Source: Nitrospirota bacterium (GTDB taxonomy: Bacteria > Nitrospirota > JACRHL01). Taken from it: DNA of 64,000 bases. The notes beneath the pieces are model-generated. The model made no database searches, was not told the origin of the DNA, and saw only the letters and a program-made list of their open reading frames with translations. This document shows, piece by piece, positions 1 through 64,000 of this stretch; the first letter of the stretch is position 1, and the number at the start of each line of letters is the position of its first letter. The position numbers and the translations under genes were made by a program. The stretch lies in assembly GCA_029881725.1 (NCBI GenBank), contig JAOUMB010000010.1, positions 1,539-65,538 of the forward strand. The letters are read 5' to 3'.

Positions 1-1318
1 AACAACGGAAGCCGGGGGAATGCACTTTTTCCGGAAGCCGTTTTTTTGGCCAGTTTATCCTGGTAACGGGCCGGAATTTGCGGATCTTTTGTCACCGTGG
101 TGGTTTCCCGGTCGTAGAGCACGGCAATTTCCTGGGACCCCTGCACGTCCTCCAATTCATACCCCATGGCGAATCCCCGCTGTCCCATGTCAGCAATCAG
201 ACGATCCATCGCATCGGTGGATACTTCGGTTAATCCCATGGCATCCATGGAAAGGCGCGCGCATATGTCCGCCACGTCGCTGACGCGGCGGTTGCTCACG
301 GTGCGGTTGAAGTGCTCGATGTTCCAGAACCCGAGGTCGGCAAAATCGGCGGACCCGGAAAAATCGGGCACTTCGATTTCGTCACGCCCCGGATCAGCCA
401 CGCCATACAGGTCGAAGAAGCCAAGAAACGGCGAGGTGTCCTGCACCGAGCGCAGCACTTCATGGGCAGCCTCCCGCCCCGGTTGCTGTCGCTGCAACCG
501 CGCTAGCAGATGGCGCACAATGGCCGACACCCGAATCCCCTCGTTCGTTACCGTGCCGCCGTCGCTCCATCCGGCATGGTGCAGGGCCACCAGCCCCCAG
601 TCGTTATTGAAGACCGGAGACCCCGAGGAGCCGGGCTCCGTATCGGTGGTGTAGTGAACCACTTTGTCCAACACCTTGATCACCTTGTTCTGATGCAGTG
701 CCACCTCTTTGCGACGGGCCTGCGGGTGCTGAATGATGTTTACCCTTTCCGACCGGGTCACCATGGCCGGGTTCCGCGTCAGGGGCACCGGCTCAATGTC
801 CCCCAAGTCGGTCGGTCGGCAGGCGACAATGGTGAAATCGAGGTTTTCATCGGTGATGTACAACAGGTCCGGTTTCAGCGTCACGCTGGTTGATACCTGA
901 TCTTCCTCATAGCCGAACTCGGCGACACTTCCCCGCGCGGATTCGATGGTCGGCAGCACGTGATTGTTGGTCATGATCAGCTCCGGAGCGATCAGGAATC
1001 CGGTTCCGTAGCCACCGATCACTCCAGCCGTATCCCGGATCACCACCCGGCACACCGCACGCGCCCGACCAGCCCCGTCTTCCAAAAACCGGGCGGGAAG
1101 CAGATTATTTTCCTTGTGGATTTTCTCGTAGTAGTCGGAGATGTGGCCTTCCAGTTCCTTCCGGTATTTCCGGGAATCCACCGGGCCGGCTTCGGGCCTG
1201 CACACGCGCCGGGCACGTACCCCCACCAGCCTGCGATACTCTTCCTCCGTCAAATCCCTTACCCCCGCTACGCGTTTGTCACGGTACACCGTTTTTTTTT
1301 GTTTTTTGTTGGAAGCCA
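1..1318 (-). CDS. Trypsin-like (S1 family) serine peptidase with no signal peptide. Only the N-terminal ~439 aa are in the window; the C-terminus runs off the window start.
   Basis: I translated the minus strand by hand from ATG (complement of 1316-1318): MASNKKQKKTVYRDKRVAG... The sequence contains TGFLIAPELIMTNNHVL (catalytic His region), a DFTIV Asp region, and TDTEPGSSGSPVF (GDSGGP-like Ser motif). It is absent from the ORF track because there is no in-window stop. The N-terminus has no hydrophobic stretch, so it is likely cytoplasmic. Confidence 0.6.
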
Positions 1319-1557
1319 TTGGTTCCCCCTTGGTTTGCGGTTTCTGGTGCCACGGCCTACCCGCCCCGCCCAATATCGAACCGGAATTGCCGGGCTACCG
1401 TATACAGTGAATATCGCAAACGGTACACCGGGGCAGTAGCGGTTACCAGCAGTCCGATATGATTTTTCGCACCCATTCCTCCGCTACGCCAGAGACGAGC
1501 GCAACCGGCGCATGAAGGCTCCACTCCCCGCCCGATCGCCCGATAAGAGTCCAGAGC

Positions 1558-2319
1558 ATGTTTCTGGACGAAAAACAAGACGACTCCCAACCGGGGCCGG
1601 ACCCCCAGCCCAAACGCAAGCGCCGCAAGCCGGGCAAGTCCACCCTGCGCGTCCGCGCGTTGCGGGTTGCCGCCGTGCTGGTGCTGCTGCTGCTGGCCGC
1701 CCCGGTGGGGCTGGTGGCGCTGTACCGGGACGTGGCTCCGCCCCTCACCCTGCTGATGTTCGTGCGTCTGTTCGACGGCCACGGCATCAAAAAGGAGTGG
1801 GTGCCGCTGGAGAAAATCTCCCGCCACGTGCCGAATTCGGTAATCGCCCTGGAGGACAACCTGTTTTGCGAGCACAACGGTTTCGACTGGGCGGCGATTT
1901 TCGATGCGGCGGCGGACCGCATCCGGGGCACCGGCTCCGGCGGCGGTAGCACCATCACCCAGCAAACCGCCAAGAACGTATTTTTGTGGCCGGACCGCAC
2001 CATGACCCGCAAGGCGTTCGAGGTGCCGTTCGCAAAGATGATGGAGCGGTGGTGGGGCAAGCGCCGCATCATGGAGGTGTATTTGAACGTCATCGAGTGG
2101 GGGCCGGGCATTTACGGCATCGAGGCTGCCTCCCATCACTATTTCGGCAAGTCCGCAAGGGCCCTGACCCGTCAGGAAGCCGCCCTGCTGGCCGCCGTTC
2201 TTCCCAGCCCGCTCACCTGGTCGCCGGCCCGGCCCACCGAACGGGTGACGGGACGCGCCTCGGTGGCGGTGCAGCGGGTGCCGCAATTGCGCGAGTCCCT
2301 TCTGGCCTGTGTGAAATAG
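1558..2319 (+). CDS. mtgA: Monofunctional biosynthetic peptidoglycan transglycosylase (GT51).
   Basis: 253 aa with an ATG start and an N-terminal TM anchor. Motifs EDNLFCEHNGFDW, RGTGSGGGSTITQQTAKNVFLW, RKAFEVPFAKMMERWWGKRRIMEVYLNVIEWGPGIYGIEAA and LTRQEAALLAAVLPSPL align with E. coli MtgA. Confidence 0.9.
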   Translation: MFLDEKQDDSQPGPDPQPKRKRRKPGKSTLRVRALRVAAVLVLLLLAAPVGLVALYRDVAPPLTLLMFVRLFDGHGIKKEWVPLEKISRHVPNSVIALEDNLFCEHNGFDWAAIFDAAADRIRGTGSGGGSTITQQTAKNVFLWPDRTMTRKAFEVPFAKMMERWWGKRRIMEVYLNVIEWGPGIYGIEAASHHYFGKSARALTRQEAALLAAVLPSPLTWSPARPTERVTGRASVAVQRVPQLRESLLACVK

Positions 2320-2334
2320 GGCGATCTGTTCCCT

Positions 2335-2730
2335 GCCCGTGGCACCACGCGAGCCACTGCGATTTTCCACCCGACTTTCACCCCGACCAGCCGCAAATAC
2401 GGCCCCGCGCCCAGCAAACGCCCTTCCGACTCCGTTGCCCGTGGCCCCACTCGAGCCACTTTGATTGTCCCCCCGGCTTCACCCCGACCATCCGCAAATA
2501 CGGTTCCGCGCCCGGCAAACGCCCTTCCGACTCCGTTGCCCGTGGCCCCACTCGAGCCACTGCGATTTTCCACCCGACTTTCACCCCGACCATCCGCAAA
2601 TACGGTTCCGCGCCCGGCAAACGTCCTCCCGACTCCGTTGCCGGTGGCACCACTCGAGCCACTGCGATTTTCCACCCGACTTTCACCCCGACCATCCGCA
2701 AATACGGCCCCGCGCCCAGCGGTTTGACGG
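2335..2730. repeat. Intergenic tandem repeat array, about 4 copies of a roughly 100-bp unit.
   Basis: Units begin near 2339, 2441, 2541 and 2641. The core is ...gagccactgcgattttccacccgactttcaccccgaccatccgcaaatacgg(c/t)(c/t)ccgcgccc(a/g)gcaaacgcccttccgactccgttgccc.... Units 1 and 4 share ggccccgcgcccagc, while units 2 and 3 share ggttccgcgcccggc. Confidence 0.8.
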
Positions 2731-2905
2731 TGGGGGGGTGTGCAGGGTAACGTCGACCGTGGTCGGAGCGATTCCCGGGCCCGCCGCTTTCGGACGGCAA
2801 CCAGATGGTGTTTTTCCCATGTCTGCCAACGCTTCACATGCTCCCTTCGGTACCTTTGCAGTGAAGCATCCGGTTCCCGCCGGGGGTGGATGGGGGGACG
2901 GTTTA

Positions 2906-3888
2906 TGACGGATTCCCTGTGGATTCCGGCGGGGGGGCTGGTGAGCGGTCTGGCCCTGTTGGCGTGGTCCGCGGAGCGGTTTGTGGAGGGGGCGGCGGCG
3001 GTGGCCCGCAATCTGGATGTGTCGCCCCTGTTGGTGGGGCTGCTGGTGGTGGGCTTTGGCACCTCGGCGCCGGAAATCGTGGTTTCGGCCATCGCCGCGC
3101 TGGACGGCCGCCCGGATATCGCCATCGGCAACGCGGTGGGCTCCAATATCGTCAACGTGGGGCTGGTGTTGGGGGTGGCGGCGCTGATCCGCCCCCTGTT
3201 CGCCCATTCCGGCCTGCTGCGGCGGGAACTTCCCTATACCCTGGGGGCCGCGGTACTGGCCCTGGTGCTGCTTTCCGACGGCGTGCTCAGTCGCACCGAT
3301 GCCATGGTGCTGCTGGTAACTTTTGTGGCCATGGGCCTGTGGATGCTGGGGCAGGACGACCACGACCGGGCCGGCATCGAGGACGCCATGTCCGCCGAGT
3401 TCGCGGCCGAAATGCCCCCGCCCATGAGCACCGAACGGGCGGCAACCTGGCTGGTGGCCGGGCTGCTGCTGATGGTGATCGCATCCCGCGTGCTGGTGTG
3501 GGGGGCGGAAGCGATCGCCCATGCCTTTGGCATCAGCGACCTGATCATCGGACTGACCGTGGTCGCCCTGGGCACCAGCCTGCCCGAATTGGCCACGGCC
3601 ATATCCGCCGCGCGCAAGGGGCACAGCGACATTGTGATCGGCAATGTGCTGGGCTCGAACATGGTCAACATCCTGGCGGTGATCGGCGTGGCGGGGCTGA
3701 TCCACCCGGGGGCGTTCGAGGCGCGGGTGCTGACGCGGGATTTCCCGGCCATGCTGGTGTTCACCGTGGCCCTGTTCCTGATGGCGTTCAGCTTTCGCGG
3801 GCACGGCCGCATCGACCGCCTGGAAGGGGCCCTGCTGATCGCCGCACTGATCGGCTATCTGGGGCTGTTGTACGCGGACGGCGGGTAG
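2906..3888 (+). CDS. Ca2+:cation antiporter (CaCA family, YrbG-like Na+/Ca2+ exchanger).
   Basis: Two alpha-repeat motifs, GFGTSAPEIVVS and GTSLPELATAISAARKGHSDIVIGNVLGSNMVNIL, with multiple TM helices. I placed the start at ATG MTDSLW (2906). The upstream part of the longer ORF overlaps the tandem repeats. Confidence 0.8.
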
Positions 3889-3901
3889 CCCGCTATCCCG
3901 G

Positions 3902-6571
<2,670 letters not shown>

Positions 6572-6644
6572 CGGCACCCCCTTCCACCCCCATGTTCACC
6601 ATAACAGGGCGGTGAACGGTTGGCAGCAGGGGGTGCCGGTTCCG

Positions 6645-7226
6645 CTAACGCATCTTGCGCGGATCCTGATGGATCATCAGGTGGGAATAGGCGGTGTCCC
6701 CGAACATCACCCAGGTACCGCCCTTGTTGGGCAGGGTGGGCAACGCGTTCACCTCCGGATCGAACGGGAACAGGATCATCCAGTGGGGCGACTCCTTGAC
6801 CGCCCGGGCGCCATCCCCGCTTCCCGTCACCACCTGGCCGTCCTTTTCCCAGTGGTAGCCGCCGTTCGCCATGTAGGCGACGCCGGGGACCGTATTGGAG
6901 GGCGCGGGTTTGCCGGACATCATGTCGCCCCCCCACTGCAGGGCCGGGCCGTCCATGCAGATCGGGTCCGGCCCCGGCGCGGCTTCGTCGATAAACGGCA
7001 TGCAGGTGAAGCCGTTGTCTCCCTGCCGCAGCACGCGCATGGTGCCGTCTTTCTCCTTGAGCACCACCGTCGCCCCTTCCGCCACCCGATCCGGGGCCGC
7101 GCTCAGGGCCAGTTTGACCAGTTTTTCGTCGCTCATGGCGCGCACGTCCCACTTGCCCCCGGCCGCGGCCGCACCCGCCGCGCCAAGGACCACCAGGGCC
7201 GCCATTACCGCTGTTGTCCGTTGCAT
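6645..7226 (-). CDS. Hypothetical secreted/periplasmic protein.
   Basis: ATG MQRTTAVMAALVVLGAAGAAAA gives a signal-peptide-like N-terminus. No recognisable catalytic motifs. Confidence 0.5.
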   Translation of the reverse strand: MQRTTAVMAALVVLGAAGAAAAGGKWDVRAMSDEKLVKLALSAAPDRVAEGATVVLKEKDGTMRVLRQGDNGFTCMPFIDEAAPGPDPICMDGPALQWGGDMMSGKPAPSNTVPGVAYMANGGYHWEKDGQVVTGSGDGARAVKESPHWMILFPFDPEVNALPTLPNKGGTWVMFGDTAYSHLMIHQDPRKMR

Positions 7227-7396
7227 CACACCCTCCAGATGTATGAATGAAAAGCCCCCCGGCACCGGGACGGTACGCAGGAGAGTCAACCCATATTTTC
7301 AGAGTTTATCGTATGGGGAACCGGATGCGAGCGCAACGGGAATCCCGGTGGCCATTCTCCCCATTTTTTCTCGCGGCCCGGAAACGGAACCGCGGC

Positions 7397-8794
7397 TCAC
7401 GGGTCCAGCAATTCAAACCCCTGATGCATGTCCGGCAGGTGGACCCGGGTGCCGGTGGCCCGCAGCCGGGCTGCCAGTTGTTCCATGCCCGCGGGCTCCC
7501 CGTGCACCAGAAAGGTGCGGGTGGCGCCCTGGATACGCCCGTGCCAGGCCAGCAGTTCCGCCTGGTCCGCATGGGCGGAAAAGCCGTTGATGGTGTGGAT
7601 GGCCGCCGCCACCGGGATGGTTTCCCCCAGAATCTCCACCTCGGTGGCGCCGTCGATGATGGCCCGCGCCAGGGTGTCCTCGGCGGCATAGCTGACGAAG
7701 ATGATGCCCGCCTCCCGGCGCCACAGGTTGTGCTTCAGGTGGTGCACGATGCGCCCACCGTTGCACATGCCCGCCCCGGCCATGACGATGGCCCCGCCCT
7801 GCACCCGGTTGATCTGCATGGACTCGTCCCGTCCCCGGCAAAAATGGAGTCCCGGCAGCCGGAACGGGTCGGTGCCCGTGGCCAGCAGATTTCGGGCCTC
7901 CCGGTCGAAACAGTCCGGGTGGTGCTGGTAGATACGGGTGGCCGAGATGGCCATGGGCGAATCGAGAAACACCTGGGTGGCGGGGGAGATACGCCCGCGT
8001 TCCACCCCTTCGCGCAGGAAGTAGAGCAGTTCCTGGGCCCGTTCCAGGGCGAAGGTGGGGATGAACACGTTGCCCCCCTGGCGGAAGGTGGCGGCGATGG
8101 CCGCATACAACTCCTCCACCGAGTCCTCCAGGGGGCGGTGCAGGCGGTCGCCGTAGGTGCTTTCCATCACCACCACGTCGGCGGGCGGGGGCGGGGCCGG
8201 GTCGCGGATCAGGGGGCGGCCGTCGCTGCCCAGATCGCCGGAAAACAGCACCGTGCGGGTATCCCCGCCCTCGGTCAGTTCCAGCAGCACCACCGCCGAG
8301 CCCAGGATGTGCCCCGCATCCAGAAAGGTGGCGGCCACCCCCGGCGCAAGCTGCATCCGCTCCCCATAGCGGGCGGTGCGGCCGAAGGCGTCCATGCATT
8401 GCAGGGCGTCGAGCATGGAATAAAGCGGCTCCACCGGTTCCCGGACGCCGGTGCGGCGGGCGGCCTGCCGCTCCCGGTACTGGGCAGCGTCCTCCTCCAG
8501 ATGGGCCGCGTCCAGAATCACCAGCCGGGCCAGTTCCCGGCTGGCGGCGGTGGTGACGACCTCCCCCTTGAAGCCCATTTTGGCCAGCAGCGGCAGGCGC
8601 CCGCAGTGGTCCAGGTGGGCGTGGGTGAGCAGCACAAAATCCACCCCGGCCGGATCGAAGCCAAAATCCGCCGCCGGGGCGTCGTCCCGTCCCTGGGACA
8701 GGCCGCAATCCACCAGCAGCCGGATGCCGCCGCATTCCACCATGTGACAGGAGCCGGTCACGCATCCGGCCGCGCCATGGAAGGAAATCCGCAT
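7397..8794 (-). CDS. MBL-fold metallo-hydrolase of the beta-CASP family (RNA-metabolising, RNase J/CPSF-like).
   Basis: Start MRISFHGAAGCVTGSCH...LLVDCG... with HAHLDHCG (HxHxDH zinc motif). Length is about 465 aa. The C-terminal region carries the beta-CASP-typical GFSAHAD. Confidence 0.8.
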   Translation of the reverse strand: MRISFHGAAGCVTGSCHMVECGGIRLLVDCGLSQGRDDAPAADFGFDPAGVDFVLLTHAHLDHCGRLPLLAKMGFKGEVVTTAASRELARLVILDAAHLEEDAAQYRERQAARRTGVREPVEPLYSMLDALQCMDAFGRTARYGERMQLAPGVAATFLDAGHILGSAVVLLELTEGGDTRTVLFSGDLGSDGRPLIRDPAPPPPADVVVMESTYGDRLHRPLEDSVEELYAAIAATFRQGGNVFIPTFALERAQELLYFLREGVERGRISPATQVFLDSPMAISATRIYQHHPDCFDREARNLLATGTDPFRLPGLHFCRGRDESMQINRVQGGAIVMAGAGMCNGGRIVHHLKHNLWRREAGIIFVSYAAEDTLARAIIDGATEVEILGETIPVAAAIHTINGFSAHADQAELLAWHGRIQGATRTFLVHGEPAGMEQLAARLRATGTRVHLPDMHQGFELLDP

Positions 8795-8798
8795 GGCC

Positions 8799-9767
8799 CT
8801 ACCCTCCGTTCGGAAACAGGGGCTCCCCGGCGGCCTGGTGCCAGCCCAGAATGCCGTCCCAGATCTCCCGGGCGCTCTCGGCAAAGCGGAACAGTTCGCG
8901 GTCTTCCGGGTCGATCACCCCCTCCGCCGCCAGGAAATCCAGGTTCACCACCTGTTTCCAGTATGACTCCCCCACCAGCACGACGGGCAGCGGACGGATG
9001 CTGCCGGTCTGAATCAGGGTGAGGGTTTCGAACAGTTCGTCCAGGGTTCCAAAGCCGCCGGGAAACACCACCAGGGCCTTGGCCCGCAGTAGAAAGTGCA
9101 GTTTGCGCAGGGCAAAGTAGTGGAACCGGAAGCACAGGCCGGGGGTGATGTAGGGGTTGGGATACTGCTCGTGGGGCAGGGCGATGTTGAGCCCCACCGA
9201 CTGGGCGGCGGTGTCGTGGGCGCCCCGGTTGGCCCCCTCCATGATGCCGGGCCCGCCGCCGGTGGCAATCACCACCCGGCAGTCCTCCGGCCCCGCCCCG
9301 GCGTTGCCCACCAGGCGTCCCAGTTCGCGGGCCATGTCGTAGTAGCGGCTATTTTCATAAAGCCGCTCCGCCACCTTCAGGCGCGCCGCCAGTTCCGCGT
9401 CGTCCGGCCGGGTTTTGAGCTGATCGGCCATCTCCACCACGTGCCGACGGGCGGAGCCGGGCTCGGAAATGCGGGTACTGCCGAACACCACGATGGTGTG
9501 TGCCACCCCGTGTTCCCGCAGGGTGTGTTCCGTTTTCGCGTAGTCGATCTGAAGCCGCACGCCCCGGGTTTCATCCCGGTTGAGGAAGTCGGTGTCCAGG
9601 TCCGCCTGCCGGTAGGCGGGGTGCTCCATGATAGCGCGGATGCGCGCCGGAGCGTCCGGGTCCTCCTGAGTGGGCTTGGGGTGCTGCCACGGCAGCGGCA
9701 GGCGGCGCGAACCCGGAAGCGGGGGTGTTGGCACGCTGTCGTCTGACGGGGGTGGATGGTCGCTCAT
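8799..9767 (-). CDS. LOG-family Rossmann-fold nucleotide-binding protein (TIGR00730-type phosphoribohydrolase-like).
   Basis: Motifs ATGGGPGIMEGANRGA (GGGxGxM) and VVFPGGFGTLDELFE (PGGxGTxxE). I chose start ATG MSDHPPPS. It lies 5 bp downstream of the beta-CASP gene start, so the two are probably co-transcribed. Confidence 0.8.
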   Translation of the reverse strand: MSDHPPPSDDSVPTPPLPGSRRLPLPWQHPKPTQEDPDAPARIRAIMEHPAYRQADLDTDFLNRDETRGVRLQIDYAKTEHTLREHGVAHTIVVFGSTRISEPGSARRHVVEMADQLKTRPDDAELAARLKVAERLYENSRYYDMARELGRLVGNAGAGPEDCRVVIATGGGPGIMEGANRGAHDTAAQSVGLNIALPHEQYPNPYITPGLCFRFHYFALRKLHFLLRAKALVVFPGGFGTLDELFETLTLIQTGSIRPLPVVLVGESYWKQVVNLDFLAAEGVIDPEDRELFRFAESAREIWDGILGWHQAAGEPLFPNGG

Positions 9768-9887
9768 GGGCCCTCCCGAACGGTGCACCTTCCCGTCCGG
9801 TGGCCCCGATGGCGCACCGGACACCTTTTTTCTACGCCCGTTGGACGCAAAAGGCAACCGGCGCCCGGTGCGCCTGGGGATTACGGG

Positions 9888-11465
9888 TCAATTGACGGGG
9901 TGGATCAGCACCTCCACCCGGCGGTTGGCGGTGCGCCCCTCCGGGGTGTTGTTGGGCGCCACCGGCCGGTCCGCACCGAATCCGGTGGAGATGATGCGAT
10001 CCGAGTCGATCTTGCCCACCTCGGTCAGGAAGCGGGCCACCTTCTCGGCCCGCTCGGCGGACAACTGCTGGTTCAGTTCCGCGCTGCCGGTGATATCCGT
10101 GTGGCCGGACACCTCCACCTTCGCGCCGGGGAAGGCCTCGATGGCGGACACGATCTTTTGCAGCAGCGCGAAGTTGCGCGAATCGATTTCGCTCTGCCCC
10201 ACCGGGAAATAGAACCCGTGGGAACGGATCAGGATGTCGTCACGCTTGCGCAGCACCTCGGCCTCGTTTTCGGCAAACAGCGATTGCACCAGATCCATCC
10301 GTTTTTGCGAGGCCGCCTGACGGCGTTGCTCGGCGGCGCGCTCGGCTTCCATGGTGCCAAGCTCCCCCTGCAAGCGGGCCTCCATGGCCGCCATTTCCTC
10401 CGCCTTGCGCTGGGCCTCGGCGGCCAGTTCGGCCTGTATGCGCTGCTCCGCCTCCACCCGGGCGGCCTCGGCCTTGCGCTCGGCGGCGGTCATGCGCTGG
10501 TCCGCGGCGGTCTGGGCACGCGCCACCTCGGCACGGGCCGTGACCAGTTCCCCCTGCGCCGCTTCGTACTGACCGCTCAGGGCGGCAATGTCATCCCGCA
10601 GGCCACGCACCACGCGCTTGTTCTCCACATCGAAGGCCAATGGCCTGCCCAGGGGCTGGGCCACAGTGACCAGTTGCCCCTGATACCACAGAATCATGTC
10701 CTCGGTGGTGTAGTCCCGCCGTTCGAACTGCTGCGCCAGATCCACCACCTGCCGGGCCCGCGCGGCCAGATAGGCGGCGGTGAGCGCGTTCTCGTCCGCC
10801 TTCGCCCGGTCCTCCCGGTTGGCATCCAGCACCGAAAGGGCCAGTTCCATCTCCTGCTCGGCCATGGCCAGGGTTTTTGGCGCGTACTTGCGGGCGCCGG
10901 CCTTCTCCGCATCGGCAATGGCCTGCCGGGCAATGCCGATGGTGCCGGCCTTGACCACCGCCAGTTCAATGTCGCTATAGGCTTGAATCAGCTCCGGACG
11001 CGCCGCCTTGGCCTTGTCCGCGTGGCCGTCTTCCAGCACCGCCGCGGCCCGGGCCAGGCGGGCCTCCGCGTCCATGAATTCCTCGTTGGTGCGGCTGGCG
11101 CCCGCCTTCAGGGCGCGGGCGCGTGCCGCCAGCACCTCCTCGAACACGTCCTGCGCTCGGGTGGTGATCCGGGCCGCTTCCTCCAGGTGCGTCAGCCCCT
11201 CGCCGGCCATTTCGTCCGCCTTCGAGTCGCCCTTGAGCGCCGCTTTTTCGGCCCGCTGCTGGGCGTGCACCGCGTCCTCGAACGCGTTTTGGGCCAACAG
11301 GTCCATCTCCTGTTCGCGGGCCTGGGTGAGGCGCTGATCCAATGCCGCGATCCGGGTGTTCTGCTCCAGCACCTGCTCGCGGGTAAGTTGGGTGGACGCC
11401 GCGCAGCCGATTCCGGCCGCGAGCATCACGCCCAGGGCAATGTGGGAAAACACCATTCGTTTCAT
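9888..11465 (-). CDS. OmpA-family lipoprotein with a long coiled-coil/DUF4398-like N-terminal region.
   Basis: Lipobox LAAGIGC. Extensive Ala/Glu/Arg-rich coiled coil. C-terminal OmpA-like peptidoglycan-binding domain (VSGHTDITGSAELNQQLSAERAEKVARFL...GFGADRPVAPN...NRRVEV). Confidence 0.85.
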   Translation of the reverse strand: MKRMVFSHIALGVMLAAGIGCAASTQLTREQVLEQNTRIAALDQRLTQAREQEMDLLAQNAFEDAVHAQQRAEKAALKGDSKADEMAGEGLTHLEEAARITTRAQDVFEEVLAARARALKAGASRTNEEFMDAEARLARAAAVLEDGHADKAKAARPELIQAYSDIELAVVKAGTIGIARQAIADAEKAGARKYAPKTLAMAEQEMELALSVLDANREDRAKADENALTAAYLAARARQVVDLAQQFERRDYTTEDMILWYQGQLVTVAQPLGRPLAFDVENKRVVRGLRDDIAALSGQYEAAQGELVTARAEVARAQTAADQRMTAAERKAEAARVEAEQRIQAELAAEAQRKAEEMAAMEARLQGELGTMEAERAAEQRRQAASQKRMDLVQSLFAENEAEVLRKRDDILIRSHGFYFPVGQSEIDSRNFALLQKIVSAIEAFPGAKVEVSGHTDITGSAELNQQLSAERAEKVARFLTEVGKIDSDRIISTGFGADRPVAPNNTPEGRTANRRVEVLIHPVN

Positions 11466-11821
11466 CGGTCTGTCCTCCGCAAAATTTTTTCAGTTCCAAC
11501 CGCCACCCACCGGACCATCCCGCGCCCCGCACCGGGACCCGATCCCATGACTCTACTCCCGGACATGCGCCGGAGAAACCATTTTTTTCCGGATGAATTA
11601 ATCAACAGTATCCGCCGGTGTTTTCCAACCGGAATCCGGTCCGATTTACCAGCAACCAAGGGCGCCGGACGGTGATCCGCCCCCCTTGCGGCAGGAACCG
11701 GGCGATACCCGGAAGCGGCCCGTCCCCACGTTTTTTTACCGCCACGTTCGGGGTGGCTCTGCTACCTTCAAGCGGGGACCGGATCGATTCCGGCGTTGGG
11801 CCGTTTGCCACCGGGAGTTCC

Positions 11822-13645
11822 ATGTCCGCCGATCTGATGTTCGTATTCGGCCTGCTGGCCGTCACCATTGCCCTGTTCGTCAGCGACCGGGTGCGGCTGG
11901 ACGTGGTGGCGCTGCTGGTCATCATCGTGCTGCCGTTTTCCGGCGTGCTCACCATGAAAGAGGCCGTATCCGGGTTTGGCGAGCCGGTGGTGCTGCTCAT
12001 TGCCGCCCTGTTCGTGGTGGGCGAGGGGCTGTTCCGCACCGGCGTGGCCGCTTCGGTGGGGGTGTGGCTGCTGCGGGTGGGCGGCACCAGCGAAACCCGG
12101 CTGCTGCTGTATCTGATTCCGGCGGTGGCGCTGCTGTCCGCGTTCATGAGTTCCACCGGGGCGGTGGCCCTGTTCATTCCGGTGGTGATGAGCCTGGCCC
12201 GCAAGTCCGGCATCTCCCCTTCGCGCCTGCTGATGCCGCTGGCCTTCGGCTCCCTGATCGGCGGCATGATGACCCTCATCGGCACCCCGCCCAACGTGGT
12301 GGTCAGTTCCCGTCTTCAGGCGGCGGGGCAGGAGCCGTTCGGGTTTTTCGACTTCACCCCCATCGGCCTGGTGATGCTGGCCGGGGGCATGGCCTACATG
12401 ATCCTGGCGGGACGCTTTCTGCTGCCCGGCGAAAAAGCCGGTCAGGCGGAAACCAGCCACCCTCCGTTTCTGGAACTGGCCGCCCGCTACGGCATCGACC
12501 GCCCGCTGGACCGGCTGGTCATCGGCACCGGCTCGGCGCTGATCGGACGAACGGTGATCGACGCGGGCATGCGCCGCCACCACGAGGTCACCGTGGTGGG
12601 GCTGCGCCGCCGGGGACGGCTTCTGGACCACATCCTGCCGGTACTGGCGGACACCGTGTTGCAGGCGGGTGACGAGTTGTTCGTGATGGGCGACGTGCGC
12701 GCCATCGACCAGATCTGCCACGACGACAAAATCACCCGCATCCCCTTTCCGGAAGGCGAAGTGCGCCGCATGCGCAATGAGTTCGGGGTGGCGGAGGTGA
12801 TGATCGCCCCGGAGTCCGGGCTGGCGGGCAAGTCCATCCAGCAGGGCAGTTTTCGCCAGCGGCTGGGGCTGAGCGTGGTGGCGGTGCGGCGTGGCAGCAC
12901 GCCCATCGACGCCATGTTTTCCGACACCCGGCTGGAGATCGGCGACACCCTGCTGGTGGCCGGGGCCTGGAGCTACATCGAGCGGCTCAGCCGCCACCAT
13001 CAGGATCTGGTGGTGCTGGAAACCCCCGCCGAGATGGACGAGGTGGCCCCCAACGCCGCCCGCGCGCCACTTGCGCTGGGAATTCTGGCGGTGATGCTGG
13101 TGCTGATGACCACCGGCTGGATTTCCGCCCTGGGGGCGGCCCTGATCGCCGCGCTGGCGATGGTGCTGAGCGGCTGCCTGCGCATGGAGGAGGCGTACCG
13201 GGGCATCAGTTGGAGCAGTCTGGTGCTGATCGCGGGCATGCTGCCCCTGTCCCTGGCGCTGCAAAAAACCGGCGGCATCGAACTGCTGGCGGGCATGCTT
13301 ACCGATGGCCTGGGAGGCTACGGCCCGCTGGCCCTGTGCGCCGGGCTGTTCGTGCTCACCTCCCTGTTCAGCCAGGTGATTTCCAACACCGCCACCACGG
13401 TGCTGGTGGCCCCCATTGCCCTCACCGCCGCCCAGGCCATGGGGCTGTCGGCGGAACCGTTCATGATGACCGTGGCGCTGGCCGCCTCCACCGCCTTTTC
13501 CACCCCCATTGCCTCGCCGGTCAACACCCTGGTGCTGGCCCCCGGCGGATACCGCTTCGGGGATTTTCTGAAGGTGGGCGTGCCCCTGCAACTGATCGCC
13601 ATGGCGATCACCCTCACCCTGGTGCCGCTGCTGTTCCGGTTCTGA
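11822..13645 (+). CDS. SLC13/DASS-family anion permease with two central TrkA-C (RCK_C) domains.
   Basis: ATG MSADLMFVFGLLAVTIALF. Multiple TM helices at both ends. Two soluble domains in the middle (IGRTVIDAGMRRHHEVTVVGLRR... and LAGKSIQQGSFRQRLGLSVVAVRRG...) typical of TrkA_C. The C-terminal half has TM helices SLC13-like. Confidence 0.85.
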   Translation: MSADLMFVFGLLAVTIALFVSDRVRLDVVALLVIIVLPFSGVLTMKEAVSGFGEPVVLLIAALFVVGEGLFRTGVAASVGVWLLRVGGTSETRLLLYLIPAVALLSAFMSSTGAVALFIPVVMSLARKSGISPSRLLMPLAFGSLIGGMMTLIGTPPNVVVSSRLQAAGQEPFGFFDFTPIGLVMLAGGMAYMILAGRFLLPGEKAGQAETSHPPFLELAARYGIDRPLDRLVIGTGSALIGRTVIDAGMRRHHEVTVVGLRRRGRLLDHILPVLADTVLQAGDELFVMGDVRAIDQICHDDKITRIPFPEGEVRRMRNEFGVAEVMIAPESGLAGKSIQQGSFRQRLGLSVVAVRRGSTPIDAMFSDTRLEIGDTLLVAGAWSYIERLSRHHQDLVVLETPAEMDEVAPNAARAPLALGILAVMLVLMTTGWISALGAALIAALAMVLSGCLRMEEAYRGISWSSLVLIAGMLPLSLALQKTGGIELLAGMLTDGLGGYGPLALCAGLFVLTSLFSQVISNTATTVLVAPIALTAAQAMGLSAEPFMMTVALAASTAFSTPIASPVNTLVLAPGGYRFGDFLKVGVPLQLIAMAITLTLVPLLFRF

Positions 13646-13828
13646 CCGGCCCCGGTTTTTGCGCGCCCCGGCGGGTTCCCCGCCCCCCGCCCCCGACCCG
13701 TGGCGTGAAATTGCGCTTCATCCGGTTGTGCGTTCGGCGATGGCGGGATACGGTTGAACCAGAGGGGTCGGCATGGGAGGTGCCACGCACGCGGCGGGTG
13801 GCTTGACGTGGCGGCCCCCGGCGTCATG

Positions 13829-14809
13829 GAGGCGGCGATGAAGGCGGTTGTCTATCACCATTACGGCCCTCCCGAGGTTCTCGGGCTGGAAGAGAAGCCA
13901 CCCCCGGTGCCCGGGGAAAATGAGGTGCTGGTCCACGTGCGGGCCTCGTCCGTCAATGCGGGTGACTGGCACATGATGCGTGGCGAGCCGTTCCTGGTGC
14001 GCCTGATGGGCTACGGGCTCCTGAAACCCAAACACACCACCCTCGGATTCGATCTGGCGGGGCAGGTCGCGGCGGTGGGCGGTGCCGTCACACGGTTTCA
14101 GCCGGGGGATGCGGTGTTCGGCCTTACCCCCGACCGGACCCTTGGCGCATTTGCCGAGTACGCATGCGCGCCGGAACATACCCTGGTGCCGAAACCGGCC
14201 CACGTCTCGTTCGAGGAGGCCGCCGCGGTGCCCGCCGCCGCCATCACCGCCTTGCAGGGACTGCGCGATGCGGGGCGGATGCAGGCCGGGCATCAGGTGT
14301 TGATTAACGGCGCGGGCGGTGGCGTGGGCACCTTCGCGGTGCAGATCGCCAAGGCCCTAGGGGCCAAGGTCACCGCCGTCACCACCACCGGCAAGCTGGC
14401 CATGGCCCGCTCCCTCGGCGCGGACCGGGTGATCGACTACACCGGGCATGATTTCACCCGCCTGGAAAAACGCTACGATCTGATCTTCGATGTGGGCGCC
14501 TACCGCTCCATTTCCGATTACCTGCGCGTGCTGAACCCCGCGGGGCGGTACGTGCTGATTGGCGGCGCCACCGGACGCTTTTTCCAGGCCGCCCTCGCCG
14601 GTCCCCTGCTGTCCATGGTCAGCGGCAAAAAAATCACCACCATGGTCGCGAAACCCAATCAGGACGACCTGATGCTCATCAGGGAACTGCTGGCCGCCGG
14701 AACCATCCGGCCGGTGATCGACCTGCGGTTCCCGCTGAGCGATGTGGCCGGGGCCATCCGCCAGTTGGAAGGCGGCCACGTCAGCGGCAAACTGGTGATT
14801 ACCGTGTAG
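13829..14809 (+). CDS. Zinc-type/MDR-family NAD(P)H-dependent oxidoreductase (quinone oxidoreductase-like).
   Basis: MKAVVYHHYGPPEVL...ENEVLVHVRASSVNAGDWHM..., Rossmann motif LINGAGGGVGTFAVQIAKALGAKV. A GGAGG RBS lies 5 nt upstream of the ATG. Confidence 0.85.
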   Translation, partial: EAAMKAVVYHHYGPPEVLGLEEKPPPVPGENEVLVHVRASSVNAGDWHMMRGEPFLVRLMGYGLLKPKHTTLGFDLAGQVAAVGGAVTRFQPGDAVFGLTPDRTLGAFAEYACAPEHTLVPKPAHVSFEEAAAVPAAAITALQGLRDAGRMQAGHQVLINGAGGGVGTFAVQIAKALGAKVTAVTTTGKLAMARSLGADRVIDYTGHDFTRLEKRYDLIFDVGAYRSISDYLRVLNPAGRYVLIGGATGRFFQAALAGPLLSMVSGKKITTMVAKPNQDDLMLIRELLAAGTIRPVIDLRFPLSDVAGAIRQLEGGHVSGKLVITV

Positions 14810-15240
14810 GGGGACCGTTCGCGACAATCCGAACCTTTTTTCAGGGATTTGCGATATTTCCCGCACGAAATTGTGAAAGCGGTTATAGTAACAACGTCTC
14901 CCGAAACAGGGAGGCGTGTTTCCCTCCCCTCCGGCACTCCACTGACAACGGTCTTCCCCAGGCTGGAAACGCAACGGCGCGGCGCGTCTGACAGCATGCC
15001 GCACTGGAACCCCCGCGACTTCCGCACCCATGGAAACCGCGTGCGCCCGAATGGTCGGGACCGGGTTCCTCCCTATGGGCGCTCCCCGACCGGTGACGGA
15101 TGGGGAAAGAGGATCTCTTTTAAACAACCCGTTTTGATTCAACAGCGCAATGGCCATGGGGCCATGCGCTTTCGCGACCGTACGGCATCCTAATGGTTGG
15201 AGCTGGCGGTCGTTTACCCATCTATATTTGAGAGAAAACG

Positions 15241-15531
15241 ATGAACCTGTTCGTAGGCAACCTGTCTTTTGAAACCTCCGAGCGCGACCTGCGCGAAGCC
15301 TTCGAGGCCTATGGCTCCGTCTCCTCGGCCAGCCTGATCACCGACCGCGAGACCGGCCGTTCGCGCGGTTTCGGCTTTGTGGAGATGGACGACGCGGAAG
15401 CCCGCGCCGCCATCGAGGGCCTGAACAACCAGGACCTGAACGGCCGTGCCCTGAACGTCAACGAGGCTCGCCCGCGCGAGTCCGGCGGCGGCAACCGTGG
15501 CGGTGGCGGCGGCCGTCGCGAGCGCTACTAG
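15241..15531 (+). CDS. RNA-binding protein with an RRM domain and a glycine/arginine-rich tail (RbpA-like).
   Basis: MNLFVGNLSFETSERDLREAFEAYGSV (RNP2), RGFGFVEM (RNP1), C-terminal GGGNRGGGGGRRERY. Followed by a terminator. Confidence 0.9.
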   Translation: MNLFVGNLSFETSERDLREAFEAYGSVSSASLITDRETGRSRGFGFVEMDDAEARAAIEGLNNQDLNGRALNVNEARPRESGGGNRGGGGGRRERY

Positions 15532-15583
15532 CGGATTCCCTTCCGCCCGGCCCGGTGCCGATGCGGAGGGGTAACGGAATGAA

Positions 15584-15626
15584 CCGGGGGTGGGCCGTCT
15601 GGCCTGCCCCCGGTTTTTTTGTGTCC
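15584..15626 (+). terminator. Rho-independent terminator after the RRM protein gene.
   Basis: GC-rich hairpin aaccgggggtgggccgtctggcctgcccccggtttttttgtg (stem ccgggggtgggc/gcctgcccccgg followed by a T7 run). Confidence 0.6.
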
Positions 15627-15730
15627 GGCAAGCGGCTCCCGGCGCCCGCGTGCAACTTCGTCGGGTTCCCACTACCATGGAATCATGCCTGTGCCGGACG
15701 ACAGGCTGACCTCAGCAAGGCGGCGTGCCG

Positions 15731-16507
15731 ATGATCCGGGATACGCGCACTTCAACCACCCCCCCCGCATCCGGCGGCTCCGCCGCGTGGGGCATTGCGG
15801 CCAGCGTGCTGGTGGTCGCCGCCCTGGTGGGGGTGCTGCTGCTGTTCGACCTGGACAAGCAGATCGTGCCGCTGCTGAACCGGCTCCAGGGAATGGGGGC
15901 GTGGGCGCCGTTCCTGTTCGTGGTGCTGATGGCCGGGGCGGTGCTGTTCCTGCTGCCGGGGGTGCCGTTCACCGCGGGCGCCGGATTTGTGTTCGGCGTG
16001 GGAAAGGGCACCCTCTGTGTGGTGCTGGGCACGACCCTCGGCGCCACCCTCGCGTTCCTGATCGCGCGCCATCTGTTCGGGGAACGCGCCAGGCGCGCCA
16101 TTCTGGCCCATCCCCGGCTGCACCGGATCAACCGGGAACTGGCCCCCCAGGGGTGGAAAGTCGTGTTGATTACCCGGCTGGTGCCGTTCTTCCCGTTCAA
16201 GCTCTCCAACTACTTTTTCGGGCTCACCTCCATCCGGCTGCGGAGCTTCGTCGGCGGTACCCTGCTGGGGATCATTCCGTTCTCGCTGAACAGCGTGTAT
16301 CTCGGTTCCATCGCCGCCGACCTGACCACGCTGGGGGCGGGCGGAAGGGAGCGCACCCCGCTCGAATGGGGCCTCTACGGCGCGGGGTTTCTGGTTGCGG
16401 TTGGCGTGCTGCTGTACCTGAACCGCATGGCCCGCCGCGCCATGGCCACGACCAGCGTGGAAGATGACACGGAAAGCGACGCGAAAGAGCCGGACCGCCG
16501 GGGGTGA
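15731..16507 (+). CDS. TVP38/TMEM64 (DedA/SNARE-associated) family membrane protein.
   Basis: Motifs LPGVPFTAGAGFVFG, VPFFPFKLSNYFFGLT and multiple TM helices. I chose the ATG at 15731. The ORF-track start at 15725 is GTG. Confidence 0.75.
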   Translation: MIRDTRTSTTPPASGGSAAWGIAASVLVVAALVGVLLLFDLDKQIVPLLNRLQGMGAWAPFLFVVLMAGAVLFLLPGVPFTAGAGFVFGVGKGTLCVVLGTTLGATLAFLIARHLFGERARRAILAHPRLHRINRELAPQGWKVVLITRLVPFFPFKLSNYFFGLTSIRLRSFVGGTLLGIIPFSLNSVYLGSIAADLTTLGAGGRERTPLEWGLYGAGFLVAVGVLLYLNRMARRAMATTSVEDDTESDAKEPDRRG

Positions 16508-16522
16508 GCGGCCGGGCTCCGG

Positions 16523-17650
16523 TCAGTTAAGCCGGTAGTGAAACAGCTTGCACGGGATGGCCCCGTTATAGAGCGTGTGTTTCTTGTCGGCCCCCAGGCG
16601 CATGTGGTGGGCCAGCCCCGGATTGCCGGTGAACACGGCGGCGCGCCAGCCGGAAAAGTGGTCCTTGAGCTGGCCGCCCAGGGCCGCGTACAGGTGATTC
16701 AGCCGGTCGTCGGCGCCCAGCCGCTCCCCGTAGGGAGGGTTGACCGCCACCAGTCCGGGGGGGCCGGGCTCGGGCCGGGTGTCGGCCAGTTCCCGCCGGG
16801 CCACGGTCACATACCCCTCCAACCCGCCGTTTACCACGTTTTCGCGCACCGCCTCCACCGCGCGGGGGTCCCGGTCGTAGCCGTGAATGCGATTGGTGCC
16901 GAGTTTTTTCAGACCCGCCAGCCGCCGGTCACGGGCATCGGTCCACACCCGGTCCCACACGGCCTCGTCGTGTTGCAACCAGCGGGTAAAGCCAAAATTA
17001 TCGCCACGGGCCAATCCGGGGGCAAAGTCGGCGGCCATCATGGCGGCCTCGATCAGCAGGGTGCCGGACCCGCACATCAGGTCCACGAACTGCCCCCCGT
17101 CGGCCGCGATGTCCGGCCAGCGGGCGTGGGCCAGAATGGCCGCCGCCAGGGTCTCCTTGAGGGGCGCCTTGCCCCCCTGCATCCGATAGCCGCGCCGGTG
17201 CAGGGCATCACCTGACAGGTCGACGGACACGGTGGCCTGATCCCGGTACAGATAAACGTTCACGCGCAGGTCCGGGTCCACCGTATCCACCGACGGGCGC
17301 ACCCCGCACGCCTCCCGGAACTGGTCGACGATGGCGTCCTTCACCTTCAGCGCGCCGAAGTGGGAGTGGTCGATGGCGGAACCCGAGGTGGAAAAATCCA
17401 CCACCAGCGTGCCCTCCGGCGCCACGTGCCGTTGCCAGTCGACGCCCTGGATGCCCTTGTAGAGGGCCTGCGGATCGGCAGCATAGAAGGTGCCGATGGG
17501 CAGCAGCACCCGGCTGGCCAGACGCGACCACAGGCAGGCCCGGTACCCGGCCGCCAGATCCCCCTCAAAGGCCACCCCGCCCCGGGTGGGACGCACGTGG
17601 GCCATGCCCATGGTGTTCAGTTCATAGGCCAGCAGCGCCTCGATGTTCAT
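16523..17650 (-). CDS. rlmL: 23S rRNA (guanine2445-N2)-methyltransferase, a standalone RlmL-type protein (THUMP plus class I SAM MTase).
   Basis: From ATG MNIEALLAYELNTMG the protein aligns along its length with the E. coli RlmKL N-terminal half. Matching segments: LWSRLASRVLLP, GALKVKDAIVDQF, PDLRVNVYLY, LSGDALHRRGYR, PLKETLAAAIL, DLMCGSGTLLIEAAMMAADFAPGL, NPPYGERLG. There is no RlmK domain. Confidence 0.8.
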   Translation of the reverse strand: MNIEALLAYELNTMGMAHVRPTRGGVAFEGDLAAGYRACLWSRLASRVLLPIGTFYAADPQALYKGIQGVDWQRHVAPEGTLVVDFSTSGSAIDHSHFGALKVKDAIVDQFREACGVRPSVDTVDPDLRVNVYLYRDQATVSVDLSGDALHRRGYRMQGGKAPLKETLAAAILAHARWPDIAADGGQFVDLMCGSGTLLIEAAMMAADFAPGLARGDNFGFTRWLQHDEAVWDRVWTDARDRRLAGLKKLGTNRIHGYDRDPRAVEAVRENVVNGGLEGYVTVARRELADTRPEPGPPGLVAVNPPYGERLGADDRLNHLYAALGGQLKDHFSGWRAAVFTGNPGLAHHMRLGADKKHTLYNGAIPCKLFHYRLN

Positions 17651-17915
17651 GGCGCACGGGGCGAAAAATTCGAGGGGCTCACTGGCGCTGCCGCCGGGAG
17701 ATTCGGGCGTGGAATGGGGGGCGTGATCGGTCATGAGGGGGGCCATTGTAGCGTCTTTTCAAACCCGCGGCGGACCGGCGCGCGTGAATCCCCGCATACA
17801 CCGCCCGTGTCCTCCAGGGCCTTGACCGAAACCGGCGGATTGGGTTTACTGCATTTCCTTTGCCCGCCCCGTTCCGTCAGGTGGGGGGCTTGAGAATTTT
17901 CAGGAGCAGGGTCCA

Positions 17916-18203
17916 TTGATTATCCAGATCGTCAAATTTGAATCGGCATTGTCGGAAGCGGAAGTGTTGGCCGTTGCCGAAAGCCGCCTGGAACAGTTCC
18001 GCGCACTGCCGGGGCTGCTCCAGAAGTACTACGTGAAAACCGGCCAGCCCAATCATTACGGCGGGATGTATGTGTGGGATTCCATGGAGTCGCTCACCGC
18101 CTTCCGCGAGTCCGATCTGGCTGCCACCATTCCCTCCGCCTATCAGGTGGTGGGGGCGCCGGAGATCGAGATTCTGGAGGGGATGTTTCCGTTGCGGCCG
18201 TAA
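17916..18203 (+). CDS. YdhR-like putative monooxygenase (Dabb/ABM fold, PF08803-like).
   Basis: 95 aa. LPGLLQKYYVKTGQPNHYGGMYVWDSMESLTAF parallels E. coli YdhR [30 protein letters not shown]. The start codon is TTG, preceded by AGGAG. Confidence 0.6.
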   Translation: MIIQIVKFESALSEAEVLAVAESRLEQFRALPGLLQKYYVKTGQPNHYGGMYVWDSMESLTAFRESDLAATIPSAYQVVGAPEIEILEGMFPLRP

Positions 18204-18659
18204 CGGAACCACGCCGCGCGCGGAGCCCCGCCGCCAAGAATGGAAACGGCACCTTAAAAATTAAAAAATCCGTTCGCACCGAGGCACTCGAAGTGCGGGG
18301 GGAGGGATGATTGCCGGAACCGGCGCCCCCTCCCGTAAGGACGGCCATTCGGTAACCCATCCGTAAATTTCCCCGTTATGAACCGTTAACGCACCGGTAA
18401 CTTAGCCCGGTGCTACGCCACGGGAGCTGCGCACAGGGGTGCTACGCGCACGGCGATGGTGGCTGGCGCGGTAATTTGGCCCTGCGCCGGGCAGGGTTTG
18501 CCTCCCCGTTAACCGCAGCAACACTTTGGTTTATAAGAAATAAATCGACTCACCCTCCCCCGGCCCTACTGTGAGGGAGCCAAAATTCCCGCTCCCCCGG
18601 CACCCCCCATCCACGGCAAGGGGCCTGCTCTGGCCGTCCCGATCGCCGTGCGCGCAGCC

Positions 18660-18863
18660 CCTCCACAAGGCCTCATTTTTTCCACATTTTCAACGGGTTC
18701 TGAATTTTCGCCCAAAATTCCCCGGTTCATCCCCTGGAATCGTGCTACCGGCCTTCAGAACCCATTGATATTCCGTTCCGGGGTCACCGTGAACATGCGA
18801 AATCCACGGTGCGAAACGCCTCCACAAAGCCATTTTTTTCCAACATTTTCAATCGGTTCTGAA
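18660..18863. repeat. Pair of roughly 45-bp imperfect direct repeats plus an internal 10-bp inverted copy, inside a low-GC noncoding island.
   Basis: ctccacaaggcctcattttttccacattttcaacgggttctgaa (18660-18704) versus ctccacaaagccatttttttccaacattttcaatcggttctgaa (18820-18863). ttcagaaccc at 18755-18764 is the reverse complement of gggttctgaa. Confidence 0.6.
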
Positions 18864-19403
18864 CGCGAAAACCGTTAATTTTCACCGTGTTTTACTTCGC
18901 AACCACAAACGGGAATTGGTCCAATAAAACAATCAGTTCTGACTTTCCCGCCGACATTTTGCGAAACAAATCCGCCGCGCCCACAACCGGCCAAAAACAC
19001 CACGTTGTCAGCGGGTTATGCCCTGCGGTTTGCCGTGGCCCACGGTTTAGCTTTGCCGTTTGCGAAGCGAAATCGCACGATCCGGCCCGGTCCACACCCC
19101 CGAATTCGCCCCGCGCCGGGCCTCCATGAATCATCCAACTGATTGTTTTTACGTAAGCAATCGCAACCAGGATCACCACGTACGCCAGATACGCCGCTTC
19201 CGCACGTGCGGCCCATTTGCCGCGCAATACACTTCCGCCCCAAATGGCACGCCCCGGATGTTCTGGTCCCCGGCGCACGGCCATCCCGTTACGGCCATCG
19301 TTTCGGCCCTGTTTCAGGAGGTTTCCCGTGGCATACGGAAATACGCGAATCAGCCACTCGCACTCCCCCGCCCGCCCACAGCGACGGGGGTTCGCGCGCC
19401 GCC

Positions 19404-20090
19404 TCAGTATCCGCTGGGGGAAAAGTGCATGAAGTCCTTCTGCCGCCCGGCGATTTCGCCACCCCACCGCAGGCCGGCCCGTTGCATGGCGGCGACCACC
19501 GGACCGTCCGGGAGGATGCTCTCCGGCCACTCCCCCGGCCGCCACTCCCCGCCCCGCATCAGGCGGCAGCCGGGACCGTACTGGATGCAGCGGTCGTACA
19601 GGCCGTTCCACCCGGCGTTGATGTCGATGGCGATGCCGTAGGAATGGTTGCTGAAACCGGTTCTCAAGCCCCCGGCATCCGGCTCGCCACGGGTACGGCC
19701 CGGTCGGTAGCCGGTAACGGTAATCACTGGAAAGCCGCTATCCATAAGTTCGGAAAGCGCCGCCTCCACCTGCCCGGCCAGGTGGAGGCAGGCCTGAAAC
19801 GACGCCACCCCCGGCACCCGCACCCAGGTCTGATCCTCGGCACAGACGGTGCAGCCGGTGGCCGGGTCGATCTCGTCCGGGGCCAGGTCCGCATAGGGGT
19901 GACGGACCTGCCGGTGGTTCACGGCGCGCCGCTCCACGGTGCTCCAGTCCCAGGTGTCGTAGCTGCACCATCCGGGGTTTTCCATCACCCTCGGCATGCC
20001 CACCACGCCGTACCCGGCGGCCAGCAGGGCCAGCAGCGCGCCGATCAGGGCCAGCAGGCGCTTTTTAAAGAACGCGGATCGCCGCCGCAT
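19404..20090 (-). CDS. Peptidase M15 family (VanY/D-Ala-D-Ala carboxypeptidase-like) secreted protein.
   Basis: Signal peptide MRRRSAFFKKRLLALIGALLALLAAG. HSYGIAIDIN plus a later DFMHF resemble the M15 zinc-ligand segments. Its start overlaps the pbpC stop by about 25 bp. Confidence 0.7.
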   Translation of the reverse strand: MRRRSAFFKKRLLALIGALLALLAAGYGVVGMPRVMENPGWCSYDTWDWSTVERRAVNHRQVRHPYADLAPDEIDPATGCTVCAEDQTWVRVPGVASFQACLHLAGQVEAALSELMDSGFPVITVTGYRPGRTRGEPDAGGLRTGFSNHSYGIAIDINAGWNGLYDRCIQYGPGCRLMRGGEWRPGEWPESILPDGPVVAAMQRAGLRWGGEIAGRQKDFMHFSPSGY

Positions 20091-22416
20091 CGGTCTGCCG
20101 CTCCGTCCCCCGGGCGTCCCGGTAGCGGGCGCGGAAGGTATGGCGGCCGCGGCTCAGCGGCCACAGCCAGGTGACCGTGTCCGCCGCCTCCAGAGCCACC
20201 GGCTCGCCGTCGATCAGCCAGTCCACCTGCCCCGCCCCCTCGGGCAGCAGCAGGCGCAGGGGCATGCGCTGGGCGTGCGGGGGAATGTTCGGGTCCACGG
20301 CGTAAATGCTGCGGTCACGTGGCTCAAGGATGGTCGCCTCCCCACCGCGTTCGACCACGGCCACCACCGGCAGCGGCGCTTCCGGGCCGCAGGCGTCGGC
20401 CATGGCGCGGGCCAGCAGCGGCAGGCCGTTGTCCTGCGACCACTGGCGGAAGCGTGGCTCGGGCTCCATGTAGCGCACCGTGCGCGGGCCGTCCCTGCAA
20501 ATCTCGGCGCGCACGTGGCGATGCACGGTGCAGGTGGCGGTGGGAGCGTTTTCCGCCCGGAACCACTCGCGCACCGTGCCATCGCAATCGGGGCCGGGCA
20601 GATGGCCGGACAGGGGGCACACGTCCCGCGCCACCAGCCCGTCGGGCACTTCCGGCCAGGGGGTGCCGCGCCCCTGCATGGCGCGGCGCATCACTTGGTG
20701 AAACAAGGGCCCCGCGCCGGTGATGCCGCTCACCCCGTGCATGGGGCGGCCCGCGTCCTGCCCCACCCACACCCCCACGGTGACCCGCGGGGTGTAGCCC
20801 AGCACCCAGTTGTCGCGGTAGCTGCTGGAGGTGCCGGTCTTGGCCGCCACCGGAAACGGAAAGGAGAGATCGTTATGCCGCCCGAATTCCCCTTCGCGGG
20901 CCAGCGGGTCGCGCAGCACATCGCCGATCAGCCACGCCACCCGCTCCGGCAGCACCCGCTCCCCTTCCGGCGGCGGACCGTCGTGGCGGAAATGCGTGAG
21001 CGGCACCGTCCTGCCCCCCCGCGCCAGCATGGCGTAGGCGCGCACCATCTGATCCAGCGGCACCTCGCCGTTGCCCAGGGTGAGGCCGGGGCCGTAGTCT
21101 TCGGACTCGCGGGTCAGGCTGTCGATGCCGGAGGCGCGCAGCAGGGCCAGCAGGTTGGCCGGATCCAGCTCCAGGGCGGTGACCACGGCGGGCACGTTGA
21201 GGGAGTTGCCCAGCGCCTCGCGGATGCGGCGCGGCCCGGTGAAATCCCCCCCGTAATTGCGCGGGCGGTAGGGTCCGGCGCGGGTGGACACCACCACCGG
21301 CAGGTCCGGCACCAGATCGGCCAGGGTGCCGCCGTGGGTCAGGGCCAGGGCGTAGGTGAACGGCTTGATGGTGGAACCCGGCTGACGCGGCGCGGCGGCG
21401 TAATCCACCATGCCCGCGTTGTCGGTATCGAAAAAGTCGGGAGAGCCCACATAGGCCAGAATCTCGCCGGTGGCGTTGTCCACCACCAGGGCGGCGGCGG
21501 CGTTCACGTCCCGGCTTTCAAGGGAATGCACCGCCTGCGCCACCAGCGCCTGCACGTCGTTTTGCAGGGCCAGATCCAGGCTGGTCCGCACCGGGCCCGA
21601 GGCCCCCTCCGGCATGGCCCTGCGCACCCGCTCGGTAAAATGCGGCGCCAGCAGGCCGGGAGCGGTAAGGGCGGTGGGCACCGGTTCGGAAACCGCGTGC
21701 CGCGCCTCGGCGGCATCGATCAACCCGGCTTCGGCCATACGCGCCAGCAGCCGGTCCCGGTGGCGGGCCAGTTCGTCGGATTCGGCCAGCAGCCGGTTGG
21801 GGGCCCTCACCAGCACCGCCAGTGTGGCCGCCTGAGCCGCGGAAAGCAGGCTGCAATCGGTTCCAAAGTAGGCACGGCAGGCCTCCCCTGCCCCGGTCAC
21901 CGTGCCGCCGTAAGGGACGTGATTCAGGTACCAGGCCAGAATCTCGTCCTTGGACACCGCCCCGTCCAGCCGGGCGGCGGCGGCGATCTGCAAAAATTTG
22001 CCCGGCAGGGTGCGCGGAATGTCCCCCGCCATGCGCGCCACCTGCATGGACACGGTGGACGCACCGGAACGGCTGTCCCCCGCCCCCCGCCGCCACGCAG
22101 CCCGCGCCAGTGCCGGGTAATCCACCCCGCCGTGGGTGTAAAAACGGCGGTCCTCGGAAAGCAGCACCGCCCCGGCCAGCAGTGGCGGAATGGCGGGCAG
22201 CGCCACCCCCCGCCGCCCGTCCGTCGCCGGAATATCGCGCAGCAGTGAGCCGTTGCGGTCGAACAGGCGCAGGGAACGGGAGTCTTCAGCGGGCAGCGCG
22301 TGCGGGAGGGTGAGCCACATGACGGCGAGCACGGCACAGAGGGACGCACCCACCCAAAGCAGCCGGGCCGGGACGTTCCACGGATACCCGTACCTATGTC
22401 GTTTCAACGGGAACAA
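20065..22416 (-). CDS. pbpC: Penicillin-binding protein 1C (class A PBP: GT51 transglycosylase, transpeptidase, PbpC C-terminal domain).
   Basis: 783 aa. LLSEDRRFYTHGGVDYPALARAAW...GASTVSMQVARM (GT51 motifs), TGTSSSYRDNWVLGY (KTG region), C-terminal domain present. Co-linear with E. coli PbpC. The start is approximate (TTG at 22416; an in-frame ATG lies 32 codons downstream). Confidence 0.85.
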   Translation of the reverse strand: MFPLKRHRYGYPWNVPARLLWVGASLCAVLAVMWLTLPHALPAEDSRSLRLFDRNGSLLRDIPATDGRRGVALPAIPPLLAGAVLLSEDRRFYTHGGVDYPALARAAWRRGAGDSRSGASTVSMQVARMAGDIPRTLPGKFLQIAAAARLDGAVSKDEILAWYLNHVPYGGTVTGAGEACRAYFGTDCSLLSAAQAATLAVLVRAPNRLLAESDELARHRDRLLARMAEAGLIDAAEARHAVSEPVPTALTAPGLLAPHFTERVRRAMPEGASGPVRTSLDLALQNDVQALVAQAVHSLESRDVNAAAALVVDNATGEILAYVGSPDFFDTDNAGMVDYAAAPRQPGSTIKPFTYALALTHGGTLADLVPDLPVVVSTRAGPYRPRNYGGDFTGPRRIREALGNSLNVPAVVTALELDPANLLALLRASGIDSLTRESEDYGPGLTLGNGEVPLDQMVRAYAMLARGGRTVPLTHFRHDGPPPEGERVLPERVAWLIGDVLRDPLAREGEFGRHNDLSFPFPVAAKTGTSSSYRDNWVLGYTPRVTVGVWVGQDAGRPMHGVSGITGAGPLFHQVMRRAMQGRGTPWPEVPDGLVARDVCPLSGHLPGPDCDGTVREWFRAENAPTATCTVHRHVRAEICRDGPRTVRYMEPEPRFRQWSQDNGLPLLARAMADACGPEAPLPVVAVVERGGEATILEPRDRSIYAVDPNIPPHAQRMPLRLLLPEGAGQVDWLIDGEPVALEAADTVTWLWPLSRGRHTFRARYRDARGTERQTDAAAIRVL

Positions 22417-22524
22417 TGGCGGTCACCACCGGTCAATGGGTTTCCTGCTCGAGTTCAAGGCCTGTATCCCTATCACCTGTGCAACCCCGGCTTCCGCCCG
22501 CCGGGTCGCCACCCAATCACTCCC

Positions 22525-25500
22525 TTACGGCTCCGCAACCACGAACCGCGCCGGAACCCCAGCCCCGTACGTCTCCGGGGCATACATTTCCTCCACGATC
22601 GGCGCGTTGGCCGAGAACGTTCCGGTGGCGATGGCCTGCGCCACATAGGCCATTTCGTAGGTGCCGGGGCTGATGAAGTCGGCGAACCAGCGCACCGCCT
22701 CCAGCCCCATCTCCCGGTGGTAGAACCCGCCGGAACGGTAGGCGCCGTACCACAGGTCGTCCTCGTTCCAGGAATAGCCGCCGGAACTGTTGTCGCCCTC
22801 GCCCAGTTGGGCCAGCGCTTTACTGGCGGAGGCCAGGGCGGTGTTGATCGGCTCCAGCCCGGCGGCCAGCGGGTCGCTCAGGGCCACGAACAGGCGCTCG
22901 GCGGGGATGCCCACCTTCAGGCTCACGCGCACGATCTCGCCCCGTTTGATCTCGCCGCCGTCCGCCAGGGGCTGCCAGGCGCCGTTCCGGTGCACGGCAT
23001 ATTCCCGCGCCACGGTCATTCCCGCGTTCACCGGGTCCCCCGGCACGTCCTGATAGGCGAAGCGGATGCGCGCCGTGTAATAGGCGCGCCCGGTGCCCTT
23101 GCGGGTCAGTTTAAGTTCCGTCTGGCGGCCCGGATCGTCCGCCGCGAACGGATAGGAGAAGGTGCGCGGGTTGGCGTCGAAGCCCTTGAAGGTTTCGCTG
23201 CCGATGTCGTGCCCGCCCAGGGAGCCGGACACGGTGAAGTCCGGCGTGTCCTTTTCGTAGATCCGGGCATAGTCCACCAGCGCGTTGGTGCAGTAGAGGT
23301 TCTCCTGGGTGTTGTTCCAGCGCCCGGCCTTGCGGCTTTCGGTGATGAAACGGGTGAGCGGCGTGGTCTGCTGTTCCGATCCGGCAACCTGGGTGAACGC
23401 GGTGAGCAACAGGCAATTGGTGCGGGTGGTGGTGTGCAGGATGCGCCCCCAGCCGTCGTCGTTGGTCTCCTGGAACTGCACCTTGCCGGAGGTGATCTCC
23501 ATGTGCGAGCGGATCTCCCCGGCCAGCGACTCGGCCATGCCGCCGGTGTTCTGGGCCAGGTTCAGCCCCATCCACAAAAAGCCCTTTCCAAACAGGCTGA
23601 GCAGTTCCCGGTCGCCATACAGGTTGCTCATGGCGGAGCCGGTGTTGCGGCCGTTGCGCAGCAATGTGTAGCCGATCATGGCGCGCACGCTGGCCCTGGA
23701 GCGCTTGCTGTAATACCAGGGCCAGGCGGAGTCGTTGCGCAGCAGGTTGTCCAGATAGCCGTGCAGCCGGGTTTTCACATCGGCGGGCACCGGATAGCGG
23801 GCCTCCTCCAGCCACAGCATGCCCAGCCCGGTATAGGCGGACAGGTACGGATCGGCCAGTTCGTCGCGCGGGCTCCAGTAGGCAAAGCCGCCGCTCGGGG
23901 TCTGGAAGCGCGCCGCATCGCTCATGGTCTGGGCAATGAGGCCGCTGGCGGCCTGCTTCGCCACCTTCACCTCGGGGTCCAGGTAGCCATCCAGCGCCAC
24001 CGCGTTTCGGTACATGAGCGCCTTGGTCAGGCGCTGTTCCCAGCACAGGTACGGATACTCGAATACGTAGCGGAACACGTCGTTCAGGTGCGAAAGCACG
24101 GAGCTGGACACCAGCAGTTCGATGCCGCCCACGTCGGTGCGGATGCCGGGTGGAATCTGCACCCCTTCGGTGACCCCGTCGGTGGTGGTGGAGCCATAGG
24201 TGGCGAATACCGCCGGGGTGGCGAACGGCACCACCTTGAACGGCAGGCGCATGCCGTCGAACAGTTCACCGGAGCGGGCACGAATTTCCACCTTGCCCGC
24301 CCCGGCGTGGGACGGGGCGGTCAGCGGGAACTGCACGATGCCCTTGCCCCCGGCGGGCACGGTCACCGGCTGCTCGCCCGGCCCGGCCAGCTTGAGCGGA
24401 CCGGGGGTGAGCGAGACGTCCACGTCCAGCGGCCCCTCCACCCGGTTGTGCACCACAAAACGGGCGTCGAAGGCATCCCCCTCGGTGGCGAAATTGGGCA
24501 GCGCCGATTCCAGCATCAGCTTCTGGTTGACCTTGAAACTGCCGTCGGTGCCGGTGCCAAAGCGGTGCTTAGTATCCACCGCCACCGCGATGATGCGCCA
24601 GGTGGTCAGGTTATCGGGCGCGGTAAAGGTGAACTGGGCCTTGCCGTCCGCCCCGGTGCGCAGGGCCGGTTCCCAGTAGGCCACGGCCTTGAACAACTCG
24701 CGCAGACGCTCCTCGCCCGCGCCGCCACCGCCGCCGGGATCGGCCCCCTTCTTGCCGTAATGGCGGCGGCCGATCAGGTGGATCAGGGTTTCACTGGTGG
24801 TCACGTCCAGCGGCGGAAGCTCGTAAAAATAGTCGTGCACCTCGTACTTGGCCGCATAGTCCCCGGCCAGTTGCAGCACCGCCTCGTCCACCACCGCCAC
24901 CATCACCTCGGCATCCACGGCCCTGCCCCCGGGACCGGCAACGGACACGTACCCGGTCACCGTGGCCCCCGGCTCCACCTCGGCGCTGGCGGTGCCGGAA
25001 GTGACCGCCAGACGGGTGGACGGATCGCTTACCGGCACACGGATCATGCCCATCTTGAAGGACGGCTTGCCCAGATCGACGCCATCCTCGATTTTTTCGG
25101 AGGTGCGCCCGGACAGCAGCACCACGGACAGGTAAAAACCGGGCACCAGGGCGTCCCGGTCGATGGGGAATTCCAGCACCTGGGCGCCGCCGGTAAGGGT
25201 GCGTTCCTCCCGGTGCAGAATGCCGTGCCGCTCCAGCGAAATCAGCGCCCGCGCCTCCTCATAGGGCGATTTGACCAGCACCCGCAGGGTGTCGCCCTTC
25301 ACATACTCCTTCTTCTCCGGAATCAGGTCGATGCGGTCGTTGTCCTGACGCCACCAGCCGATGTATTCCGGTCCGGTCACATAGCGGCCGATGGTGGTGG
25401 TCACCGGCCGGCCCCTGCCGTCGCGGGCCTCCGCCTGCACCATGTAATACCCGGCGGAATTGGGCGCAAGCGGGCAGCTTTGCGCCTGCCTGGCGGTGGT

Positions 25501-28410
25501 GACGGTGCAGCGCGCCATCTCCTTGTCGGTGGTGGTGGTGTCGTAATGGAAGTAGTTGCCCGCCCCCCGGCGGCGCACGGTGTTGTATTCGCGCTTTTTC
25601 AGAATCAGGTCCACGGACACGCCGGGCACAGGTTTGTCTTCCGGGCTCACCGCCACCACCTGCACCTCCATATCCTGCTTGGGCTCGAACACCCACTCTT
25701 TGGTGTGCAGACCCAGATAGAAGTTGGTGGGGTGCACCGTGGTGCGGGTGCGGGCGGCGATCTCCCGCCCGGAATCATCCGGGAAGCGCGCCTCCATGGT
25801 GACCGTGCCGTGGCCGTTGACGCGCCCCGTGGGCAGGGTCACCAGACTGCGGAACACGCCGTCCGCGTCGGTGGCCAGCGACTCGTTGACCACCGTATAC
25901 GGGCTGCCCTGGTAATAGCCGGTGTCGCTGGCAAAGGTGTATTTCTCCAGCGCGGGGGCCTTGGGCCGGAACGGCTGCCCCTGCCAGCTCACGTTCAGCG
26001 TGCCCCGCACCCCCTGCACCGGACCGCCAAAGTGATAGGCCGCGTTGCCGTTGACCGGAATGGCGTCGGTCACCTGGAACGACTCGCCCGGTTTTTCCAC
26101 CGTCACCTTGAAGGTGGGCAGCCGGTATTCCTCCACCCGGAACGCCTCGCTCTCGACCAGGGCGTGGCCGTGAATGTTCTTCACGTATACCGTGTAGCCG
26201 CCCATGGCCGCATTGGCGGGCAGGGTGAATTCCAGATCGCCGGTGCTGAATTCGTTGAGCTTCATCTCCGTGTCCGCCAGCACCGGGTCGCCCCGGAAGT
26301 TGGCCACCTGCACGGTCAGGATGCGTTCCGCCGGGTCCAGCAGCTTGAGCGATTCATGGTCCCACTGGCGGGCGTAGATTTTCAGCCGCACCGTATCGCC
26401 CGCCTTGTACAGGGGGCGGTCGCTCACCACGTTCATGCGGAAGTTGTTTTTGGCCGTCAGTCTGGACGACGGCACGCCGAAGTCCCAGCTGCGGATTCCG
26501 CCGGTCCAGCGGTGGGAGTCCACGAAGGAGAAATCGTCCGCGGTCTCGGCCACCAGAAACAGGGTGTCATCGCCGTAGCTGCCCACATTGCGGGCCGGAT
26601 CGAGCTCCCGCAATCCCGGAAGGGACACAAAACCGTTGGCATCGGTACCGGCATAGGCGCGCGTGTTGCCGTTCTCGTCCACCACGCGCACCACCACGCC
26701 CTGCTTCGGGGTGGCGTCCTTCAGGGAATGCACCCAGGCGCCACTGTTGAAATAGCCCATCTTGCCGGTGATGCCGAAGTCGGTGATCTGCACCTGGAAG
26801 GTCTTGGGGCAAATGGGGTTGCCACGGTGATCCACGTCCACCCGCTTGCCGTCCAGGTCGTATACCTCGTCCGCGCGCCCGATCAGAAAGCCGTTGGGGA
26901 GGTCCGGCTTCAGCAGCCGGAAGTCCAGCGGGTTGACCGCCGGGATGTCCCATCCGGCCTCGGTCTGGACATCGTGGGCCTCGAACAGGCCACGCGGATC
27001 GGCCTTTTCCAGGTCGCAGCGGCTGCTCCAGTTGCGGTCCAGGCCGATGTAATCCAGGTTTTTGGAGTCGCGGCTGCCCATCAGGTTGAGGCGGAAGTTT
27101 TTCACGTTCACCGCCGTATACCCCACCTGATGCGGGCCCTTGGCCTCAATCACCGCCGTGCTGTGCTCCAGGTCGAGGGACGGATCGAAGTGGGTGGTCT
27201 CGAAGGAAAACGCCTTCGCCCCCTGAAGCGGGCGGCCAAAGCGGTCGGTAATGGCCGGGTCCAGGGCGATCTGATAGGTGGCTTCCCCGCCAAACGGGCG
27301 GCTGAGGGAGTAGCCGTGGGCCACGTTATCCGGGTTGTCCTTCAGGTATTCCGGCGAGTTGTACCCGCCCGGCAGCCAGCCCGCGTGGGGGGTGACGGTG
27401 ATGCGGTCGGCCAGTTGACCGTTGGTGGTGGGCACCGAAAAGCGGAGGTGCACGCTGTCGCCCGGATCGCATTTTTTCAGGTCCAGCGACTCGGTTCGGG
27501 TGCCGCCGGTGGTCTTGTTGCGCCAGCCGCAGGCGAATTCCCGCACGAAAAAATCGGGGAACGTGCGGAAGTTGATCTCGATGTCCCGCTGCGCCGGAAG
27601 CGGGCCGGACACGGCCACCATCTTGCCCCGGTCCAGTATCAGCTTGCAGCCATCATCCGCACCCAGATCCTTTTGCGGCGTGAAATAAAAGCTGCGGGAG
27701 GCGTCAAATCGCCCCCGCTCCTCATCCTCGCCCAACGGCCGCACCGTGGCCGAAACGCCACTGCCGAACAGGTTGCACTTGAAGGCCGCCGCCGCTTCCA
27801 GCGAGTCCTGTTTAACCGGCTGGTTAAACGATACGGTAACCGTGGGCAGCACCGGGCTGTCGGTAAATTCCACCTGTTGCCCGGCCGCCCGCAGGGTGGC
27901 GGTGGCGAACCGGGTGACGTGATCCTTTTCCAGAACGGTACCGTCCAGAGCCTTCATCCCGGCGGCGATTTTGACCTCGTAGGCGGTGGAAAGGGGCAAT
28001 TCGCCGTCCAGCCAGCAGGCCAGGCTGGTGGTGTTCAGCCACCGCCAGCTGCAATCGGGCTGCGGGGTGATGGACACCGGCAGGCCCTGGGCGGAGGCCT
28101 CCATGTCGCCCAGTTCCACCATGCGTTTGTTGAACACGATGACCACTTGGGACACGGCGGTCTGCTCGATCGCCGACGGCTTGACCAGCGACACCACCAG
28201 ATTCGCCGACGAGGTGAGGGCGACGTCCAGGCTCGCGCTGTCCGCGGCGGTGGTTTGGGGGATGGAGGCAGGGCCGCCCGGGCTGCCCTCCGGCGTGCCG
28301 AGGGGGCCTCCGCCGCTGCAGGCGGCCAACACCCCGGCCAGCATCAGGGCAAAAAACCAGGAAAAATGCGGGCCGTTGACACGCGCACCGGTGATATCAG
28401 CAAACCCCAT
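22525..28410 (-). CDS. Bacterial alpha-2-macroglobulin family lipoprotein (YfhM/ECAM-like, thioester-containing).
   Basis: About 1960 aa from ATG MGFADITGARVNGPHFSWFFALMLAGVLAAC (lipobox LAAC), with a GGAGAGGG RBS. A candidate thioester motif is YPYLCWEQ (CxEQ). It sits immediately upstream of pbpC, as in the known yfhM-pbpC gene pair. Confidence 0.9.
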   Translation of the reverse strand: MGFADITGARVNGPHFSWFFALMLAGVLAACSGGGPLGTPEGSPGGPASIPQTTAADSASLDVALTSSANLVVSLVKPSAIEQTAVSQVVIVFNKRMVELGDMEASAQGLPVSITPQPDCSWRWLNTTSLACWLDGELPLSTAYEVKIAAGMKALDGTVLEKDHVTRFATATLRAAGQQVEFTDSPVLPTVTVSFNQPVKQDSLEAAAAFKCNLFGSGVSATVRPLGEDEERGRFDASRSFYFTPQKDLGADDGCKLILDRGKMVAVSGPLPAQRDIEINFRTFPDFFVREFACGWRNKTTGGTRTESLDLKKCDPGDSVHLRFSVPTTNGQLADRITVTPHAGWLPGGYNSPEYLKDNPDNVAHGYSLSRPFGGEATYQIALDPAITDRFGRPLQGAKAFSFETTHFDPSLDLEHSTAVIEAKGPHQVGYTAVNVKNFRLNLMGSRDSKNLDYIGLDRNWSSRCDLEKADPRGLFEAHDVQTEAGWDIPAVNPLDFRLLKPDLPNGFLIGRADEVYDLDGKRVDVDHRGNPICPKTFQVQITDFGITGKMGYFNSGAWVHSLKDATPKQGVVVRVVDENGNTRAYAGTDANGFVSLPGLRELDPARNVGSYGDDTLFLVAETADDFSFVDSHRWTGGIRSWDFGVPSSRLTAKNNFRMNVVSDRPLYKAGDTVRLKIYARQWDHESLKLLDPAERILTVQVANFRGDPVLADTEMKLNEFSTGDLEFTLPANAAMGGYTVYVKNIHGHALVESEAFRVEEYRLPTFKVTVEKPGESFQVTDAIPVNGNAAYHFGGPVQGVRGTLNVSWQGQPFRPKAPALEKYTFASDTGYYQGSPYTVVNESLATDADGVFRSLVTLPTGRVNGHGTVTMEARFPDDSGREIAARTRTTVHPTNFYLGLHTKEWVFEPKQDMEVQVVAVSPEDKPVPGVSVDLILKKREYNTVRRRGAGNYFHYDTTTTDKEMARCTVTTARQAQSCPLAPNSAGYYMVQAEARDGRGRPVTTTIGRYVTGPEYIGWWRQDNDRIDLIPEKKEYVKGDTLRVLVKSPYEEARALISLERHGILHREERTLTGGAQVLEFPIDRDALVPGFYLSVVLLSGRTSEKIEDGVDLGKPSFKMGMIRVPVSDPSTRLAVTSGTASAEVEPGATVTGYVSVAGPGGRAVDAEVMVAVVDEAVLQLAGDYAAKYEVHDYFYELPPLDVTTSETLIHLIGRRHYGKKGADPGGGGGAGEERLRELFKAVAYWEPALRTGADGKAQFTFTAPDNLTTWRIIAVAVDTKHRFGTGTDGSFKVNQKLMLESALPNFATEGDAFDARFVVHNRVEGPLDVDVSLTPGPLKLAGPGEQPVTVPAGGKGIVQFPLTAPSHAGAGKVEIRARSGELFDGMRLPFKVVPFATPAVFATYGSTTTDGVTEGVQIPPGIRTDVGGIELLVSSSVLSHLNDVFRYVFEYPYLCWEQRLTKALMYRNAVALDGYLDPEVKVAKQAASGLIAQTMSDAARFQTPSGGFAYWSPRDELADPYLSAYTGLGMLWLEEARYPVPADVKTRLHGYLDNLLRNDSAWPWYYSKRSRASVRAMIGYTLLRNGRNTGSAMSNLYGDRELLSLFGKGFLWMGLNLAQNTGGMAESLAGEIRSHMEITSGKVQFQETNDDGWGRILHTTTRTNCLLLTAFTQVAGSEQQTTPLTRFITESRKAGRWNNTQENLYCTNALVDYARIYEKDTPDFTVSGSLGGHDIGSETFKGFDANPRTFSYPFAADDPGRQTELKLTRKGTGRAYYTARIRFAYQDVPGDPVNAGMTVAREYAVHRNGAWQPLADGGEIKRGEIVRVSLKVGIPAERLFVALSDPLAAGLEPINTALASASKALAQLGEGDNSSGGYSWNEDDLWYGAYRSGGFYHREMGLEAVRWFADFISPGTYEMAYVAQAIATGTFSANAPIVEEMYAPETYGAGVPARFVVAEP

Positions 28411-28531
28411 CGTTCCCTCTCCCAGGCAGGGGATAATCGAACCCCGGCGGGCCATCCATGGCCATGCCGGTCGGTCCACTGTTCCAGAAGATTTACATTT
28501 TGGCAACCCGGCGGGCGGGCGCAGAGGCTGT

Positions 28532-28843
28532 CTAAGCGGCGGAAAGATGGATGGAAGTGGCGGCGCAGTAGTCACATTGCATCACCAGATGCCGCTGGTG
28601 GGATTCCGTCTCGCAGTGCATGACGCCGCTCAACTGGCCACTGCCACACACCCGGCACGGTTGCTCCTGTCCGCTGTGGTCGTGGGCGCGGGAAACGGTC
28701 ACTTCCGCCTGACAGGCGGTACAGGCCGCCCGGTAGCTATCCCCCCCACTCATGCAGGTGGAATGCAGTTCCAACTCCCCGGCGCCGCAGCAGGGGCAAC
28801 TGGTGGCCGCCAGCATGATGCGGGCACTGGCCTGATGATTCAT
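28532..28843 (-). CDS. Small Cys-rich protein (putative zinc-ribbon).
   Basis: About 103 aa from ATG MNHQASARIML with a GGAGGA RBS. Cys pairs CPCCG...C..C, CRVCG, CDYC. Sits between the beta-barrel gene and the A2M gene. Confidence 0.45.
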   Translation of the reverse strand: MNHQASARIMLAATSCPCCGAGELELHSTCMSGGDSYRAACTACQAEVTVSRAHDHSGQEQPCRVCGSGQLSGVMHCETESHQRHLVMQCDYCAATSIHLSAA

Positions 28844-29035
28844 GGCGATATCCTCCGTTACACACCGTGCAATCCAGCCCGAAATGGATTCAAAATCCGC
28901 GCCATTTCCCATTTATCGGATAAAACGAAATATTCCAATGGGTTCGCTGCACACGGAATGCGGATATCGGCGAATTACGTGCATTTACGTATCCGTGTTC
29001 CGCACACTTTTGTACAACCCCCCCTGGAAGCCGGG

Positions 29036-31849
29036 TCAGAAGTCGATGCGGTAGCCCAGGGCGATGAACCAGGTTTCGGTCTTTTCGGTGGCACCGGCGA
29101 TCTTGCGGGAACTCCACGCCTGTCCCCCTTCCAGTTCGAAGCGCATGTTGCGCCCCGCCCGCCAGTCCAGACGCAACTCCGGACGCCACACGGTCTCCTC
29201 GGCGTTGTTGCGCAGGTCGTCCCGCAGGTCCAGCCGCAGGCGCGGGTTGAAGCGCCAGTTGGGGCCCGCCTGAAAACGGCTGTTGGCGGTGAAGGTAAGG
29301 GTGCGGGTAAAGTCGGTATCCGCCAGGCGCGCCCCGAGGATGGTGATGTCACCCTCCTGAAGCAGGCCGCTGGTGATGAACTGAAGGTTGTAGAAATAAT
29401 CCGGGCCGCTCTCCGGCATGCCGGGAATATCCTTAATCGGCGCTCCGGGAAGGGTGGGGTCCCCGATGGTACCCGGCGTGGCGCTCAGCTTGGTGGCGGT
29501 GATGTCGGCACTGATCTGGGTTTTCTTGGACAACGGCTTGGTGCCCCCCAGGGTGAGGGAGCGGGACAGCGGAGTGTGGTCCAGGGCGGCCTGACGAACC
29601 TGATCCTCGGTCAGCAGGGTCAGCAGTTGCTCAATGGTCGTGATCGGCGTCAGGGTGGCGGTATCCACCATCCCCTGCAATGCATTGGTGGTGGTCAGCA
29701 CCGGGCTCTTGCGGTAATCCAGCACCAGGTTCAGGGTGGTCTCGCTCTTGAAGCGCCAGTTCCCCACGAACATGATGGTGTTGTATTCCTGATAGGAACG
29801 GTCGTAATCCACCAGCGTGAAGAACGACCGGCGCTCCGAGAAGAAGCGCAGTTCGCCACCCACCGCATCGCGGTCGGAGATACCGTCCACAGTCTGTTCG
29901 ATCTTGAACAAGTTCATGTCCAGGTGATTGAACAGGGTGCCGATGTCCACGCTGACGCCGTTGAATTCGCGGCGGCGGTTGATGGTGTTGCCGGTGGAAA
30001 TCTCCACCGGATAGCCCCGCACCAGGTTGACCTTCAACCGCCCGCCCAGGTTCTGGCGCAACAGGGTGCCGTCAAAGCGCCCCAGCACACCGGAGGTGCT
30101 CAGGGTCTGCCGCCCCACACGCAGGTTGGTGCGGGTGGGCTGGAACTGGGCATCCACATAGGCGGCGGTGAGGCGTCCCTCGCTGTTGGACTGGTTGGCA
30201 AAGTCGCGCCGGTAGCCGGTGGTGATCCGGGAACGGAAATCCAGCCGGTCGCTACGGCGCCGCCAGGTGAGATCCAGATCGGTATTGAGAAGCGAAAGGT
30301 CGGTACTCACCACGCCGGTGGGGTCCGTGGTCACATCACGCCGGTAATACTGGGACAGACCGCCGAAAAAGTCCTTGTGCACCTGCCCCTGGGCGCGCGT
30401 CACCTTGCGCAGTTCCTGGCGCTGCCCCGGCCCGGCGGCGGTAATGATGCCCGCCAGACGCTGGCGCACACGGGCCGCCGCGTCGCCGTCGGGATAGCGC
30501 TCCAGAAAATCGGTATAGATCTGCTTGGCGTGGGCGAACTGCCCCTTGCGCTCGCGGGCCAGCCCCAGATACTCCAGGGCATCCTGCTGATAGGGATGAT
30601 CCGCGAAACGCAGCACTTTGGTGTACAGGCGCACGGCGGTGTCGTAATCGGAGTCCACCATGGCCCGACGGGCGTCGTCCATCAGCTTCTTGAGCAGGGC
30701 TTCGTCCCCCTTGGGCGCATCGGCCACGGCCACCGGTGCCACGGTGCGCGGCGTGACCGCATGGGCCGAAGCAGCCACCCGCTCGGCCTCGGAAACCTCG
30801 GTCACCCAGGCGCCCGGGAAGGCCGTGGCCACCCGCTGCTGAATGCGCAGCGCATCCGGTTTTTCGGCAAAGAAACCGAGACGCAACTGGTAGCGGGTGC
30901 GGTTTCCGGACCGGGTTTTGTGCACATAGAGCAGATAGCGGGCGAACTCCGGCAGATCGGGCAGTCCCGCGGCGGTGATCGGCTTGCTGTCCTGCCGCAA
31001 CTGAATGGCGAAGTTGCCCTTCGGCAACGGCACCGACGGCGCCACATTGGCCGCCGGAGCCGGTTGCGGATCCGCGGCGGGAGCCGGTTTGGGCGTGGCA
31101 GTCGGAGCCGGTTTGGGGGTGGCGGCCCGGGCCACGGTGCGCGGCTCCGGCTTGACCACCGAGCGACGGGAGGAACGGCGCTCCTTTTTGGTCACTTCCG
31201 TCACCCAGGCACCGGGAAAATCCCGGGAAAGGGCGCGCTGAACCGGGGCAGCCTCCGCCGAACTGTCGAAAAATCCGACCCGCAACTGATAGTAGGTGGT
31301 GTCGCCCCGAACCTGCTCCTCCACATACAGCCGGTGCTGCTTGAACTCCAGCCGGTCGGGCAGGTGAGCCGGATCGGGCGCGCGGGTACCGCGCCACAAC
31401 TGCACCGCGAAAATGCCATCTCCCTTTGGCTCCGGCTTGGCGTCACGGGTCCGGGTCGCCCGTCCACGCGGCTCGATGGCGCCGGCGGCGGAGTCCTTGC
31501 GCTCCTGCATCCCCACCCGGGTGATCCACGCGTCCGCGTATTCCGACAGCAGCGTCCGGCGCACCTTTTCGGCGCTCTCCATATCCGGAAAAAACCCCAG
31601 CCGCAAGCGGTACCAGGTGGTGCCGCCCTTGGTGAAGGAGGTCTGATACAGGCGGTAGTCGCGAAATGCATCCAGAGCCGGCAACGCCTTCGGATCCACC
31701 GGTTTCTTCTCCAGGGAAATCTGGATCACGTAGCCGTTGTTCAGATTCACCTTGGGCGCGGCCTGCGCGTTCGCGGCAAAGGAAAACAGCGCCGCGCAGG
31801 CGCAGAGCAGCGTCAGCAGCAGGCGGTATGGAAATGAGGTGGCGGGCAT
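29036..31849 (-). CDS. Outer-membrane beta-barrel protein with three N-terminal SPOR-like repeats and a TPR-like segment.
   Basis: Signal peptide MPATSFPYRLLLTLLCACAALFSFAANAQA. Three repeats of roughly 75 aa ending ...YRLRLGFFPDMESAEKVRRTL..AWITRV / YQLRVGFFDSSAEAAPVQRAL..AWVTEV / YQLRLGFFAEKPDALRIQQRV..AWVTEV (SPOR-like). TPR-like segment YTKVLRFADHPYQQDALEYLGLARERKGQFAHAKQIYTDFLERYPDGD. The last roughly 480 aa alternate amphipathic strands and end ...IALGYRIDF (OMP C-terminal Phe). An alternative TTG start lies at 31873. Confidence 0.8.
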   Translation of the reverse strand: MPATSFPYRLLLTLLCACAALFSFAANAQAAPKVNLNNGYVIQISLEKKPVDPKALPALDAFRDYRLYQTSFTKGGTTWYRLRLGFFPDMESAEKVRRTLLSEYADAWITRVGMQERKDSAAGAIEPRGRATRTRDAKPEPKGDGIFAVQLWRGTRAPDPAHLPDRLEFKQHRLYVEEQVRGDTTYYQLRVGFFDSSAEAAPVQRALSRDFPGAWVTEVTKKERRSSRRSVVKPEPRTVARAATPKPAPTATPKPAPAADPQPAPAANVAPSVPLPKGNFAIQLRQDSKPITAAGLPDLPEFARYLLYVHKTRSGNRTRYQLRLGFFAEKPDALRIQQRVATAFPGAWVTEVSEAERVAASAHAVTPRTVAPVAVADAPKGDEALLKKLMDDARRAMVDSDYDTAVRLYTKVLRFADHPYQQDALEYLGLARERKGQFAHAKQIYTDFLERYPDGDAAARVRQRLAGIITAAGPGQRQELRKVTRAQGQVHKDFFGGLSQYYRRDVTTDPTGVVSTDLSLLNTDLDLTWRRRSDRLDFRSRITTGYRRDFANQSNSEGRLTAAYVDAQFQPTRTNLRVGRQTLSTSGVLGRFDGTLLRQNLGGRLKVNLVRGYPVEISTGNTINRRREFNGVSVDIGTLFNHLDMNLFKIEQTVDGISDRDAVGGELRFFSERRSFFTLVDYDRSYQEYNTIMFVGNWRFKSETTLNLVLDYRKSPVLTTTNALQGMVDTATLTPITTIEQLLTLLTEDQVRQAALDHTPLSRSLTLGGTKPLSKKTQISADITATKLSATPGTIGDPTLPGAPIKDIPGMPESGPDYFYNLQFITSGLLQEGDITILGARLADTDFTRTLTFTANSRFQAGPNWRFNPRLRLDLRDDLRNNAEETVWRPELRLDWRAGRNMRFELEGGQAWSSRKIAGATEKTETWFIALGYRIDF

Positions 31850-31899
31850 GATTCGGGTATATCTTTTGTTCAATAAAAAACGATTTAAATAACGTGCTG

Positions 31900-32550
31900 T
31901 TACAGAACGGTGGATGGATCCGGCGCCGGGTCCGGAGTTGGGTCCGGAAATTCGGGCAGTATCTCCCCGGGCGCTTCCCCGGGCGCTTCCCCGGGCGCTT
32001 CCCCGGGCGCTTCCCCGGGCGCTTCCCCGGGCGCTTCCTGGGGCGCGTTTTGGGGCACTTCCTGCGGCTCCGGCTGCGGTGCCGGGAGGACGATCTCGAT
32101 GCTGCGATAATCCTTGCCCTGGCGCACGTCGAACGGCACCGCCTGATCAAAGCGCAGAATCAGATACGGGATGCCGCGCTGCTGCCCGCTCGGCTCGTCC
32201 CCTTCGGGGCCCGCGTCCCCTTCATACAGGATGCTCAGGCGCGGCAGGCCGGGCCGTTCCGGAAGCACCGCCGCCTCGCGCCCGAACAGGATGTCGTCCT
32301 CTGGGAACTGTCCGTCCGGCAGGCGGCGCACCCGCACCACCACTTCCCTGGCCGGGTCATGGGGAAAGTGGTCCACGTACTGGGCGATAAAGCGGAACTC
32401 CACGCGCACCACCAGCCCTTCGGCGGTGGTATCGATGGACACGTCCTCCATCACCCCCTGACGCACCGGCTGTGCCGCCACCGGGGCCGCAAGGCCCAGG
32501 CAGATTCCCAGCACGGCCGCCGCCAGTACGGCACCCGCATGCAAACGCAT
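31900..32550 (-). CDS. Secreted hypothetical protein with a C-terminal (EAPG)n repeat.
   Basis: Signal peptide MRLHAGAVLAAAVLGICLGLAAPVAAQP. Strong RBS GGGGAGGGG. C-terminal PQEAPGEAPGEAPGEAPGEAPGEAPGEIL. Confidence 0.6.
   Translation of the reverse strand: MRLHAGAVLAAAVLGICLGLAAPVAAQPVRQGVMEDVSIDTTAEGLVVRVEFRFIAQYVDHFPHDPAREVVVRVRRLPDGQFPEDDILFGREAAVLPERPGLPRLSILYEGDAGPEGDEPSGQQRGIPYLILRFDQAVPFDVRQGKDYRSIEIVLPAPQPEPQEVPQNAPQEAPGEAPGEAPGEAPGEAPGEAPGEILPEFPDPTPDPAPDPSTVL
31965..32036. repeat. 12-bp tandem repeat (ccccgggcgctt)x6 encoding (EAPG)n.
   Basis: Perfect 12-nt periodicity: gggcgcttccccgggcgcttccccgggcgcttcccc.... Confidence 0.85.
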
Positions 32551-32572
32551 GATGTCTTCCCCTCCCCTGTGG

Positions 32573-34348
32573 TTAAAAGGCGCTGTCGGACACGCGGTGT
32601 TGGCGTGAACGGCTGTCCAGAATGGTGGTCATGCTCGAATTCGTATACACGTGGCACGACCCCGAGCAATCCCTCAACTCCGAAACGGTGTAGTTCACAC
32701 CGGGATACTTTTCATGCGGCCCGGAGCGGTAATTCCCGGAGTGGCACCCGGCGCAATCCGGCTGATAGGCCGGGGCCCGCCAGGTGACGGTTTCGCTGTT
32801 GGAACCGTGGCAGCGGGTGCAGGCCAGCGCCAACCGGTGGTCGCCCGGATAGTTCGGGGACTGGTGGCGGAAGGTGTCCGGAATCCAGGCGGTGGTGGTA
32901 TGGCAGTAGTCGCACGAGCGGCCGGTCTGGAAGTGGGTGCTGGTCTTGCCGGTGGCGTTGGTGCCGTTGTGGCAGGAGTTGCAGGTGCCGGGCGAAACGT
33001 TGGCGTGATCGAACCGGGCCGGCAGCCAGGCCACGGTGGAGTGGCAACTGTCACAACTGGCGGTGGTCTGCACGTGGGTAGCCGTCTTGCCGGTGGCGGT
33101 AATGCCGTTGTGGCAGGTGGAACACGTGCCGGGGGCCACCGCGCTGTGATCAAAAGAGGCCGGGATCCACGCGTTGGTGGTGTGGCAGTTGTCGCAGGTG
33201 TTGTCGCTGGCCACGTGGGTGGCATGTTTGCCGATGGCGGTGGTGCCGTTGTGGCAGTTGAAACAGGTGCCGATCACTTCCAGGTGGTCCACCCGCAGGG
33301 CCGGGATGAACGACACCGTGCTGTGGCAGGCTTCACACAGGCTGGATGTCTGGATGTGGGTGGCGTTCTTGCCGATGGCGGTGGTGCCATTGTGGCAGCT
33401 GAAACAGCCGCCGGTCACCTGGGCGTGGCTGAACACCGCGTTGGCCCAGGCGGCGGTGGTGTGGCAGTCGCCGCAGAGGTTGCTGCTCGGGATGTGGGTG
33501 GCACTCTTGCCGGTGGCAATGAGGCCGTTGTGGCAGGTGGAACATTCCCCGAGCACATCCGCGTGGTCCACGCGGGTAACGGTGGCAAAGCTGGTGGTGT
33601 TGTGGCAGCTTTCGCAGAAATTGGTGGTCAGCGGGTGCGCTGCGTGCTTGCCGGTGGCGGTGGTGCCGTTGTGGCAGGTGGAACAACTGCCGGTCACGCC
33701 GGTATGGTCGAAGCGCGCATTGAACCAGGTGGTCGGCGTATGGCAGTCCTCGCAGACGTTGCTGCTGGGAATGTGGGAAGCCGATTTACCGCTGGCGTCC
33801 ACGCCGTTGTGGCAGCGGAAGCAGTTGCCCACGATGCCGGTATGGTCGAAACGGATCATGCCCCAGGCGGTGGTGGTGTGGCAGTCGCTGCACGGGGCGC
33901 TGGTTTGCGGGTGGGTCGGGGTCTTGCCCGGGGCCACGGTGTTGTTGTGGCAACTGGCGCAACTGCCCAGCACGGAGGCGTGGTCCACCCGCGCCACCGG
34001 GTTCCAGCTGTTGGTGGTGTGGCAGTCGCCGCAAAAGTCGGTGCTCTGGATGTGGTTCTGCGGCTTGCGCGATCCGCTCACCCGCCCGGCGCGGGTGTGG
34101 CAGGCGGCGCACTGGGTGGGGGTGGTCTCGAAGATGCCGCGGATATGGCAGCTTTCACACTCCACCTGCTGGTGCGCGCCGGTCAGCGGAAAACCGCTCT
34201 TGAAGTGGTCGAACTGGGGGCGCCCGGACAGCTGGGCCGCGTCGGACATGGCCGGAATCAGCCAGGTGGCCAGCAGCGCTGCCGCCAGCAGGAGTACCCC
34301 CCACCAGCTCCCGAAGACCCCATCGGATGTGCTTTTATGATGCATCAT
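32573..34348 (-). CDS. Periplasmic multihaem c-type cytochrome with about 21 CXXCH plus 1 CXXXCH (paired/doubled CXXCH repeats).
   Basis: 591 aa with a signal peptide. Haem motifs counted: CESCH, CAACH, CGDCH, CASCH, CSDCH, CFRCH, CEDCH, CSTCH x3, CESCH, CGDCH, CFSCH, CEACH, CFNCH, CDNCH, CDSCH, CNSCH, CDYCH, CTRCH, CAGCH, CSGSCH. Repeating module C..CHT..W....FDH..V.G.C..CHNG.TA.GK..H. RBS GAGGT. Confidence 0.9.
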   Translation of the reverse strand: MMHHKSTSDGVFGSWWGVLLLAAALLATWLIPAMSDAAQLSGRPQFDHFKSGFPLTGAHQQVECESCHIRGIFETTPTQCAACHTRAGRVSGSRKPQNHIQSTDFCGDCHTTNSWNPVARVDHASVLGSCASCHNNTVAPGKTPTHPQTSAPCSDCHTTTAWGMIRFDHTGIVGNCFRCHNGVDASGKSASHIPSSNVCEDCHTPTTWFNARFDHTGVTGSCSTCHNGTTATGKHAAHPLTTNFCESCHNTTSFATVTRVDHADVLGECSTCHNGLIATGKSATHIPSSNLCGDCHTTAAWANAVFSHAQVTGGCFSCHNGTTAIGKNATHIQTSSLCEACHSTVSFIPALRVDHLEVIGTCFNCHNGTTAIGKHATHVASDNTCDNCHTTNAWIPASFDHSAVAPGTCSTCHNGITATGKTATHVQTTASCDSCHSTVAWLPARFDHANVSPGTCNSCHNGTNATGKTSTHFQTGRSCDYCHTTTAWIPDTFRHQSPNYPGDHRLALACTRCHGSNSETVTWRAPAYQPDCAGCHSGNYRSGPHEKYPGVNYTVSELRDCSGSCHVYTNSSMTTILDSRSRQHRVSDSAF

Positions 34349-34393
34349 CGGTTTACCTCAGTGCGCGCCCGCAACCGGCCAATAAAAATTCGA

Positions 34394-35983
34394 TCACCGT
34401 TCAATGGTGATATCGGAAAACGACTCGGTGGTGTGGCACCGGCCGCAGTCTCTTCCAAACTGTTCGCTGTGGACATCGTCCTGCAGGTGACAGGCACCGC
34501 AGGTGTTGGGCTGTTTGACACCCTTTTTTGAGGGCGTTTTGTGGCACGCGAGGCAGTCCAACCCCTCGTGCTTGCCGTCCAGCTTGAACTCGGTCTGCCG
34601 GTTGTGGTCAAAGGACCACAGGGGCCACCCGTTGGGGTTGTGGCAGGTGCCGCACAGGCTTCCCAGCCGCCGTTTGTGCTCGTCCTGCTTCTTGTGGCAG
34701 GCATAGCACTCCCCTTCGGTTTTCACGTAGCGCCGGTCCAGGTGGCACTCCTCGCACGGGGTGACCGCGTGCTGGCCGATGAGCGGAAACGGCGTCAGGT
34801 CGTGGTCAAAGCGCACCTGATCCCGCCATCCGGTTTCCCGGTGGCACTGGGCACAGTTTTCGCCCTGGCGCCCGTCGTGCACGTCGTCCCCCTTGTGGCA
34901 GGCATAGCAGTCGGTCTTGAGCTCCTCCTTGTACAGCACCCCCTTGTGACAGGACCGGCAACGGGCCTTTTCGTGGGCGCCCTTCAGGCGGAAATCGGTG
35001 TCCTTGTCGTGGTCGAAGATCACCCGGTCCCACGCCCTGGGCGTGTGGCAGGAGTCGCATTTCTCCCCGTAGCGCCCCTTGTGCTCGTCGTCGTTCTTGT
35101 GGCAACTGTGGCAATCGGTCTTGAGTTCGTCCTTGTACAGGTCGCCGGTATGGCACGCTTTGCAGGTGACCTCCTTGTGGCTGCCCTTCAAGGGAAAATC
35201 GGTGTCCTTGTCGTGGTCAAACCGCACCCGGTCCCACTTGTCCGGGGTGTGGCAATCCTCGCACTTGTCGCCGTTGGCGCCCCGATGCACGTCGTTGATC
35301 TTGTGGCAGGCGACGCAGGTGTCGGGCACCCCCTTGTACTTCTCTCCCGGGTGACACATGGCGCAGGCCACGTCCATATGGGAGTCCCTGAGGGGGAAGT
35401 CGGTCTTGTCGTGGTCGAAGGCGGTTTTCTTCCAGCCGGCGGTGGAGTGGCAGTCCTCGCACTTTTCCCCCAGCCGCCCGTCGTGGGCATCGTCTTCCTT
35501 GTGGCAGGCAAGACAGGTGGCGGGGGCATCGCGGAACTTCTTGTCCGGCTTGTGGCAGCCGTCACAACGCACGCGCTGATGGCGTCCCTTCAGGCGGTAA
35601 TCGGTCTGGTTGTGATCGAAGGTTTCGCGGTTCAGGCCCACGACATCGGCACTCCGGCCCACGTGATCGGTGTGGCAGACCTGACACTCCTGATTCGCCA
35701 CCTGGGGGGAACGGCCGTGAAACCCGCGTTTTTTACCCACGTCGGACGCCACATCCTTGTGGCAGTCCAGGCACAGGTTGTTCTGCACCCCCTTGCTGAA
35801 CCGTTTGTGGCAGTTGGTGCAGGTGTCCTCGTACTTGGCGTGCCCGGAAATCAACTCGCCGGGCATTACCAGCCGCTCAAGCGGACCGGCGAGGGCGCTA
35901 TGGGGAAACGTCAGCACAGCCATGATAAAAAGCGCCAGCGCCGCTACCAGGGCGCGCCGGACGAAAAAATGCCGGTGCGGCAT
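34394..35983 (-). CDS. Periplasmic multihaem c-type cytochrome with about 21 CXXCH (polymer of c7/c3-like trihaem units).
   Basis: Signal peptide MPHRHFFVRRALVAALALFIMAVLTFPHSALA. 21 CXXCH motifs, from CTNCH through CGRCH. Repeating module C..CH..D.H.G..G..C..CH......W....FDH..T.F.L.G.H....C..CH. Its ATG overlaps the stop of the upstream gene (TGATG). Confidence 0.9.
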   Translation of the reverse strand: MPHRHFFVRRALVAALALFIMAVLTFPHSALAGPLERLVMPGELISGHAKYEDTCTNCHKRFSKGVQNNLCLDCHKDVASDVGKKRGFHGRSPQVANQECQVCHTDHVGRSADVVGLNRETFDHNQTDYRLKGRHQRVRCDGCHKPDKKFRDAPATCLACHKEDDAHDGRLGEKCEDCHSTAGWKKTAFDHDKTDFPLRDSHMDVACAMCHPGEKYKGVPDTCVACHKINDVHRGANGDKCEDCHTPDKWDRVRFDHDKDTDFPLKGSHKEVTCKACHTGDLYKDELKTDCHSCHKNDDEHKGRYGEKCDSCHTPRAWDRVIFDHDKDTDFRLKGAHEKARCRSCHKGVLYKEELKTDCYACHKGDDVHDGRQGENCAQCHRETGWRDQVRFDHDLTPFPLIGQHAVTPCEECHLDRRYVKTEGECYACHKKQDEHKRRLGSLCGTCHNPNGWPLWSFDHNRQTEFKLDGKHEGLDCLACHKTPSKKGVKQPNTCGACHLQDDVHSEQFGRDCGRCHTTESFSDITIER

Positions 35984-38145
35984 CAGTACATGTGTACCGC
36001 GAGCACGTGGATCAGCGCCGTAAACACCATCATCAGGAACAGGGGAAAGTGCAACAGGTGCCACAGGCCAAAAATCCGTTCGTAAAAGCCGAACTCCGCC
36101 ACCGAATGCACGGAGCGGTAGTATTCCTTAAAATGCTTGCGCAACGCCTTGCGATGGCGCGACAACGTCTTGCGGTCCCACCCGTCCTGCTCGGCGCGCT
36201 GCTTCAGGGCCACCCGCGCCACGCGCCGGATGCGCAGCCGGGTCCAGATGGTCCGAGGGCGCACGGTGAGCAGCCGCCAGGTGCGGCCAATCACCCCGGT
36301 GGGGGCGTTCAGCCACTTTTCCAGCCGCAGCAACCGCTCATTCATCTCTTCGGGAAATTCGATGTCCCCCTCCAGTGTACCGTGCGCGGATTTCAAACCC
36401 ATGCGCATTTCGGCGGCGGTGGCGCGGCGCCCATACAGGCCGTGATGGATCTTGGTGTACATGAATCGCCCGAACAGGCCGCTGAAGGCCACCACCAGCA
36501 TGGTGAACAGGGCGATCTGGCTGTTCAGGGAACCCAGGGCGAAATTGGAATGGAATACCACCAGCAGCGGCCCCACCACCCCCATGATCATGTGGGTCTG
36601 GAACCAGTACTTGACCGGTCCCATGCGGCGCATGAAATTCATTTTCTTGCGCATGGGGTAGAGCAGCAACAAGGCCATCATCACCGCCCCGGCAATGCCC
36701 AGGTAGTAACCGGTACCGGTTTCGGCGGACAGGTAGCCGGTCTCGCGCTGGGTCCATCCATACAGGGTGGCGCCGAACACGGCAAACATGAACAGCCCCC
36801 ACCCCAGACCGGAGGAAGCATCCGGAACGGCGGGGTCGTTGGCCGGGCGCGGTTCGGGAACCGGAATCGGACTGGCCTTGGCGGCCGGAACCGCAGCGGC
36901 CTTCTTGGCCTTCGGCGCACCATCCTGGCCACCCCCACCGGAACGGCCGGACGGCACGTGCGGGCGGCCGGGGCCACCGGACTTGCGCGCCGGGGTCGAG
37001 GCACATTGCTGGACCTGCGGGGCCGGGTCCGCCGCCGGAGCCGACACGGGCACCACCTGGCTGGCGGCTTCCTTGGAACGCACTGCGGACACCGTCGCGG
37101 CCACCTGAGCGGCCAGGGAGTCCTGGGGTGCAACCTGAGGCACGGCAGCGGGTGTCACCTGCGGCGCGGGCGTGGAAATTTTGGGAATGGCCACCCTGGG
37201 AGTGGCCTGGGGCGCCGGGGCGGGCACGGTCTGGGCGGCGGGCTTCACCGTCACCACCGCAGCCGCACGGGCAGCGGGAAGTTCACCCGGATTGCGGGCC
37301 GCATCGATAATCGCCTTTAACGCAGCCGCGTTGCGGTCCGGCGCCTCCGCCGGGGTACGGGCAGCCGCCACCAGTTTACGGACTGCGGCTTCACGCCCGG
37401 CCTCCTGAGTGGACTGGGGGGTGGCCGCCTTCGAGATCGCGGCGGTCGATGTCGGTTTCGGAACGGCCATCTTGGGGGCAGCGGCCTGCGGGGCAGCCAT
37501 CTTGGGGGCAGCCGCCTGCGGAGCAGCCATCTTGGGGGCAGCGGCCTGCGGAGCAGTCATCTTGGGGGCAGCCACATTATCGCCCAGCGTCATTGCCACC
37601 AGGCGGGCCATTGCCTCGCGCCGGATCGCCTGACGCGCGGCGGTTGATTGGGTATCTTCTATGGCGGTATCCGCCGGGGCCTGGGCAGCGGTTTGTGCCT
37701 GCACCGCGTCCATGATGCGTTCGGCTTCATCTCCAAACGCCACCGACAGCAGCATGGCCAGTTGCTCGCGGGTGGAGCGGGAACGTTGCGGCAACGGAGG
37801 CGCCGGCTGAGGCGCGGCGCCGGAACCAATCGGACCCTGAATGTGGCCGCCAGGCGGCGGCCCGATCAAGCCCGACGGGGTTCCCGAACCGCTCCCAACC
37901 CGACGCGCGATTTCCGAAGCGTGCTCGCCAAAGGCCAGTGACAGAAGGGATTCCAGCTCCGCACCGGATACCGGCTCCCCTTTCAACGGACGCGATTCCA
38001 CATCCAGACCAAAGAAATCGCCCTTCATCGGACCGGCATCGTCCAGGCTGCCCCAGCCTCCCGGGTGAACCCGGGAACCGGTGCGGTCAGACGACGGATC
38101 AAAGGATTCCAGTGCGTCCATATCCATGCCGGAAAAATCTTCCAT
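35983..38145 (-). CDS. Membrane protein with a roughly 440-aa Ala/Pro-rich low-complexity N-terminal region and a C-terminal 5-TM domain carrying two bis-His helices (ferric-reductase/cytochrome-b-like).
   Basis: 720 aa. Strong RBS GGGAGGTG plus ATG MEDFSGMDMDAL. In-frame (KMAAPQAAAP)n repeat. TM helices: GWGLFMFAVFGATLYGW; YYLGIAGAVMMALLLLYP; YWFQTHMIMGVVGPLLVVFHSNF (two His 14 residues apart); IALFTMLVVAFSGLFGRFMY; WHLLHFPLFLMMVFTALIHVLAVHMY (two His 14 residues apart). Confidence 0.65.
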   Translation of the reverse strand: MEDFSGMDMDALESFDPSSDRTGSRVHPGGWGSLDDAGPMKGDFFGLDVESRPLKGEPVSGAELESLLSLAFGEHASEIARRVGSGSGTPSGLIGPPPGGHIQGPIGSGAAPQPAPPLPQRSRSTREQLAMLLSVAFGDEAERIMDAVQAQTAAQAPADTAIEDTQSTAARQAIRREAMARLVAMTLGDNVAAPKMTAPQAAAPKMAAPQAAAPKMAAPQAAAPKMAVPKPTSTAAISKAATPQSTQEAGREAAVRKLVAAARTPAEAPDRNAAALKAIIDAARNPGELPAARAAAVVTVKPAAQTVPAPAPQATPRVAIPKISTPAPQVTPAAVPQVAPQDSLAAQVAATVSAVRSKEAASQVVPVSAPAADPAPQVQQCASTPARKSGGPGRPHVPSGRSGGGGQDGAPKAKKAAAVPAAKASPIPVPEPRPANDPAVPDASSGLGWGLFMFAVFGATLYGWTQRETGYLSAETGTGYYLGIAGAVMMALLLLYPMRKKMNFMRRMGPVKYWFQTHMIMGVVGPLLVVFHSNFALGSLNSQIALFTMLVVAFSGLFGRFMYTKIHHGLYGRRATAAEMRMGLKSAHGTLEGDIEFPEEMNERLLRLEKWLNAPTGVIGRTWRLLTVRPRTIWTRLRIRRVARVALKQRAEQDGWDRKTLSRHRKALRKHFKEYYRSVHSVAEFGFYERIFGLWHLLHFPLFLMMVFTALIHVLAVHMY
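37440..37575. repeat. 30-bp tandem repeat, about 3.5 copies, inside the membrane-protein gene.
   Basis: Unit catcttgggggcagc(g/c)gcctgcgg(g/a)gcag(c/t). Copies start near 37468, 37498, 37528 and 37558. Encodes KMAAPQAAAP repeats on the minus strand. Confidence 0.75.
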
Positions 38146-38571
38146 TTCACCTCCCGAAGTCCTCGCAAACGGCGGTCCCTGCCCAATCCCGGTTTAGTAA
38201 GCAAGGAATATGCCATGCATCGGATCTCAAGCAAAGGTGTCTTTTTTTCAACACCTTGTGCCCCTCCCCCCCTGCCCGTTTCTGGCGTCCACTCAACGGG
38301 AAATGGTGCATTTCTACGCGGAGGGAAGTCAATTTTTGCACACGGTGTTCAAAATCGAACGAACTCCCCGCACCCCGCCCCGAATTGTACACGCCATCCA
38401 CCCACGTACTTGGTTGGACGATCCGGATGACCGAAAAGTTCCCGGTACCGGGCCAGCGGGGAGTCATCTCCGTTCCCGAATGGCAAAAAATATGCAGAGG
38501 ACTTCCAAGCCGCCGACCGGTGCGGTTACCATCTAGATGGAGTCCGAACGGGGGAGGCGGAGAGGAGAACT

Positions 38572-39921
38572 TTGGAAAAACTGCCGATTGGTCCGGAAAT
38601 TCTGGGCAAGCTGCCCTTCGACCCGGAATTGCTGATCTATATCGTCCCGCTGGTGGTGATCTTTCTTTTTTATGCAGGTCGCCGCTCCAGCGCCCACAAA
38701 AAAAGCAGCCGGGTCCTGCGCGAAAACCTGGAGGCGGGCCTCACCGAACCCGCATCGTTGCATCCGCTCATCGACGAGTCTCGTTGCATCGGTTGCGCCT
38801 CATGCGTCACCGCCTGCCCGGAGAGCAAATACGAGGTGCTGGGCATCGTGCACGGCAAGGCGGAACTGATCAACCCCACCGCCTGCATCGGCCACGGCGC
38901 CTGCAAGACCGCCTGCCCGGTGGATGCCATCACCCTGGTGTTCGGTACTGAAAAACGCGGGCTGGACATCCCCAACGTCAAACCCAACTTCGAAACCAAC
39001 ATCCCCGGACTGTTCATTGCGGGGGAACTGGGTGGCATGGGCCTCATCGGCAATGCCGTGGAGCAGGGCCGCCAGGCCATGGACAACATTGCCAAACTGT
39101 CCGGCATGGGCAAGGGCGACGGGTACGACGTGGTGATCGTGGGGGCCGGACCATCGGGCTTTTCCGCCACCCTGGGCGCCATGGAAAAGAAGCTGCGCTA
39201 CCTGACCGTGGAGCAGGATTCCCTGGGCGGCACCGTATACAACTTTCCACGCGGCAAACTGGTCATGACCCGGCCGGTGGACCTGCCCATCGTGGGCAAG
39301 GTCAGGTTCACGGAAACCACCAAGGAAAAATTGCTCGAGTTCTGGACCGACGTGGAAAAAAAGACGGGGGTCAAAATCAGTTACAAGGAACGGGTGGACG
39401 ACATCACCCCCTCCGGCAAGGGGTTCGTGGTCAAAACCAGCAAGGGCACGTACAAGACCCGTGCGGTGCTGCTGGCCATTGGCCGCCGGGGCACCCCGCG
39501 CAAGCTTGATGTGCCGGGCGAGGAAACTCCCAAGGTCACCTACCGGCTGATCGACCCGGAGCAGTACACGGGCCAGCATGTGCTGGTGGTGGGCGGCGGC
39601 GACAGTGCCCTGGAGGCCGCCACCAGCATCGCCGATCAGGCCGGTACCACGGTAACCCTGTCCTATCGCAGCGACGCCTTCGGGCGCGCCAAGGGCAAGA
39701 ACCGGGAGCGGGTGGACGCCGCCGTGGCAGCCGGGCGCCTGAATGTGATGCTCAAAAGCACGGTCAAGGAAATCACCCCGGACAAGGTGGTGATCGACCA
39801 CGACGGCACCCTGCACACGCTCAGCAACGACGCCATCATCGTGTGCGCCGGCGGCATCCTGCCCACCGGATTCCTGAAACAGATCGGCATTCAGGTGGAC
39901 ACCAAATATGGCACCGCCTGA
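38572..39921 (+). CDS. Membrane-anchored 2x[4Fe-4S] ferredoxin-domain FAD/NAD(P)-binding oxidoreductase (thioredoxin-reductase-like fold).
   Basis: TTG start preceded by GAGGAG. N-terminal TM helix LLIYIVPLVVIFLFYAG. CIGCASCVTACP and CIGHGACKTACP (two CxxCxxCxxxCP clusters). Dinucleotide motifs DVVIVGAGPSGFSA and HVLVVGGGDSALEAA. Confidence 0.8.
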   Translation: MEKLPIGPEILGKLPFDPELLIYIVPLVVIFLFYAGRRSSAHKKSSRVLRENLEAGLTEPASLHPLIDESRCIGCASCVTACPESKYEVLGIVHGKAELINPTACIGHGACKTACPVDAITLVFGTEKRGLDIPNVKPNFETNIPGLFIAGELGGMGLIGNAVEQGRQAMDNIAKLSGMGKGDGYDVVIVGAGPSGFSATLGAMEKKLRYLTVEQDSLGGTVYNFPRGKLVMTRPVDLPIVGKVRFTETTKEKLLEFWTDVEKKTGVKISYKERVDDITPSGKGFVVKTSKGTYKTRAVLLAIGRRGTPRKLDVPGEETPKVTYRLIDPEQYTGQHVLVVGGGDSALEAATSIADQAGTTVTLSYRSDAFGRAKGKNRERVDAAVAAGRLNVMLKSTVKEITPDKVVIDHDGTLHTLSNDAIIVCAGGILPTGFLKQIGIQVDTKYGTA

Positions 39922-41944
39922 CGCCGCACCCCCTTCCCGGCGCTGGTGGCCCGTCGCCGTCCTTTTGCTGCTGATGCTGCCCCTGTCCCTGCCCGCCCCG
40001 GCGCTGGCGGACCCCATGGATGACGTGAAGGCCGCCGTGCGCCTGCGCGACTATCCACGTGCCATCCGGCTGCTGACCCCCATTGCGGAAAAGGGCGATG
40101 CCGAGGCCCAGTACCAGCTCGGCTCCCTGTACCGCTCCGGACGCGCCGGGGACAATCCGAAGGCCGCGTTCCGCTGGCTGCTGGCCGCCGCCCAGCAGGG
40201 GCACGCCAAGGCGCAGTATTCGGTCGGCACCCTCTATGAAACGGGCACGGGGGTGGAGCAGAGCGCCGACCGTGCCCTGGTGTGGTATCAGAAGGCTTCC
40301 GCCCAGGGACACGACGGGGCCCAGACCCGCGCCGAAGCCCTCCAGGGTACCCTCGGAAGTAAAAAGGACCGTCCCAGCCGTCAGGAATTGACCGCGGCCC
40401 TTCTGGCCGCCGCCGAGAGCGGGGATGACCGCGAAGTGCGCAGGCTCCTGAAACAGGGGGGCGACGCCAACGCCACCGACGCCGCCGGGCACTCCGCGCT
40501 GATGAACGCCGCCGCCCAGGGGCATCTCAAGGTGGTGCGGATTCTGCTCAAGGCGGGCGCCAAGCCCAACCTGGCGGACAAATACGGGGATACCGCCGTC
40601 ACCCTGGCCGCCCGCCACGGGCGTCCGCGCACCCTGGTCGCCCTGCTGGACGCCGGGGGCGATGTCAACGCCACCGACGGCAACGGCAACACCCCCCTGA
40701 TCCTGGCGGCGCTGCACGATCACGCCAAGACCACCGAGTTGCTGATCAAGGCCCGCGCCCGGCTCAATACCCGGAACAAGAACGGAGAAACCGCCCTCGA
40801 CGTGGCCGTGCGCAAGGAGCACCGCAAGCTGGTCGCCCAGTTGGAAGCGGCGGGTGCCACCCGCACCGCACAGGCGGCGGAACCCGCCATACCTCAGTCC
40901 GTGGAGGCGCTGGAGGCGTTGCAGGCCGGCGGCGACGACGCCCTTTACGCGGGGTGGTCCACCCTGGCGGTGGCCGCCTGGCGTGGTCAGGCGGAGGCCA
41001 TGAAAAAGCTGCTGGCCCAGGGCGCCAGGGTGGACGCCCGCGACCCGGAGGGGCACACCCCTCTGAGCCGCGCCGCGTGGCAGGGCCACCTGGAAGCGGT
41101 CAACCTGTTGCTGGCCCGCAAGGCCAACCCCAATGCCTACCAGAAAGACGGCCGGAGCCCCATCCTGTGGGCAGCGGAAAACGGTCACACCGAGGTGGTG
41201 ACCGCCCTGCTCAAGGCCGGTGCCCGCGCTGGAGAGCGGCAGGGCAAGGATGGCGACAGCGCCTTGATGCTGGCGGTGCAGAAGGGCAGCGCCGAAACCG
41301 TGGAGGTGCTGCTGAAGGCCGGAGCCGATCCCAACATGGCCCTGCCCGACGGCGAAACCGCGCTGCTGCGCGCCGCCGCCCGCGGCAGCCTGGGAATCGT
41401 CCGCCAATTGCTGGCTGCGGGGGCCCAGGTGAATCATCGGGACCAGGATGGCCGTACCGCCCTCTGGTTCGCCGCCAATGCCGGCGCGGTCAAGACCTGC
41501 GGCGTGCTGCTGGGCGCCAGGGCCAATGTGGCCTACGTGGATGCCTCCGGTCACACGGCCCTGTCGCGGGCCGCCCTCGGTGGACACTCCGGGGTAATCG
41601 CCGCGCTGCTGAAACAGGGAGCCCAGCCCGACACACGCACCCGGGAGGGAAACACACCCCTGTTGCTGGCCGCCTCCGAAGGGCACCTGGAGACGATCCA
41701 GCGCCTGCTGGAAGCAGGCGCCAAGGTGAACACCCAGAACGAGGCCGGAGACACCGCCCTGATCCGCGCCGTCATCGGTCGCCATCCGCGCGTGGTAGGC
41801 TTGTTGCTCAATCAGGGGGCCGATCCGAAGATTCGCAACAAGAAGCGGCAAACCGCCCGCTCGCTGGCAGAGGAATCCGGGGACGAAAACCTGATCCGCG
41901 TGTTCGAAAAGCCGGAAGGCAAAAACCTGCTCGACCTGTTTTGA
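39908..41944 (+). CDS. Secreted protein with N-terminal Sel1-like repeats and about 14 ankyrin repeats.
   Basis: Signal peptide MAPPDAAPPSRRWWPVAVLLLLMLPLSLPAPALA. Sel1 units AQYQLGSLYRSGRAGDNPKAAFRWLLAAAQQGHAKAQYSVGTLYETGTG.... ANK consensus repeated, for example DAAGHSALMNAAAQGHLKVVRILLKAGAKPN, DGNGNTPLILAALHDHAKTTELLIKARARLN. The ATG overlaps the upstream stop by 14 bp. Confidence 0.85.
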   Translation: MAPPDAAPPSRRWWPVAVLLLLMLPLSLPAPALADPMDDVKAAVRLRDYPRAIRLLTPIAEKGDAEAQYQLGSLYRSGRAGDNPKAAFRWLLAAAQQGHAKAQYSVGTLYETGTGVEQSADRALVWYQKASAQGHDGAQTRAEALQGTLGSKKDRPSRQELTAALLAAAESGDDREVRRLLKQGGDANATDAAGHSALMNAAAQGHLKVVRILLKAGAKPNLADKYGDTAVTLAARHGRPRTLVALLDAGGDVNATDGNGNTPLILAALHDHAKTTELLIKARARLNTRNKNGETALDVAVRKEHRKLVAQLEAAGATRTAQAAEPAIPQSVEALEALQAGGDDALYAGWSTLAVAAWRGQAEAMKKLLAQGARVDARDPEGHTPLSRAAWQGHLEAVNLLLARKANPNAYQKDGRSPILWAAENGHTEVVTALLKAGARAGERQGKDGDSALMLAVQKGSAETVEVLLKAGADPNMALPDGETALLRAAARGSLGIVRQLLAAGAQVNHRDQDGRTALWFAANAGAVKTCGVLLGARANVAYVDASGHTALSRAALGGHSGVIAALLKQGAQPDTRTREGNTPLLLAASEGHLETIQRLLEAGAKVNTQNEAGDTALIRAVIGRHPRVVGLLLNQGADPKIRNKKRQTARSLAEESGDENLIRVFEKPEGKNLLDLF

Positions 41945-42104
41945 CCGGACGGGGGTAGAATCACTCCCGGTATCGTTCCCTATAAGGTTGACCGGAAACT
42001 TGCCGATACGGCAGATACGCCCGGCCAAACCGGGGACCACTGTTTTTTTGCCCGCGCCACGCCGGGCGGTTACACGGACGTTCATGAAAGCCAGGGAGTT
42101 GGTC

Positions 42105-42611
42105 ATGATCAAGCGCTTGAGCCCGATTCTGTTTATTGTTCTGCTGGCCGCCTGCCAGCCCAAGGAAGGCGCCAAACCCGCGGATTCGGCCGGTGCCGGC
42201 CCGCAGTCCTCCCCCAGCGCCGAATCACGCCCGGCAGGCAGCGCCGAAGCGGAAGTGGCGAACTACATCCGTACCCACATGATGGTCAAGGAAGTGCGCA
42301 TCGGCGAGGGACGCCAGGGCGCCGACGGCGGCGAGACGATCCGCGCCCTGTACGGCGTGGTGGCCAACGGTGGCACCCGCGACCTGAAAAAAGTGGTTAT
42401 CCAGGCGGATCTGCTGGATGCGAACGGAAAACCGGTGGCAGCCGCCGAGTTCGTGCCGGTGATCGCCACCCGCGACGGAGCGGTGGACGAGGCGGGGCTG
42501 CTCAAGGGCCATTCGGAACGGGCCTTCGGGTATTCCATCGAGCATCTGGTTCCCAAAGAGTGGAAGGGGACCGCACGGGTGATCGTGACCGGCCTTGAAT
42601 TCCACGGTTGA
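42105..42611 (+). CDS. Hypothetical lipoprotein.
   Basis: AGGGAG RBS. MIKRLSPILFIVLLAACQP (lipobox LAAC). Low-complexity linker followed by a small globular domain. Confidence 0.6.
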   Translation: MIKRLSPILFIVLLAACQPKEGAKPADSAGAGPQSSPSAESRPAGSAEAEVANYIRTHMMVKEVRIGEGRQGADGGETIRALYGVVANGGTRDLKKVVIQADLLDANGKPVAAAEFVPVIATRDGAVDEAGLLKGHSERAFGYSIEHLVPKEWKGTARVIVTGLEFHG

Positions 42612-42639
42612 GGGCCATCCCTCCGACCGGTCCTCATCC

Positions 42640-44583
42640 ATGTTCCCTTCCGGCCGCCTGAACGCCCGGTGGCACACGCCGCTGCACCTGCTTTTACTGG
42701 CGCTGGTGTGTCTGGGGGTGTACGCCAACGGCTACCATCACGTATTCCAGCTGGACAGTTCCCACGTTCTGGAGGACAACCCCAGCGTCCGCAGCCTGGG
42801 CAACATCCCGTCCTATTTCACCGATCCGGGCACCTTTTCGGTGCTGTATGCCAATGTGGACTACCGGCCGGTGCTACAGGTCACCTATGCCCTGAATTAC
42901 TGGCTGGGCGGCTACCACATGCCGTGGTGGCACTTCACCCAGATCCTGCTGCACTTCCTGTGCGCCGTGGGGATCTACCTGCTGTGCCGCCGGGTGATAG
43001 CGCTTTCCGAACCGGAACACTCCGACGGGGCCTGGATCCCACTGGCCGCGGGATTGTTGTTTGCCCTGCACCCCACCGCGTCCGGGGTGGTCAATTACCT
43101 GTCCGCCCGCTCGTCGTTGTTGACCGCCGCATTTTTACTGCCGTCCATCCTGCTGTACATGGACTCCCTGGAGGGTCCGCATAACCGCCTTCGGCGGGCG
43201 ATGGCCGCGCTCCTGTACACGCTGGCCCTGTTCTCAAAAATCGAGGCCGTGGGGTGTCTGGCGGTCTACTTCATGTTCGAGATGTGGCACACTGCGCGCA
43301 CCGGGGGCCACCGGAACGGATTTTTTCGGGATCTGGCCGCAACCCTCACCCCGTCGGTGTTACGGCGTCTGGCGCCGTTTCTGGCGGCTACCGCCGCCTA
43401 TCTGGCCATTCGCGCCCCGCTCATGGCGCGTTTTCCGTTCGGTGATTCCCGCGAGGGCACCGGCATTGGCAACCTGGACTACCTGTACACCCAGTTGGTG
43501 GTGTGGTGGGCCTATGTGGGCAAGTGGTTCGCCCCGGTGGACCTGGTAGCCGACCAGGGCAACTATCCGGTTTACCGCAGCCTGCTGGAGCCCACGGTGC
43601 TGGTGGCGGCGGGCGGCTGGGCGTTGGTCACCGCGCTGCTGATCACCGGGTGGCAAAAACGGCCCCATCAGGCGGTGCTGGCTATCTCGGCACTGGCCCT
43701 GCTCAGCCCCACCTCGTCCATTCTGCCGCTGGCGGAAATGCTCAACGAACACCGCCCCTATCTGCCCATCGGGATTCTGTCGCTGGTGTGGATCATCCCC
43801 GCCGCCCGGGCCGCCGAACGCATGGCCTCGGAAAGCCGTGGCTTCCCCCTGTATGTGCCGGGGCTGGTGGCGCTGTTGTGCGGGCTGGGCGCCCTCACCT
43901 TCGACCGCAACCGGGTGTTTCTGACCACCGAGAGCTACTGGCTGGACGTAATAGAAAAAGCCCCCTCCGCCCGCGCCTATGTGAACTACGGTCTGACCCG
44001 CATGACCGCAGGCGAGATAGAGACCGCCCAGGAGTATTTTTTAAAGGCCCAGGAGATGTCGCCCAACTGGCATATCGTGCACATCAACCTGGCGGTCACC
44101 TACCGGGAACAGGGGCGGCTCGATCTGGCCGAGCAGTATTACAACCGCGCGGTGGAGAGCGATACCTTCACCGGCGGCTCCCTCTCCTGGCGGGGCGAAT
44201 ACCGGCTTACCCGCGGTCGCTATGCGGAAGCCCTGGCCGACTTTCTGGCCAGCCAGCCGAAAAGCCTGGAGCACTACCGCAACGCCAAGGGGGCGGCGAC
44301 GGCCTTCGCCGGACTGGGCGATGCGCAAAACGCGTTTGTGCACACGGCCCGTTGCCTGAAACTGAACGCGGAGCAGACCGGACGCGACATCGTGGTCATT
44401 GCCGAGCCGTTCTTCACCCTTCCCTCCGGGGCCGCTCCCGGTCTGGCCTATTTCCAGAAACTGGCTGAACGTCTGCCGGACACCTGGTGGGTGCATGCCA
44501 ACATCAGCACCCTGGCCTTCCGCCTCGGCCAGAATGAACTGGGACAGCAGGCCGACGCCCGCGCCCAGGCGCTCAAGGGGTAG
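42640..44583 (+). CDS. Polytopic membrane protein with C-terminal TPR repeats (TMTC/DUF1736-like, GT-C-fold glycosyltransferase-like).
   Basis: N-terminal half has about 10 TM helices with a DYRP(V/L) motif (ANVDYRPVLQVTYALNYW). C-terminal roughly 200 aa are TPR-like (AYVNYGLTRMTAGEIETAQEYFLKAQEMSPNWHIVHINLAVTYREQGRLDLAEQYYNRAVE...). Confidence 0.7.
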   Translation: MFPSGRLNARWHTPLHLLLLALVCLGVYANGYHHVFQLDSSHVLEDNPSVRSLGNIPSYFTDPGTFSVLYANVDYRPVLQVTYALNYWLGGYHMPWWHFTQILLHFLCAVGIYLLCRRVIALSEPEHSDGAWIPLAAGLLFALHPTASGVVNYLSARSSLLTAAFLLPSILLYMDSLEGPHNRLRRAMAALLYTLALFSKIEAVGCLAVYFMFEMWHTARTGGHRNGFFRDLAATLTPSVLRRLAPFLAATAAYLAIRAPLMARFPFGDSREGTGIGNLDYLYTQLVVWWAYVGKWFAPVDLVADQGNYPVYRSLLEPTVLVAAGGWALVTALLITGWQKRPHQAVLAISALALLSPTSSILPLAEMLNEHRPYLPIGILSLVWIIPAARAAERMASESRGFPLYVPGLVALLCGLGALTFDRNRVFLTTESYWLDVIEKAPSARAYVNYGLTRMTAGEIETAQEYFLKAQEMSPNWHIVHINLAVTYREQGRLDLAEQYYNRAVESDTFTGGSLSWRGEYRLTRGRYAEALADFLASQPKSLEHYRNAKGAATAFAGLGDAQNAFVHTARCLKLNAEQTGRDIVVIAEPFFTLPSGAAPGLAYFQKLAERLPDTWWVHANISTLAFRLGQNELGQQADARAQALKG

Positions 44584-44644
44584 CCCCGCCCCGACCGGCC
44601 CGGGAAGCCCCCCCTTCCCGAATCCAGATTTCCTGAACAAAAAA

Positions 44645-44676
44645 GGCCCGGACGAATCGTCCGGGCCTTTTTTGAT
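44645..44676. terminator. Bidirectional rho-independent terminator between convergent genes.
   Basis: aaaaaaggcccggacgaatcgtccgggcctttttt: perfect 9-bp stem ggcccggac/gtccgggcc flanked by an A-run and a T-run. Confidence 0.75.
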
Positions 44677-44723
44677 TTAACCCCGGCGGCACGTGGCTGC
44701 CGAGGGAGATTCGGGTGGGTCGT

Positions 44724-46028
44724 CTACGGGTGACCCGGGCACGGTTTGCCCGGCACGCAGATCATGATCACCGCCAGCATGCCGCCCGGTCCCACACCCT
44801 CGTTCTGCAACTCGATCTCGAAGTGCGAGTGGAACGGAACGTACATCTCGCCCATGGCGTTCAGGTTGATCGGTGCGTCGGCACCCAGGTCCACCTTGTG
44901 GCCCAGATAGGCCGTACCGCTGAACAACTGGCCAAAACCCACGTTGATGTTCACCGAGTTGTGCTCCGGCGGCACGATCACCGGCACCGGCTGGGTTACG
45001 TCTCCGCCATACACGTCGAACCCGAAGTTCATGGGCGGATCCCAGGTGAAGATGCCGTCCTGGGTGTCTCCCGGATGCATGGTCTGGGTGTACTCCTCAA
45101 TGGCCAGGTCGCCGTTCACGCCGTCGGAACTGAGCGGGCGGCCGTTGCGGGCCAGCACCATCAGATGGTTGCCGTGGCTGTGCAACGGATGCATGTCACG
45201 ATCGAAGGTCACCATGCGCACCAGCAGCCGCTCCTTGGGATACAGCGCCAGCAACGCGCCCATGGGCTGGTTGGGCAGATACGAAACCGTGTCCGGCGCG
45301 ATGGTGTCCGGGAATGCCCGCCCGTTGACGAACCAGTACTGGGGCAGATAGGCGGAGTTCTGATACGGCAGACCCGCCTTGATCCGCTTGTGCTGATCCG
45401 GGTCCACCGCGCTGTAGAACTGCACAACTTCATAGTCGTAGTTGCTGCCGGTGGTGAAGTAGGCCTGGTTGGGCAGCCCGGTGCGCACGATGATCGCGCC
45501 CACCAGTCCCATATCCACATGCTTGTGCGGATAGGTACCGCTGTAATAGGTGTAGGTGCCCGGCTTGGCCGCCACAAATCGATAGGACACGGTCTGTCCT
45601 GGAGCCGCCTCGCCCGCCAGGGAGCGCAGGGATTCCTTGCTGCCGCCGGTGGTGTAGGCCGGGCCGGTGGGCGCCCAGGTCACACCGCCGTCGGACGAGA
45701 ACTCCACGTTCTCGTGCCCGGGAAACAGCAGCGACACCGCATCGGCGCTCATGGGGCCGCTGGGGCCGTCCATGTCCGGCAGCGCGTTGGTCAGGTTGAC
45801 CGTTACCGTGTCACCCACCAGCACGTCGAGCACCGGGCCCGGGTAGCGGAAACCGCCCGCGCTGTCGCGGAAGCTCCACATGTAGATCTGGGCGCCGTCC
45901 GGCATCGAGATCTCACCCGCGTCGGCCGTCAGGTTGAATACCGCCGCACTGGCCGGGGTAAAGGCCATCAGAAGCATCCCGACGGACACCCCTGCCGCCG
46001 TCAGCATGCGTTTCATTACGCCGCGCAT
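44724..46028 (-). CDS. Multicopper-oxidase superfamily (cupredoxin) secreted protein that appears to lack the type-1 Cys ligand.
   Basis: Sec signal MKRMLTAAGVSVGMLLMAFTPASAA. HPLHSHGNH and HSHFE His clusters are retained. At the position where the neighbouring paralogue has YHCHVEPTEHIALGMVG, this protein has YPHKHVDMGLVG (no Cys). Confidence 0.75.
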   Translation of the reverse strand: MRGVMKRMLTAAGVSVGMLLMAFTPASAAVFNLTADAGEISMPDGAQIYMWSFRDSAGGFRYPGPVLDVLVGDTVTVNLTNALPDMDGPSGPMSADAVSLLFPGHENVEFSSDGGVTWAPTGPAYTTGGSKESLRSLAGEAAPGQTVSYRFVAAKPGTYTYYSGTYPHKHVDMGLVGAIIVRTGLPNQAYFTTGSNYDYEVVQFYSAVDPDQHKRIKAGLPYQNSAYLPQYWFVNGRAFPDTIAPDTVSYLPNQPMGALLALYPKERLLVRMVTFDRDMHPLHSHGNHLMVLARNGRPLSSDGVNGDLAIEEYTQTMHPGDTQDGIFTWDPPMNFGFDVYGGDVTQPVPVIVPPEHNSVNINVGFGQLFSGTAYLGHKVDLGADAPINLNAMGEMYVPFHSHFEIELQNEGVGPGGMLAVIMICVPGKPCPGHP

Positions 46029-46109
46029 AGGTCCATCTCCGCGATAGTTGGCAAACGATGTCTGCCGGTCAAGCCGTTCATATCCACTCCTGGCACCCTG
46101 CCTTCCCGG

Positions 46110-47498
46110 TTAGTTCAACCGGATCTCGGTGATCATGCCACCCCTGTTGTCCACTCCCAGGCCTGCCTGGCGATCGGCCAGAGACAGGTTTGCCTGGGTG
46201 TCCAGTTCGCGCCCGTACAGAAAATACGTTCCCGGAGCCAGCCCCGTGGTGTCCAGAATCACGTCCATCTCTTCCCCCCCGGCCAGCGCCAGGGCTGAAC
46301 GATGGTAGGAAAGGTCGGTGCCCGGAACGCCACCCGGGCCGTCCGGTCCGCGCAGGATCTTGGCATCCTTGCCCACCACGTGCATGGGAATGCCCGGGAT
46401 GACCAGCGAGTGCGAACGGTAGGTCAGGTTGTTGAGGCGCAGCAGGATGCGCTGCCCCACATTGGCCGTAATCAGCGACGAATACGGCTGGGCGATATAG
46501 TCTTCCTTGTAGGCGGAAGCGCCGTTCAGCATGACGTTGGCAGCCGGATCCGGCGCCGCCGGGAGTAATGTCTCCGGATAGGCACGACCGTTGAAGGTGT
46601 AGTAGTTGGCCTTGAACTCGGCCCACACGTTGCGCCCTTCCGCCACGGTCTCCAGATTATGGTGCTTGTCCGCGTCCAGGTCGTGCATGTGAATCACCTG
46701 GGCCACGTCATACCGGGTGTTGGGCGCGGCGCCGCCATCGTTGTAGGCGAAGAACTGCCCGGCGGCCGGGTTGTTCTGGGCCGGATTGACGATAATCGTG
46801 CCCACCATGCCCAGGGCGATGTGCTCCGTCGGCTCCACGTGGCAGTGGTAGCCGTAGGTGCCCGGATCGTTCAACTTGTAGAAATAGGTAAAGTTGCTCG
46901 AAGGTGGAACCGCAACCGACATCTCTGGCACCCCGTCAAACGCCGAAACCGCGTGTGCATACCCGTGGAAGTGGACCGTATGCGGGTCCGCCAGGTCGGG
47001 GCGCACCAACAGCCCGAGGTTGGTGATCGTCAGATAGAGGGACTGTCCCTCGTCCACTTCAATATCGGGTGCCGGAAGCGTAGCCTTGAATTTATAGTCG
47101 ATCAGGTCTGCCTCGGGCACTCCCGTCAGGTCCATGAATCCGAAAATGAACAGGTTGCTGCCGTCCGGCATCTTCACATAGCCGTCGGTGGTGCCCACCC
47201 GACGGCATACCGCCGTGGGGTCGATGGGCAGGCCACTCTTGTGGTTGTACGCGCCGTCGCCGTTCCAGTCGATGTCCTCGGCACCCGGGGTTGCGCTGTA
47301 GCCCGGAGCGGCGGGGTCCAGGGACCAGTCGTACGGCATGTTGTCAATATCGTTGGGGCACTGCATGCCCGTGCCCAGGGAAACCGGAGCGGTAACGGCC
47401 CAGGAGTCGGTGGCTCCGGCCAGCCCGGTGGCGGCCATGGCCAGCCCGAGGATCATGGTTTTGGCCAGATTCCATTTGTTGGAGCGCCGCGGCTTCAT
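46110..47498 (-). CDS. Multicopper-oxidase / NirK-like cupredoxin protein with an apparently complete set of copper ligands.
   Basis: Signal peptide MKPRRSNKWNLAKTMILGLAMAATGLAGA (possible Tat-like RR). HTVHFHG (HxHG), YGYHCHVEPTEHIALGMVG (H-C-H...H....M type-1 site), later VIHMHDLDADKHH. RBS GGGGAG. Confidence 0.8.
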   Translation of the reverse strand: MKPRRSNKWNLAKTMILGLAMAATGLAGATDSWAVTAPVSLGTGMQCPNDIDNMPYDWSLDPAAPGYSATPGAEDIDWNGDGAYNHKSGLPIDPTAVCRRVGTTDGYVKMPDGSNLFIFGFMDLTGVPEADLIDYKFKATLPAPDIEVDEGQSLYLTITNLGLLVRPDLADPHTVHFHGYAHAVSAFDGVPEMSVAVPPSSNFTYFYKLNDPGTYGYHCHVEPTEHIALGMVGTIIVNPAQNNPAAGQFFAYNDGGAAPNTRYDVAQVIHMHDLDADKHHNLETVAEGRNVWAEFKANYYTFNGRAYPETLLPAAPDPAANVMLNGASAYKEDYIAQPYSSLITANVGQRILLRLNNLTYRSHSLVIPGIPMHVVGKDAKILRGPDGPGGVPGTDLSYHRSALALAGGEEMDVILDTTGLAPGTYFLYGRELDTQANLSLADRQAGLGVDNRGGMITEIRLN

Positions 47499-47659
47499 CT
47501 CAAATTCTCCCCGCATCAGGTCGATCTTGCGGGTGGCCGGGCACAGGTTCAGATTCCCGGTGTTCTCTGCTTTTGAATCTTGTTTCATACTCAGTCCAAC
47601 CCTTGGTCACACAAAAAAGAGGGGGTGGGGGTGGCCGAAGCCACCCCCACCCGTTGGGG

Positions 47660-50266
47660 TTAGTTCGCGATCACGCAGATGGCGTATACCGTGAGGGTGC
47701 TATCCGAGATTTCACCCGTGGTGTCCACCTTCACGCGCCAGCCGGTGGGGTTGAGCCCGCCGTCGGGCAGGTTCTCCACCAGACGCAGGGCCGGGCCGGA
47801 GAGGCCGAGTCCCACGTGGCCGGTGTAGCCACCGCCGACCGGCTTCTTGCCGACCGGGCAGGTCGCCGCGCCACCCGCCGCCGCCTGTGCGGGCGGTACG
47901 GTCACGGTGGAGCTGATCACCTGGTAGCCGGAGACACCGTTGATGCCGTCGGCACCCGCGGCGCCGGTGGCACCCGTGGAGCCGGTGGCACCCTGCGGAC
48001 CCGTGGCACCCTGCAGGCCCGTGGGGCCCTGGATACCCGTGGCACCCGTGGCACCCACAGCGCCGGTGGCACCGGTGGCACCCACAGGACCCTGGGCACC
48101 GGTGGCACCCGTGGAGCCGGTGGCACCCTGCGGACCTACGTTACCCTGCGGACCCTGGGAGCCCTGCGGACCCGTGGCACCCTGGATACCCTGCGGACCA
48201 GCCGGGCCGGTAGCGCCCTGCGCACCCTGCGCACCCACAGCACCCTGCGGACCGGTGTTACCGGTGGCGCCCTGCGGACCCTGCGGTCCGGCAACGCCCT
48301 GGAGGCCTTGTGCGCCCTGCGGGCCGGTATCACCCTTGGCACCGGTGGCACCGGTGGCACCTTGGGCACCCTGCGGACCAGTGTCACCGGTGGCGCCCTT
48401 CGGACCAGCCGGTCCTGTCAGACCGGTATCACCGGTGGCACCCGTGGCACCCGTGGCGCCAGTAGCGCCGGCAGCGCCCTGCGGACCAGCCGGTCCGGTC
48501 AGACCGGTATCACCGGTGGCACCCGTGGCACCCGTGGCGCCGGCAGCGCCCTGCGGACCTACATTACCCTGCGGACCCTGGTTGCCCTGCAGGCCCTGCG
48601 GACCAATCGGACCCTGGTCACCCTTCAAGCCCTGCGGACCCTGCGGGCCCTGCGGACCCACGGCACCCTGCGGACCGGTGTTACCGGTGGCGCCCTGCGG
48701 ACCCTGCGGTCCGGCAACGCCCTGGAGGCCTTGTGCGCCCTGCGGGCCGGTGTCACCCTTGGCACCGGTGGCACCTTGGGCACCCTGCGGACCAGTGTCA
48801 CCGGTGGCGCCCTTCGGACCAGCCGGTCCGGTCAGACCGGTATCACCGGTGGCACCCGTGGCACCCGTGGCGCCGGCAGCGCCCTGCGGACCCACGTTAC
48901 CCTGCGGACCCTGGTTGCCCTGCAGGCCCTGCGGACCAATCGGACCCTGGTCGCCCTTCAGGCCCTGCGGACCCTGCGGACCGGTATCACCCTTCGCGCC
49001 GGTCGGGCCAACCGGGCCCATCGGGCCAACATCACCCGTGGCGCCGGTGGCACCCTGCGGACCCACGTTACCCTGCGGACCCTGGTTGCCCTGCAGGCCC
49101 TGCGGACCAATCGGACCTTGGTCACCCTTCAGGCCCTGTGGGCCCTGGGCACCGGTGGCACCCTGCGGACCAGCCGGTCCGGTCAGACCGGTATCACCGG
49201 TGGCACCCTTGGCGCCCGTGGCGCCGGTGGCACCCTGCGGACCCACGTTACCCTGCGCACCCTGGGAGCCCTGCGGACCCGTGGCACCCTGGATACCCTG
49301 CGGACCAGCCGGTCCGGTAGCACCCTGCGCACCCTGCGGACCCACGGCACCCTGAGAACCGGTGTTACCGGTGGCGCCCTGCGGACCCTGCGGTCCGGCA
49401 ACGCCCTGGAGGCCTTGTGCGCCCTGCGGGCCGGTATCACCCTTGGCACCGGTGGCGCCCTGGGCACCCTGCGGACCTACGTTACCCTGCGGACCCTGGT
49501 TGCCCTGCAGGCCCTGCGGACCAATCGGACCCTGGTCACCCTTCAGGCCCTGCGGACCCTGCGGACCGGTATCACCCTTCGCGCCGGTCGGGCCAACCGG
49601 GCCCATCGGGCCAACATCACCCGTGGCGCCGGTGGCACCCTTCGGACCAATATCACCCTGCGGACCCTGCGATCCCTTCGGACCGGTGGGGCCATCCAGG
49701 CCCTGCGGACCCACGGAACCGGTGACGCCGGTCGGTCCAACCGGACCCACCGGACCCTGGGCACCGATGGCACCCTGCGGACCCTGCGGACCCTGCGGTC
49801 CCGGGGTCAGGGAGGTATAGGCATACGGAACACTCCCGAACGGACGCGGAGGCGTCAGCTCCTGGAATGCAACGTTAAAGGGGTCGGGGCTGAACCACAC
49901 CCGCAGCAACGCTTCCGAGGTTCCGAAGGCGGTGGCCGGGATGGGGTTCATCCCCGCCGCGCCGAGATCCACGTGAAAATCGCCGTAGACGACCGGAGCC
50001 GCCTGGGAACCGGCGGGCACTTCCACAATCTGGTTGCTCTCCACCGAACCGTCGTTCGACCACAGGGTGGCATACCCCGCCGTCGCATTCCCGGTCACGA
50101 TGGTGAATTTGAAATATCCGGTACCGGTGAACGGAACACCGCTGGCGTCAAGCTTCCCCGAATAGGGAACGACCTCCGGAATAAGGGATTGCTGCGCCCA
50201 CACAGGTACCTGCCCAAAGGCAAGCATGGTGGCCGCGACATACACAAGCAGTCTCGACTTTTTCAT
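47660..50266 (-). CDS. Collagen-like triple-helix repeat protein with N- and C-terminal globular domains.
   Basis: Signal peptide [24 protein letters not shown]. About 165-aa N-terminal domain, then about 200 uninterrupted Gly-X-Y triplets ([25 protein letters not shown]...), then a roughly 95-aa C-terminal domain ending ...[16 protein letters not shown]. Confidence 0.85.
47950..49790. repeat. Internally repetitive DNA encoding the collagen Gly-X-Y tract.
   Basis: Long runs of near-identical 9-27-nt units (ggcacc ctgcggacc ...). Antisense frames give long spurious ORFs (for example 47573..50560 +). Confidence 0.8.
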
Positions 50267-50317
50267 CTTAATACTCCCACTGTTCACAGAACGACACATC
50301 CTTGTTGTTCATTTAAA

Positions 50318-50926
50318 TCAGTACAATCTGTAATCGGCGCTGGTGCTCTCACCGGTCACCGGACCATCACGCCCGGTCATGCTGCCCATCACGTCCACCA
50401 GGACGTAGCCGGCGGCACTGCGGCGGTTACTTACTGTCGGAAACGAACCCGAATCAAACGGCAGGGACCCCAACGCCAGTTCCATCAGATCGGTAAAGCC
50501 GTCCTGATCGCTGTTGGTGAACTGAATCTCCCCCGCGGTCAGCACCACGGTGGCCAATAGCGGATCGGTCCAGTTCAGATTGGCGGTGGTCCGGCCCACC
50601 ACGGTGCGGGTGGAGCCATCATCGATCAGAAACACGATGTCCAGGGCCAGCGTGGGTCCGCTATGGCGGATGCTGTCCTGAACGGCCCCGGTGGCGGGAT
50701 CGATATTCAGTTCCACCACACTTCCATTGGCAAGGTGTGCCTCGGCCACCAGCGTCCCGCCTGGAACCTGATGGTGTACCAGTTGGGAAGGAAGATCGAT
50801 CTTGAAATCCTTCGCCGCCGAAGCACCGCCGCCCTCGGGGCCACCCGTTGCACCGCACCCCGCAGTCACGAGCATCATCGAGACTCCGAGGAACAGCCAC
50901 CGGAACCTTGCGCCGGTTTTTGTCAT
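50318..50926 (-). CDS. Hypothetical lipoprotein.
   Basis: MTKTGARFRWLFLGVSMMLVTAGCG (lipobox VTAGC). No recognisable motifs. Lies immediately upstream of the collagen-like gene. Confidence 0.55.
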   Translation of the reverse strand: MTKTGARFRWLFLGVSMMLVTAGCGATGGPEGGGASAAKDFKIDLPSQLVHHQVPGGTLVAEAHLANGSVVELNIDPATGAVQDSIRHSGPTLALDIVFLIDDGSTRTVVGRTTANLNWTDPLLATVVLTAGEIQFTNSDQDGFTDLMELALGSLPFDSGSFPTVSNRRSAAGYVLVDVMGSMTGRDGPVTGESTSADYRLY

Positions 50927-51447
50927 TGATCTAAAACACACGGTTATTTAACTCCTGCCTTCTGTCGCCAGACCGGTATTTTCCGGCCGATTCGACCTGT
51001 GCTGGATCCGGGTTACTCAAACACCTTAACAACCCGTCCCCATCCGGAGACTTGATCCCATCCATGGGCACTCCACAAACACAGTTCCATTCGTGTCTGC
51101 ACAATATCAGTGCACCAGACGATTGCAGGTTCTTTGCCAATCGTCCCGCTTTTCGTAAACATGATTATCTTACAGTCACTTATGATCGACTCGCACTGAG
51201 CACTCGTCAATTCACAACCAAACACTTTCTATTGCTGGGAAAAAGTTTAGGACTTTCCGACAAAATATTGACGAAACTCTTTCCCTTTGGAAATGAGTAC
51301 ATTTACATAGCACTTTTGAGGGGGGTGGGGGTTCCGCAAGGGGATAGCGGAACACGGAGGCGGTTATCCGGAAACCGGAAGTTCAAGAGGGAGGAATTGA
51401 GGCCAGATTTTCGGCACCGCGCGGGAGGCGCGCGGGGGGAAGGATAA

Positions 51448-51975
51448 TCAGTTACCCAGATCGGTTCCCGAGGTCGCGGTGACGCGGTCCGGAAGCACCG
51501 TTCCGTCCACCCCGATAAAGGTGGTGCCATCCCAGACCAGAGCCCCGTTGTTGCCGGTTCCCGAAAGGTCAAAACGGAGGGTTCCCAGCGTTCCTTCCGA
51601 AACCCCTTCCAGGGCCACCAGCAAACGGCCCGGATCACTGGTCAACGGCAGCATCCGTGCCGCGCCAAGGAGGGGATTGGCGGTGAAGCCGGAAAACGTC
51701 ATCCATGTGGGATCGAACAGGATTTCGGCCGAAATGCCGCCCACCCCGGCCAGGTTCAACGTGGGGTCCAGGTTGGACAGGGACAGGGTCACGTCCGCGC
51801 GGGTTGCGGTGGAGCCGGGTAACAGGGTGAGTGACAGGAGATTTTCACTGGCACCATGCCCGCCGCCCGGAACGACCGGGTCACCCCCACCCACGCCACC
51901 TCCACCACAGGCGGCAAGCAGCACGCAGACCAGTGCGGCGCAAAGAGGCGCTGATATCCAGTGGCCACGGGTCAT
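51448..51975 (-). CDS. Small lipoprotein of about 175 aa, probably beta-rich (speculative cohesin-like partner for the dockerin proteins).
   Basis: MTRGHWISAPLCAALVCVLLAACGGGG (lipobox LAAC). Its ATG overlaps the TGA of the upstream S8 peptidase gene (ATGA). Ser/Thr/Gly-rich, strand-like sequence. Confidence 0.55.
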   Translation of the reverse strand: MTRGHWISAPLCAALVCVLLAACGGGGVGGGDPVVPGGGHGASENLLSLTLLPGSTATRADVTLSLSNLDPTLNLAGVGGISAEILFDPTWMTFSGFTANPLLGAARMLPLTSDPGRLLVALEGVSEGTLGTLRFDLSGTGNNGALVWDGTTFIGVDGTVLPDRVTATSGTDLGN

Positions 51976-53918
51976 GGAAGCCCCCTTTTCGAACCAAACA
52001 GGGACTCCAGCAGCAGCCGGTCGGCGCCGTCCAGAACCCCGTCGCCGTTCAGGTCGAAGCGGGGGTGCGGACTGGGGGAGGTCATCGCCGTGGTCAGGCT
52101 GACCAGGTCGAATGCGTCCACCCGCCCGTCCGTGGCCACGGCGCCACGGTTTACATCGCCCGGCATGGCCTCCGCCGGGGCGCTGCGCAAGGACGGATTT
52201 CCGCCGTCCACCGCTTCCACGGTATAGATGTCCCCCGGACCGAAGGCCCGTCCGGAATCGGTCAGTTCCAGTCCGGTGGTGGTTCCCAGCGCAAACCCGT
52301 TTCGGGATACCGCATAGGCAATCCCCGCGCCCCGGCCGGGCACCGCGTCCCACCGGACGCTCACCCCGGTGCCGGTTTCGGCCAGCCAGAGGTCCGGAAC
52401 ACGTGCCACCTTCGGAGCCAGTCCCCATCCAGCGTTGCCGGCCAGCAGCTGGTTGAAGGCTGCGGTGATGTCAATCAGGCCGAACCCGTACTGGTTGTTC
52501 GGTGTGGCACCCCCATCCAGCGGGATGGCGGTCAATGCCAGCGCGGCCTCCACCTCATCCACGGTCAGATCCGGAAATGCCGACAGCAAGAGCGCCACCG
52601 CGCCGGTCACGTGGGCAGCGGCAATGGAGGTGCCGTTGAAATACTGATAGTTGGCCACGCCGCCATTGCTGAAGGTGGCGGTGTAGACCTCCTGGCCGGG
52701 GGCCACCACATCTGGATACTGGGGGCGGCCGGCACAGGTGGTGGGTCCCTGCCCGCTGCTCTGCCCGGCAAAATTCCACAAAGCCCCCTGCGGGTTGGTG
52801 GCTCCCACCGCGATCACCTCCGGATACCCGGCGGGAAGGTGCGGCTTGCCGTCGTTGCCGGCCGAGGCCACCAGCACCACACCGGCGGCACGCAGGTTTT
52901 GCATGGCCACTTGCAGGTCGGTGTAGGTGTTGCAGGATTTTCCCGGTTCCACGGTGGATTGCAGCGACCAGCTCATGTTGATCACGTCCGGCGGAGTGGT
53001 TTCCAGCAACCACTGCAACGCACCCAACGCGGCGGCCACGTCGGAAGTACCGTTGGCATTGATAATGCGTGCGGCGGCCCACGATGCATCCGGGGCCAGG
53101 CCAATCCCCTGTCCGGAAGCGGCATGCCCCAGAATGGTGCCCATCACACCGGTTCCGTGCCCGGAATAGGCGGAACTGGAGGGGTGATCGGCAGGGACCG
53201 GGGAGCCGGGACACGGCCCGGCACCGGTGCCGGTGGTATCGCACCAGCCACGAGCCCCGGCGCGATAGCGGCTGGGAACCAGATCCGGGTGACGTGGGTC
53301 CACACCGGTATCGGTGGTGGCCACCACAACCTCTCCTCCGGTGTAGCCCATGGCCCACACCGGAGCGGCATTGACCTCGGTCAGGTTCCATCCCTCCGGG
53401 GCCACTCCGCCCCCGCCACCCCCAGCCTGGGGAACCAGCGGCACGCTGACCGGTGCGTTTTCAATGATGCGCGCCTCGGGAAACTGGGCGGCAAGTTGAC
53501 GGATGGTTTCGGGAGTGGCATCCAGGGCCACGGCGTTGATCAGCCACAGGGGGCGCATACGCGTGGCGCGCCCGGCCCGCACATGTTGTTGCAACTGGGG
53601 CAATGCGGTCTGTTGGGTCGCCTCGGCGGCCCGGCGCAGACCGGAAATCATCCCCTGCCGGCGCATTATGCGCGGCTTTCCGGCCACGGACGGGCGCAGT
53701 GCCGGATCGTCGGGAAATACCAGAATCACCGGCACCAGGTCGCCGGACCCGGCGGCGGCCATGCGCCCCTTCAGGGTGGCGTCAATGGTGCCGGCGGATA
53801 CCTCGGGGGAGTCGCTCCACTGCATGGCCAGCGCCAGCAGGAACAGGGCAAAGGCAAACCCCGCGCCGATGGCGGCGGGGGTGCCGTAATTGCCTGATTT
53901 TCCGGAGGGAATGCGCAC
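51972..53918 (-). CDS. Subtilisin-like S8 serine peptidase with a C-terminal type-I dockerin module.
   Basis: GTG start. N-terminal signal anchor. Catalytic triad motifs VVATTDTGVD (Asp), SGHGTGVMGTILG (His), GTSIAAAHVTGAVALL (Ser). C-terminal DVNRGAVATDGRVDAFDLVSL...RFDLNGDGVLDGADRLLL (two Ca-binding dockerin segments). Confidence 0.85.
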   Translation of the reverse strand: MRIPSGKSGNYGTPAAIGAGFAFALFLLALAMQWSDSPEVSAGTIDATLKGRMAAAGSGDLVPVILVFPDDPALRPSVAGKPRIMRRQGMISGLRRAAEATQQTALPQLQQHVRAGRATRMRPLWLINAVALDATPETIRQLAAQFPEARIIENAPVSVPLVPQAGGGGGGVAPEGWNLTEVNAAPVWAMGYTGGEVVVATTDTGVDPRHPDLVPSRYRAGARGWCDTTGTGAGPCPGSPVPADHPSSSAYSGHGTGVMGTILGHAASGQGIGLAPDASWAAARIINANGTSDVAAALGALQWLLETTPPDVINMSWSLQSTVEPGKSCNTYTDLQVAMQNLRAAGVVLVASAGNDGKPHLPAGYPEVIAVGATNPQGALWNFAGQSSGQGPTTCAGRPQYPDVVAPGQEVYTATFSNGGVANYQYFNGTSIAAAHVTGAVALLLSAFPDLTVDEVEAALALTAIPLDGGATPNNQYGFGLIDITAAFNQLLAGNAGWGLAPKVARVPDLWLAETGTGVSVRWDAVPGRGAGIAYAVSRNGFALGTTTGLELTDSGRAFGPGDIYTVEAVDGGNPSLRSAPAEAMPGDVNRGAVATDGRVDAFDLVSLTTAMTSPSPHPRFDLNGDGVLDGADRLLLESLFGSKRGLP

Positions 53919-53933
53919 GCCGTGGGGAGTCCC

Positions 53934-54386
53934 CTAGTTCACCTTCCAGCCATCCACCACCACCTCGCCGAAGTGGAGTTCCACCGGATCACCCGGCTCG
54001 AACACCATATCCGGGTTCTTGAACAGGGAGTAATAGATGCGCTCCGGACGGGTGCGGGTGGCCTTGGTGCGCAACAGGCCGAGCATGGTGTGCGGAATCT
54101 CCGCCACCTGACCGCTGGCCGGCTCCACCAGATACATGGGGATGTCGGAGGCCGCGCGCAGCAGCTTGCTGGCCTGCTCCGGGTTCACCACCCGGAAACG
54201 CAGGTCCAGCATATGCCCTCCGGCGGTGGTGCGCAGGCTGACCAGTTCGATACCGATCTCCCGGGCCAGCCGCTCCTCGGAGGGCGACTTTTTGCTGAGC
54301 ATCGCCGCCGGACCGTGGGCGCAGGCCCCCAATCCGAGCAGCCCCGCGGAAAGCACCAGCGCCGACAGCATTCCGGTCCACTTCAT
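53934..54386 (-). CDS. Hypothetical lipoprotein.
   Basis: MKWTGMLSALVLSAGLLGLGACAHG (lipobox LGAC). About 150 aa, no motifs. Confidence 0.55.
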   Translation of the reverse strand: MKWTGMLSALVLSAGLLGLGACAHGPAAMLSKKSPSEERLAREIGIELVSLRTTAGGHMLDLRFRVVNPEQASKLLRAASDIPMYLVEPASGQVAEIPHTMLGLLRTKATRTRPERIYYSLFKNPDMVFEPGDPVELHFGEVVVDGWKVN

Positions 54387-54411
54387 GCCATTCCCCCTGC
54401 CTGCCGTTCGA

Positions 54412-57400
54412 TTAATTTGCAACACGGTTCCGCTCCCACAATCCCAGGTCGTTCATCTTGACGCAGCCGTCACCGCTCAGATCGGCCGCGGGGTTGAAGC
54501 CCGCGTTACCGGTGCACAGTCCCAGCTGCTCCATCAGCACCAGATAGTCGGCGTCGTCCACCTGACCGTCTCCGTTGATGTCGCCCGACACCGTTCCCGG
54601 TGAAATCGGAGTGACGGTGACCACCACCAGGTCGGTGGTGGCCGCGCCATCCGGGTCGGTCACGGTGAGGGTCGCGTTGTAGGTACCCGCCGCGATGTAG
54701 CTGTGCTGGGTCGGAGCGTCCAAAGTGGTCCGTCCGGTGCCGTCACCGAAGTTCCACAGATAGGTCAGCCCCGCCTGATCCAGCGGACTCGGGTCGGTGG
54801 CCGTGGCATTGAATACCGCGGGGGTTCCGACTCCGACCGTGAGATCCGGCCCGGCGTTCACCACCGGCGCCACGTTGGCCACATCGGCGTAGAAGGCCGC
54901 CTGCTGCACCAGCCCGTCGAGAATCAGCGTCAGGGTGGCGATGTAGGTGCCGCTGTCGGCATAGACGTGGTTGAAGATCACCGGTCCGGTGCCACTCACC
55001 GCCGTGGTCCCGTCACCGTAGTTCCAGGTCCACGACCCGGCCCCCAGTTCGGAGATCGGCTGGGTGATGGCGATGCCCTCGAACCCGGCCAGACGGAACC
55101 CGGCGATATTCGCCAGCGCCTCCGGACAGGTGTGCACCGCCATGGTCGCCGTCATCTCGTCGGCGCCGGCGTCCATGCAGAACTGCAACGGACGCGGGTC
55201 CCCGTCGAAGTCCGCCACCGGCAGGATGATTCCCTGCGCGGCCAGGTCGGTAATACCGGCCTGCAGGGCGGGCGATCCGTCCATGATGTGGTAGTCGCCC
55301 TGGGGCAGCAGCGGGCCGAAGTCCACCGCCACCGGCACCGCCAGCGGGTTGATGGCCACCTCACCAGCGGCGCGTACCACCACACCGGTCAGCCAGTTGT
55401 CATACGGGGCCTTGAACAGCGGCCAGTTGGCGCCGCTGCCCACATAGTTCAGGGTCGGCTGAGCCACCGGAAGGGCGCGCACCAGCGACTGGTCCGAGAA
55501 CAGGTTATGGGTCGCCCGGGTCAGAGTTCCGGTCATCTGGTACAGGTCCAGATCGTAGGCCTGCGGCAGATCGAAGGTCGTGATCGGCTCGTTCCAGCGG
55601 TACGACAGGTTGTCCCAGAACACGTTGTTGTACAGGGCCGGGTTGCTGTGCACCGGTGATCCCGGAACCTGATACGGAACCGAGTTGCGGTACACCACCA
55701 GACCCGCCGAGTGGTGACCCGGATCCAGCAGCAGGGATCCCGCCGTGGAGGTGGTCACGTTCTTGGCGATGGTGTTGTGGGTGAGCACCACATCCAGGGC
55801 GTCGTGGACCTTGATGGCGCCCTGTCCGGCCGCCACGTTGTTCACGATCTGGTTGTTCGTCACCTCGATGCGATGGGCACCGGTCTGGGTGAAGGAAATC
55901 GCCGAACCGTCCTCGGTGGAGAAGTTCCCCTGCAACCGGTTGTTGAGAATCCGCACCTGGCCGGAGCCGGTGGACGCCACGCCCACCGCGCCCGGAGGCG
56001 GACCCTTCACGCTGATGCCGCCACCGTCCACCAATGACCAGTTGAACAGCACTTCGTTGTGCTCGATGACGTTCACCCCGCCGGCCGTGGCCAGATGCGA
56101 GATGCCGCCACCACTGGTGTTGGAGCCGTTGGCGCACACCAGGTTATGGTCGATGCGGTAGTTGCTCACCCCCTGGTAGACGCCGATACCACCGGCCTCA
56201 CCCGGGGTACCGTTGTTCAGCACCAGGTTGTGATGCACGCGGGCACCGTCGATGAAGTTGTCCGGATATCCGGCGAAGCCGATGGCGATACCGCCGGTCA
56301 GCATGCCGAAGTTGTTGATCACCTTGCTGTTGGACACCACGGTGCCGTGGGCGAACACGTTCACGTGCACGCCACCGCCCAGGCGGCCGCCCTCGATCTG
56401 CAAGCCGTCGACGCGCACGCCCGGATCGGGATCCAGCGGCGTTCCAACGGGCAGCGGGTTGATGGACAGATCCCGCGCCAGCACGGTCAGCGTGGACAGG
56501 GCACCGGCGGTCGGATGAATCTGCTCCAGCAGGTTCGCGTCGCGGTTGATGTTCACGATCTGGTCCAGCTTTTGCCGCCAGAGCTGCTTGGACAGCGGCG
56601 TGACCGTCTCGCTCACGATCTGGGTGGCACCGGGGCCGAAGCCCTGAAGAGTGATGCCCTTGTAGACGATCGGGCTTTCCGGGTAGCGCACCGGGAGGTT
56701 CACGTTACCCGGCACCAGCAACAGGGTGCCATACGGAGAGCGGTCGATGGCGTCCTGAATGGTCTCGTTCGGGAACAGCGCCAGGCCCGAGCCGCCCACC
56801 GTCTCGATGTGCGGGTTATAGGCCACGCCGAGCTTGTGGATGGTCATGCCCGAAGGGGTCACCTTCAGATTGTCGGCGGTCACCAGCAACTGGTGCGGAC
56901 CGTCGGCAATCGCGGTCACCCCGTCGGCGGCGGCGATCTGCACGGTAATGGCGGTATCACTCCAGGTGGTCACCGCCAGGGGGATGCCATCCAGGGTCAC
57001 CTTGCCCAGCCCCTGCAGGGCGCCGAAGCCGGTACCAAAGATGTTCAGCACGCCGCCGGTGGCCAGCGGGTCATCCACCCCCGCGATCTGCGGGGTGCGG
57101 GTGGCCGGCTGGGCCGGATCGTCGATCAGGCACACCACGTTTTTGCTGGCAAAGAAGCCGTTCACCGGGGTCAGCGCCATGTCGGCGTAAGAGGTCTTGC
57201 CCGGATACAGCTCGAACTGCATGCGCAAGGTGTCGTAGTCCGGATTGAAGGCCGGATCGATCTGACCGCCGTAGCCCGGATGGTTGGCGTACACCGCCAC
57301 CATGTTGGGCACCATGCCGGACGGGGACGGGGCGTTCACCCGGCTGGTGGACGGCAACAGCACCTCGAAGTAGCCGTTCTCGTCGGTATAGGTGTGCACG

Positions 57401-60400
57401 ACCTCGACACCCTTGTAGTCCTGGACCGAAACCGGCACGAACGCCACGCCGCGCTTGTCGCCGAAGTTGGTCACGGTGCCGCGGGTTTCCAGGTTCAGGT
57501 TGTCGTTTACAAACCCGCGCAGACGCGCCGGGGTCGGCACCTCGGTAAACAGGTGGAAGTCCGACGCCGCGTTGTTGGCGTTGGTGACCGTCACCACCTT
57601 GAGGCCGCAGTCGTGCACCCGGGTCCCCAGGAACGGGTTGGGCGGATCGTTCAACTGCGTCACGTCATACATTGGACCCACGCAGCCGCTGGGCGCCAGC
57701 ATGGCCGCCACCGGTTCCGCATAGGGGTTGGCGCCAAAGGTATCGCCCTGGGTGAAGGCGTTGACGTCGTTGGAGGTCATCAGCTTGTACGGTTCCGGAA
57801 CATGCACCTCCACCAGGTACTTGCCCGGGGCAAGCGGTCCGCACAGGCCGCTTTCCGGGTCGAACAACGCGTTCGGGTCGGTGCTGGTATCGTCACGGCA
57901 GTCCTCGAAGAACTGATACCCGCCGTCAAACACCGCCGGTTTGATCTGGTTCCAGGTCTGCAACACGTCCCGGCACTCCAGGTCCACGTGCTGGGTGACG
58001 GTGCCGTCCGGCTGCAGCTTCTGCACGGTGCAGTTGGCGGGCGGAGCGGCGTTGTAATGGTCGGTCTGCACGGTGCCGATCAGGCGCCCCTTGCGGGCCG
58101 CGCCGGCACTCGGGTCCGGATTGGGGATCATGACTCCCGGGTTTGTGGGGTCCTCGATCATATCCGGGACCGTCACCAGGGCGCCGGTGACCGGGTCGAT
58201 CACCGCTTCGTGCAGGTGCAGGGTGATGTTGGGGATACCCGGCTCCCACGGCTCCGGCCCTTCCAGACTGACGTCGTAGTTGGCGCGGGTGGTGTTGTAC
58301 CAGACCACGCCGGACACGCCACCGTTGATGGCCACATAGTCATTGCCCGCGGCCGCGTTGCCCACGGTCGGATACGGCTTTTTACCCCAGTCGATGCGGT
58401 TGGTGCCACCTTCCAGCATGAAGGTACCCATGGTCAGCACCGGACCCACGTCGGTACGCACCTCCAACGGTGGCTCACCCAGGTTGGTCAGGCCGATAGC
58501 CGCGGTAATGGTGGCGCCGGTGGCGGCCATGTTGGTGTAGCCCACCGCCGGAACCATCCAGTGACCGAACGGGAAGAAGTGACGCAGATGGTATTCGCCG
58601 GCACCGTTGGTGACGGTGGCATACAGGGCGCTGCCGTCCCGGTGGCGGACCTCCACGGCCTCGCCGGAAAGGCCCTGCTCACCAGCATCCTGGATGCCGT
58701 TCTCGTTCCAGTCCAGGAACACGCTGCCTTTGAGCTGACCCCACCAGTCGGGGATCAACAGGGAACGCTGGGCCCCGGCGCCAAAGCGCGGATCGAACAC
58801 CTCCACATCGCGGGACTCGATGCCGTTGGCCAGCAGTTGCGGCATGGACACCGTGTAGGTGGCCATGATGAAGTCCAACGCGTCGTCGAACGCCACCAGA
58901 CTGTAGTTGCCGTCGGGCACGCCGGTGATGGCGAAATTACCGTCCGCATCGCCGCGCACCAGCGCAATCTGCTTGCCGTTGGCGTCATTAAGGGCCAACC
59001 AGGGGAAAGGCACCGGGCCACTGATGCCGTCCGGTACCGTGAACGGCGGCCGCGACGGCTCCACCTTGGACAACTTGCCCCAGAAGCGGCCGGTGCCCGG
59101 CGCCATCAGGCCCGAGTTGCAGGAGCCGACCGCGCACGGCTGCACAAAGCCGTGGAAGATCAGCGCCGCGGTCTCCACCGGGAACACGCCCTCGTTGCCT
59201 TCGAGCACAAAGGCGTCGATGACCTTGCTGCCCTCGATGGTGGTGGTCTGAATCCAACCGGAACCCTGCGGAGGCAGGGCCAGCACCTCGTACTTGCCGG
59301 CCGGGATGTTCTCAATGGAAACAAAGCCGTTGCCGTCGGTCCAGCAGGTACCGCCGGTGCCAGCAATCAGATTGCCCGCGGGATCATATTTGGAGCAGAT
59401 CGGATTGCCGTAGTAGTCCTCGGTCATCATTCCGCCGGCATCGTTGATCACGATCCTGAACGGCTGCACGGTGCCGGAACCCTGGATGTACTCGCCGGAG
59501 TTCAGGTCGTACTGGCGGCCCAGGGTGGGGGCGGTCTCGGTCTGCCAATCCCAGGTGCCGTTCAGGGGCGAGGTGTCCTCGAACACCTGCACCACGATAC
59601 GCGACAGCGGGGTGGGTCCGAAATGCACCGGCACGGTTACCGTAACCGGCGCCGCATCGACGGTAAAGGCGCGCCCGTCCATCTTGTGCAGTCCGCCGTC
59701 CAGGGCGGCCTGATCGGCGACGGTGCCATCGTTGGTGATGACGCTCACGAAGTAACGGCCCGGCAGCAGGTTGACCGTGCCCCCCACACCGCCGACCACC
59801 GTGCCCGCCGCAACCGGCGGGGTGTTGCTCTGATACTGCTTGTGGGACGGGCAGTCATCCGCCACGCCGTTGCCGTTCAGGTCCGCGCACCCCAGAAGGG
59901 ACGGGTCCACGATCGGCGTGTTGTCCACGTTGATCATGAACTTGAAGTTGGGGATCGACGTCGGCAGGCTGGTCAGCGGGTCGATGGTGTCTTCCTGCAC
60001 CAGTACGGTGACCGGAACGGTGCCGGTGGGCGGCGGGTTGGTCCAGTCCACATGGGCGGTGGACTGCACCTGCAGGGTGATGGCGGCCAGCGCCACACCC
60101 CCGTTGCCGTCCTCCGCCTGCACCTGCAGGGTCACGTCGTAGTTTCCACCGGTAGCGGAGTTGCTGATGTTGGGCCAGCTGACCGCGCCGGTGATGTTGT
60201 CGATGGTGGCACCGGGAGGCGGGCTGAGCAGGTAATAGGTGATGGTGTCGGTCACGTTCACGTCGCTGGCGACCACGGTGGCCGAAAACGAGGTGCCAGC
60301 GGTAATGGGCACGGTGCCGGTGATCGGCGTGACGCCGTTCAGCAACACCTGGTCAATTACCGGGTTCATGTTGACCGTGAGGGGAATCGCCTGGGTCACC

Positions 60401-61680
60401 GTGGTGGTGGCCATATTCAGCACCATGTGGCTGACGCCGGCCTCCAGGTTCATGGTATACGGTCCGGCATAGCCCAGCGGCACATCCCAGGAAATGCGCC
60501 CGGTGGCCGGGTCGATCAGCATGCCCGCAGGGGGCGCATCCACACCGATCGGGGCAGGCCCGGTAAAGCCGTATTGCAGGGTGGCGTCCAGATCGTCGGC
60601 CATCACACCCACCATGTCGTAGGTGTACAACTGCCCCTCGGTCGCCTGGGTGGGGGGCGTGGAAACGATGGACAAGCCGGTGGCGGCGGCGTCCTGCACC
60701 CGGATCATGGTGATCATGCCGCCCGGGAAGCGATCGCCGTTGGTAATGTCCATGGCGCGGTCGAACAGGGAATGCATCCCGGCGGCGGTCGGGGTAACGG
60801 TCAGGTCGCGGGTCTCACCCGGGGTGGTGACCGCCGAGTGGGTTTCGCGCGGGAAGTTCTCGGGGAAGCCGTCGGTGGCGATCGCGGTCTGCTCCAGGTT
60901 GTCGATCACGATGACGTGATCCTGGGAGCTGGCGTTGACGTAGCGCAGCAGAATGGTGCCACCGGCGTGGCCCAGGATTTCCCGGGTTTCCGGATAGGCC
61001 TTGCCGTTGATCAGCCAGTAGTATGGCTTGAAATAAAGGGGGTTGTAGGAGCCGGTATGGGTTCCACCGGCATACACGGCGTTGTGCCATACCGGGTCGA
61101 TGTCGCTCAGCACGATCACCGCCTCCCGGTCGTTGGCGCCGCCCCCCGCATAGGCGATGCGGTTGGTAACCGGATCGTAGCCGGCGGGGCGCACGATCAG
61201 CGCGCCGTGCAGACCCATCTGCACCTGCTTGGACTGGTTGGTGGCGCTCTCATACAGGAAGGTGCCGGCACGGGGCGCCAGCACGGAAAACGATCCGCTG
61301 GTTCCGGGGGCGATCTCGGTGGTATAGGAACGCTTGGCGGCGGCCGAGGCGTCGGTGCTCGGCACGATGCTCAACCCCGGCACCATGAACGAGGTGGCTT
61401 CCGGCAGATCATTCTTGATGTTCACGGTCAGGCCCATGCCGGGGGAAACCTCCAGCACCGGGCCGGGAAGGGTCGGTGCGGGTGCGGCGGCGCAGGTGGG
61501 GTCGGCGCCGCAGTCGGCATATCCCCAAATGGGCACCGTCACCCCGTCCGGCATGGTCACCGTGCCGGTGGCCGCCCGCAGGTTATAGGTTTCCGCCCAG
61601 GCGTTTCCAGACCATCCGGCGCCCAGCAGGAGCGCCAGCATTGCCGTGAAAAGAATGCTCTTGTAACAGCGGCTAACCAT
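54412..61680 (-). CDS. Giant secreted multidomain protein of about 2420 aa: N-terminal copper-ligand-free cupredoxin/MCO-like domain, Ig/cadherin-like and CarD-like beta-sandwich domains, right-handed parallel beta-helix, two PKD domains, C-terminal type-I dockerin.
   Basis: RBS GAGGTGG plus ATG MVSRCYKSILFTAMLALLLGAGWSGNAWA. N-terminus ETYNLRAATGTVTMPDGVTVPIWGY...GTFLYESATNQSKQVQMGLHGALIV parallels the adjacent MCO genes but lacks His/Cys ligands. PbH1-like repeats (NNFGMLTGGIAIGF...HHNLVLNNG...GGIGVYQGVSNYRIDHNLVCANG...GGGISV). PKD motifs WTWNYGDGTTAV...YADSGTYIATLT and YLWNFGDGTG...YIAAGTYNATLTVTDPDG. C-terminal GDINGDGQVDDADYLVLMEQLG...ADLSGDGCVKMNDLGLW. Confidence 0.85.
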   Translation of the reverse strand: MVSRCYKSILFTAMLALLLGAGWSGNAWAETYNLRAATGTVTMPDGVTVPIWGYADCGADPTCAAAPAPTLPGPVLEVSPGMGLTVNIKNDLPEATSFMVPGLSIVPSTDASAAAKRSYTTEIAPGTSGSFSVLAPRAGTFLYESATNQSKQVQMGLHGALIVRPAGYDPVTNRIAYAGGGANDREAVIVLSDIDPVWHNAVYAGGTHTGSYNPLYFKPYYWLINGKAYPETREILGHAGGTILLRYVNASSQDHVIVIDNLEQTAIATDGFPENFPRETHSAVTTPGETRDLTVTPTAAGMHSLFDRAMDITNGDRFPGGMITMIRVQDAAATGLSIVSTPPTQATEGQLYTYDMVGVMADDLDATLQYGFTGPAPIGVDAPPAGMLIDPATGRISWDVPLGYAGPYTMNLEAGVSHMVLNMATTTVTQAIPLTVNMNPVIDQVLLNGVTPITGTVPITAGTSFSATVVASDVNVTDTITYYLLSPPPGATIDNITGAVSWPNISNSATGGNYDVTLQVQAEDGNGGVALAAITLQVQSTAHVDWTNPPPTGTVPVTVLVQEDTIDPLTSLPTSIPNFKFMINVDNTPIVDPSLLGCADLNGNGVADDCPSHKQYQSNTPPVAAGTVVGGVGGTVNLLPGRYFVSVITNDGTVADQAALDGGLHKMDGRAFTVDAAPVTVTVPVHFGPTPLSRIVVQVFEDTSPLNGTWDWQTETAPTLGRQYDLNSGEYIQGSGTVQPFRIVINDAGGMMTEDYYGNPICSKYDPAGNLIAGTGGTCWTDGNGFVSIENIPAGKYEVLALPPQGSGWIQTTTIEGSKVIDAFVLEGNEGVFPVETAALIFHGFVQPCAVGSCNSGLMAPGTGRFWGKLSKVEPSRPPFTVPDGISGPVPFPWLALNDANGKQIALVRGDADGNFAITGVPDGNYSLVAFDDALDFIMATYTVSMPQLLANGIESRDVEVFDPRFGAGAQRSLLIPDWWGQLKGSVFLDWNENGIQDAGEQGLSGEAVEVRHRDGSALYATVTNGAGEYHLRHFFPFGHWMVPAVGYTNMAATGATITAAIGLTNLGEPPLEVRTDVGPVLTMGTFMLEGGTNRIDWGKKPYPTVGNAAAGNDYVAINGGVSGVVWYNTTRANYDVSLEGPEPWEPGIPNITLHLHEAVIDPVTGALVTVPDMIEDPTNPGVMIPNPDPSAGAARKGRLIGTVQTDHYNAAPPANCTVQKLQPDGTVTQHVDLECRDVLQTWNQIKPAVFDGGYQFFEDCRDDTSTDPNALFDPESGLCGPLAPGKYLVEVHVPEPYKLMTSNDVNAFTQGDTFGANPYAEPVAAMLAPSGCVGPMYDVTQLNDPPNPFLGTRVHDCGLKVVTVTNANNAASDFHLFTEVPTPARLRGFVNDNLNLETRGTVTNFGDKRGVAFVPVSVQDYKGVEVVHTYTDENGYFEVLLPSTSRVNAPSPSGMVPNMVAVYANHPGYGGQIDPAFNPDYDTLRMQFELYPGKTSYADMALTPVNGFFASKNVVCLIDDPAQPATRTPQIAGVDDPLATGGVLNIFGTGFGALQGLGKVTLDGIPLAVTTWSDTAITVQIAAADGVTAIADGPHQLLVTADNLKVTPSGMTIHKLGVAYNPHIETVGGSGLALFPNETIQDAIDRSPYGTLLLVPGNVNLPVRYPESPIVYKGITLQGFGPGATQIVSETVTPLSKQLWRQKLDQIVNINRDANLLEQIHPTAGALSTLTVLARDLSINPLPVGTPLDPDPGVRVDGLQIEGGRLGGGVHVNVFAHGTVVSNSKVINNFGMLTGGIAIGFAGYPDNFIDGARVHHNLVLNNGTPGEAGGIGVYQGVSNYRIDHNLVCANGSNTSGGGISHLATAGGVNVIEHNEVLFNWSLVDGGGISVKGPPPGAVGVASTGSGQVRILNNRLQGNFSTEDGSAISFTQTGAHRIEVTNNQIVNNVAAGQGAIKVHDALDVVLTHNTIAKNVTTSTAGSLLLDPGHHSAGLVVYRNSVPYQVPGSPVHSNPALYNNVFWDNLSYRWNEPITTFDLPQAYDLDLYQMTGTLTRATHNLFSDQSLVRALPVAQPTLNYVGSGANWPLFKAPYDNWLTGVVVRAAGEVAINPLAVPVAVDFGPLLPQGDYHIMDGSPALQAGITDLAAQGIILPVADFDGDPRPLQFCMDAGADEMTATMAVHTCPEALANIAGFRLAGFEGIAITQPISELGAGSWTWNYGDGTTAVSGTGPVIFNHVYADSGTYIATLTLILDGLVQQAAFYADVANVAPVVNAGPDLTVGVGTPAVFNATATDPSPLDQAGLTYLWNFGDGTGRTTLDAPTQHSYIAAGTYNATLTVTDPDGAATTDLVVVTVTPISPGTVSGDINGDGQVDDADYLVLMEQLGLCTGNAGFNPAADLSGDGCVKMNDLGLWERNRVAN

Positions 61681-61793
61681 GTTCACCACCTCGTTCCTCA
61701 CCGGAGTCATATTCATATTCCTTGCCCCCGAAATCCTCTGGGTACGGCTTTGCAGCCCGTCACGCCGGTCACACATACCATTCCGATCCATGA

Positions 61794-64000
61794 CTACTGC
61801 CCCACCGGATTAAGGGTTACAAACACATCGAGCACCGCGTTCAGGTCGCCGGACACCAGGTTGTCCGCGAGGGACTCGAACACCGCGTATCGTCCATCGC
61901 CGCTGAGTGCCGAGCGCATACTGGAGGCGTTGCCCTCCAGTCCGTCAAAGTTGACGGACAGCCGGGCGATCTCACCGGTCAGCATGTCTTTCACGAAGGC
62001 ATCCGGCGCGGCGTTGGTGTCTCCCGCCACCAGGTTGGTGGCATCCGACCAGAACACCACGAAGCGGCCGTTGCTGGAAATCACCGGGTTGTAGCTGGCA
62101 CCGTTGCCCTCCACTCCCGCGGCGCTTTCGGAAGCGCGCGCCACCTGGCCGGTAAACAGGTTTTTCACGAAGATGTCCGTCTCCACATTGGTATCGGACG
62201 GCACCAGGTTGCTGGCCAGCGAGGCAAACGCCACGATCGTGCCGTCCGCGTTCAGGGACGCCGAACCGCTGCCGTTGTTGCCTCCCGCGCCCGCGGCGTT
62301 CTCGGAGGCGCGGAACATCTGCCCGGTGGACAGGTCGGCCACCAGCACGTCGGCAATCAGGTTGCCGTCCATCAGGTCCAGGTTGCCGGCAGTGGTCTCG
62401 AACGCCACCCGGGTACCGTCGGCACTGAGCGACGGTTTGTCGCTGTCGCCGTTACCCTCCACACCGGAGCCCCCTTCCTGGGTGATGCGCACCAGACCAT
62501 TGGTGACCAGATCCTTCACGAACACGTCCCTGCGGCCGTTCTCGTCGCCCGGCACCAGGTTGTTGGCCAGCGAGGCGAAGGCCACGGTTCGGCCAGCCGC
62601 GCTGATCACCGGGGAGAAGCTGTGGTAATTGGCCTCGACGCCGGAACCCGTGGCCGACACCCGCATGATCGAGCCGGACACGGTGTCCTTGACGAACACG
62701 TCGGCATACCCGTTGGTGTCTCCCGCCACCAGGCTGTCCTGATAGGAGATGAAGGCCACATAGCGCCCCGATCCGCTGATGGAGGGGAACTGGCTGCCCA
62801 GCACGTGGTTGGTTCCACCCACCGCCGGGTCCTCCACGGACACGCGGGTGATCACGCCGGACAGGCGGTCCTTGACATAGACGTCGTAGGTTCCGTTGCC
62901 GTCACCCGGGTCCAGGTTGGTGGCCGTCGTATGGAAGGCCACAAAACGCCCGTCGCTGCTGGCCGACACCGCGAAACTGCGGGCATTGGCCTGCACTTCC
63001 AGGCTGTCGGTGCTGACCGGTTCATAATCGACGCCGTACAGGGTCGGCCGGAAGATGATGCCACCCTGATCGTACAGGGCCACATCGGCCATCAGGTCGC
63101 CGGAGGAAGGTGCGGCGCTGGTGTGGAACACAGTGCCGTTCTTCTTGTAGACCACGGTATTGCCCACCCGCTCCACCCGCAGCACGTCATCGGTGCGGTA
63201 GGCGCCGAAGCGTCCCTGGGAAATGCCGCTCTCCAGCACCTCCAGGTTGCCGTCACCACGCAGCCAGATGGCAAAGTCGATGGTGTCGTAGTTGGCGGAC
63301 CCGTTCACGTTGGACAGACCGGCGAAGCGCCACCGGGCGGTGGTGTCGGCGGTGAACTCAAAGGCGCCGTCGCGCGGGATCACCTGCAGCGAAGCCGCGC
63401 CGCCGTTGCCATAGGCACTGGCCGCGGTCTTGGTGAGCACGCCGAACGGCTCGCCGACTCCGACCAGATCCGTCCACGCCACCGGCACCCCACGGGGCAC
63501 CGAGGCCAGGGTGGTGAAGCTGCCTCCCGGCATCACGGTGACGTTGAACGCCGCGTCCCGGCTCTTGGCGTCGAACTGATAGGTGGAGGTGGGCTGAAGC
63601 CCCTTGATCACCACCGAATGGGTGGTGGACAGGTTGGTGTTTTCCGGGGTGCTGGCTTCAGCGGTGGACGCAATGCCGTACAGCACCTGAGAGGTGGCCG
63701 GCTCGTTGGTCTGCCACTCGATGATGGCGCTGCCGACCCCCACGTGGCGGATGATCACATCGGTGAACACCGGCGGCACGGTATCGGCACCGGCGCCGTA
63801 GATCAGCGCGTTGACGATCTCGCCGCCCTGGTCGTACAGGGCCACGTCAACCACCAGGCTGCCGTTGGAGGGGACCGTGCTGGTGTAGAACGGCACGCCG
63901 TTCTTCAGATAGGTGATGACCGTGCCGCTGCGCTGCACGCGCAGGGCGTCGCCGATCTGGTAATAGCCGAAGGAGCCCTTGCTCACACCGCCCTCAAACA
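61794..64000 (-). CDS. Secreted protein with an FN3/purple-acid-phosphatase-N-like domain and about 8 PD40 (TolB-like WD40-like beta-propeller) repeats. The C-terminal 730 aa are in the window and the N-terminus lies beyond the window end.
   Basis: Repeats of the form DGR(Y/F)VAF.S.A.NLV.GDTN...DVFVKD (for example SGSGRYVAFISYQDSLVAGDTNGYADVFVKD). FN3-like PPVFTDVIIRHVGVGSAIIEWQTNEPATSQVLYG. The frame stays open through the last window base (codons ...FEGGVSKGSF...). Confidence 0.7.
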   Translation of the reverse strand, partial: FEGGVSKGSFGYYQIGDALRVQRSGTVITYLKNGVPFYTSTVPSNGSLVVDVALYDQGGEIVNALIYGAGADTVPPVFTDVIIRHVGVGSAIIEWQTNEPATSQVLYGIASTAEASTPENTNLSTTHSVVIKGLQPTSTYQFDAKSRDAAFNVTVMPGGSFTTLASVPRGVPVAWTDLVGVGEPFGVLTKTAASAYGNGGAASLQVIPRDGAFEFTADTTARWRFAGLSNVNGSANYDTIDFAIWLRGDGNLEVLESGISQGRFGAYRTDDVLRVERVGNTVVYKKNGTVFHTSAAPSSGDLMADVALYDQGGIIFRPTLYGVDYEPVSTDSLEVQANARSFAVSASSDGRFVAFHTTATNLDPGDGNGTYDVYVKDRLSGVITRVSVEDPAVGGTNHVLGSQFPSISGSGRYVAFISYQDSLVAGDTNGYADVFVKDTVSGSIMRVSATGSGVEANYHSFSPVISAAGRTVAFASLANNLVPGDENGRRDVFVKDLVTNGLVRITQEGGSGVEGNGDSDKPSLSADGTRVAFETTAGNLDLMDGNLIADVLVADLSTGQMFRASENAAGAGGNNGSGSASLNADGTIVAFASLASNLVPSDTNVETDIFVKNLFTGQVARASESAAGVEGNGASYNPVISSNGRFVVFWSDATNLVAGDTNAAPDAFVKDMLTGEIARLSVNFDGLEGNASSMRSALSGDGRYAVFESLADNLVSGDLNAVLDVFVTLNPVGQ

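Follow-up and report, generated by a model that had tools for sequence, protein, structure and literature searches.

PCC3 was described as a cluster of four genes, in which an inner-membrane protein (IMP) is modelled to feed the quinone pool (He et al. 2017, PMC5566968; Hoover et al. 2023, PMC10734462). The IMP has been argued to be a di-haem-b relay, the PCC3 of Amphritea atlantica has 63 and 21 haem sites and, in PCC4, an Fe-S protein gene adjoins the IMP gene (He et al. 2017, PMC5566968). PCC3 is frequent among iron oxidisers; S. lithotrophicus ES-1 down-regulates its two PCC3 clusters on Fe(II) and, in one study, the IMP gene of PCC3 copy 2 was up-regulated in the iron-oxidising Sideroxydans CL21. 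MsrQ receives its electrons from Fre, a cytosolic NAD(P)H reductase (PMC12525009, PMC5676040), which sets a precedent for a split system. In the PCC3 literature, as far as it is searchable, the two genes described below as Fd-FAD and Sel1/Ank are mentioned nowhere.

The window (the whole stretch of 64,000 nucleotides analysed, from a Nitrospirota bacterium) carries the following features:

29036..31849, minus strand: PCC3 outer-membrane component, porin-like (SPOR match, position in PCC3 loci and sequence inspection)
32573..34348, minus strand: PCC3 multihaem cytochrome of extracellular type (cytA), 21 CxxCH, signal peptide, Pfam Cytochrome_C7 and Paired_CXXCH
34394..35983, minus strand: PCC3 periplasmic 21-haem cytochrome (cytB), 21 CxxCH; gene call of 529 aa, ORF open to 36064
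35983..38145, minus strand: PCC3 IMP with two WX3HX13H motifs and SGXXG
38146..38571, no strand: divergent intergenic region, 426 bp, GC 0.55-0.56
38572..39921, plus strand: Fd-FAD, 449 aa, TTG start after a GGAGAGGAG Shine-Dalgarno
39908..41944, plus strand: putative secreted Sel1/ankyrin (Sel1/Ank) protein, 678 aa, 2 Sel1 and ~14-15 Ank repeats
42105..42611, plus strand: small lipoprotein, 168 aa, lipobox LLAAC
42640..44583, plus strand: TPR/GT-C membrane protein, 647 aa, TM domain at residues 1-~430 and TPRs at ~430-647
44638..44674, no strand: predicted bidirectional intrinsic terminator, A6-GGCCCGGACG-AAU-CGUCCGGGCC-U6, from a computed fold

The minus strand operon is a PCC3 cluster in the sense of He et al. 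2017, because its IMP motifs match the published definition, each cytochrome carries 21 CxxCH motifs and the cluster of Amphritea japonica (61-haem and 21-haem cytochromes) is homologous to it gene for gene. The sequence-only reading had recognised a cytochrome operon but missed both this published identity and the IMP as the likely partner of Fd-FAD. CytA is 42-49% identical to repeats of the A. japonica 61-haem cytochrome and cytB 49.5% identical to its 528-aa 21-haem cytochrome; cytB homologues with 43-55% identity are present in nearly all loci. The porin-like ORF is open to 32146, with a likely start at Met100 followed by a signal peptide. Its product carries three SPOR-like repeats (Pfam SPOR, E 8e-18), a TPR-like stretch and a barrel-like C-terminal part of ~450 aa, a putative beta-barrel that ends in ...GYRIDF; this C-terminal half is kept at the porin position across PCC3 loci, and SPOR was also found in the porin-position homologues of L124, L126 and L127. 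The IMP is made of a 436-aa Ala/Pro-rich N-terminal extension, probably cytoplasmic and including a 30-nt tandem repeat (37459-37572), and of a conserved 5-TM domain (residues ~437-720; 35983-36837), and its AF2 model shows five TM helices with a long cytoplasmic helical extension. In an alignment of 42 homologues, H-x13-H is invariant on TM3 and TM5 (H83, H97, H264 and H278) and SGxxG lies on TM4. No Pfam or NCBIfam model matched the IMP, Ferric_reduct included, nor did a NOX or STEAP fold. The family counts 3461 cluster representatives, and no fusion of IMP with Fd-FAD was present among the best 150 of them. We know of no quinone-site motif on record for the IMP.

All four ORFs of the plus strand unit were confirmed in the order Fd-FAD, Sel1/Ank, lipoprotein and TPR/GT-C, and two further assemblies that contain this sequence carry independent gene calls that agree with them. 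Gene calls and domain searches thus bore out the four genes, divergent layout and domain calls of the sequence-only reading, and likewise its overlap between the Fd-FAD stop and the Sel1/Ank start (39908-39921, 14 nt), its start of the last gene (42640, in an ORF open from 42595) and its lower-GC divergent spacer, put at ~425 bp (426 bp here, GC 0.55-0.56 compared to a window mean of 0.655). The spacer includes a block of ~32 nt (38329-38360) common to a Leptospirillia relative; a simple sigma-70 scan of 38146-38571 yielded no consensus promoter and Rfam no match. Folding of the terminator gave a 17-pair hairpin (intergenic z = -6.4), built from 10 G/C-rich pairs, 6 A-U pairs contributed by the flanking tracts and a closing C-G, with sub-threshold Thr_leader matches on both strands (Rfam). 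It closes the plus strand unit and separates the TPR/GT-C gene from a convergent multicopper-oxidase-like gene. No terminator-like fold was found in the 160-bp gap between the Ank and lipoprotein genes (z = 0.27), so that co-transcription of all four genes may be possible in this genome.

Conservation of the locus was analyzed in two scans, one of 32 genome loci anchored on Fd-FAD and one of 80 metagenome loci anchored on IMP. The resulting 112 loci are mostly from Proteobacteria wherever named, and the linkage survey does not reach the PCC3 of classic iron oxidisers (ES-1, Leptothrix). The IMP and cytochromes adjoin Fd-FAD in 25 of the 32 genome loci; most exceptions have short flanks, and three loci (L007, L022, L030) show ~2 kb upstream of Fd-FAD without IMP. 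Fd-FAD was present in 50 of the 80 metagenome loci, and each of the 30 loci without it is cut off by a contig end on one side or both. Among the 50 linked loci, the arrangement was divergent in 43, co-directional upstream in 4, convergent after the porin in 2 and co-directional after the porin in 1; the existence of four gene arrangements argues for a linkage under selection rather than for one layout kept by shared ancestry. The linkage was also found in cultured Amphritea japonica and in further independent contexts, and the linked hosts, judged by source titles or names, are Alpha-, Beta- and Gammaproteobacteria, Nitrospirota and Leptospirillia. On gene order, synteny establishes the first two genes as conserved, previously unremarked companions of PCC3 at ~75-80 unrelated bacterial loci. 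In contrast, neither the lipoprotein gene nor the TPR/GT-C gene was seen in any of the 112 loci, and both are absent after Ank in another Nitrospirota PCC3 locus; they recur only in one Leptospirillia MAG, in the same gene order with three extra genes inserted and with proteins 38-68% identical. The linkage to the adjacent cytochromes that had been suggested for the whole unit therefore stands for genes 1-2, with strong conserved synteny, and fails for genes 3-4. The plus strand unit is a composite of two PCC3 companions and a local addition, and the four genes as one conserved functional unit were rejected on the same counts.

Fd-FAD combines a TM anchor (residues 18-36) and a basic stretch with a ferredoxin domain holding two Fe-S clusters (64-123) and an FAD/NAD(P)H domain of thioredoxin-reductase (TrxR) fold (185-447), matched in Pfam by the Fer4 dicluster and Pyr_redox_3/2 (E 6e-42). 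The single N-terminal anchor followed by a basic cluster is conserved in homologues, and by the positive-inside rule both redox domains would face the cytoplasm. In an alignment of 71 sequences, C72, C78, C82, C105, H108, C111 and C115 are invariant (H108 in 71/71), the second cluster motif being C-x2-H-x2-C-x3-C-P, and no conserved Cys was found in the flavin domain or elsewhere outside the Fe-S motifs. At what we take to be the position of the YpdA active-site Cys, within GxGxxG, Fd-FAD has Ser and most homologues Ala. As a redox-active Cys pair is absent, a disulfide reductase was rejected; Fd-FAD would rather transfer electrons in the manner of the TrxR-type ferredoxin:NAD(P)+ reductases (FNR), with a ferredoxin of its own fused to it. 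The two best PDB chains for residues 185-447 were 7a76 ('thioredoxin reductase') and 7a7b (Bdr/YpdA), with E 2e-27 to 3e-27, while TrxR-type FNRs matched at E ~1e-13 to 1e-15; the assignment as a YpdA equivalog was dismissed as below cut-off (165 vs 340 bits).

The second gene product carries 2 Sel1 and ~14-15 Ank repeats (Ank_2, E 3e-90 in Pfam; repeats counted by 33-residue-spaced motifs), in keeping with the ~14 first read from the DNA. The signal peptide that had also been proposed is plausible by inspection, and signal-like N-termini are present in ~45 homologues. Sel1/Ank follows Fd-FAD in 12/26 genome loci and in many metagenome loci; a DUF6502 gene replaces it in Thiobacillus-type loci and it is thus no universal component. 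Exported by Sec, the protein would probably assist the long cytochromes in the periplasm, as a scaffold or chaperone.

Genes 3 and 4 are a lineage-specific addition that appears to encode a lipoprotein and a TPR-bearing glycosyltransferase of GT-C fold. The lipoprotein matched only FxLYD, weakly and sub-threshold, and its single homologue found (38% identity) lies directly 5' of the TPR/GT-C gene in Leptospirillia L036. In the last gene Pfam detected TPRs only; its reading as a TMTC-type protein holds for the architecture, a GT-C fold followed by TPRs, and is not borne out by sequence for membership of TMTC/DUF1736 or PMT_2, as none of 47 family members matched the DUF1736, PMT or PMT_2 models at E<=1. 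Relatives adjoin GT2 genes, a small flippase-like gene and GT87 genes, with a trio of GT2, small EamA-like protein and GT-C in the Leptospirillia relative, and, for three other family members, the neighbouring genes concern sugars or the cell envelope and include no cytochromes. A polyprenyl-phosphate-linked sugar is the probable donor of the enzyme, and its acceptor is probably periplasmic.

Combined, these results lead us to lean, if only slightly, towards a composite unit in which Fd-FAD is wired to PCC3 for electron export; beyond synteny and motifs, all of this is inferred. Fd-FAD, held in the inner membrane by one helix with its Fe-S and FAD/NAD(P)H domains in the cytoplasm, would dock on the PCC3 IMP. 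Through its four invariant His (two H-x13-H pairs, on TM3 and TM5), the IMP would bind two haems b, one towards either face of the membrane. The path would start from cytoplasmic NAD(P)H and lead through FAD and the two Fe-S clusters, of which the second bears an invariant His ligand, to the inner and the outer haem b of the IMP and on to the 21-haem periplasmic cytochrome, the outer-membrane component and the 21-haem outer cytochrome. Such a chain would resemble a split NADPH oxidase or ferric reductase, or the MsrQ-Fre pair, stretched over the inner and the outer membrane. Electrons that leave the cell run downhill with the membrane potential in their favour, and the path from Fe(II) to NAD(P)+ is uphill and against it; in the PCC3 subtype with Fd-FAD, electron export is thus more likely than Fe(II) oxidation. 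If true, a conduit proposed for iron oxidation would be connected to NAD(P)H in the cytoplasm. We count against this account that NAD(P)H electron export by such a path conserves no energy, and likewise the lack of an IMP/Fd-FAD fusion among the best 150 of 3461 representatives, the up-regulated CL21 IMP gene and the three loci without IMP.

Under the published PCC3 model, the IMP exchanges with the quinone pool and electrons come from extracellular Fe(II); Fd-FAD would have a separate job, e.g. NAD(P)H-dependent redox repair or regulation, and linkage would reflect co-regulation. The quinone coupling proposed by He et al. 2017 (PMC5566968), the frequency of PCC3 in iron oxidisers, the CL21 response and the lack of an Fd-FAD/IMP fusion among the best 150 representatives, or of a structural tie between the two, speak for this model; yet a linkage kept through four arrangements, ~75 loci and several phyla, a membrane-anchored Fd-FAD with an Fe-S wire and no obvious soluble partner, and the ES-1 response make it unlikely, though the best placed of the alternatives. 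Somewhat less probable is that Fd-FAD and IMP are biogenesis factors, not a wire, that supply periplasmic reductant for giant-cytochrome maturation (keeping CxxCH thiols or haem reduced), with Sel1/Ank as apocytochrome chaperone. In A. japonica the IMP and Fd-FAD genes do flank a CcmH/CycH-like TPR gene, repeats of the Sel1, Ank and TPR types serve as scaffolds that bind peptides, cytochromes of 21-61 haems are a heavy maturation load, and DsbD and CcdA, through which NADPH-derived reductant crosses the membrane, give a precedent. However, the IMP is constant in PCC3 and has haem-type His motifs, not Cys pairs, Thiobacillus-type clusters with similar cytochromes lack Sel1/Ank, and the general Ccm is normally enough for multihaem cytochromes.

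Along the lines of the sequence-only reading, all four genes would cooperate, with glycosylation of the ankyrin protein, the lipoprotein or the cytochromes by the GT-C/TPR enzyme as part of conduit function. This would account for the missing Ank-lipoprotein terminator, the strong terminator after the last gene, the gene order repeated in the Leptospirillia MAG and the TPRs, which suggest a protein acceptor. The absence of genes 3-4 from both scans and from the other Nitrospirota PCC3 locus, and the cytochrome-free neighbourhoods of the three other family members, render it more doubtful than either of the preceding explanations. Least probable of all is electron import from donors of very low potential outside the cell (cathodes, Fe(0), H2-charged minerals), with Fd-FAD making NAD(P)H directly and bypassing reverse electron transport: although hosts include chemolithoautotroph-type lineages (e.g. 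Thiobacillus, Nitrosomonadales) and TrxR-type ferredoxin-NADP reductases are reversible, established thermodynamics sets inward movement against the membrane potential, Fe(II)-type donors are several hundred mV uphill to the NAD(P)+ couple (-320 mV), and the 5-TM IMP seems to offer no evident coupling site (proton or ion channel).

Compared with known systems, the last gene product shares with TMTC1-4, PMT and other GT-C enzymes (ArnT, STT3/PglB/AglB, ALG12) the invariant Asp opening the first periplasmic loop (L-D-[DS]), and with TMTCs the C-terminal TPR domain; it differs from TMTC/PMT in being bacterial and matching no DUF1736, PMT or PMT_2 model, and from its relatives in that no GT2 or flippase gene adjoins it in this genome. 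Fd-FAD resembles RnfB in that a TM anchor at the N-terminus leads into an Fe-S ferredoxin domain predicted on the cytoplasmic side (weak sequence match to chain 8ahx_B, E 2e-6), whereas the other Rnf subunits are absent here and ferredoxin and flavin reductase form a single protein. TrxR-type FNRs (YumC type) and YpdA/Bdr are the closest PDB relatives of residues 185-447 and share the GxGxxG and GGGDSA dinucleotide motifs; unlike TrxR, Fd-FAD has no CxxC pair and, unlike FNR and YpdA, it also includes a membrane anchor and a ferredoxin domain with two clusters. All four genes that define PCC3 (PMC5566968, PMC10734462) are present in the upstream operon, with a porin-like outer-membrane protein, another large multihaem cytochrome, an IMP with 5 TM helices, SGXXG and two WX3HX13H, and a periplasmic cytochrome with 21 haems. 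It departs from the published cluster by the N-terminal SPOR repeats of the porin-like protein and, here and at ~75 other loci, by linkage to a Fer4-FAD/NAD(P)H protein with a membrane anchor and, frequently, to a putative secreted Sel1/ankyrin protein. Finally, the proposed path shares with NOX, ferric-reductase-domain proteins and MsrQ-Fre of E. coli (PMC12525009, PMC5676040) the order of cytoplasmic NAD(P)H flavoenzyme, transmembrane haem b protein and extracytoplasmic acceptor, with His pairs of 13-residue spacing on the third and fifth helices. It differs in that the IMP has 5 TM helices, not 6, and a cytoplasmic helical insert of ~110-130 aa, that an Fe-S ferredoxin module would stand between flavin and haem, and that the acceptor would be a multihaem wire in place of O2, an Fe(III) chelate or MsrP.

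The four plus-strand open reading frames proposed by the sequence-only reading were confirmed at their coordinates by ORF inspection and gene calls, and products of 449, 678, 168 and 647 aa are also called on two other public assemblies with the same sequence. The unit reads as follows:

38572-39921, +, membrane-anchored ferredoxin/FAD protein (Fd-FAD), 449 aa
39908-41944, +, Sel1/ankyrin protein (Sel1/Ank), 678 aa
42105-42611, +, lipoprotein, 168 aa
42595/42640-44583, +, TPR membrane protein (GT-C/TPR), 662/647 aa

The domain content that had been read from the sequence was borne out by Pfam for genes 1, 2 and 4: a Fer4 dicluster and Pyr_redox_3/2 in Fd-FAD, two Sel1 repeats and a long ankyrin array in Sel1/Ank (about 14-15 repeats when counted from motif spacing), and TPRs only in the fourth product. 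No Pfam domain was found in the lipoprotein. The divergent spacer preceding Fd-FAD is 426 bp long, with a GC content of 0.55-0.56 against 0.655 for the window. Folding identified a perfect bidirectional terminator at 44638-44674, which ends the plus-strand unit, and revealed no terminator-like structure in the 160-bp gap 5' of the lipoprotein gene; a single transcript of all four genes is therefore possible in the window genome. A simple promoter/terminator scan returned no promoter and also missed the strong terminator seen by folding, and no Rfam family scored above threshold. The spacer contains a block of about 32 nt (38329-38360, TCAATTTTTGCACACGGTGTTCAAAATCGAAC) including the imperfect palindrome TTTTGCAC...GTTCAAAA; it has about 78% identity to a block in the intergenic region of the homologous locus of a Leptospirillia MAG (L036, 2392-2928) and may be a regulator site, as a candidate drawn from only two sequences.

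On the other side of the spacer, the first gene of the divergent operon is for a membrane protein of 720 aa. Genes for two cytochromes, both with 21 CxxCH motifs, come next, and the last gene encodes a large SPOR-repeat protein. The porin-multihaem-cytochrome gene cluster PCC3 consists of a porin, an extracellular multihaem cytochrome, a periplasmic cytochrome (median 21 haems) and an inner-membrane protein (IMP) of about 300 aa with five TM helices, SGXXG in TM4 and WX3HX13H in TM3 and TM5 (He et al. 2017, PMC5566968). The 720-aa protein has no Pfam or NCBIfam match and its conservation is confined to the last ~285 residues, which carry W513-x3-H517-x13-H531, S554-G-L-F-G558 and W694-x3-H698-x13-H712; the H-x13-H motifs on TM3 and TM5 and S-G-x-x-G on TM4 are invariant among 42 aligned homologues. 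It thus has the signature of the PCC3 IMP, apart from an extra N-terminal extension of 436 aa. One cytochrome, cytB, matches the PCC3 periplasmic cytochrome in its 21 CxxCH motifs, is 49.5% identical to a 21-haem protein of Amphritea japonica and is probably periplasmic, judging by its signal peptide; the other, cytA, is homologous to the 61-haem cytochrome of that species. A conserved C-terminal part of about 450-640 aa of the porin-like protein occupies the porin position in most loci, and its terminus (...GYRIDF) is similar to an OMP beta-signal, suggesting a putative barrel. Each gene of the divergent operon has its homologue in the A. japonica cluster, whose cytochromes have 61 and 21 haems, and PCC3 is also listed for Amphritea atlantica, there with 63 and 21 haem sites (He et al. 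2017, PMC5566968). By its IMP signature, its haem counts and this gene-for-gene homology, what had been described as a cytochrome operon is a PCC3 cluster.

Several features of these PCC3 proteins were observed besides. The porin-like gene (29036-32146, -) has its likely start at Met100, at 31849, and its product carries a signal peptide followed by three SPOR-like peptidoglycan-binding repeats, a TPR-like stretch and the barrel-like C-terminal part. SPOR is also present on the porin-like homologues of A. japonica (L124, 1-809) and of two Nitrospirota MAGs (L126, 505-3015; L127, 590-3460); passages on the porin in the PCC3 papers make no mention of the domain. The IMP extension (36838-38145, -; 436 aa) is Ala/Pro-rich and includes a tandem repeat at 37459-37572 with a 30-nt unit in 3.8 copies (AAPKMAAPQA-type). 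IMP homologues, which amount to about 3,500 representatives when clustered at 50% identity, are mostly of about 300 aa, some having TPR, SPOR or low-complexity extensions. The window IMP is itself missing from the homologue list retrieved with its own C-terminal domain, though the gene call exists on the ENA contig.

Synteny of all four plus-strand genes with multihaem cytochromes had been suggested as a check; it held for the first two genes and failed for the last two. In a scan anchored on Fd-FAD with one genome per species, which gave 32 close loci of 56-64% identity from Alpha-, Beta- and Gammaproteobacteria and one Gemmatimonadota MAG (by record titles), the IMP and both cytochrome genes, usually with the porin-like gene, adjoin Fd-FAD in 25 loci. 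In four of the seven exceptions the upstream flank is about 1.1 kb or less; the remaining three (L007, L022 and L030) have about 2 kb of upstream flank without an IMP gene and are possible true negatives. Among 80 metagenome loci anchored on IMP, Fd-FAD is present in 50. All 30 others are cut off by a contig end on at least one side, so that none is a clean negative. Fd-FAD is divergent from IMP in 43 of these 50 loci; four have a co-directional string Fd-FAD-Ank-IMP-cytochromes-porin, and Fd-FAD lies after the porin gene in convergent orientation in two and co-directionally in one. Single look-ups gave more such pairings, in Nitrospirota, Leptospirillia, JGI metagenomes and A. japonica, whose genome (AP014545.1, 2392731-2414056) has the full set of 61- and 21-haem cytochromes, IMP, Fd-FAD and Sel1/Ank. 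Sel1/Ank comes after Fd-FAD in 12 of the 26 genome loci with adequate flank and in the majority of metagenome loci; its start frequently overlaps the Fd-FAD stop. The 112 loci of both scans include none with the lipoprotein gene, the TPR membrane protein gene or the two multicopper-oxidase-like genes downstream; these recur only in one Leptospirillia MAG, and in a second Nitrospirota genome the operon stops after Ank. The conserved unit, as defined by gene neighbourhood, is PCC3 with Fd-FAD, Sel1/Ank being a frequent addition and genes 3 and 4 a local one. In Thiobacillus-type loci, and in some metagenome loci, a gene for a DUF6502 protein of about 287 aa lies beside Fd-FAD (L011, 11435-12304; L025, 11379-12239; L038, 1497-2330); it stands in the place of Sel1/Ank and may encode an alternative accessory component.

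The closest solved relatives of Fd-FAD residues 185-447 are YpdA/Bdr and TrxR-type ferredoxin-NADP+ reductases, the latter with E values of 1e-13 to 1e-15 (sequence against solved structures). The flavin domain carries GAGPSG and GGGDSA motifs, and Y365-R366 and R372 are invariant in 71 sequences. The fused ferredoxin domain is consistent with a role as a TrxR-type ferredoxin-NAD(P)+ reductase. A disulfide reductase of the YpdA/TrxR kind can be ruled out: the score against the YpdA/Bdr equivalog (TIGR04018) is 164.6 bits, below the cut-off of 339.9, and the flavoprotein has no redox-active CxxC pair, the sole Cys outside the Fe-S motifs, C425, being kept in 52% of the 71 sequences. Disulfide chemistry is excluded by this lack of a conserved Cys in the flavin domain. 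The ferredoxin part departs from the standard 2x[4Fe-4S] pattern of two CxxCxxCxxxCP motifs. The window protein has the first motif in full, and the second Cys position of this motif is occupied by S, A, G or T in 35% of the homologues (C 46, S 21, A 2, G 1, T 1 among 71); the second motif (residues 105-116) is C-x2-H-x2-C-x3-C-P, with its His invariant in 71 of 71. Given this variable first motif and the His in the second, the cluster types are uncertain, the options being a His-ligated [4Fe-4S] or, in some members, a [3Fe-4S] cluster. His-ligated clusters often lie at the electron exit of a protein, as does the distal cluster of [NiFe] hydrogenases, and by analogy a His-ligated cluster at the electron exit of Fd-FAD is a lead worth naming. 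The homologue alignment shows conservation of the N-terminal helix and, in every case, a basic cluster after it; by the positive-inside rule the cofactor domains would be cytoplasmic. The family has at least 8000 candidates at E <= 1e-10; the 120 matches listed are of 426-451 aa and bear, where named, generic names only.

On the IMP side, the two H-x13-H motifs on TM3 and TM5 correspond to the two bis-His motifs of the ferric-reductase superfamily, haem binding being predicted from the sequence. By the charge rule, the loop between TM2 and TM3 and the long basic insert between TM4 and TM5 would be cytoplasmic, so that each pair would have one His close to the inner face and one close to the outer, the arrangement expected of two stacked b haems. 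In an AF2 model (pLDDT 81.5) the protein has five TM helices, and TM5 extends into a long cytoplasmic helical bundle that is plausible as a docking surface. Membership of the NOX/STEAP/MsrQ superfamily is unsupported. The IMP has no Pfam family at E<=0.01, its homologues have no precomputed Pfam domain, Ferric_reduct (PF01794) included, and its fold, with five helices and not six, gave no match to solved NOX or STEAP structures; a likeness to NOX in the way it works is retained and membership is dropped for these reasons. No fusion of IMP with Fd-FAD was found among the top 150 family representatives, in which the IMP domain is always C-terminal, with N-terminal extensions of the TPR, SPOR or low-complexity kind and never Fer4 or FAD. 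A di-haem-b relay for IMP was already suggested by He et al. 2017, but coupled to quinones, and in PCC4 an Fe-S protein gene adjoins the IMP gene (PMC5566968). Going beyond synteny and motifs, we infer a wire in which NAD(P)H would reduce the FAD of Fd-FAD and, through it, the two Fe-S clusters; these would pass electrons to the two haems b of IMP, and from there electrons would reach the 21-haem periplasmic cytochrome and an outer-membrane complex.

The direction of flow can be considered from thermodynamics. With the NAD(P)H couple at -320 mV, transfer outward via haems is downhill and is helped by the inside-negative membrane potential; transfer from Fe(II) to NAD(P)+ is uphill by hundreds of millivolts and runs against the membrane potential too. 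No coupling site is visible, and on these thermodynamic grounds the Fd-FAD link favours electron export. The reported down-regulation of both PCC3 clusters on Fe(II) in S. lithotrophicus ES-1 (2022 ES-1 study) fits export; the rise of one PCC3 IMP gene in the iron-oxidising Sideroxydans CL21 (2025 study) agrees with it less well. If export is correct, PCC3, which is widely listed as a candidate iron oxidase, would be an electron-export machine, with extracellular metal reduction, a redox safety valve and extracellular superoxide production as candidate purposes.

The ankyrin protein had been read as bearing a signal peptide, and this was corroborated by about 45 homologues with similar signal-peptide-like N-termini, which start with a hydrophobic segment and have an AxA-type site immediately ahead of the conserved motif L-(D/E)-D-A-K-x-A-I. 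By these features, Sec export appears conserved. Tat export is rejected: SRRWW occurs only in the window protein, the homologues having ordinary signal-peptide-like N-termini. Sel1/Ank could accordingly be pictured as a periplasmic scaffold or chaperone for the long cytochromes. A competing explanation gives Sel1/Ank and its neighbours a role in cytochrome maturation; in its favour, a CcmH/CycH-like TPR gene lies inside the A. japonica cluster, between the PCC3 IMP and Fd-FAD genes (L124, 8879-9709), and hints at a tie to cytochrome c maturation.

The fourth product had been likened to TMTC-type GT-C proteins with TPRs, which is right as an architectural description, TMTC family membership and the mannosylation-like activity read from it being candidate readings: the protein has a GT-C membrane fold, confidently modelled by AF2 (pLDDT 90), the acidic residue D39 at the first extracytoplasmic loop and C-terminal TPRs at about 430-647. 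Its family has more than 389 members, and its membrane domain is without a Pfam model. The first outer loop opens with an invariant L-D39, and D-Y-R-P at 74-77, K200/E202 and E366...H371 are likewise invariant in the family; position 40 is D in 31 of 47 members and S in 16, the window protein having the "DS" common to a third of members. The 25 most frequent of the 61 Pfam families matched by 47 members (E<=1) are TPR-type or related helical-repeat families only, with DUF1736, PMT and PMT_2 absent among them. The full Pfam table of the window's own protein likewise holds only TPR-type/helical-repeat families and none of these three, and in a PDB sequence search only the TPR part was matched. 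The family may be counted as a further uncharacterised bacterial look-alike of TMTC. Relatives of the GT-C/TPR protein are encoded near GT2, GT87 and dTDP-rhamnose genes rather than near cytochromes. A single homologue of the lipoprotein was found, encoded immediately upstream of the orthologous GT-C gene in the Leptospirillia MAG; the lipoprotein may be a partner or substrate of the GT-C protein. In that MAG, Ank is separated from the lipoprotein/GT-C pair by an insert with genes for a GT2, a 117-aa four-helix EamA-like protein (possibly a small flippase subunit) and a methyltransferase (L036, 7317-9362); this insert and the GT-C gene make up the classic trio for periplasmic glycosylation, and the window genome has no insert at the same site.

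Other neighbours in the window were noted. Two multicopper-oxidase-like proteins with signal peptides (44724-46028, -, and 46110-47588, -) are encoded convergently with the operon and kept at the same position in the Leptospirillia MAG with 61-70% identity; they may have a link to metal oxidation. A 2459-aa surface-type protein (54412-61791, -) combines Cu-oxidase_3 with SdrD_B, PKD, beta-helix and dockerin domains, and has as neighbours a subtilase and a protein with collagen triple-helix repeats (Pfam Collagen, E 1e-96) at 51972-53918 (-) and 47660-50299 (-). Immediately beyond the PCC3 porin gene and not conserved with it, a 2018-aa alpha-2-macroglobulin (22525-28581, -) lies beside a PBP1C-type penicillin-binding protein (20065-22422, -), a usual pairing.

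PCC3 is widespread, has so far been approached by comparative genomics and expression studies only and is often cited as a possible Fe(II) oxidase. The word "ankyrin" is nowhere in He et al. 2017, Hoover et al. 2023 (PMC10734462) or the 2025 Sideroxydans CL21 study; "ferredoxin" is absent from He et al. and the CL21 study and, in passages of Hoover et al., is used in other contexts (Rnf, Fdx). "Pyridine nucleotide" is never used in the 2022 ES-1 study, and a search of papers and supplements gave nothing on the neighbours of the ES-1 PCC3 clusters (Slit_0866/0871/1445/1450). We found no literature linking PCC3 to ankyrin, NADPH, a flavoprotein or ferredoxin in a search of incomplete coverage, and prior notice is possible. 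What is new is that a published, uncharacterised conduit gains two further conserved components and a proposed alternative link to the cytoplasm. Fd-FAD beside IMP offers a concrete, testable cytoplasmic end for this conduit, and since the whole set is present in the cultured A. japonica, with a complete genome, it is directly testable. Outward flow would call for a different interpretation of PCC3 genes in iron-cycling metagenomes, and the wire would add a new kind of transmembrane electron relay.

Our furthest-reaching reading, a tentative one that we hold with rather less than even confidence, is that PCC3 and Fd-FAD form a modular two-membrane bacterial counterpart of NADPH oxidases and ferric reductases. 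Electrons would pass from cytoplasmic NAD(P)H through fused flavin and Fe-S centres with a His-ligated exit cluster, a new di-haem-b family and 21- to 60-haem wires to the exterior, with a dedicated periplasmic ankyrin scaffold. The nearest working analogues of the proposed path are the NADPH oxidases and ferric reductases themselves and MsrQ-Fre of E. coli, in which Fre, an NAD(P)H reductase of the cytosol, delivers electrons to the membrane haem protein MsrQ, which serves a periplasmic enzyme (PMC12525009, PMC5676040).

Follow-up and report, generated by a model that had tools for sequence, protein, structure and literature searches.

Closest Described Systems

Among solved proteins, the type C two-domain multicopper oxidases (2dMCOs), i.e., the blue copper oxidase of Nitrosomonas europaea (PDB 3G5W) and the metagenomic mgLAC (PDB 2ZWN), share the two-cupredoxin fold of the proteins described here and are their best sequence and structure matches. 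In these enzymes the type 1 (T1) copper is located in the N-terminal domain, and each trinuclear copper cluster (TNC) is shared between two chains, one contributing four His from domain 1 and its neighbour four from domain 2. They form homotrimers with all 12 ligands in each chain and three T1 sites and three TNCs per trimer. To our knowledge, every solved or cited 2dMCO that was checked is a homo-oligomer with the full ligand set in each chain. It has been reported that each TNC of the 2dMCO trimers is built from two protomers (PMC13151041). In the ceruloplasmin-type six-domain multicopper oxidases (MCOs), three two-domain units form a pseudo-threefold ring with a single TNC at one contact, between the first and the last of the six domains, and the other unit contacts have lost their ligands. 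Ceruloplasmin is one polypeptide, with three T1 sites kept, and these are located in even-numbered domains.

A similar gene cluster, Slit_1812-1818 of Sideroxydans lithotrophicus ES-1, has been described as containing "three tandem MCO genes" (He et al. 2017, PMC5566968; Keffer et al. 2025, 10.1101/2024.09.20.614158), and its expression was higher with magnetite than with Fe(II)-citrate (10.1101/2024.09.20.614158). Slit_1816-1818 are cupredoxin proteins, of which two bear MCO motifs and the other, which is larger, is motif-free and has adhesin and polysaccharide-lyase-like domains; the cluster also encodes SCO1/SenC, a cytochrome and small hypothetical proteins, and its proteins are predicted to be extracellular. 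In the published work both motif-bearing proteins were assigned "canonical" MCO motifs, the half-cluster was not noted and a heteromer was not proposed. MofA of Leptothrix and OmpB of Geobacter, compared by description, are likewise extracellular multicopper proteins with adhesion-type domains, and their clusters also include a gene for SCO1/SenC and a MofC-like one, whose product combines cytochrome c with a periplasmic binding domain. A literature search found no published heteromeric or split-site MCO; it gave only the proteolytic "heterotrimers" of Nmar_1354 and the small subunits of fungal laccases. The gene cluster analysed below is widespread but uncharacterised.

Subunits A and B

In the window (i.e., the whole analysed stretch of 64 kb), the genes of subunit A (46110..47498, minus strand) and subunit B (44724..46028, minus strand) share a reading frame, with a stop and 27 codons between them. 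A is an ORF of 462 aa with two cupredoxin domains. Its start at 47498 has GGAG 8 nt upstream and opens a canonical Sec signal peptide, MKPRRSNKWNLAKTMILGLAMAATGLAGATDSWA (residues 1-34); an alternative, longer ATG is located at 47588. The signal peptide is followed by an N-terminal arm (residues 35-100) with conserved Cys47 and Cys98. The N-terminus of A contains RR, but a Tat-like motif is found in only 1 of 118 A-family proteins, and signal peptides of the Sec type occur in families A, B and C alike, so Tat export was rejected and the choice between Tat and Sec left by the preliminary description falls on Sec.

The first domain of A (D1) contains the T1 site together with four TNC His; the second (D2) is ligand-free. 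Motif 1, HTVHFH (residues 173-178, nt 46965..46982, minus strand), provides H173 as a T1 ligand and H176 and H178 as TNC ligands; it is aligned with HTIHWHG of 3g5w and is invariant (119/119 homologues, 81/81 locus sequences). Motif 2, HCHVEPTEHIALGM (residues 218-231, nt 46806..46847, minus strand), provides H218 and H220 for the TNC and C219, H226 and M231 for the T1 copper; its HCHHM set is present in all 81 locus sequences and corresponds to YHCHVNVNEH of 3g5w. The HTVHFH and complete type-1 motifs read earlier from the sequence are thus an intact T1 site throughout the family.

B is an ORF of 434 aa whose ATG is preceded by GGAG at a distance of 7 nt, and it has a Sec signal peptide (residues 1-28). 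In its first domain the HCH..H..M motif is replaced by the degenerate YSGTYPHKHVDMGL (residues 162-175, nt 45504..45545, minus strand), where YSG stands at the HCH position and an invariant Ser163 occupies the place of the T1 Cys. The Cys is absent at the aligned position in 81/81 B sequences (xSGQL or xSAQL), and B has only two Cys in total, C424 and C430, both C-terminal and unconserved; the loss of the ligand suspected in the preliminary description therefore survives realignment and is kept across the family.

The second domain of B retains what A has lost. Motif 3, HPLHSH (nt 45174..45191, minus strand), contains the TNC ligands H283 and H285 and is aligned with HAIHTHG (3g5w) and HAMHSHG (2zwn); HHH is found in 79 of the 81 sequences and YHH in the other 2, which retain both TNC His. 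Motif 4, HSH (nt 44823..44831, minus strand), contains the TNC ligands H400 and H402 with no intervening Cys, is aligned with IHDH of 3g5w and 2zwn, and has HH in all 76 complete sequences. B also contains a conserved insertion of about 60 aa (residues 334-394) with 13 near-invariant residues and pLDDT below 50 in the AF2 monomer model; in so far as the model can tell, a conserved segment of such low confidence is as expected for an interface element.

Fold and Family

A and B are paralogous (BLASTP, 22% identity over 337 columns, E 2e-15), and both match Pfam Cu-oxidase_3 and Cu-oxidase_2 (E 1e-13 and 3e-08). Profile comparison with the PDB gave the type C 2dMCOs 3g5w and 2zwn as their best solved relatives by sequence, and the AF2 monomers (pLDDT 80.4 for A and 77.5 for B) gave Foldseek TMt values of 0.73-0.76 to the same two structures. 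Pfam, the PDB profiles and AF2 with Foldseek all place two cupredoxin domains in each chain, in agreement with the earlier description of tandem cupredoxin/MCO paralogues of the two-domain class. The T1 ligand set of the N-terminal domain (His, Cys, His, Met) is present in A and absent in B and C. The eight TNC His that a type C enzyme has in one polypeptide are not found together in any one of A, B and C, and are complete only as A plus B.

Ligand Split, Synteny and Gene Fusions

The survey covered 80 loci from about 12 phyla, with 81 A sequences, 81 B sequences and C from 73 complete loci. D1 of A has HHH and HCHHM in 81/81, and the TNC positions of its D2 are never occupied by His (Y-L). 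In D1 of B, His is always missing from the motif-1 TNC positions, and neither Cys nor the HCH triad ever occurs in motif 2. C is devoid of His at the TNC ligand positions, except that 3 of the 73 sequences retain a single one. The complementary A/B ligand pattern is kept at every complete position in the 80 loci.

B immediately follows A in 80/80 loci from about 12 phyla, and C follows B in all 73 loci that extend past B. The distance matrices are correlated (A-B 0.83, A-C 0.73, B-C 0.78), and C evolves faster, its mean identity being 37% against about 50% for A and B. Natural fusions link all four modules, module D being the large surface module described below: D::A in 8 loci and also in L088, B::C in four cluster representatives (three confirmed in context), and C::D in the window and one other locus. 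Among copper-handling neighbours, SCO1/SenC is found in 20 loci, and L087 and L089 have CopCD. The B family contains 1148 clusters at E <= 1e-30. Many strict anaerobes carry the cluster (Desulfobacterota, Moorellaceae, Peptococcaceae, Thermodesulfovibrio, Geobacter), and these are odd hosts for an O2-reducing enzyme. Bacteria that cycle metals or live anaerobically commonly have it, and in an iron oxidiser growth on magnetite induces a cluster whose content matches.

Upstream Genes

Further components of the system, missed in the preliminary description, are located at 51972..61791: paralogue C, module D, and the genes of a small protein and an S8 protease. C and D are fused in a giant protein of 2459 aa (54412..61791, minus strand), whose order is signal peptide, two-cupredoxin C module, He_PIG, module D, two PKD domains and dockerin. 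The C module (60667..61596, minus strand; famC HMM 311 bits, E 2e-94) is a ligand-free two-domain cupredoxin paralogue, whose four motif positions read TSFMVP, ESA..Q, DHVIVID and LFD. Module D (55147..59994, minus strand) is a conserved stretch of about 1600 aa with SdrD_B, CarboxypepD_reg, TIG and beta-helix elements. In 57 other loci its colinear counterpart is a protein in its own right, whose gene lies immediately upstream of A (30-35% identity over about 1650 aa, E about 0), and module D has phmmer matches in 64-68 loci. The claim that the system is associated with surface proteins is upheld. The C-terminus of C::D is type I dockerin-like (54445..54585, minus strand; Pfam Dockerin_1, 24.3 bits).

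The small secreted protein (53934..54425, minus strand; 163 aa) has a lipobox-like LGAC and no Pfam or NCBIfam match; it belongs to a conserved "small" family (HMM 109.5 bits, E 3e-33) found after C in 45 loci. The S8 subtilase (51972..53918, minus strand; Pfam Peptidase_S8, 1.2e-44) has a C-terminal dockerin whose match is weak and sub-threshold (Dockerin_1, 20.9 bits against a cutoff of 22.9). S8 homologues are present in 33 of the 80 loci, and in L063 and L083 the gene comes after "small". As to a cohesin partner for the two dockerins, the lipoprotein-like ORF at about 51448..51975, just below the S8 gene, has no cohesin or other Pfam match. Locus-derived HMMs found no SCO1 or MofC-like gene in the 64-kb window, although both the SCO1 and the MofC-like cytochrome genes are common elsewhere among the loci. 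Two 21-haem cytochromes are encoded 8-12 kb away within the window.

Between the collagen-like gene and A there is an intrinsic terminator (47623..47652, minus strand; a 13-bp stem with 11 GC pairs, then a T-run), so that A-B is a separate transcription unit. C here is not in tandem with A-B; it is located 8 kb upstream, beyond the terminator and the inserted collagen-like gene, and co-expression of C with A-B is therefore not assured. The collagen-like protein, which had been regarded as part of the system, and a 207-aa ORF have no homologue in the 80 related loci, and the collagen-like gene is found only in the nearest relative. Because of this absence and the terminator after the collagen-like gene, both were rejected as system parts and are treated as a lineage-specific insertion.

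Proposed Assembly and Mechanism

Observed folds, ligand patterns and their conservation, synteny and gene fusions together suggest that A and B probably belong, as distinct subunits, to a single heteromeric multicopper oxidase that descends from the type C 2dMCOs, and that C is probably the third subunit. A lacks the four domain-2 TNC His and B keeps exactly those, so that neither would be catalytic alone. In 2dMCOs the cluster lies at the contact between D1 and the D2 of a neighbour, and therefore a complete cluster would be possible only at the interface of A(D1) and B(D2). The preliminary description had taken A and B as a catalytic and a non-catalytic protein; they are better read as complementary halves of one site. 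On the whole, its paralogy, T1 site, Cys loss and surface association have been retained, and its catalytic/non-catalytic pair, the NirK and CopA possibilities and its collagen-like partner have been given up.

In the proposed oxidase, D1 of A would hold the T1 copper (H173, C219, H226, M231) and contribute H176, H178, H218 and H220 to the TNC, and D2 of B would supply the remaining TNC His, H283, H285, H400 and H402. The third place in the ring would most likely be taken by C, which is here the N-terminal module of 54412..61791. The 1:1:1 stoichiometry and the ring order B.D1-B.D2 / A.D1-A.D2 / C.D1-C.D2, which we deduce from ligand logic only, would leave copper ligands at the B/A contact alone. 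A·B·C would thus have one T1 site and one TNC, and would be the non-covalent equivalent of a six-domain oxidase. The T1 site would take electrons from an external substrate, and these would cross the H218-C219-H220 bridge to the TNC, where O2 would be reduced to water; O2 as acceptor and the identity of the substrate are what we infer. The complex would be tethered extracellularly via module D (about 1600 aa) and the dockerin fused to C, and the genes of the S8 protease and the small lipoprotein-like protein are conserved accessories of the cluster. The substrates would most likely be extracellular metal species, e.g., Fe(II)/Mn(II), mineral-bound forms included, by analogy with one proteomic study of another organism whose proteins were matched by description.

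Taken as a whole, the following picture, read from sequence, is one towards which we lean cautiously: the first recognised obligate hetero-oligomeric MCO, an A·B·C ring with a single T1 site and a TNC split over two gene products, tethered to D, which would be the non-covalent counterpart of the postulated intermediate between homotrimer and six-domain oxidase, would occur in at least several hundred species of about a dozen bacterial phyla, strict anaerobes among them, and would serve as an extracellular metal or mineral oxidase.

Alternative Readings

The split-site oxidase might be an A/B heterodimer or an oligomer of A and B only (e.g., A·B·B), with C and D as separate surface adhesins that share the operon. 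We consider this unlikely, although ligand logic strictly needs only A and B, C is not beside A-B in the window, and C has diverged faster than its partners, because C keeps the two-cupredoxin fold, follows B in 73/73 complete loci and is fused to it in several lineages. Moreover, the predicted contact faces without a cluster (A.D2, C.D1, C.D2, B.D1) are exactly the ligand-free ones, and no solved 2dMCO in the PDB match lists is described as a dimer, the citable quaternary states being trimers or higher multiples.

The same complex might instead be an extracellular electron-transfer component that does not reduce O2, as proposed for OmpB and OmpC of Geobacter in Fe(III)-oxide reduction. The frequency of the cluster in strict anaerobes and metal reducers (e.g., Geobacter, Rhodoferax ferrireducens), the MofC-like cytochrome and SCO1 genes common to ompB/mofA clusters and the two 21-haem cytochromes of the window agree with such a role, which we nevertheless judge quite improbable, since eight TNC His and the Cys-His bridge are invariant, a sequence signature that points to four-electron O2 reduction.

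That A could be a self-sufficient homotrimeric two-domain laccase-like MCO, with B as a non-catalytic structural or regulatory protein, is very improbable. A does have a complete T1 site and both domain-1 HxH/HCH motifs, and B lacks the T1 Cys; but none of the 81 A sequences has His at either domain-2 TNC motif, so that a homotrimer of A would have only 4 of the 8 cluster ligands, while the four domain-2 His of B are invariant across phyla, which is unexpected in a non-catalytic protein, and A and B are adjacent in 80/80 loci.

NirK, the copper nitrite reductase, has no His after the Cys and no paired HxH, and its T2 copper is bound by two domain-1 His and one domain-2 His. Hence the idea that A is a NirK-type enzyme or close relative, suggested earlier by the resemblance of YHC...H...M to the T1 loop of NirK and matched by NirK structures among the sequence and fold hits of A, is scarcely tenable and was rejected: A shows the MCO pattern HxH plus HCH, it has no conserved domain-2 His for a third T2 ligand, TIGR02376 gives 41 (for A) and 37.6 bits against a cutoff of 296.3, and in structure A is matched best by the oxidases 3g5w and 2zwn. 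It is just as hard to credit that A and B are periplasmic copper-resistance oxidases of the CopA/PcoA type, which the preliminary description had already doubted, for TIGR01480, although it heads the NCBIfam names of A, reaches 47.6 bits where the cutoff is 478.95 and covers only about 100 residues, A and B have two domains instead of three and Sec instead of Tat signals, and copB is absent from the window, even if CopCD genes adjoin some related loci.

Significance and Comparison with Known Systems

If the heteromeric oxidase is real, it would be a new quaternary solution for MCOs, with one TNC divided between two gene products beside a ligand-free third paralogue, and a testable model of how ligand loss after duplication could lead from symmetric trimers to asymmetric six-domain oxidases. 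Thousands of genes annotated as "multicopper oxidase domain-containing protein" would be reclassified. The model predicts that A or B expressed singly would give inactive protein, and, if A, B, C and D are one machine, its role in extracellular metal redox chemistry would be directly testable.

MofA and OmpB are single large polypeptides, unlike A, B and C. The Slit cluster, matched by description, has the gene content and order of the canonical loci of this survey, e.g., Gallionella L063. The window contains a set of the same type (A, B and C::D, with C out of tandem with A-B) together with the small protein at 53934..54425; in comparison with the Slit cluster, it has a rearranged gene order and lacks SCO1 and the cytochrome.

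The ceruloplasmin-type MCO, likened by architecture only, has a similar ring whose other contacts have lost ligands, as proposed here. In a six-domain MCO all domains are in one polypeptide, whereas here they are spread over three genes, giving three polypeptides (two in lineages with B::C) and one T1 site, in a first domain; the resemblance would be one of possible working and not of membership. In comparison with the type C 2dMCOs, A has the T1 site in the same domain, A has in addition a Cys-bridged N-terminal arm and B a 60-aa insertion, and export is by Sec and not by Tat. Above all, the ligands that each type C chain carries in full are here split over two genes, with a third paralogue that has none, and the proposed assembly would contain one T1 site and one TNC.

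Genes A and B and their family

Two adjoining two-cupredoxin-domain paralogues, A and B, are both real ORFs on the minus strand of the window, as the preliminary description had it. A (46110..47498) encodes 462 amino acids from the start at 47498; public records use the upstream ATG at 47588 (database protein P0001, 492 aa), and the 47498 start is preferred because it has GGAG 8 nt upstream and gives a canonical Sec signal peptide; mature A comprises residues 35–462. B (44724..46028) encodes 434 amino acids, of which 29–434 form the mature protein, and has its own GGAG. Aligned over 337 columns, the two proteins are 22% identical (E 2e-15), and both match Pfam Cu-oxidase_3 and Cu-oxidase_2. 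Motif 1 of A is HTVHFH (residues 173–178) and motif 2 is HCHVEPTEHIALGM (residues 218–231), at which aligned position B carries YSGTYPHKHVDMGL; B contains only two Cys, both C-terminal and unconserved. That is to say, the HTVHFH and H-C-H motifs noticed in A, and the absence of Cys at the corresponding place in B, are borne out by the alignment and by the homologues. The closest relative of the source Nitrospirota MAG is annotated as Leptospirillia.

By sequence and by structure, the best solved relatives of A and B are 3g5w (the Nitrosomonas europaea blue copper oxidase) and 2zwn (mgLAC), both homotrimeric two-domain oxidases. These relatives are type C enzymes, with the type-1 (T1) copper site within the N-terminal domain. 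The AF2 monomer models of A and B (pLDDT 80.4 and 77.5; pTM 0.79 and 0.78) gave Foldseek TMt values of 0.73–0.76 to the two structures. The NirK-like identity raised earlier was rejected by HMM classification (41 and 37.6 bits, far under the 296.3 cut-off), and so was a CopA-type identity, the outcome that would have spoken against the first interpretation (47.6 bits, far under 478.95).

Split copper ligands

In two-domain multicopper oxidases (MCOs), residues of two protomers coordinate each trinuclear cluster (TNC) (PMC13151041). Domain 1 of A holds a full set of ligands, namely H173, C219, H226 and M231 for T1 and H176, H178, H218 and H220 for the TNC, and its domain 2 has no His at either TNC motif (in the window, the His positions of motif 3 hold V and P, and motif 4 has Y-L). 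Domain 1 of B is ligand-free (VSLLFP; YSG...), and its domain 2 has both TNC motifs, HPLHSH (280–285) and HSH (400–402); in the alignment these fall on HAIHTHG and IHDH in 3g5w and 2zwn. All of these half-site positions are invariant among 119–120 database homologues of each protein. In a ligand survey of 80 genomic loci plus the window, A showed HHH in 81/81 and HCHHM in 81/81, and its domain-2 positions were never His. In domain 1 of B the motif-1 TNC positions were never His and motif 2 never held a Cys or an HCH triad, so the loss of Cys is conserved in the orthologues; in domain 2, HHH was found in 79/81 (YHH in the other 2), and HH in every complete sequence (76/76).

On this pattern, a homo-oligomer of A or of B could not form a trinuclear cluster, and A and B jointly would give exactly one complete ligand set, at the contact between domain 1 of A and domain 2 of B. 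Because the ligand sets are complementary, A and B are read as two halves of one catalytic site. The first reading, a catalytic A and a non-catalytic B beside a collagen-like surface protein, was correct in its observation and is partly supported in its interpretation, but its catalytic/non-catalytic pairing is rejected and the interpretation substantially revised, since A lacks the domain-2 TNC His and B has them.

Third paralogue, module D and gene order

A scan with one genome per species found relatives in at least 557 species, and the 80 loci kept are spread over Nitrospirota, Desulfobacterota, Gamma- and Betaproteobacteria (including Gallionella and Rhodoferax ferrireducens), Geobacter, Bacillota, Planctomycetota, Acidobacteriota, Chloroflexota, Actinomycetota and others. 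B directly follows A in 80/80 loci. A third two-cupredoxin paralogue, C, which has diverged further, stands after B in all 73 of the 73 loci reaching past B; it is without TNC or T1 ligands, except for a single residual His in 3/73 sequences (QSGQL; [LIV]-D). HMM cross-scores suggest that A split first, and then B and C. In 57 loci a separate gene for D, a conserved module of ~1600 aa, lies immediately upstream of A; the canonical order of the operon, seen e.g. in Gallionella (L063), is D-A-B-C-small-S8 protease-SCO1-MofC-like cytochrome. The small protein is a conserved secreted protein of ~150 aa, found after C in most loci (45 related loci), with a consensus that includes GymlDfRyrv.D..KA and F.Npg and a lipobox-like signal; no Pfam or NCBIfam family matches it, it lacks conserved Cys, His or Met, and it may serve in assembly or anchoring.

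In the window genome, C lies apart from A-B. Next after B comes a convergent plus-strand gene (42595..44583), whose product is a membrane protein of 662 aa with TPR repeats at its C-terminus, and the C module (residues 66–375) forms the N-terminus of a giant ORF on the same strand as A-B (54412..61791; C HMM, 311 bits, E 2e-94). The remainder of this protein contains He_PIG, SdrD_B, CarboxypepD_reg, TIG, beta-helix, two PKD domains and a dockerin, and its residues ~600–2215 are colinear with separate D (30–35% identity over ~1650 aa). The minus-strand order is C::D, a small lipoprotein-like gene (53934..54425), an S8 protease with dockerin (51972..53918), a lineage-specific insertion, and A-B. 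The insertion comprises a 207-aa secreted ORF (50318..50941, minus), which has no family match, followed by an 879-aa collagen-like gene (47660..50299, minus) with a strong terminator at its end; in its product, long GXY repeats are combined with an N-terminal domain of ~170 aa and a globular C-terminal domain of ~95 aa. No homologue of either gene occurs in the 80 related loci, and GC is lower (0.58) in the 50–52 kb region. L086, the nearest relative, shares this local order (collagen-like gene, A, B, convergent TPR gene) on a contig that ends upstream of this stretch; in L085, a Nitrospirota MAG further removed, the order is the canonical A-B-C.

Evidence for a probable single machine

Pairwise-distance matrices of the proteins are correlated (r = 0.83 for A-B, 0.73 for A-C and 0.78 for B-C), and the modules are also found fused. 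D::A occurs in 8 loci, C::D in one locus besides that of the window, and B::C in four independent cluster representatives, three of which were confirmed in context: A, B::C, small, CopCD in L087 and L089, and D::A, B::C, small in L088. From synteny, distance correlation, fusions and ligand pattern, we infer that the D, A, B and C modules probably form one machine. The ring order implied by the ligands would be B.D1-B.D2 / A.D1-A.D2 / C.D1-C.D2 (D1 and D2, N- and C-terminal domains), by which no ligands would be expected on the four faces at the two non-cluster contacts, and in the survey none are present. A 60-residue insertion in B (334–394) has 13 near-invariant residues, yet its pLDDT is below 50 in the monomer model, and the same holds for the conserved N-terminal arm of A (Cys47/Cys98); in these models, both behave like elements that would become ordered only within a complex.

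A His in a D-x-x-x-H context at the start of domain 2 is present in all three paralogues (A His279, B His213 and 'DPVWH' in C, at about residue 235 of the giant protein), being conserved in 116/119 homologues of A, 120/120 of B and most of those of C. No His occupies this place in 3g5w or 2zwn, and the residue is not known as an MCO ligand; it could indicate an additional metal or proton site on the pseudo-threefold assembly. Moreover, the database proteins P0443 and P0487 are single polypeptides with two C-like two-domain modules in tandem, one without His motifs and the other with HCH and several HxH motifs, which suggests further architectural variants of the system.

Other genes in the window

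Two multihaem cytochromes c (32573..34348 and 34394..36064, minus), each with 21 CxxCH motifs and with MtrC/MtrF-domain and DmsE-family matches, are preceded by a 720-aa ORF without family match (35983..38145, minus), and together they may be a porin-cytochrome type extracellular electron-transfer module. Located 8–12 kb from the oxidase genes, the cytochromes fit a metal-redox lifestyle and prove nothing about the A/B oxidase. Just downstream of the dockerin-bearing S8 protease, a lipoprotein-like ORF MTRGHWISAPLCAALVCVLLAAC... (51448..51975, minus) was considered as a cohesin-type anchor for the two dockerins; this is unsupported, the ORF having no Pfam match. A secreted ankyrin/Sel1-like repeat protein of 678 aa (39908..41944, plus) is encoded just downstream of B, as is the TPR protein, whose gene adjoins B in L086 too. 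A bacterial alpha-2-macroglobulin (2016 aa) adjoins a PBP1C-type transglycosylase/transpeptidase (20065..28575, minus), a pair known as a periplasmic defence module and unrelated to the A/B finding.

Proposed mechanism and comparison with known systems

The most probable architecture of the A/B system is an obligate heteromer whose trinuclear site is split. From the observed folds, ligand patterns, synteny and fusions, it is proposed that this would be a non-covalent analogue of a six-domain oxidase; its assembly, stoichiometry, acceptor and substrate are inferred. The complex would be an extracellular heterotrimer exported by Sec, the type of signal peptide found in the signal survey of the families. 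A substrate would be oxidised at the T1 site of A, and the H218-C219-H220 bridge would carry the electrons to the single trinuclear cluster common to A and B, where O2 would be reduced. C would close the ring, D and the dockerin would anchor the complex, and in other genomes SCO1 or CopCD-type neighbours would supply copper. Alternatively, the complex may function in extracellular electron transfer, a role proposed for OmpB and OmpC of Geobacter, with O2 perhaps not always the acceptor; the cluster is frequent in strict anaerobes.

A literature search for heteromeric or split-site MCOs found nothing relevant, and the architecture proposed here, obligately heteromeric with the trinuclear site split, appears undescribed so far. 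The A/B pair itself belongs to a widespread gene cluster, which has been noticed before but is uncharacterised. The Manganitrophaceae core genome is said to contain 'two novel MCOs' (PMC9040806), which might correspond to A and B. In Sideroxydans lithotrophicus ES-1, 'three tandem MCO-coding genes' were reported alongside a mofC-like gene and one for a copper chaperone, without clue to their function (He et al. 2017, PMC5566968). This strain's Slit_1812-1818 showed higher expression on magnetite and includes two proteins whose MCO motifs are described as 'canonical' and a third that is larger, lacks the motifs and has adhesin and polysaccharide-lyase-like domains, and similar clusters were found in Burkholderiales, Anaeromyxobacter and Steroidobacteraceae (Keffer et al. 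2025, 10.1101/2024.09.20.614158). By its published description, the Slit_1812-1818 cluster matches the A/B/C(::D) system.

Follow-up and report, generated by a model that had tools for sequence, protein, structure and literature searches.

A collagen-like protein with a probable beta-prism head, encoded beside two multicopper-oxidase-like genes in a Nitrospirota bacterium

The present analysis allows the proposal of a model, held with moderate confidence, for a collagen-like protein encoded in a Nitrospirota MAG. This model proposes that the protein is exported by the Sec route and assembles as a homotrimeric collagen rod with a globular domain at both ends, the C-terminal one forming a head of the beta-prism type, and that it acts as an extracellular or surface fibre or spacer.

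Gene, domain layout and collagen tract

The collagen-like coding sequence occupies 47660..50266 on the minus strand (stop codon 47660..47662) of the window, the whole 64,000-nt stretch of DNA that was analysed, and encodes 868 aa; the ORF list, the translation and Pfam place it exactly where the original prediction had. The ORF list also contains a longer frame of 879 aa (47660..50299, minus strand). Direct reading of the sequence revealed a Shine-Dalgarno-like GGGAG at 50274..50278 (minus strand), with a 7-nt spacer to the ATG at 50266, and no comparable site for the upstream ATG at 50299. From its N-terminus, the protein comprises a signal peptide, an Ig-like N-domain of 131 aa, 209 Gly-X-Y triplets (627 aa) and a C-domain of 86 aa, the part N-terminal of the tract amounting to 155 aa with the signal peptide included. 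The signal peptide (24 residues; 50195..50266, minus strand) is of the Sec type, with a basic n-region, a hydrophobic core and a V-W-A site recognised by eye; it would be cleaved before QQ, and signal peptides are also found at the start of family homologues. The N-terminal domain (49802..50194, minus strand) is modelled as an all-beta sandwich of generic Ig-like type; secreted fibrous proteins recurrently carry such a module at their N-terminus. Contigs L001-L004 and L007 contain the N- and C-terminal parts of the protein in identical form.

The tract itself (47921..49801, minus strand) consists of 209 uninterrupted triplets encoded by imperfect higher-order DNA repeats, and matches Pfam Collagen (PF01391) at E 9.4e-97 with 317 bits against a cut-off of 27.2 bits. 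A chance origin of such a run is ruled out, because even at 33% Gly its probability is 0.33^209 (< 1e-100), and the ORF, the triplet count and the Pfam match together confirm the earlier claim of a real, long and uninterrupted collagen-like protein with globular ends. Arg and Glu are absent from the tract, which contains 49 GPQ, 40 GAT and 9 KGD motifs; Pro fills 36% of X positions, and Gln and Thr fill 41% and 32% (66 Thr) of Y positions, a composition compatible with a stable triple helix. The literature describes KGD triplets as forming salt bridges and Thr triplets as a typical bacterial feature (PMC11923368). The DNA repeats have periods of 171 and 333 nt, among others, and the longest exact repeats measure 103, 99 and 89 nt. 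As published bacterial collagen chains reach about 6000 aa (PMC11923368), the tract length is not exceptional among bacterial collagens, and its description as among the longer bacterial collagen-like proteins was overstated; it is extreme only inside its own head-domain family, where it exceeds by about ten times the tracts found elsewhere (6-22 triplets). When tract lengths were compared among relatives, as had been suggested, assemblies of the same strain also gave different counts, with 209 triplets in the window and 97 in one other assembly.

The C-terminal module and its family

The C-terminal head module (86 aa, lying with the junction GVSGYQ at 47663..47938, minus strand) carries the motifs C-P-x-G-K-K-P-V-G-G-G, G-W-R-V and V-Y-A-I-C, and ends in YAICVIAN as first read, although its length had been put at about 95 aa. 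It belongs to a bacterial family of uncharacterised modules of about 80 aa, each with one conserved Cys pair, for which there is no Pfam model. Word-indexed searches with single domains returned 1 and 2 matches only, and exhaustive phmmer and profile searches were required, the former finding 222 homologues. Among the 149 representatives with a domain match, 56 carry one copy, 77 carry three and 4 carry six; the exceptions to a one-versus-three rule are about 10 two-copy proteins, at least four of which appear complete, and 2 four-copy proteins. In 34 of the 56 one-copy proteins the module lies directly C-terminal of 6-22 Gly-X-Y triplets, about 10 of the remainder being fragments that begin at a domain boundary, whereas a short Gly-X-Y run occurs in 1 of the 81 three- and six-copy proteins. 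The junction G-x-x-G-V-S-G-Y-[EQ]-V-V is conserved (S and G positions in 27-29 of the 34) and is exact in the window protein. Two Cys per module are invariant in 51 three-copy proteins, and the window domain has them within ATCPVGKK and YAICV, where they would form a disulfide that could tie the two sheets together.

Alignment of the window C-domain with the three-copy family by hhalign gave a probability of 98.9% and an E of 1.3e-17. The AF2 model of the three-copy homologue P0003 (pLDDT 92.9, pTM 0.88) is compact, with 207 residues superposing on the entire PCSK9 CTD; the homologue behind this fold assignment is 47% identical according to hmmer. The profile of the three-copy family also matches TgPLP1 APCbeta over two to three modules (5ouo_A, E 8.2e-5; 6d7a_A, E 1.5e-4), and did not find PCSK9 or resistin by sequence. 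In both APCbeta and the PCSK9 V-domain, three disulfide-containing repeats of roughly 80 aa and 4+2 strands build a double-layered beta-prism of pseudo-threefold symmetry (PMC6294395, PMC5943054), and modules M1-M3 of PCSK9 resemble the resistin homotrimer (PMC9113161). The head module agrees with such a repeat in being a 4+2-strand beta-sandwich of roughly 80 aa. Threefold packing of modules is seen in the single-chain three-copy relatives (pTM 0.88), and the window protein would need a homotrimer to achieve it. Most likely, the C-domain is one third of a three-sided beta-prism head of the PCSK9/resistin type, and the copy-number split and the fold make a trimerisation or registration module, as had been supposed, its most likely role. 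The C1q/BclA-like identity proposed for it in the original prediction was not upheld: the C-domain has no Pfam match at E<=1, neither terminal domain drew a match from Pfam or NCBIfam, and the fold speaks for a beta-prism rather than for the C1q/TNF jelly-roll head. According to the libraries and literature searched, the beta-prism fold is described only in eukaryotes, and that literature yielded no account of a PCSK9/resistin-type head in bacteria or joined to collagen.

Proposed assembly and comparison with known systems

In the proposed assembly, one C-terminal module from each of three chains would join to form the three-sided beta-prism head. Since each chain has a single module, this prism would be intermolecular, a counterpart of the single-chain three-module proteins and of resistin, which uses a coiled coil as stalk. 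The head would form first, and the invariant junction G-V-S-G-Y-Q would set the three chains in register, after which the triple helix would zip from the C-terminus to the N-terminus; collagen folding nucleates at the C-terminus (PMC11923368). The argument for a trimeric head draws on copy-number logic and on the model of the 47%-identical homologue. At 0.286 nm per residue, the rod would measure about 180 nm, provided that the full 209 triplets are present. The N-terminal Ig-like module would probably be the attachment or interaction end, because the same module heads many different secreted fibrous proteins. The protein would most likely be an extracellular or cell-surface fibre or spacer, working alongside the two multicopper-oxidase-like proteins encoded by its neighbours. 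No LPXTG, lipobox, beta-barrel, T9SS or PEP-CTERM signal or secretion system was seen within the window, and localisation beyond the periplasm is therefore assumed.

Resistin/RELM (PDB 1rgx, 1rh7) is a homotrimer with a coiled-coil stalk and a disulfide-rich beta-sandwich head. However, the coiled coil of resistin is short, whereas the stalk here would be a triple helix of collagen type with as many as 209 triplets and the host is bacterial, and no sequence similarity of the head module to resistin is detectable. The resistin head has many disulfides, in contrast to the one Cys pair per module here. PCSK9 V/CHRD and APCbeta differ in having three tandem modules in one chain rather than a single module per chain, and the protease or MACPF partner domains of those proteins are absent from the window protein. 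C1q, adiponectin and BclA, the last of which forms surface filaments, share the design and presumably the logic, in which an N-terminal part is followed by a collagen rod, and a globular trimer at the C-terminus nucleates the helix and sets its register. Gly-X-Y tracts without hydroxyproline, as here, also occur in Scl1/Scl2 and Legionella Lcl. However, Scl1/Scl2 possess an LPXTG anchor and an N-terminal helical V trimerisation domain, whereas the window protein has no LPXTG, its N-domain model is all-beta and its trimerisation would be C-terminal. The NCBIfam scores on the tract were 456.8 bits for SclA, 326.5 for SclB and 486.3 for Lcl. Identity with Scl1/Scl2 (NF038330/NF038329) was rejected, as the SclA and SclB scores pass their cut-offs through 4-8 stretches inside the tract alone and the C-terminus bears no LPXTG; identity with the Lcl adhesin (NF046116) was likewise rejected, as its score lies below the 500-bit cut-off and its matches are repeat-confined.

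The locus and alternative readings

The collagen gene stands in a same-strand run of secreted-protein genes with multihaem cytochromes nearby, its neighbours encoding MCOs, a protease, lipoproteins, cytochromes and transporters. Immediately downstream lies MCO1, a multicopper-oxidase-like protein of 492 aa (46110..47588, minus strand; Pfam Cu-oxidase_3 and Cu-oxidase_2), and MCO2, a cupredoxin/MCO-like protein of 434 aa by Pfam, is encoded at 44724..46028 (minus strand). The predicted co-location with MCOs and dockerin proteins was borne out by Pfam, in that a 2459-aa protein (54412..61791) has Cu-oxidase, PKD and dockerin domains and an S8 protease (51972..53918) has a dockerin match just under the cut-off (20.9 versus 22.9 bits). 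By eye, a 175-aa lipoprotein might be taken for a cohesin and the membrane part of a TPR protein for a GT-C glycosyltransferase, but neither idea found Pfam support even at E<=10. An intrinsic terminator (47613..47652, minus strand; a 13-bp stem with 11 G-C pairs, a TTCG loop and a T-run) starts 8 nt past the collagen stop codon and is the sole terminator-like site in 44500..52000; by eye, a long hairpin also lies 3' of the homologous gene in L009, a second species. Such a strong terminator of its own suggests that the collagen protein is made in excess over MCO1 and MCO2, and because the terminator comes before MCO1, tight co-transcription of MCO1 with the collagen gene is less likely. In L009 the order of collagen-like C-domain gene, MCO1 and MCO2 is conserved (58%, 67% and 63% identity, respectively). 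This conserved order is what associates MCO1 with the collagen gene. In L005, a more distant Deltaproteobacteria MAG, MCO1, MCO2 (38% identical) and a small lipoprotein are kept without the collagen gene, and neither terminal domain of the collagen protein is present in L005 or L006. A scan for MCO1 in representative genome contigs, a set that does not include the genome of its own lineage, gave distant loci only (41% and 35% identity).

A more specific function may be read into this locus, namely that the collagen protein serves an extracellular copper-oxidase system as its dedicated stalk or scaffold, holding MCO1 and MCO2, and perhaps the dockerin proteins of the locus, off the cell, and that it could template metal-oxide deposition. 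A comparable case would be the spores of Bacillus, where a collagen-like nap is found and the exosporium bears the Mn oxidase MnxG. The gene order kept in L009, the secreted run with its 2459-aa protein and S8 protease and the closeness of the multihaem cytochromes are consistent with such a scaffold. In L005, moreover, the MCO1 homologue lies inside a 2836-aa ORF, which may be a sign that MCO1 acts while attached to a long carrier outside the cell, the upstream 2,000 residues being unrelated to the collagen protein. However, we regard this reading as unlikely: a strong terminator stands between the collagen gene and MCO1, L005 retains the oxidases and the lipoprotein without a collagen gene, the synteny is found in two lineages only, Pfam and NCBIfam detected neither a cohesin nor a dockerin domain in the collagen protein, and other members of the head family occur in unrelated contexts, one of them a phage-like contig. 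A phage origin of the fibre is highly improbable; on this reading, a tail fibre or receptor-binding protein, with collagen as its shaft and a trimer as its head, would have persisted as a chromosomal remnant or been co-opted by the cell. PHROG tail-fibre families commonly have collagen shafts, and P0105, which combines collagen with the same head, is encoded in an actinophage-like 56-kb contig, whose genes are small and include WhiB and endonuclease VII; Foldseek against viral models (BFVD) gave weak matches, to minor tail proteins of mycobacteriophages (E 2.5e-5, TM 0.29) and to viral proteins of 75-79 aa. However, the window protein carries a signal peptide of the Sec type, normally absent from virion proteins, and its flanking genes and their order are conserved with L009. 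Membership among phage tail fibres was rejected, as neither the N- nor the C-domain has a PHROG match at E<=0.01 and no phage gene lies near the collagen gene among its window neighbours.

The length of the favoured homotrimeric rod must be weighed separately, for the gene may be real and its 209 triplets an assembly product, the true gene being shorter or reordered (e.g., 97 triplets) or the population polymorphic by recombination between internal repeats. The earlier view of the repetitive DNA as a recombination or length-variation hotspot is supported in so far as it behaves as a trouble spot, with assemblies breaking in the tract or jumping between 64-103-nt exact repeats. Gene nt 1-785 and 1270-2607 recur with 100% identity in other same-strain assemblies, none of which confirms nt 786-1269, and the tract length is only partly corroborated; exact-pattern scans of JGI metagenome contigs for this unsupported middle gave 0 matches, and exact look-ups found neither the 868-aa nor the 879-aa product on record. 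The short-read assembly L003, assigned to the same strain because all 11 of its mismatches to the window fall past gene nt 728, contains a complete 532-aa ORF with 97 triplets only, which equals the window gene less 585 nt and 423 nt, and these deletions run exactly through the 103- and 89-nt exact repeats, among the longest in the tract. L007 follows a third path (nt 1-785, then 1704-1769, then 1851-2016, then the contig end), and the contigs L001, L002 and L004 all begin inside the tract. However, Gly remains in phase throughout the 1881 nt of the window ORF without frameshift or stop, and L004, from another sample, is 100% identical across the last 1338 nt, which span the entire second "deletion" of L003. 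Further, 253 of the 454 31-mers of nt 786-1269 are unique within the gene, so that this DNA exists and is not a duplicated path, and the mutual inconsistency of the short-read assemblies points to errors in those assemblies. That the 209-triplet length is an artefact or one variant of a polymorphic gene is possible but doubtful.

A collagen rod with a trimeric head is a recurring design, known from C1q, adiponectin, BclA and phage fibres, and here the cap appears to have a different fold, one wall of the beta-prism of PCSK9, resistin and APCbeta. The split between one module with a trimerising stalk and three modules per chain would be a natural example of interconversion between oligomer and tandem repeat, and would set the origin of the PCSK9 C-terminal domain against a bacterial background. 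In practical terms, such a head, which is small, has a single disulfide and would put a hydroxyproline-free collagen in register, could be a folding tag for recombinant collagens. For annotation, NCBIfam Scl models can call such proteins LPXTG adhesins from repeat content alone. It is quite unlikely, taken as a whole, that a large undescribed bacterial family of the PCSK9-V-domain/resistin type has here had one module fused to an exceptionally long collagen rod as part of an extracellular multicopper-oxidase system, displaying MCO1 and MCO2 or templating their metal-oxide product; if true, extracellular metal redox chemistry in a diderm bacterium would here have a scaffold made of protein fibre. 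For uncultured Nitrospirota, the conserved pairing with the two copper oxidases provides a lead on extracellular metal oxidation that can be tested.

The collagen-like gene and the length of its tract

Since a GGGAG sequence read at 50278..50274 stands 7 nt ahead of the ATG at 50266, and no comparable site precedes the ATG further upstream at 50299, the likely product of the listed minus-strand ORF (47660..50299, 879 aa) is the 868-aa form, whose coordinates are exactly those of the original prediction (47660-50266). The large ORFs of the other strand, among them 47573..50560, are shadow frames that the GC-rich repeat creates. The N-terminal part (155 aa) opens with a Sec-type signal peptide, judged by eye (24 residues, then QQ), and is followed by the predicted unbroken Gly-X-Y tract of roughly 600 residues, which a script counts as 209 consecutive in-phase triplets with no interruption (627 aa, 47921..49801) and which the Pfam Collagen model matches at E 9.4e-97. 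The X position is chiefly Pro (75) or Ala (69) and the Y position Gln (86) or Thr (66); charged residues comprise 14 Lys and 20 Asp, with no Arg or Glu, and there are nine K-G-D motifs. This composition fits that of bacterial collagens lacking hydroxyproline, a class in which Thr triplets are frequent and salt bridges form at KGD triplets (PMC11923368). On the strength of the collagen repeats alone, the protein also passes the NCBIfam models of the LPXTG-anchored adhesins SclA (456.8 against a 400-bit cut-off) and SclB (326.5 against 325 bits), such that automatic annotation could mislabel it as an Scl-type adhesin.

The same locus occurs on five other contigs of the strain, with flanks 100% identical to the window. 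L004 equals the gene exactly over its last 1338 nt, and the matches of L001 and L002 are shorter stretches of the 3' end. Counted from the start of the gene, L003 matches 728 nt and L007 785 nt. L003 carries a complete ORF of just 532 aa and 97 triplets, equal to the window gene minus 585 nt and minus 423 nt, and both removals pass precisely through the longest exact repeats within the gene (103 nt at gene nt 626/1211 and 89 nt at 1516/1939). L007 takes yet another path through the tract before the contig ends. Gene nt 786-1269 have no independent support among the same-locus contigs and gave no matches in exact-pattern scans of JGI metagenome contigs; 253 of their 454 31-mers are absent from the rest of the gene, so that this stretch is real DNA rather than an assembly path used twice. 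We take the gene to be real and present in every case, the 209-triplet form to be probably correct and the short-read assemblies to collapse the tract, although the tract may truly be polymorphic in length. Collagen rises 0.286 nm per residue; if the length is right, the tract would form a rod of about 180 nm. The expectation that the protein would rank among the longer bacterial collagens holds in that the tract is long, but it is not exceptional, as the reported bacterial chains reach up to about 6000 aa (PMC11923368).

The N-terminal domain and the genomic setting

The N-terminal domain has no family match in Pfam, NCBIfam or PHROG. A profile search finds 271 relatives, the few with a source name deriving from Chloroflexi, Verrucomicrobia and Deltaproteobacteria MAGs. 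Wherever a relative's sequence was inspected, the domain either directly follows a signal peptide or opens a truncated product; after it comes collagen (P0185, P0186), pectinesterase or beta-helix-like sequence (P0152, P0188) or, in further relatives, other repeats.

The locus proteins match MDH5526514-19 of a Nitrospirota MAG exactly, and Pfam recovers the neighbours originally described: downstream, two multicopper-oxidase-like genes (MCO1, 46110..47588, and MCO2, 44724..46028, both minus strand); upstream, an S8 protease whose dockerin match falls just short of the Pfam threshold, and a protein of 2459 aa with Cu-oxidase, PKD and dockerin domains. A very strong intrinsic terminator (47613..47652, minus strand; a 13-bp G+C-rich hairpin and T-run) begins 8 nt past the collagen stop codon and is the sole terminator-like site in the 7.5 kb searched. 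The collagen gene is thus probably expressed alone or with the upstream lipoprotein gene, MCO1 being reached only by read-through, and the terminator may set a high fibre-to-oxidase ratio. That lipoprotein (186 aa, 50318..50878, minus strand; lipobox VTAGC), encoded directly upstream of the collagen gene, matches no family and may serve as a partner or anchor; its D-Q-D-G-F-T-D-L motif resembles a calcium-binding dockerin or thrombospondin-type loop. A second lipoprotein (175 aa, 51448..51975, minus strand; lipobox LLAAC; product as called in L003, 3202..3729) appears cohesin-like by eye in its C-terminal part, with no Pfam support for a cohesin even at E<=10; proteins with dockerin matches adjoin it. 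Neither a secretion system nor an anchor was detected in the window. We infer that the protein acts as a fibre at the cell surface or outside the cell, with a possible link to the copper oxidases encoded beside it.

The closest C-domain relative (P0001, 58% identical) lies on L009, a contig of another organism (JGI 3300032259, GC 60%), where positions 1..2597 hold a gene for a collagen-type C-domain and then homologues of MCO1 (67% identity) and MCO2 (63%), the order also seen in the window. L009 starts exactly at the collagen/C-domain boundary, so that its tract lies off the contig; a long perfect hairpin follows the homologous gene, ahead of MCO1, at about 300..345. In a more distant Deltaproteobacteria MAG (L005, JAFDHW010000010.1, 768..9278), an MCO1 homologue inside a 2836-aa ORF is followed by MCO2 (38% identity), by a third ORF of cupredoxin-like type and by a homologue (35%) of the window's 163-aa lipoprotein. 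No collagen gene is present, so that the MCO core cluster is conserved there without one.

Elsewhere in the window, a 662-aa protein (42595..44583, plus strand) combines a hydrophobic N-terminal part of roughly 430 aa, apparently multi-pass by eye and with no Pfam match, with C-terminal TPR repeats; its layout is reminiscent of TMTC/PMT-type protein O-glycosyltransferases, a point of interest in view of the 66 Thr of the tract. Two large multihaem cytochromes (32573..36064, minus strand), with cytochrome c7/c3 repeats and MtrC/MtrF-like domain matches, suggest a capacity for extracellular electron transfer; they lie about 12 kb from the locus and adjoin a ferredoxin/flavin oxidoreductase and an ankyrin/Sel1 repeat protein. 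Very long ORFs (2107, 1283 and 2016 aa) at 22300..31837 (plus) and 22525..28575 (minus) have no Pfam match.

The C-terminal head module

The C-terminal domain ends in YAICVIAN as predicted, spans 86 rather than about 95 aa, and has no match in Pfam, NCBIfam or PHROG. An exhaustive phmmer search finds 222 relatives; every named one that was looked up, such as those in Streptomyces, is annotated as "hypothetical" or "secreted protein", and in ten of those looked up the module has no Pfam or NCBIfam domain call. Among the 149 best representatives giving a domain match, 56 have one copy per chain, 34 of these directly after 6-22 Gly-X-Y triplets and about 10 more being fragments that begin where the domain does, the pattern that contig breaks within collagen repeats would produce. 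Two copies occur in 10 (at least four look complete), three in 77 (only one with a short Gly-X-Y run), four in 2 and six in 4. The helix-to-domain junction G-x-x-G-V-S-G-Y-[EQ]-V-V is conserved in the collagen-linked chains (27-29 of 34 at the S and G positions) and present exactly in the window protein, whose tract is about ten times longer than theirs (median 11.5 triplets, maximum 22).

A model of the three-copy relative P0003, built with 50 relatives, has six strands per module (pLDDT 92.9, pTM 0.88), the family profile finds APCbeta by sequence (E 8e-5), and the window domain aligns to the family at 98.9% probability. APCbeta and the PCSK9 V-domain are double-layered beta-prisms of pseudo-threefold symmetry, each with three roughly 80-aa, disulfide-tied repeats of 4+2 strands (PMC6294395, PMC5943054), and the PCSK9 modules are described as corresponding to the resistin homotrimer (PMC9113161). 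Taken with the copy counts, these observations argue that the single module of the window protein would be one wall of a beta-prism that three chains complete, giving a predicted intermolecular prism. A trimerising C-terminal head, as originally proposed, is therefore likely, but not of C1q/BclA type: the head belongs to an unannotated bacterial family whose relatives are the PCSK9 V-domain, resistin and APCbeta. As in resistin, each chain would contribute one module joined to a stalk, a coiled coil there and a collagen helix here.

Single-copy head proteins without collagen include P0054, P0074, P0030 and P0023; such members have, ahead of the head, either a helix-like segment (…NANFAALVVESNAQDARIGALEAAPGVSGYEI) or a shared Cys-containing N-terminal motif. 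By analogy with resistin, this suggests alternative trimerising stalks in the family. A further member (250 aa; 19 Gly-X-Y triplets and the head) lies at 8001..8753 of L008 (ENA ERZ27257310), a 56-kb contig that looks like an actinophage genome, with about 40 small genes around it, including WhiB and endonuclease VII; the head-plus-collagen design is thus used in several settings. A collagen rod with a trimeric head is a known design, and a head drawn from an unannotated bacterial family is a new variation on it.

Follow-up and report, generated by a model that had tools for sequence, protein, structure and literature searches.

A cohesin-fold lipoprotein gene paired with a dockerin-tailed subtilase gene in Nitrospirota and its probable role as an envelope tether

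Results

Gene content of the locus

The locus was analysed within a window of 64 kb, which is the whole stretch of DNA considered here, and all features given with coordinates below lie on its minus strand. The most upstream gene is present with its 3' part (61794..64000) and matches fn3/Pur_ac_phosph_N and PD40 propeller repeats in Pfam. In the near-identical contig L001 it encodes 1466 aa, and the gene for a giant secreted protein (54412..61791) follows it immediately in the same orientation. The longest ORF of the latter has 2459 aa, with 61710 or 61680 as the likely start. Its domains are a cupredoxin-like N-terminus (Cu-oxidase_3), He_PIG, SdrD_B, CarboxypepD_reg, TIG, Beta_helix, two PKD domains and a dockerin; orthologues of identical architecture were found in the loci L009 and L010. 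Downstream follow the genes for the small lipoprotein D (53934..54386, 150 aa), an S8 subtilase (51972..53918, 648 aa; full model of Pfam Peptidase_S8, 1.2e-44) and the small lipoprotein B (51448..51975). The subtilase is composed of an N-terminal hydrophobic signal or anchor, a propeptide-like region, the catalytic domain, a beta-sandwich spacer and a C-terminal dockerin, and the catalytic Asp, His and Ser motifs DTGVD, HGTGV and GTSIAAAH were recognised by eye. Its stop codon overlaps the start codon of B in the sequence ATGA (51972-51975), as stated in the original prediction for this locus. An AT-richer gap of roughly 500 bp (50942-51447) parts B from the small lipoprotein A (50318..50941), which heads a transcription unit with collagen-like and multicopper-oxidase (MCO) genes. 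Two MCO-like genes were assigned by Pfam at 44724..47588 (44724-46028 and 46110-47588). Multihaem cytochromes are encoded near the locus within the window.

A signal peptide and a lipobox Cys are present in A, B and D, in agreement with the earlier claim that three small lipoproteins lie among the dockerin genes. Lipidation is predicted from the pattern [LVI][ASTVI][GAS]C, to which LAAC in B, LGAC in D and TAGC in A (within VTAGC) correspond. D is a conserved Ig-like beta-sandwich, which is kept between the giant and S8 genes in the window as well as in L009, L010, L011, L012 and L013; being a generic sandwich of this type with no cohesin match, it was rejected as a cohesin. For A, neither a Pfam or NCBIfam match nor a PDB sequence match was obtained. 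An hhalign comparison of A with the cohesin family aligned the signal peptide only and gave no sign of a cohesin fold, and A was not found beside the cassette in L008-L011 or L013.

The host is an uncultured Nitrospirota bacterium represented by a MAG, D being 100% identical to NCBI OEY97_04345. Therefore, the remark on proteobacteria in the original prediction does not apply to this locus.

Dockerin modules of the subtilase and the giant protein

Type I dockerins consist of two tandem 12-residue Ca2+-binding loops (D-x-N/D-x-D-G-x-V/I-x-x-x-D), each followed by a helix. All six frames of the window were scanned with the strict motif D.[NDS].[DNS]G.[VILM]..xD, which gave three matches, all at the C-termini of the giant protein (54547-54582 and 54448-54483) and the subtilase (52020-52055). 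Using Pfam Dockerin_1 with a gathering cutoff of 22.9 bits, the module of the giant protein (54445..54585, residues 2403-2449) scored 24.3 bits and that of the subtilase (52005..52160, residues 587-638) 20.9 bits, i.e. below the cutoff, which the subtilase orthologues exceed with 23.5, 29.8 and 24.5 bits. Both segments of the giant protein are canonical (DINGDGQVDDADYLVL and DLSGDGCVKMNDLGLW). In the subtilase, segment 2 is canonical (DLNGDGVLDGADRLLL) and segment 1 is atypical, as an insertion of six residues separates loop positions 3 and 5 (DVN-RGAVAT-DGRVDAFDL). Judged from the sequence, this insertion could impair Ca2+ binding. A profile of nine S8 tails was compared with the PDB; solved dockerins ranked first (2y3n_B, E 1e-11), whereas calmodulin-type EF-hands were far weaker. 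The claim that two proteins end in duplicated dockerin segments was confirmed, with segment 1 of the subtilase deviating from the canonical loop, and both the subtilase and the giant protein carry genuine dockerin modules.

Conservation of the modules in orthologues had been set beforehand as a test. The insertion and the segment pattern of the S8 dockerin are conserved among orthologues. The dockerin of the giant protein constitutes a separate conserved sequence class, which is not universal, as the orthologous giants of L011 and L013 lack a dockerin. In view of this difference in class and the absence from these two orthologues, the giant protein of this genome may bind B as well or rely on a cohesin encoded elsewhere.

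Lipoprotein B and its family

Cohesin domains are nine-stranded flattened beta-sandwiches of the jelly-roll type. In B, the signal peptide and the lipobox with Cys23 are followed by a Gly-rich linker of ~20 residues (about residues 24-44) and one cohesin-fold domain (residues 45-175, nt 51451-51843), which is backed by an AF2 model, Foldseek and the family profile. Cys23 is invariant in an alignment of 23 family sequences. The AF2 model has a pLDDT above 94 for residues 45-175 and shows about 10 strands. In a Foldseek search of this model against the PDB, the best 49 matches were exclusively cohesins (best E 2.8e-7; target-normalised TM 0.59-0.71). Among them are OlpA and OlpC, which are anchors with a single cohesin, and the non-cellulosomal cohesin of Archaeoglobus.

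At the sequence level, B alone gave no Pfam, NCBIfam or significant PDB match; for Pfam Cohesin, no match was obtained at E up to 1 and the gathering cutoff of 24.1 bits was not reached. A single-sequence PDB lead to the “autonomous cohesin” 4wkz/4n2o was discarded, since it was sub-threshold (E about 0.5) and even a chance match to Endo H ranked above it. A word-indexed homologue search with B found just three close relatives, and an exhaustive profile search was needed to obtain the family. The latter retrieved about 20 small lipoproteins as well as long proteins, and each of the 10 long proteins tested contained Pfam Cohesin (E down to 7e-70). Four of the 23 family members match Pfam Cohesin (PF00963) directly (best 1.1e-10), and hhalign aligned the B family with a cohesin protein over 112 columns at a probability of 84% (E 7e-6). 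B has a cohesin fold and profile-level homology to cohesins. In the HMMER searches suggested with the original prediction, Dockerin_1 recognised the giant protein and narrowly missed the subtilase, and Cohesin matched neither A nor B. No further cohesin was detected by hmmsearch in all six-frame ORFs of the window, which holds one cohesin-family gene.

Conservation of the gene pair and the cassette

In all 11 loci examined (the window, L003, L004, L005, L006, L007, L008, L009, L010, L011 and L013), a gene for a dockerin-tailed S8 protease lies directly upstream of a cohesin lipoprotein gene. The two genes overlap by 4 nt in 8 of the loci, and the identity of the cohesins drops to about 30%. 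A second pair was found in L013, in which another dockerin-tailed giant gene is followed by a second cohesin lipoprotein gene, again with a 4-nt overlap; with Pfam Cohesin, this lipoprotein scores 26.6 bits and so exceeds the cutoff of 24.1. The other loci have only one cohesin-family gene per cassette. L012 encodes an S8 protease with a dockerin-like tail and no adjoining cohesin gene, which counts against a tether function.

The recurrent cassette comprises MCO-like genes, a giant SdrD_B-type protein, D, the S8 protease and the cohesin lipoprotein. Its neighbourhoods vary: besides the second pair in L013, the giant gene is missing in L008 and extra genes are inserted in L011. PEP-CTERM proteins are encoded within the cassettes of L009 and L010, and I9-like inhibitor genes inside that of L011. 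The MCO-like genes recur beside the giant, D and S8 genes in L011, L012 and L013. Of the adjacent MCO and collagen-like genes named in the earlier proposal, the MCO-like ones are therefore part of a recurrent neighbourhood; for the collagen-like gene as a member of the cassette, no evidence was found.

According to the names attached to the database entries, every named source of the pair belongs to the Nitrospirota. The taxonomy rests on these names, as one scan of the GTDB representative genomes gave no confirmed relative. The gene pair of a predicted lipid-anchored cohesin and a dockerin-bearing protease is conserved in the loci examined.

Discussion

Cohesin and dockerin serve cellulosomes as their classic modular glue between proteins, which is widely used in synthetic biology and known mainly from plant-fibre-degrading bacteria. 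To our knowledge, cohesin-dockerin pairs outside cellulosomes have come to light almost exclusively through domain surveys. We consider it likely that the locus encodes a minimal, non-cellulosomal, lipid-anchored one-to-one tether of this kind. Both B and the subtilase would leave the cytoplasm by Sec export. B would present a single cohesin module, joined by a flexible Gly-rich linker to its lipidated N-terminal Cys, and the dockerin of the subtilase would most likely plug into this module after export. By analogy with characterised dockerins, the joining would depend on Ca2+, and the protease would be held on a cell-envelope membrane in a one-to-one complex. We infer the binding, its Ca2+ dependence and the membrane and face which would carry the complex. 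By default lipoprotein sorting in diderms, B would reside in the outer membrane facing the periplasm and not on the surface. Secreted proteins are probably attached to the membrane by this pair in the manner of plug and socket, and the subtilase might have the giant or MCO proteins encoded beside it as substrates. A cellulosome, in which a scaffoldin with multiple cohesins integrates dockerin-bearing carbohydrate-active enzymes, was rejected, because there is one cohesin per lipoprotein and the dockerins are found on a subtilase and an MCO-like/PKD protein; no glycoside-hydrolase match was found with Pfam in 18 window proteins (8 in or beside the cluster and 10 further upstream).

Some proteins with cohesin-like folds do not bind dockerins, which counts against the tether. 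B could be cohesin-like and serve the protease in another way, for example by inhibiting it as a dedicated partner, by assisting its folding or maturation as a chaperone or by acting as an adaptor for substrates, with the dockerin-like tail as a stand-alone Ca2+-binding stabiliser. Tight translational coupling as between B and S8 is equally typical of protease-inhibitor and protease-chaperone pairs, and the I9-like genes of L011, the atypical segment 1 of the S8 dockerin and the missing direct Pfam Cohesin match of B point in the same direction. However, the fold of B matches specifically dockerin-binding cohesins, and in L013 such a lipoprotein follows a non-protease giant which shares only the dockerin tail with S8, so that the lipoprotein goes with the dockerin and not with the catalytic domain. 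We regard a role as inhibitor, chaperone or adaptor as unlikely. It is very unlikely, in our view, that the tails and the adjoining lipoprotein are functionally unrelated and their adjacency goes back to common descent within a small group of closely related genomes instead of selection. All named members come from one phylum and many contigs are short metagenome fragments; the pairing nevertheless survives a cohesin identity of ~30% and differing neighbourhoods (L008, L011 and L013), and the 4-nt overlap is retained in most of the loci.

A broader arrangement would be a multi-component surface complex, in which A, B and D are cohesin-like outer-membrane anchors displaying the giant protein, the protease, the MCOs and the collagen-like protein. 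The lipoboxes of all three small proteins and the conserved position of D between the giant and S8 genes are in line with this, and the PEP-CTERM proteins of L009 and L010 hint at an extracellular destination. The underlying idea of the original prediction, that the small lipoproteins are cohesin-like anchors, is upheld for B by the family profile, AF2/Foldseek and the conserved pairing, but not for D, an Ig-like sandwich, nor for A, with its signal-peptide similarity only. Such a complex seems quite improbable to us, and a tether made of B and the dockerin of the subtilase is preferred.

The closest parallels to this tether are OlpA/Cthe_3080 and OlpC/Cthe_0452 of Clostridium thermocellum (PDB 3ul4 and 4dh2), both among the Foldseek matches of B, in which one cohesin fixes one dockerin enzyme to the envelope with no multi-cohesin scaffoldin. 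These differ in having SLH anchors, a Gram-positive wall and a cellulosome of carbohydrate-active enzymes, whereas the Nitrospirota locus has a predicted N-terminal lipid anchor, a diderm envelope, a subtilase and possibly an MCO-like giant as cargo, and one-to-one genes with overlapping codons. A genome survey by Peer et al. in 2009 reportedly catalogued modules of both kinds in non-cellulosomal proteins; like those described here, they lie outside plant-fibre degradation and often on proteases and adhesin-like proteins. The non-cellulosomal cohesin of Archaeoglobus fulgidus (PDB 2xdh) is a structural match of B, as are PDB 2jh2, 2w1n and 2ozn from the Coh-X82/FIVAR complexes of Clostridium perfringens toxins and glycosidases. 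The latter are likewise non-cellulosomal and pairwise and join secreted enzymes, but their host is a Gram-positive pathogen, both modules belong to large secreted glycoside hydrolases, and there is no membrane anchor. In ANME archaea and the Gram-negative sulfate reducers that partner with them, cohesin/dockerin adhesin clusters have been annotated (PMC10553843). These resemble the present locus in that the partners are diderms, cohesin and dockerin lie near S8 protease, CARDB and Ig-like proteins, and the hosts are rich in multihaem cytochromes (PMC10553843). In contrast, they are proposed inter-cell adhesins, based on domain annotation and expression, and their description includes neither a lipid-anchored single cohesin nor translationally coupled pairs (PMC10553843). 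A literature search brought up no account of a cohesin family made of lipoproteins, of cohesins of this kind in Nitrospirota, or of a conserved gene pair of a dockerin protein followed by a cohesin lipoprotein.

The locus offers a compact natural case in a diderm phylum, with one predicted lipid-anchored cohesin, its putative cognate dockerin on a protease, conserved translational coupling and a 2,400-residue protein whose dockerin is of a second class. Nitrospirota include iron, manganese and nitrite oxidisers. As a more far-reaching and rather doubtful reading, the phylum might possess a family of lipid-anchored single cohesins as dedicated anchors from a gene of their own, each clipping its own co-made large dockerin-tailed exoprotein to the outer membrane; here, the subtilase, the giant cupredoxin-like protein and the MCOs would form a metal-oxidising or redox complex of the envelope beside multihaem cytochromes. 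If this were true, cohesin-dockerin assembly would extend beyond fibre digestion and take in the lithotrophic energy or metal metabolism of diderms. If binding is confirmed, the B family would be defined as cohesins which Pfam's model mostly misses, and the pair would show how very large secreted proteins can be tethered to a membrane without lipidating them. It would also provide a handle on an uncharacterised Nitrospirota cassette of MCO-like genes, the giant protein, D and the S8 protease.

Gene organization and domain content

From the 3' end of the window, the minus-strand cluster comprises a partial fn3/PD40-repeat gene (61794-64000), a giant gene (54412-61791; longest ORF 2459 aa), lipoprotein D (53934-54386), the S8 subtilase (51972-53918; Pfam Peptidase_S8, 1.2e-44) and lipoprotein B (51448-51975). 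An AT-richer gap of ~500 bp separates B from lipoprotein A (50318-50941), a collagen-repeat gene (47660-50299; 879 aa, Pfam Collagen 1e-96) and two MCO-like genes (44724-47588), all on the same strand. A, B and D each carry a lipobox cysteine, and the ATGA overlap noted between the S8 stop codon and the B start codon is present in the sequence. The domain calls of the original prediction were reproduced with Pfam, i.e. Peptidase_S8 in the subtilase, a multidomain architecture of the giant protein (Cu-oxidase_3, He_PIG, SdrD_B, CarboxypepD_reg, Beta_helix and two PKD domains) and Dockerin_1 in both. Its proteobacterial setting has to be corrected: D is 100% identical to OEY97_04345 of a Nitrospirota MAG, hence the host is a diderm, not a proteobacterium. 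A metagenome contig in ENA matches the window almost identically.

Multicopper oxidase domain 1 usually carries a His-rich HSH copper-ligand motif. In the Cu-oxidase_3 domain of the giant protein (residues ~107-202; ~61150-61480, -), GTFLYESA was read by eye at this position, therefore the N-terminal cupredoxin domain may be copper-free and purely structural. Lipoprotein A, encoded just ahead of the collagen triple-helix protein (47660-50941, -), has a thrombospondin-type-3-like Ca-binding motif in its C-terminal part (NSDQDGFTDLMELALG); A and the collagen gene are in a transcription unit distinct from the cohesin cassette.

Dockerin modules

Both the S8 protease and the giant protein end in dockerins, as had been proposed. 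The strict Ca-loop motif was matched three times in six frames of the 64 kb, always in these two C-termini. The giant protein reached 24.3 bits against Dockerin_1 (Pfam cutoff 22.9), and the window S8 fell just short of the cutoff with 20.9 bits. The same tail is found in S8 orthologues, several of which exceed the cutoff (23.5, 29.8 and 24.5 bits). For a profile of nine S8 tails, the best PDB matches were solved dockerins (2y3n_B, 1e-11), whereas calmodulin-type EF-hands were weaker by orders of magnitude. Alignment of the tails gave two conserved classes. In S8 dockerins, six extra residues are inserted into the first loop (G-N/D-V-N-xxxxxT-x-x-R-V-D-x-F-D-L), and the second segment is canonical; in giant dockerins, the first segment is canonical (GDxNxDGxVDxxDY) and the second ends with a conserved Trp.

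Lipoprotein B as a divergent cohesin

Single-sequence searches with B gave no Pfam or NCBIfam match and no significant PDB sequence match, and a homologue search found only three close relatives. When a profile built from B and these three was searched exhaustively with HMMER, 48 proteins were retrieved. About 20 are lipoproteins of 173-204 aa with a layout like B; the others are long, and multiple Pfam Cohesin domains were present in all ten tested. The lipobox Cys is invariant across an alignment of 23 small family members, four of which match Pfam Cohesin directly (best 1.1e-10); the subfamily is thus missed by Pfam in most members. Comparison of the B family with one cohesin protein using hhalign gave 84% probability (E 7e-6, 112 columns). 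AlphaFold2, run with the family alignment, predicted an all-beta domain at residues 45-175 (pLDDT > 94), preceded by a low-confidence Gly-rich linker. All of the top 49 Foldseek matches of this model in the PDB were cohesins, spanning cellulosomal types I, II and III, the single-cohesin anchors OlpA and OlpC, and non-cellulosomal cohesins of C. perfringens and Archaeoglobus. From these profile and model comparisons, we concluded that B is a divergent cohesin with a predicted lipid anchor. The proposal that the small lipoproteins are cohesin-like was therefore supported for B but not for A, whose alignment to the cohesin profile was limited to the signal peptide and gave no cohesin evidence.

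Pairing of S8 and cohesin across loci

An S8 protease with a dockerin-type tail lies directly upstream of the cohesin lipoprotein in every locus with visible upstream sequence (n=11: the window, L003, L004, L005, L006, L007, L008, L009, L010, L011 and L013; many comparison contigs are short). Cohesin identity falls to ~30% across these loci, and the two genes overlap by 4 nt in 8 of the 11. The full set, in the order giant protein with dockerin, PEP-CTERM protein, D, S8 and cohesin, is present in L009 and L010; L007 and L008 (Leptospirillia) have the S8-cohesin pair alone. L011 and L013 contain MCO-like genes, a giant protein without dockerin, D, S8 and cohesin. L013 is the most telling locus: behind its first pair lies the gene of an NHL/HYR protein (2057 aa) whose tail is of dockerin type, and this gene overlaps by 4 nt with a second cohesin lipoprotein gene (26.6 bits against Pfam Cohesin; cutoff 24.1). 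Thus, the lipoprotein goes with the dockerin rather than with the protease domain. In L012, whose more distant cassette comprises D, three MCO-like genes and an S8 with dockerin-like tail, no cohesin gene was found beside S8; the association is therefore strong, not universal. All members with a source name in their database entries are from Nitrospirota.

Cassette variants and neighbouring genes

Two to three divergent MCO-like genes recur beside the giant SdrD_B-type protein, D and S8 in several loci (window 44724-47588, -; L011 43-2634; L012 6136-9983; L013 1-749), which points to a conserved copper-oxidase-associated cassette of Nitrospirota that is as yet uncharacterised. For Ca. Manganitrophaceae, "two novel MCOs" are mentioned in each genome (PMC9040806). 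PEP-CTERM (exosortase-sorting) proteins separate the giant dockerin protein from D in L009 (6885-7514) and L010 (7142-7273) but not in the window, a hint that exosortase-dependent sorting and a cohesin-dockerin tether are used together in some relatives. The interval from D to S8 in L011 encodes two small proteins (10516-11515) with weak matches to the subtilase propeptide-like Inhibitor_I9, which may serve S8 as separate inhibitors or chaperones. A 201-aa ankyrin-repeat protein (11614-12219) lies between these genes and S8, and the window encodes a 678-aa Sel1 and ankyrin-repeat protein (39908-41944, +). Since ankyrin proteins are uncommon in bacteria, this recurrence may be non-accidental.

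Two multihaem c-type cytochromes with Cytochrome_C7 and MtrC/MtrF-like domains (32573-34348 and 34394-36064, -) adjoin a 720-aa protein without Pfam match (35983-38145, -); the region 32573-38145 (-) may encode an electron conduit of the porin-cytochrome type. In L008 and L009, the cohesin cassette is likewise flanked by small multihaem cytochromes. At 20065-28575 (-), a 2016-aa bacterial alpha-2-macroglobulin adjoins a PBP1C-type penicillin-binding protein. These two make up the classic periplasmic defence pair of diderm bacteria, which fits a Gram-negative envelope.

Proposed cohesin-dockerin tether

A cellulosome was ruled out, as the window has neither a multi-cohesin scaffoldin nor, among the 18 of its proteins scanned with Pfam, carbohydrate-active enzymes of the glycoside-hydrolase type. 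The system fits among the non-cellulosomal cohesin-dockerin modules that have been catalogued in all three domains of life, and among the annotated examples from ANME archaea and the Gram-negative sulfate reducers that partner them (PMC10553843). In its proposed function it resembles OlpA and OlpC of C. thermocellum, which are single-cohesin anchoring proteins. It stands apart from the known cases by its predicted lipid anchor, by strictly paired genes and by a cohesin subfamily that mostly escapes Pfam; a description of a lipid-anchored, gene-paired cohesin-dockerin system was not found in the literature.

A one-to-one cohesin-dockerin tether is the best-supported model. B would be exported, presumably lipidated at Cys23, and display its single cohesin on a linker of ~20 residues. 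The lipobox Cys is followed by Gly at position +2, which in E. coli directs lipoproteins to the outer membrane; by analogy, B would be destined for the outer membrane, on either face. The co-translated S8 would dock on B via its C-terminal dockerin, probably with Ca2+, which is involved in characterised dockerins. The giant dockerin, which is of a different sequence class and absent in some orthologues, could share cohesin B or use an unlinked cohesin. Such a tether would keep an active subtilase membrane-bound and close to its probable clients, namely the giant protein and the MCO-like proteins from this cassette.
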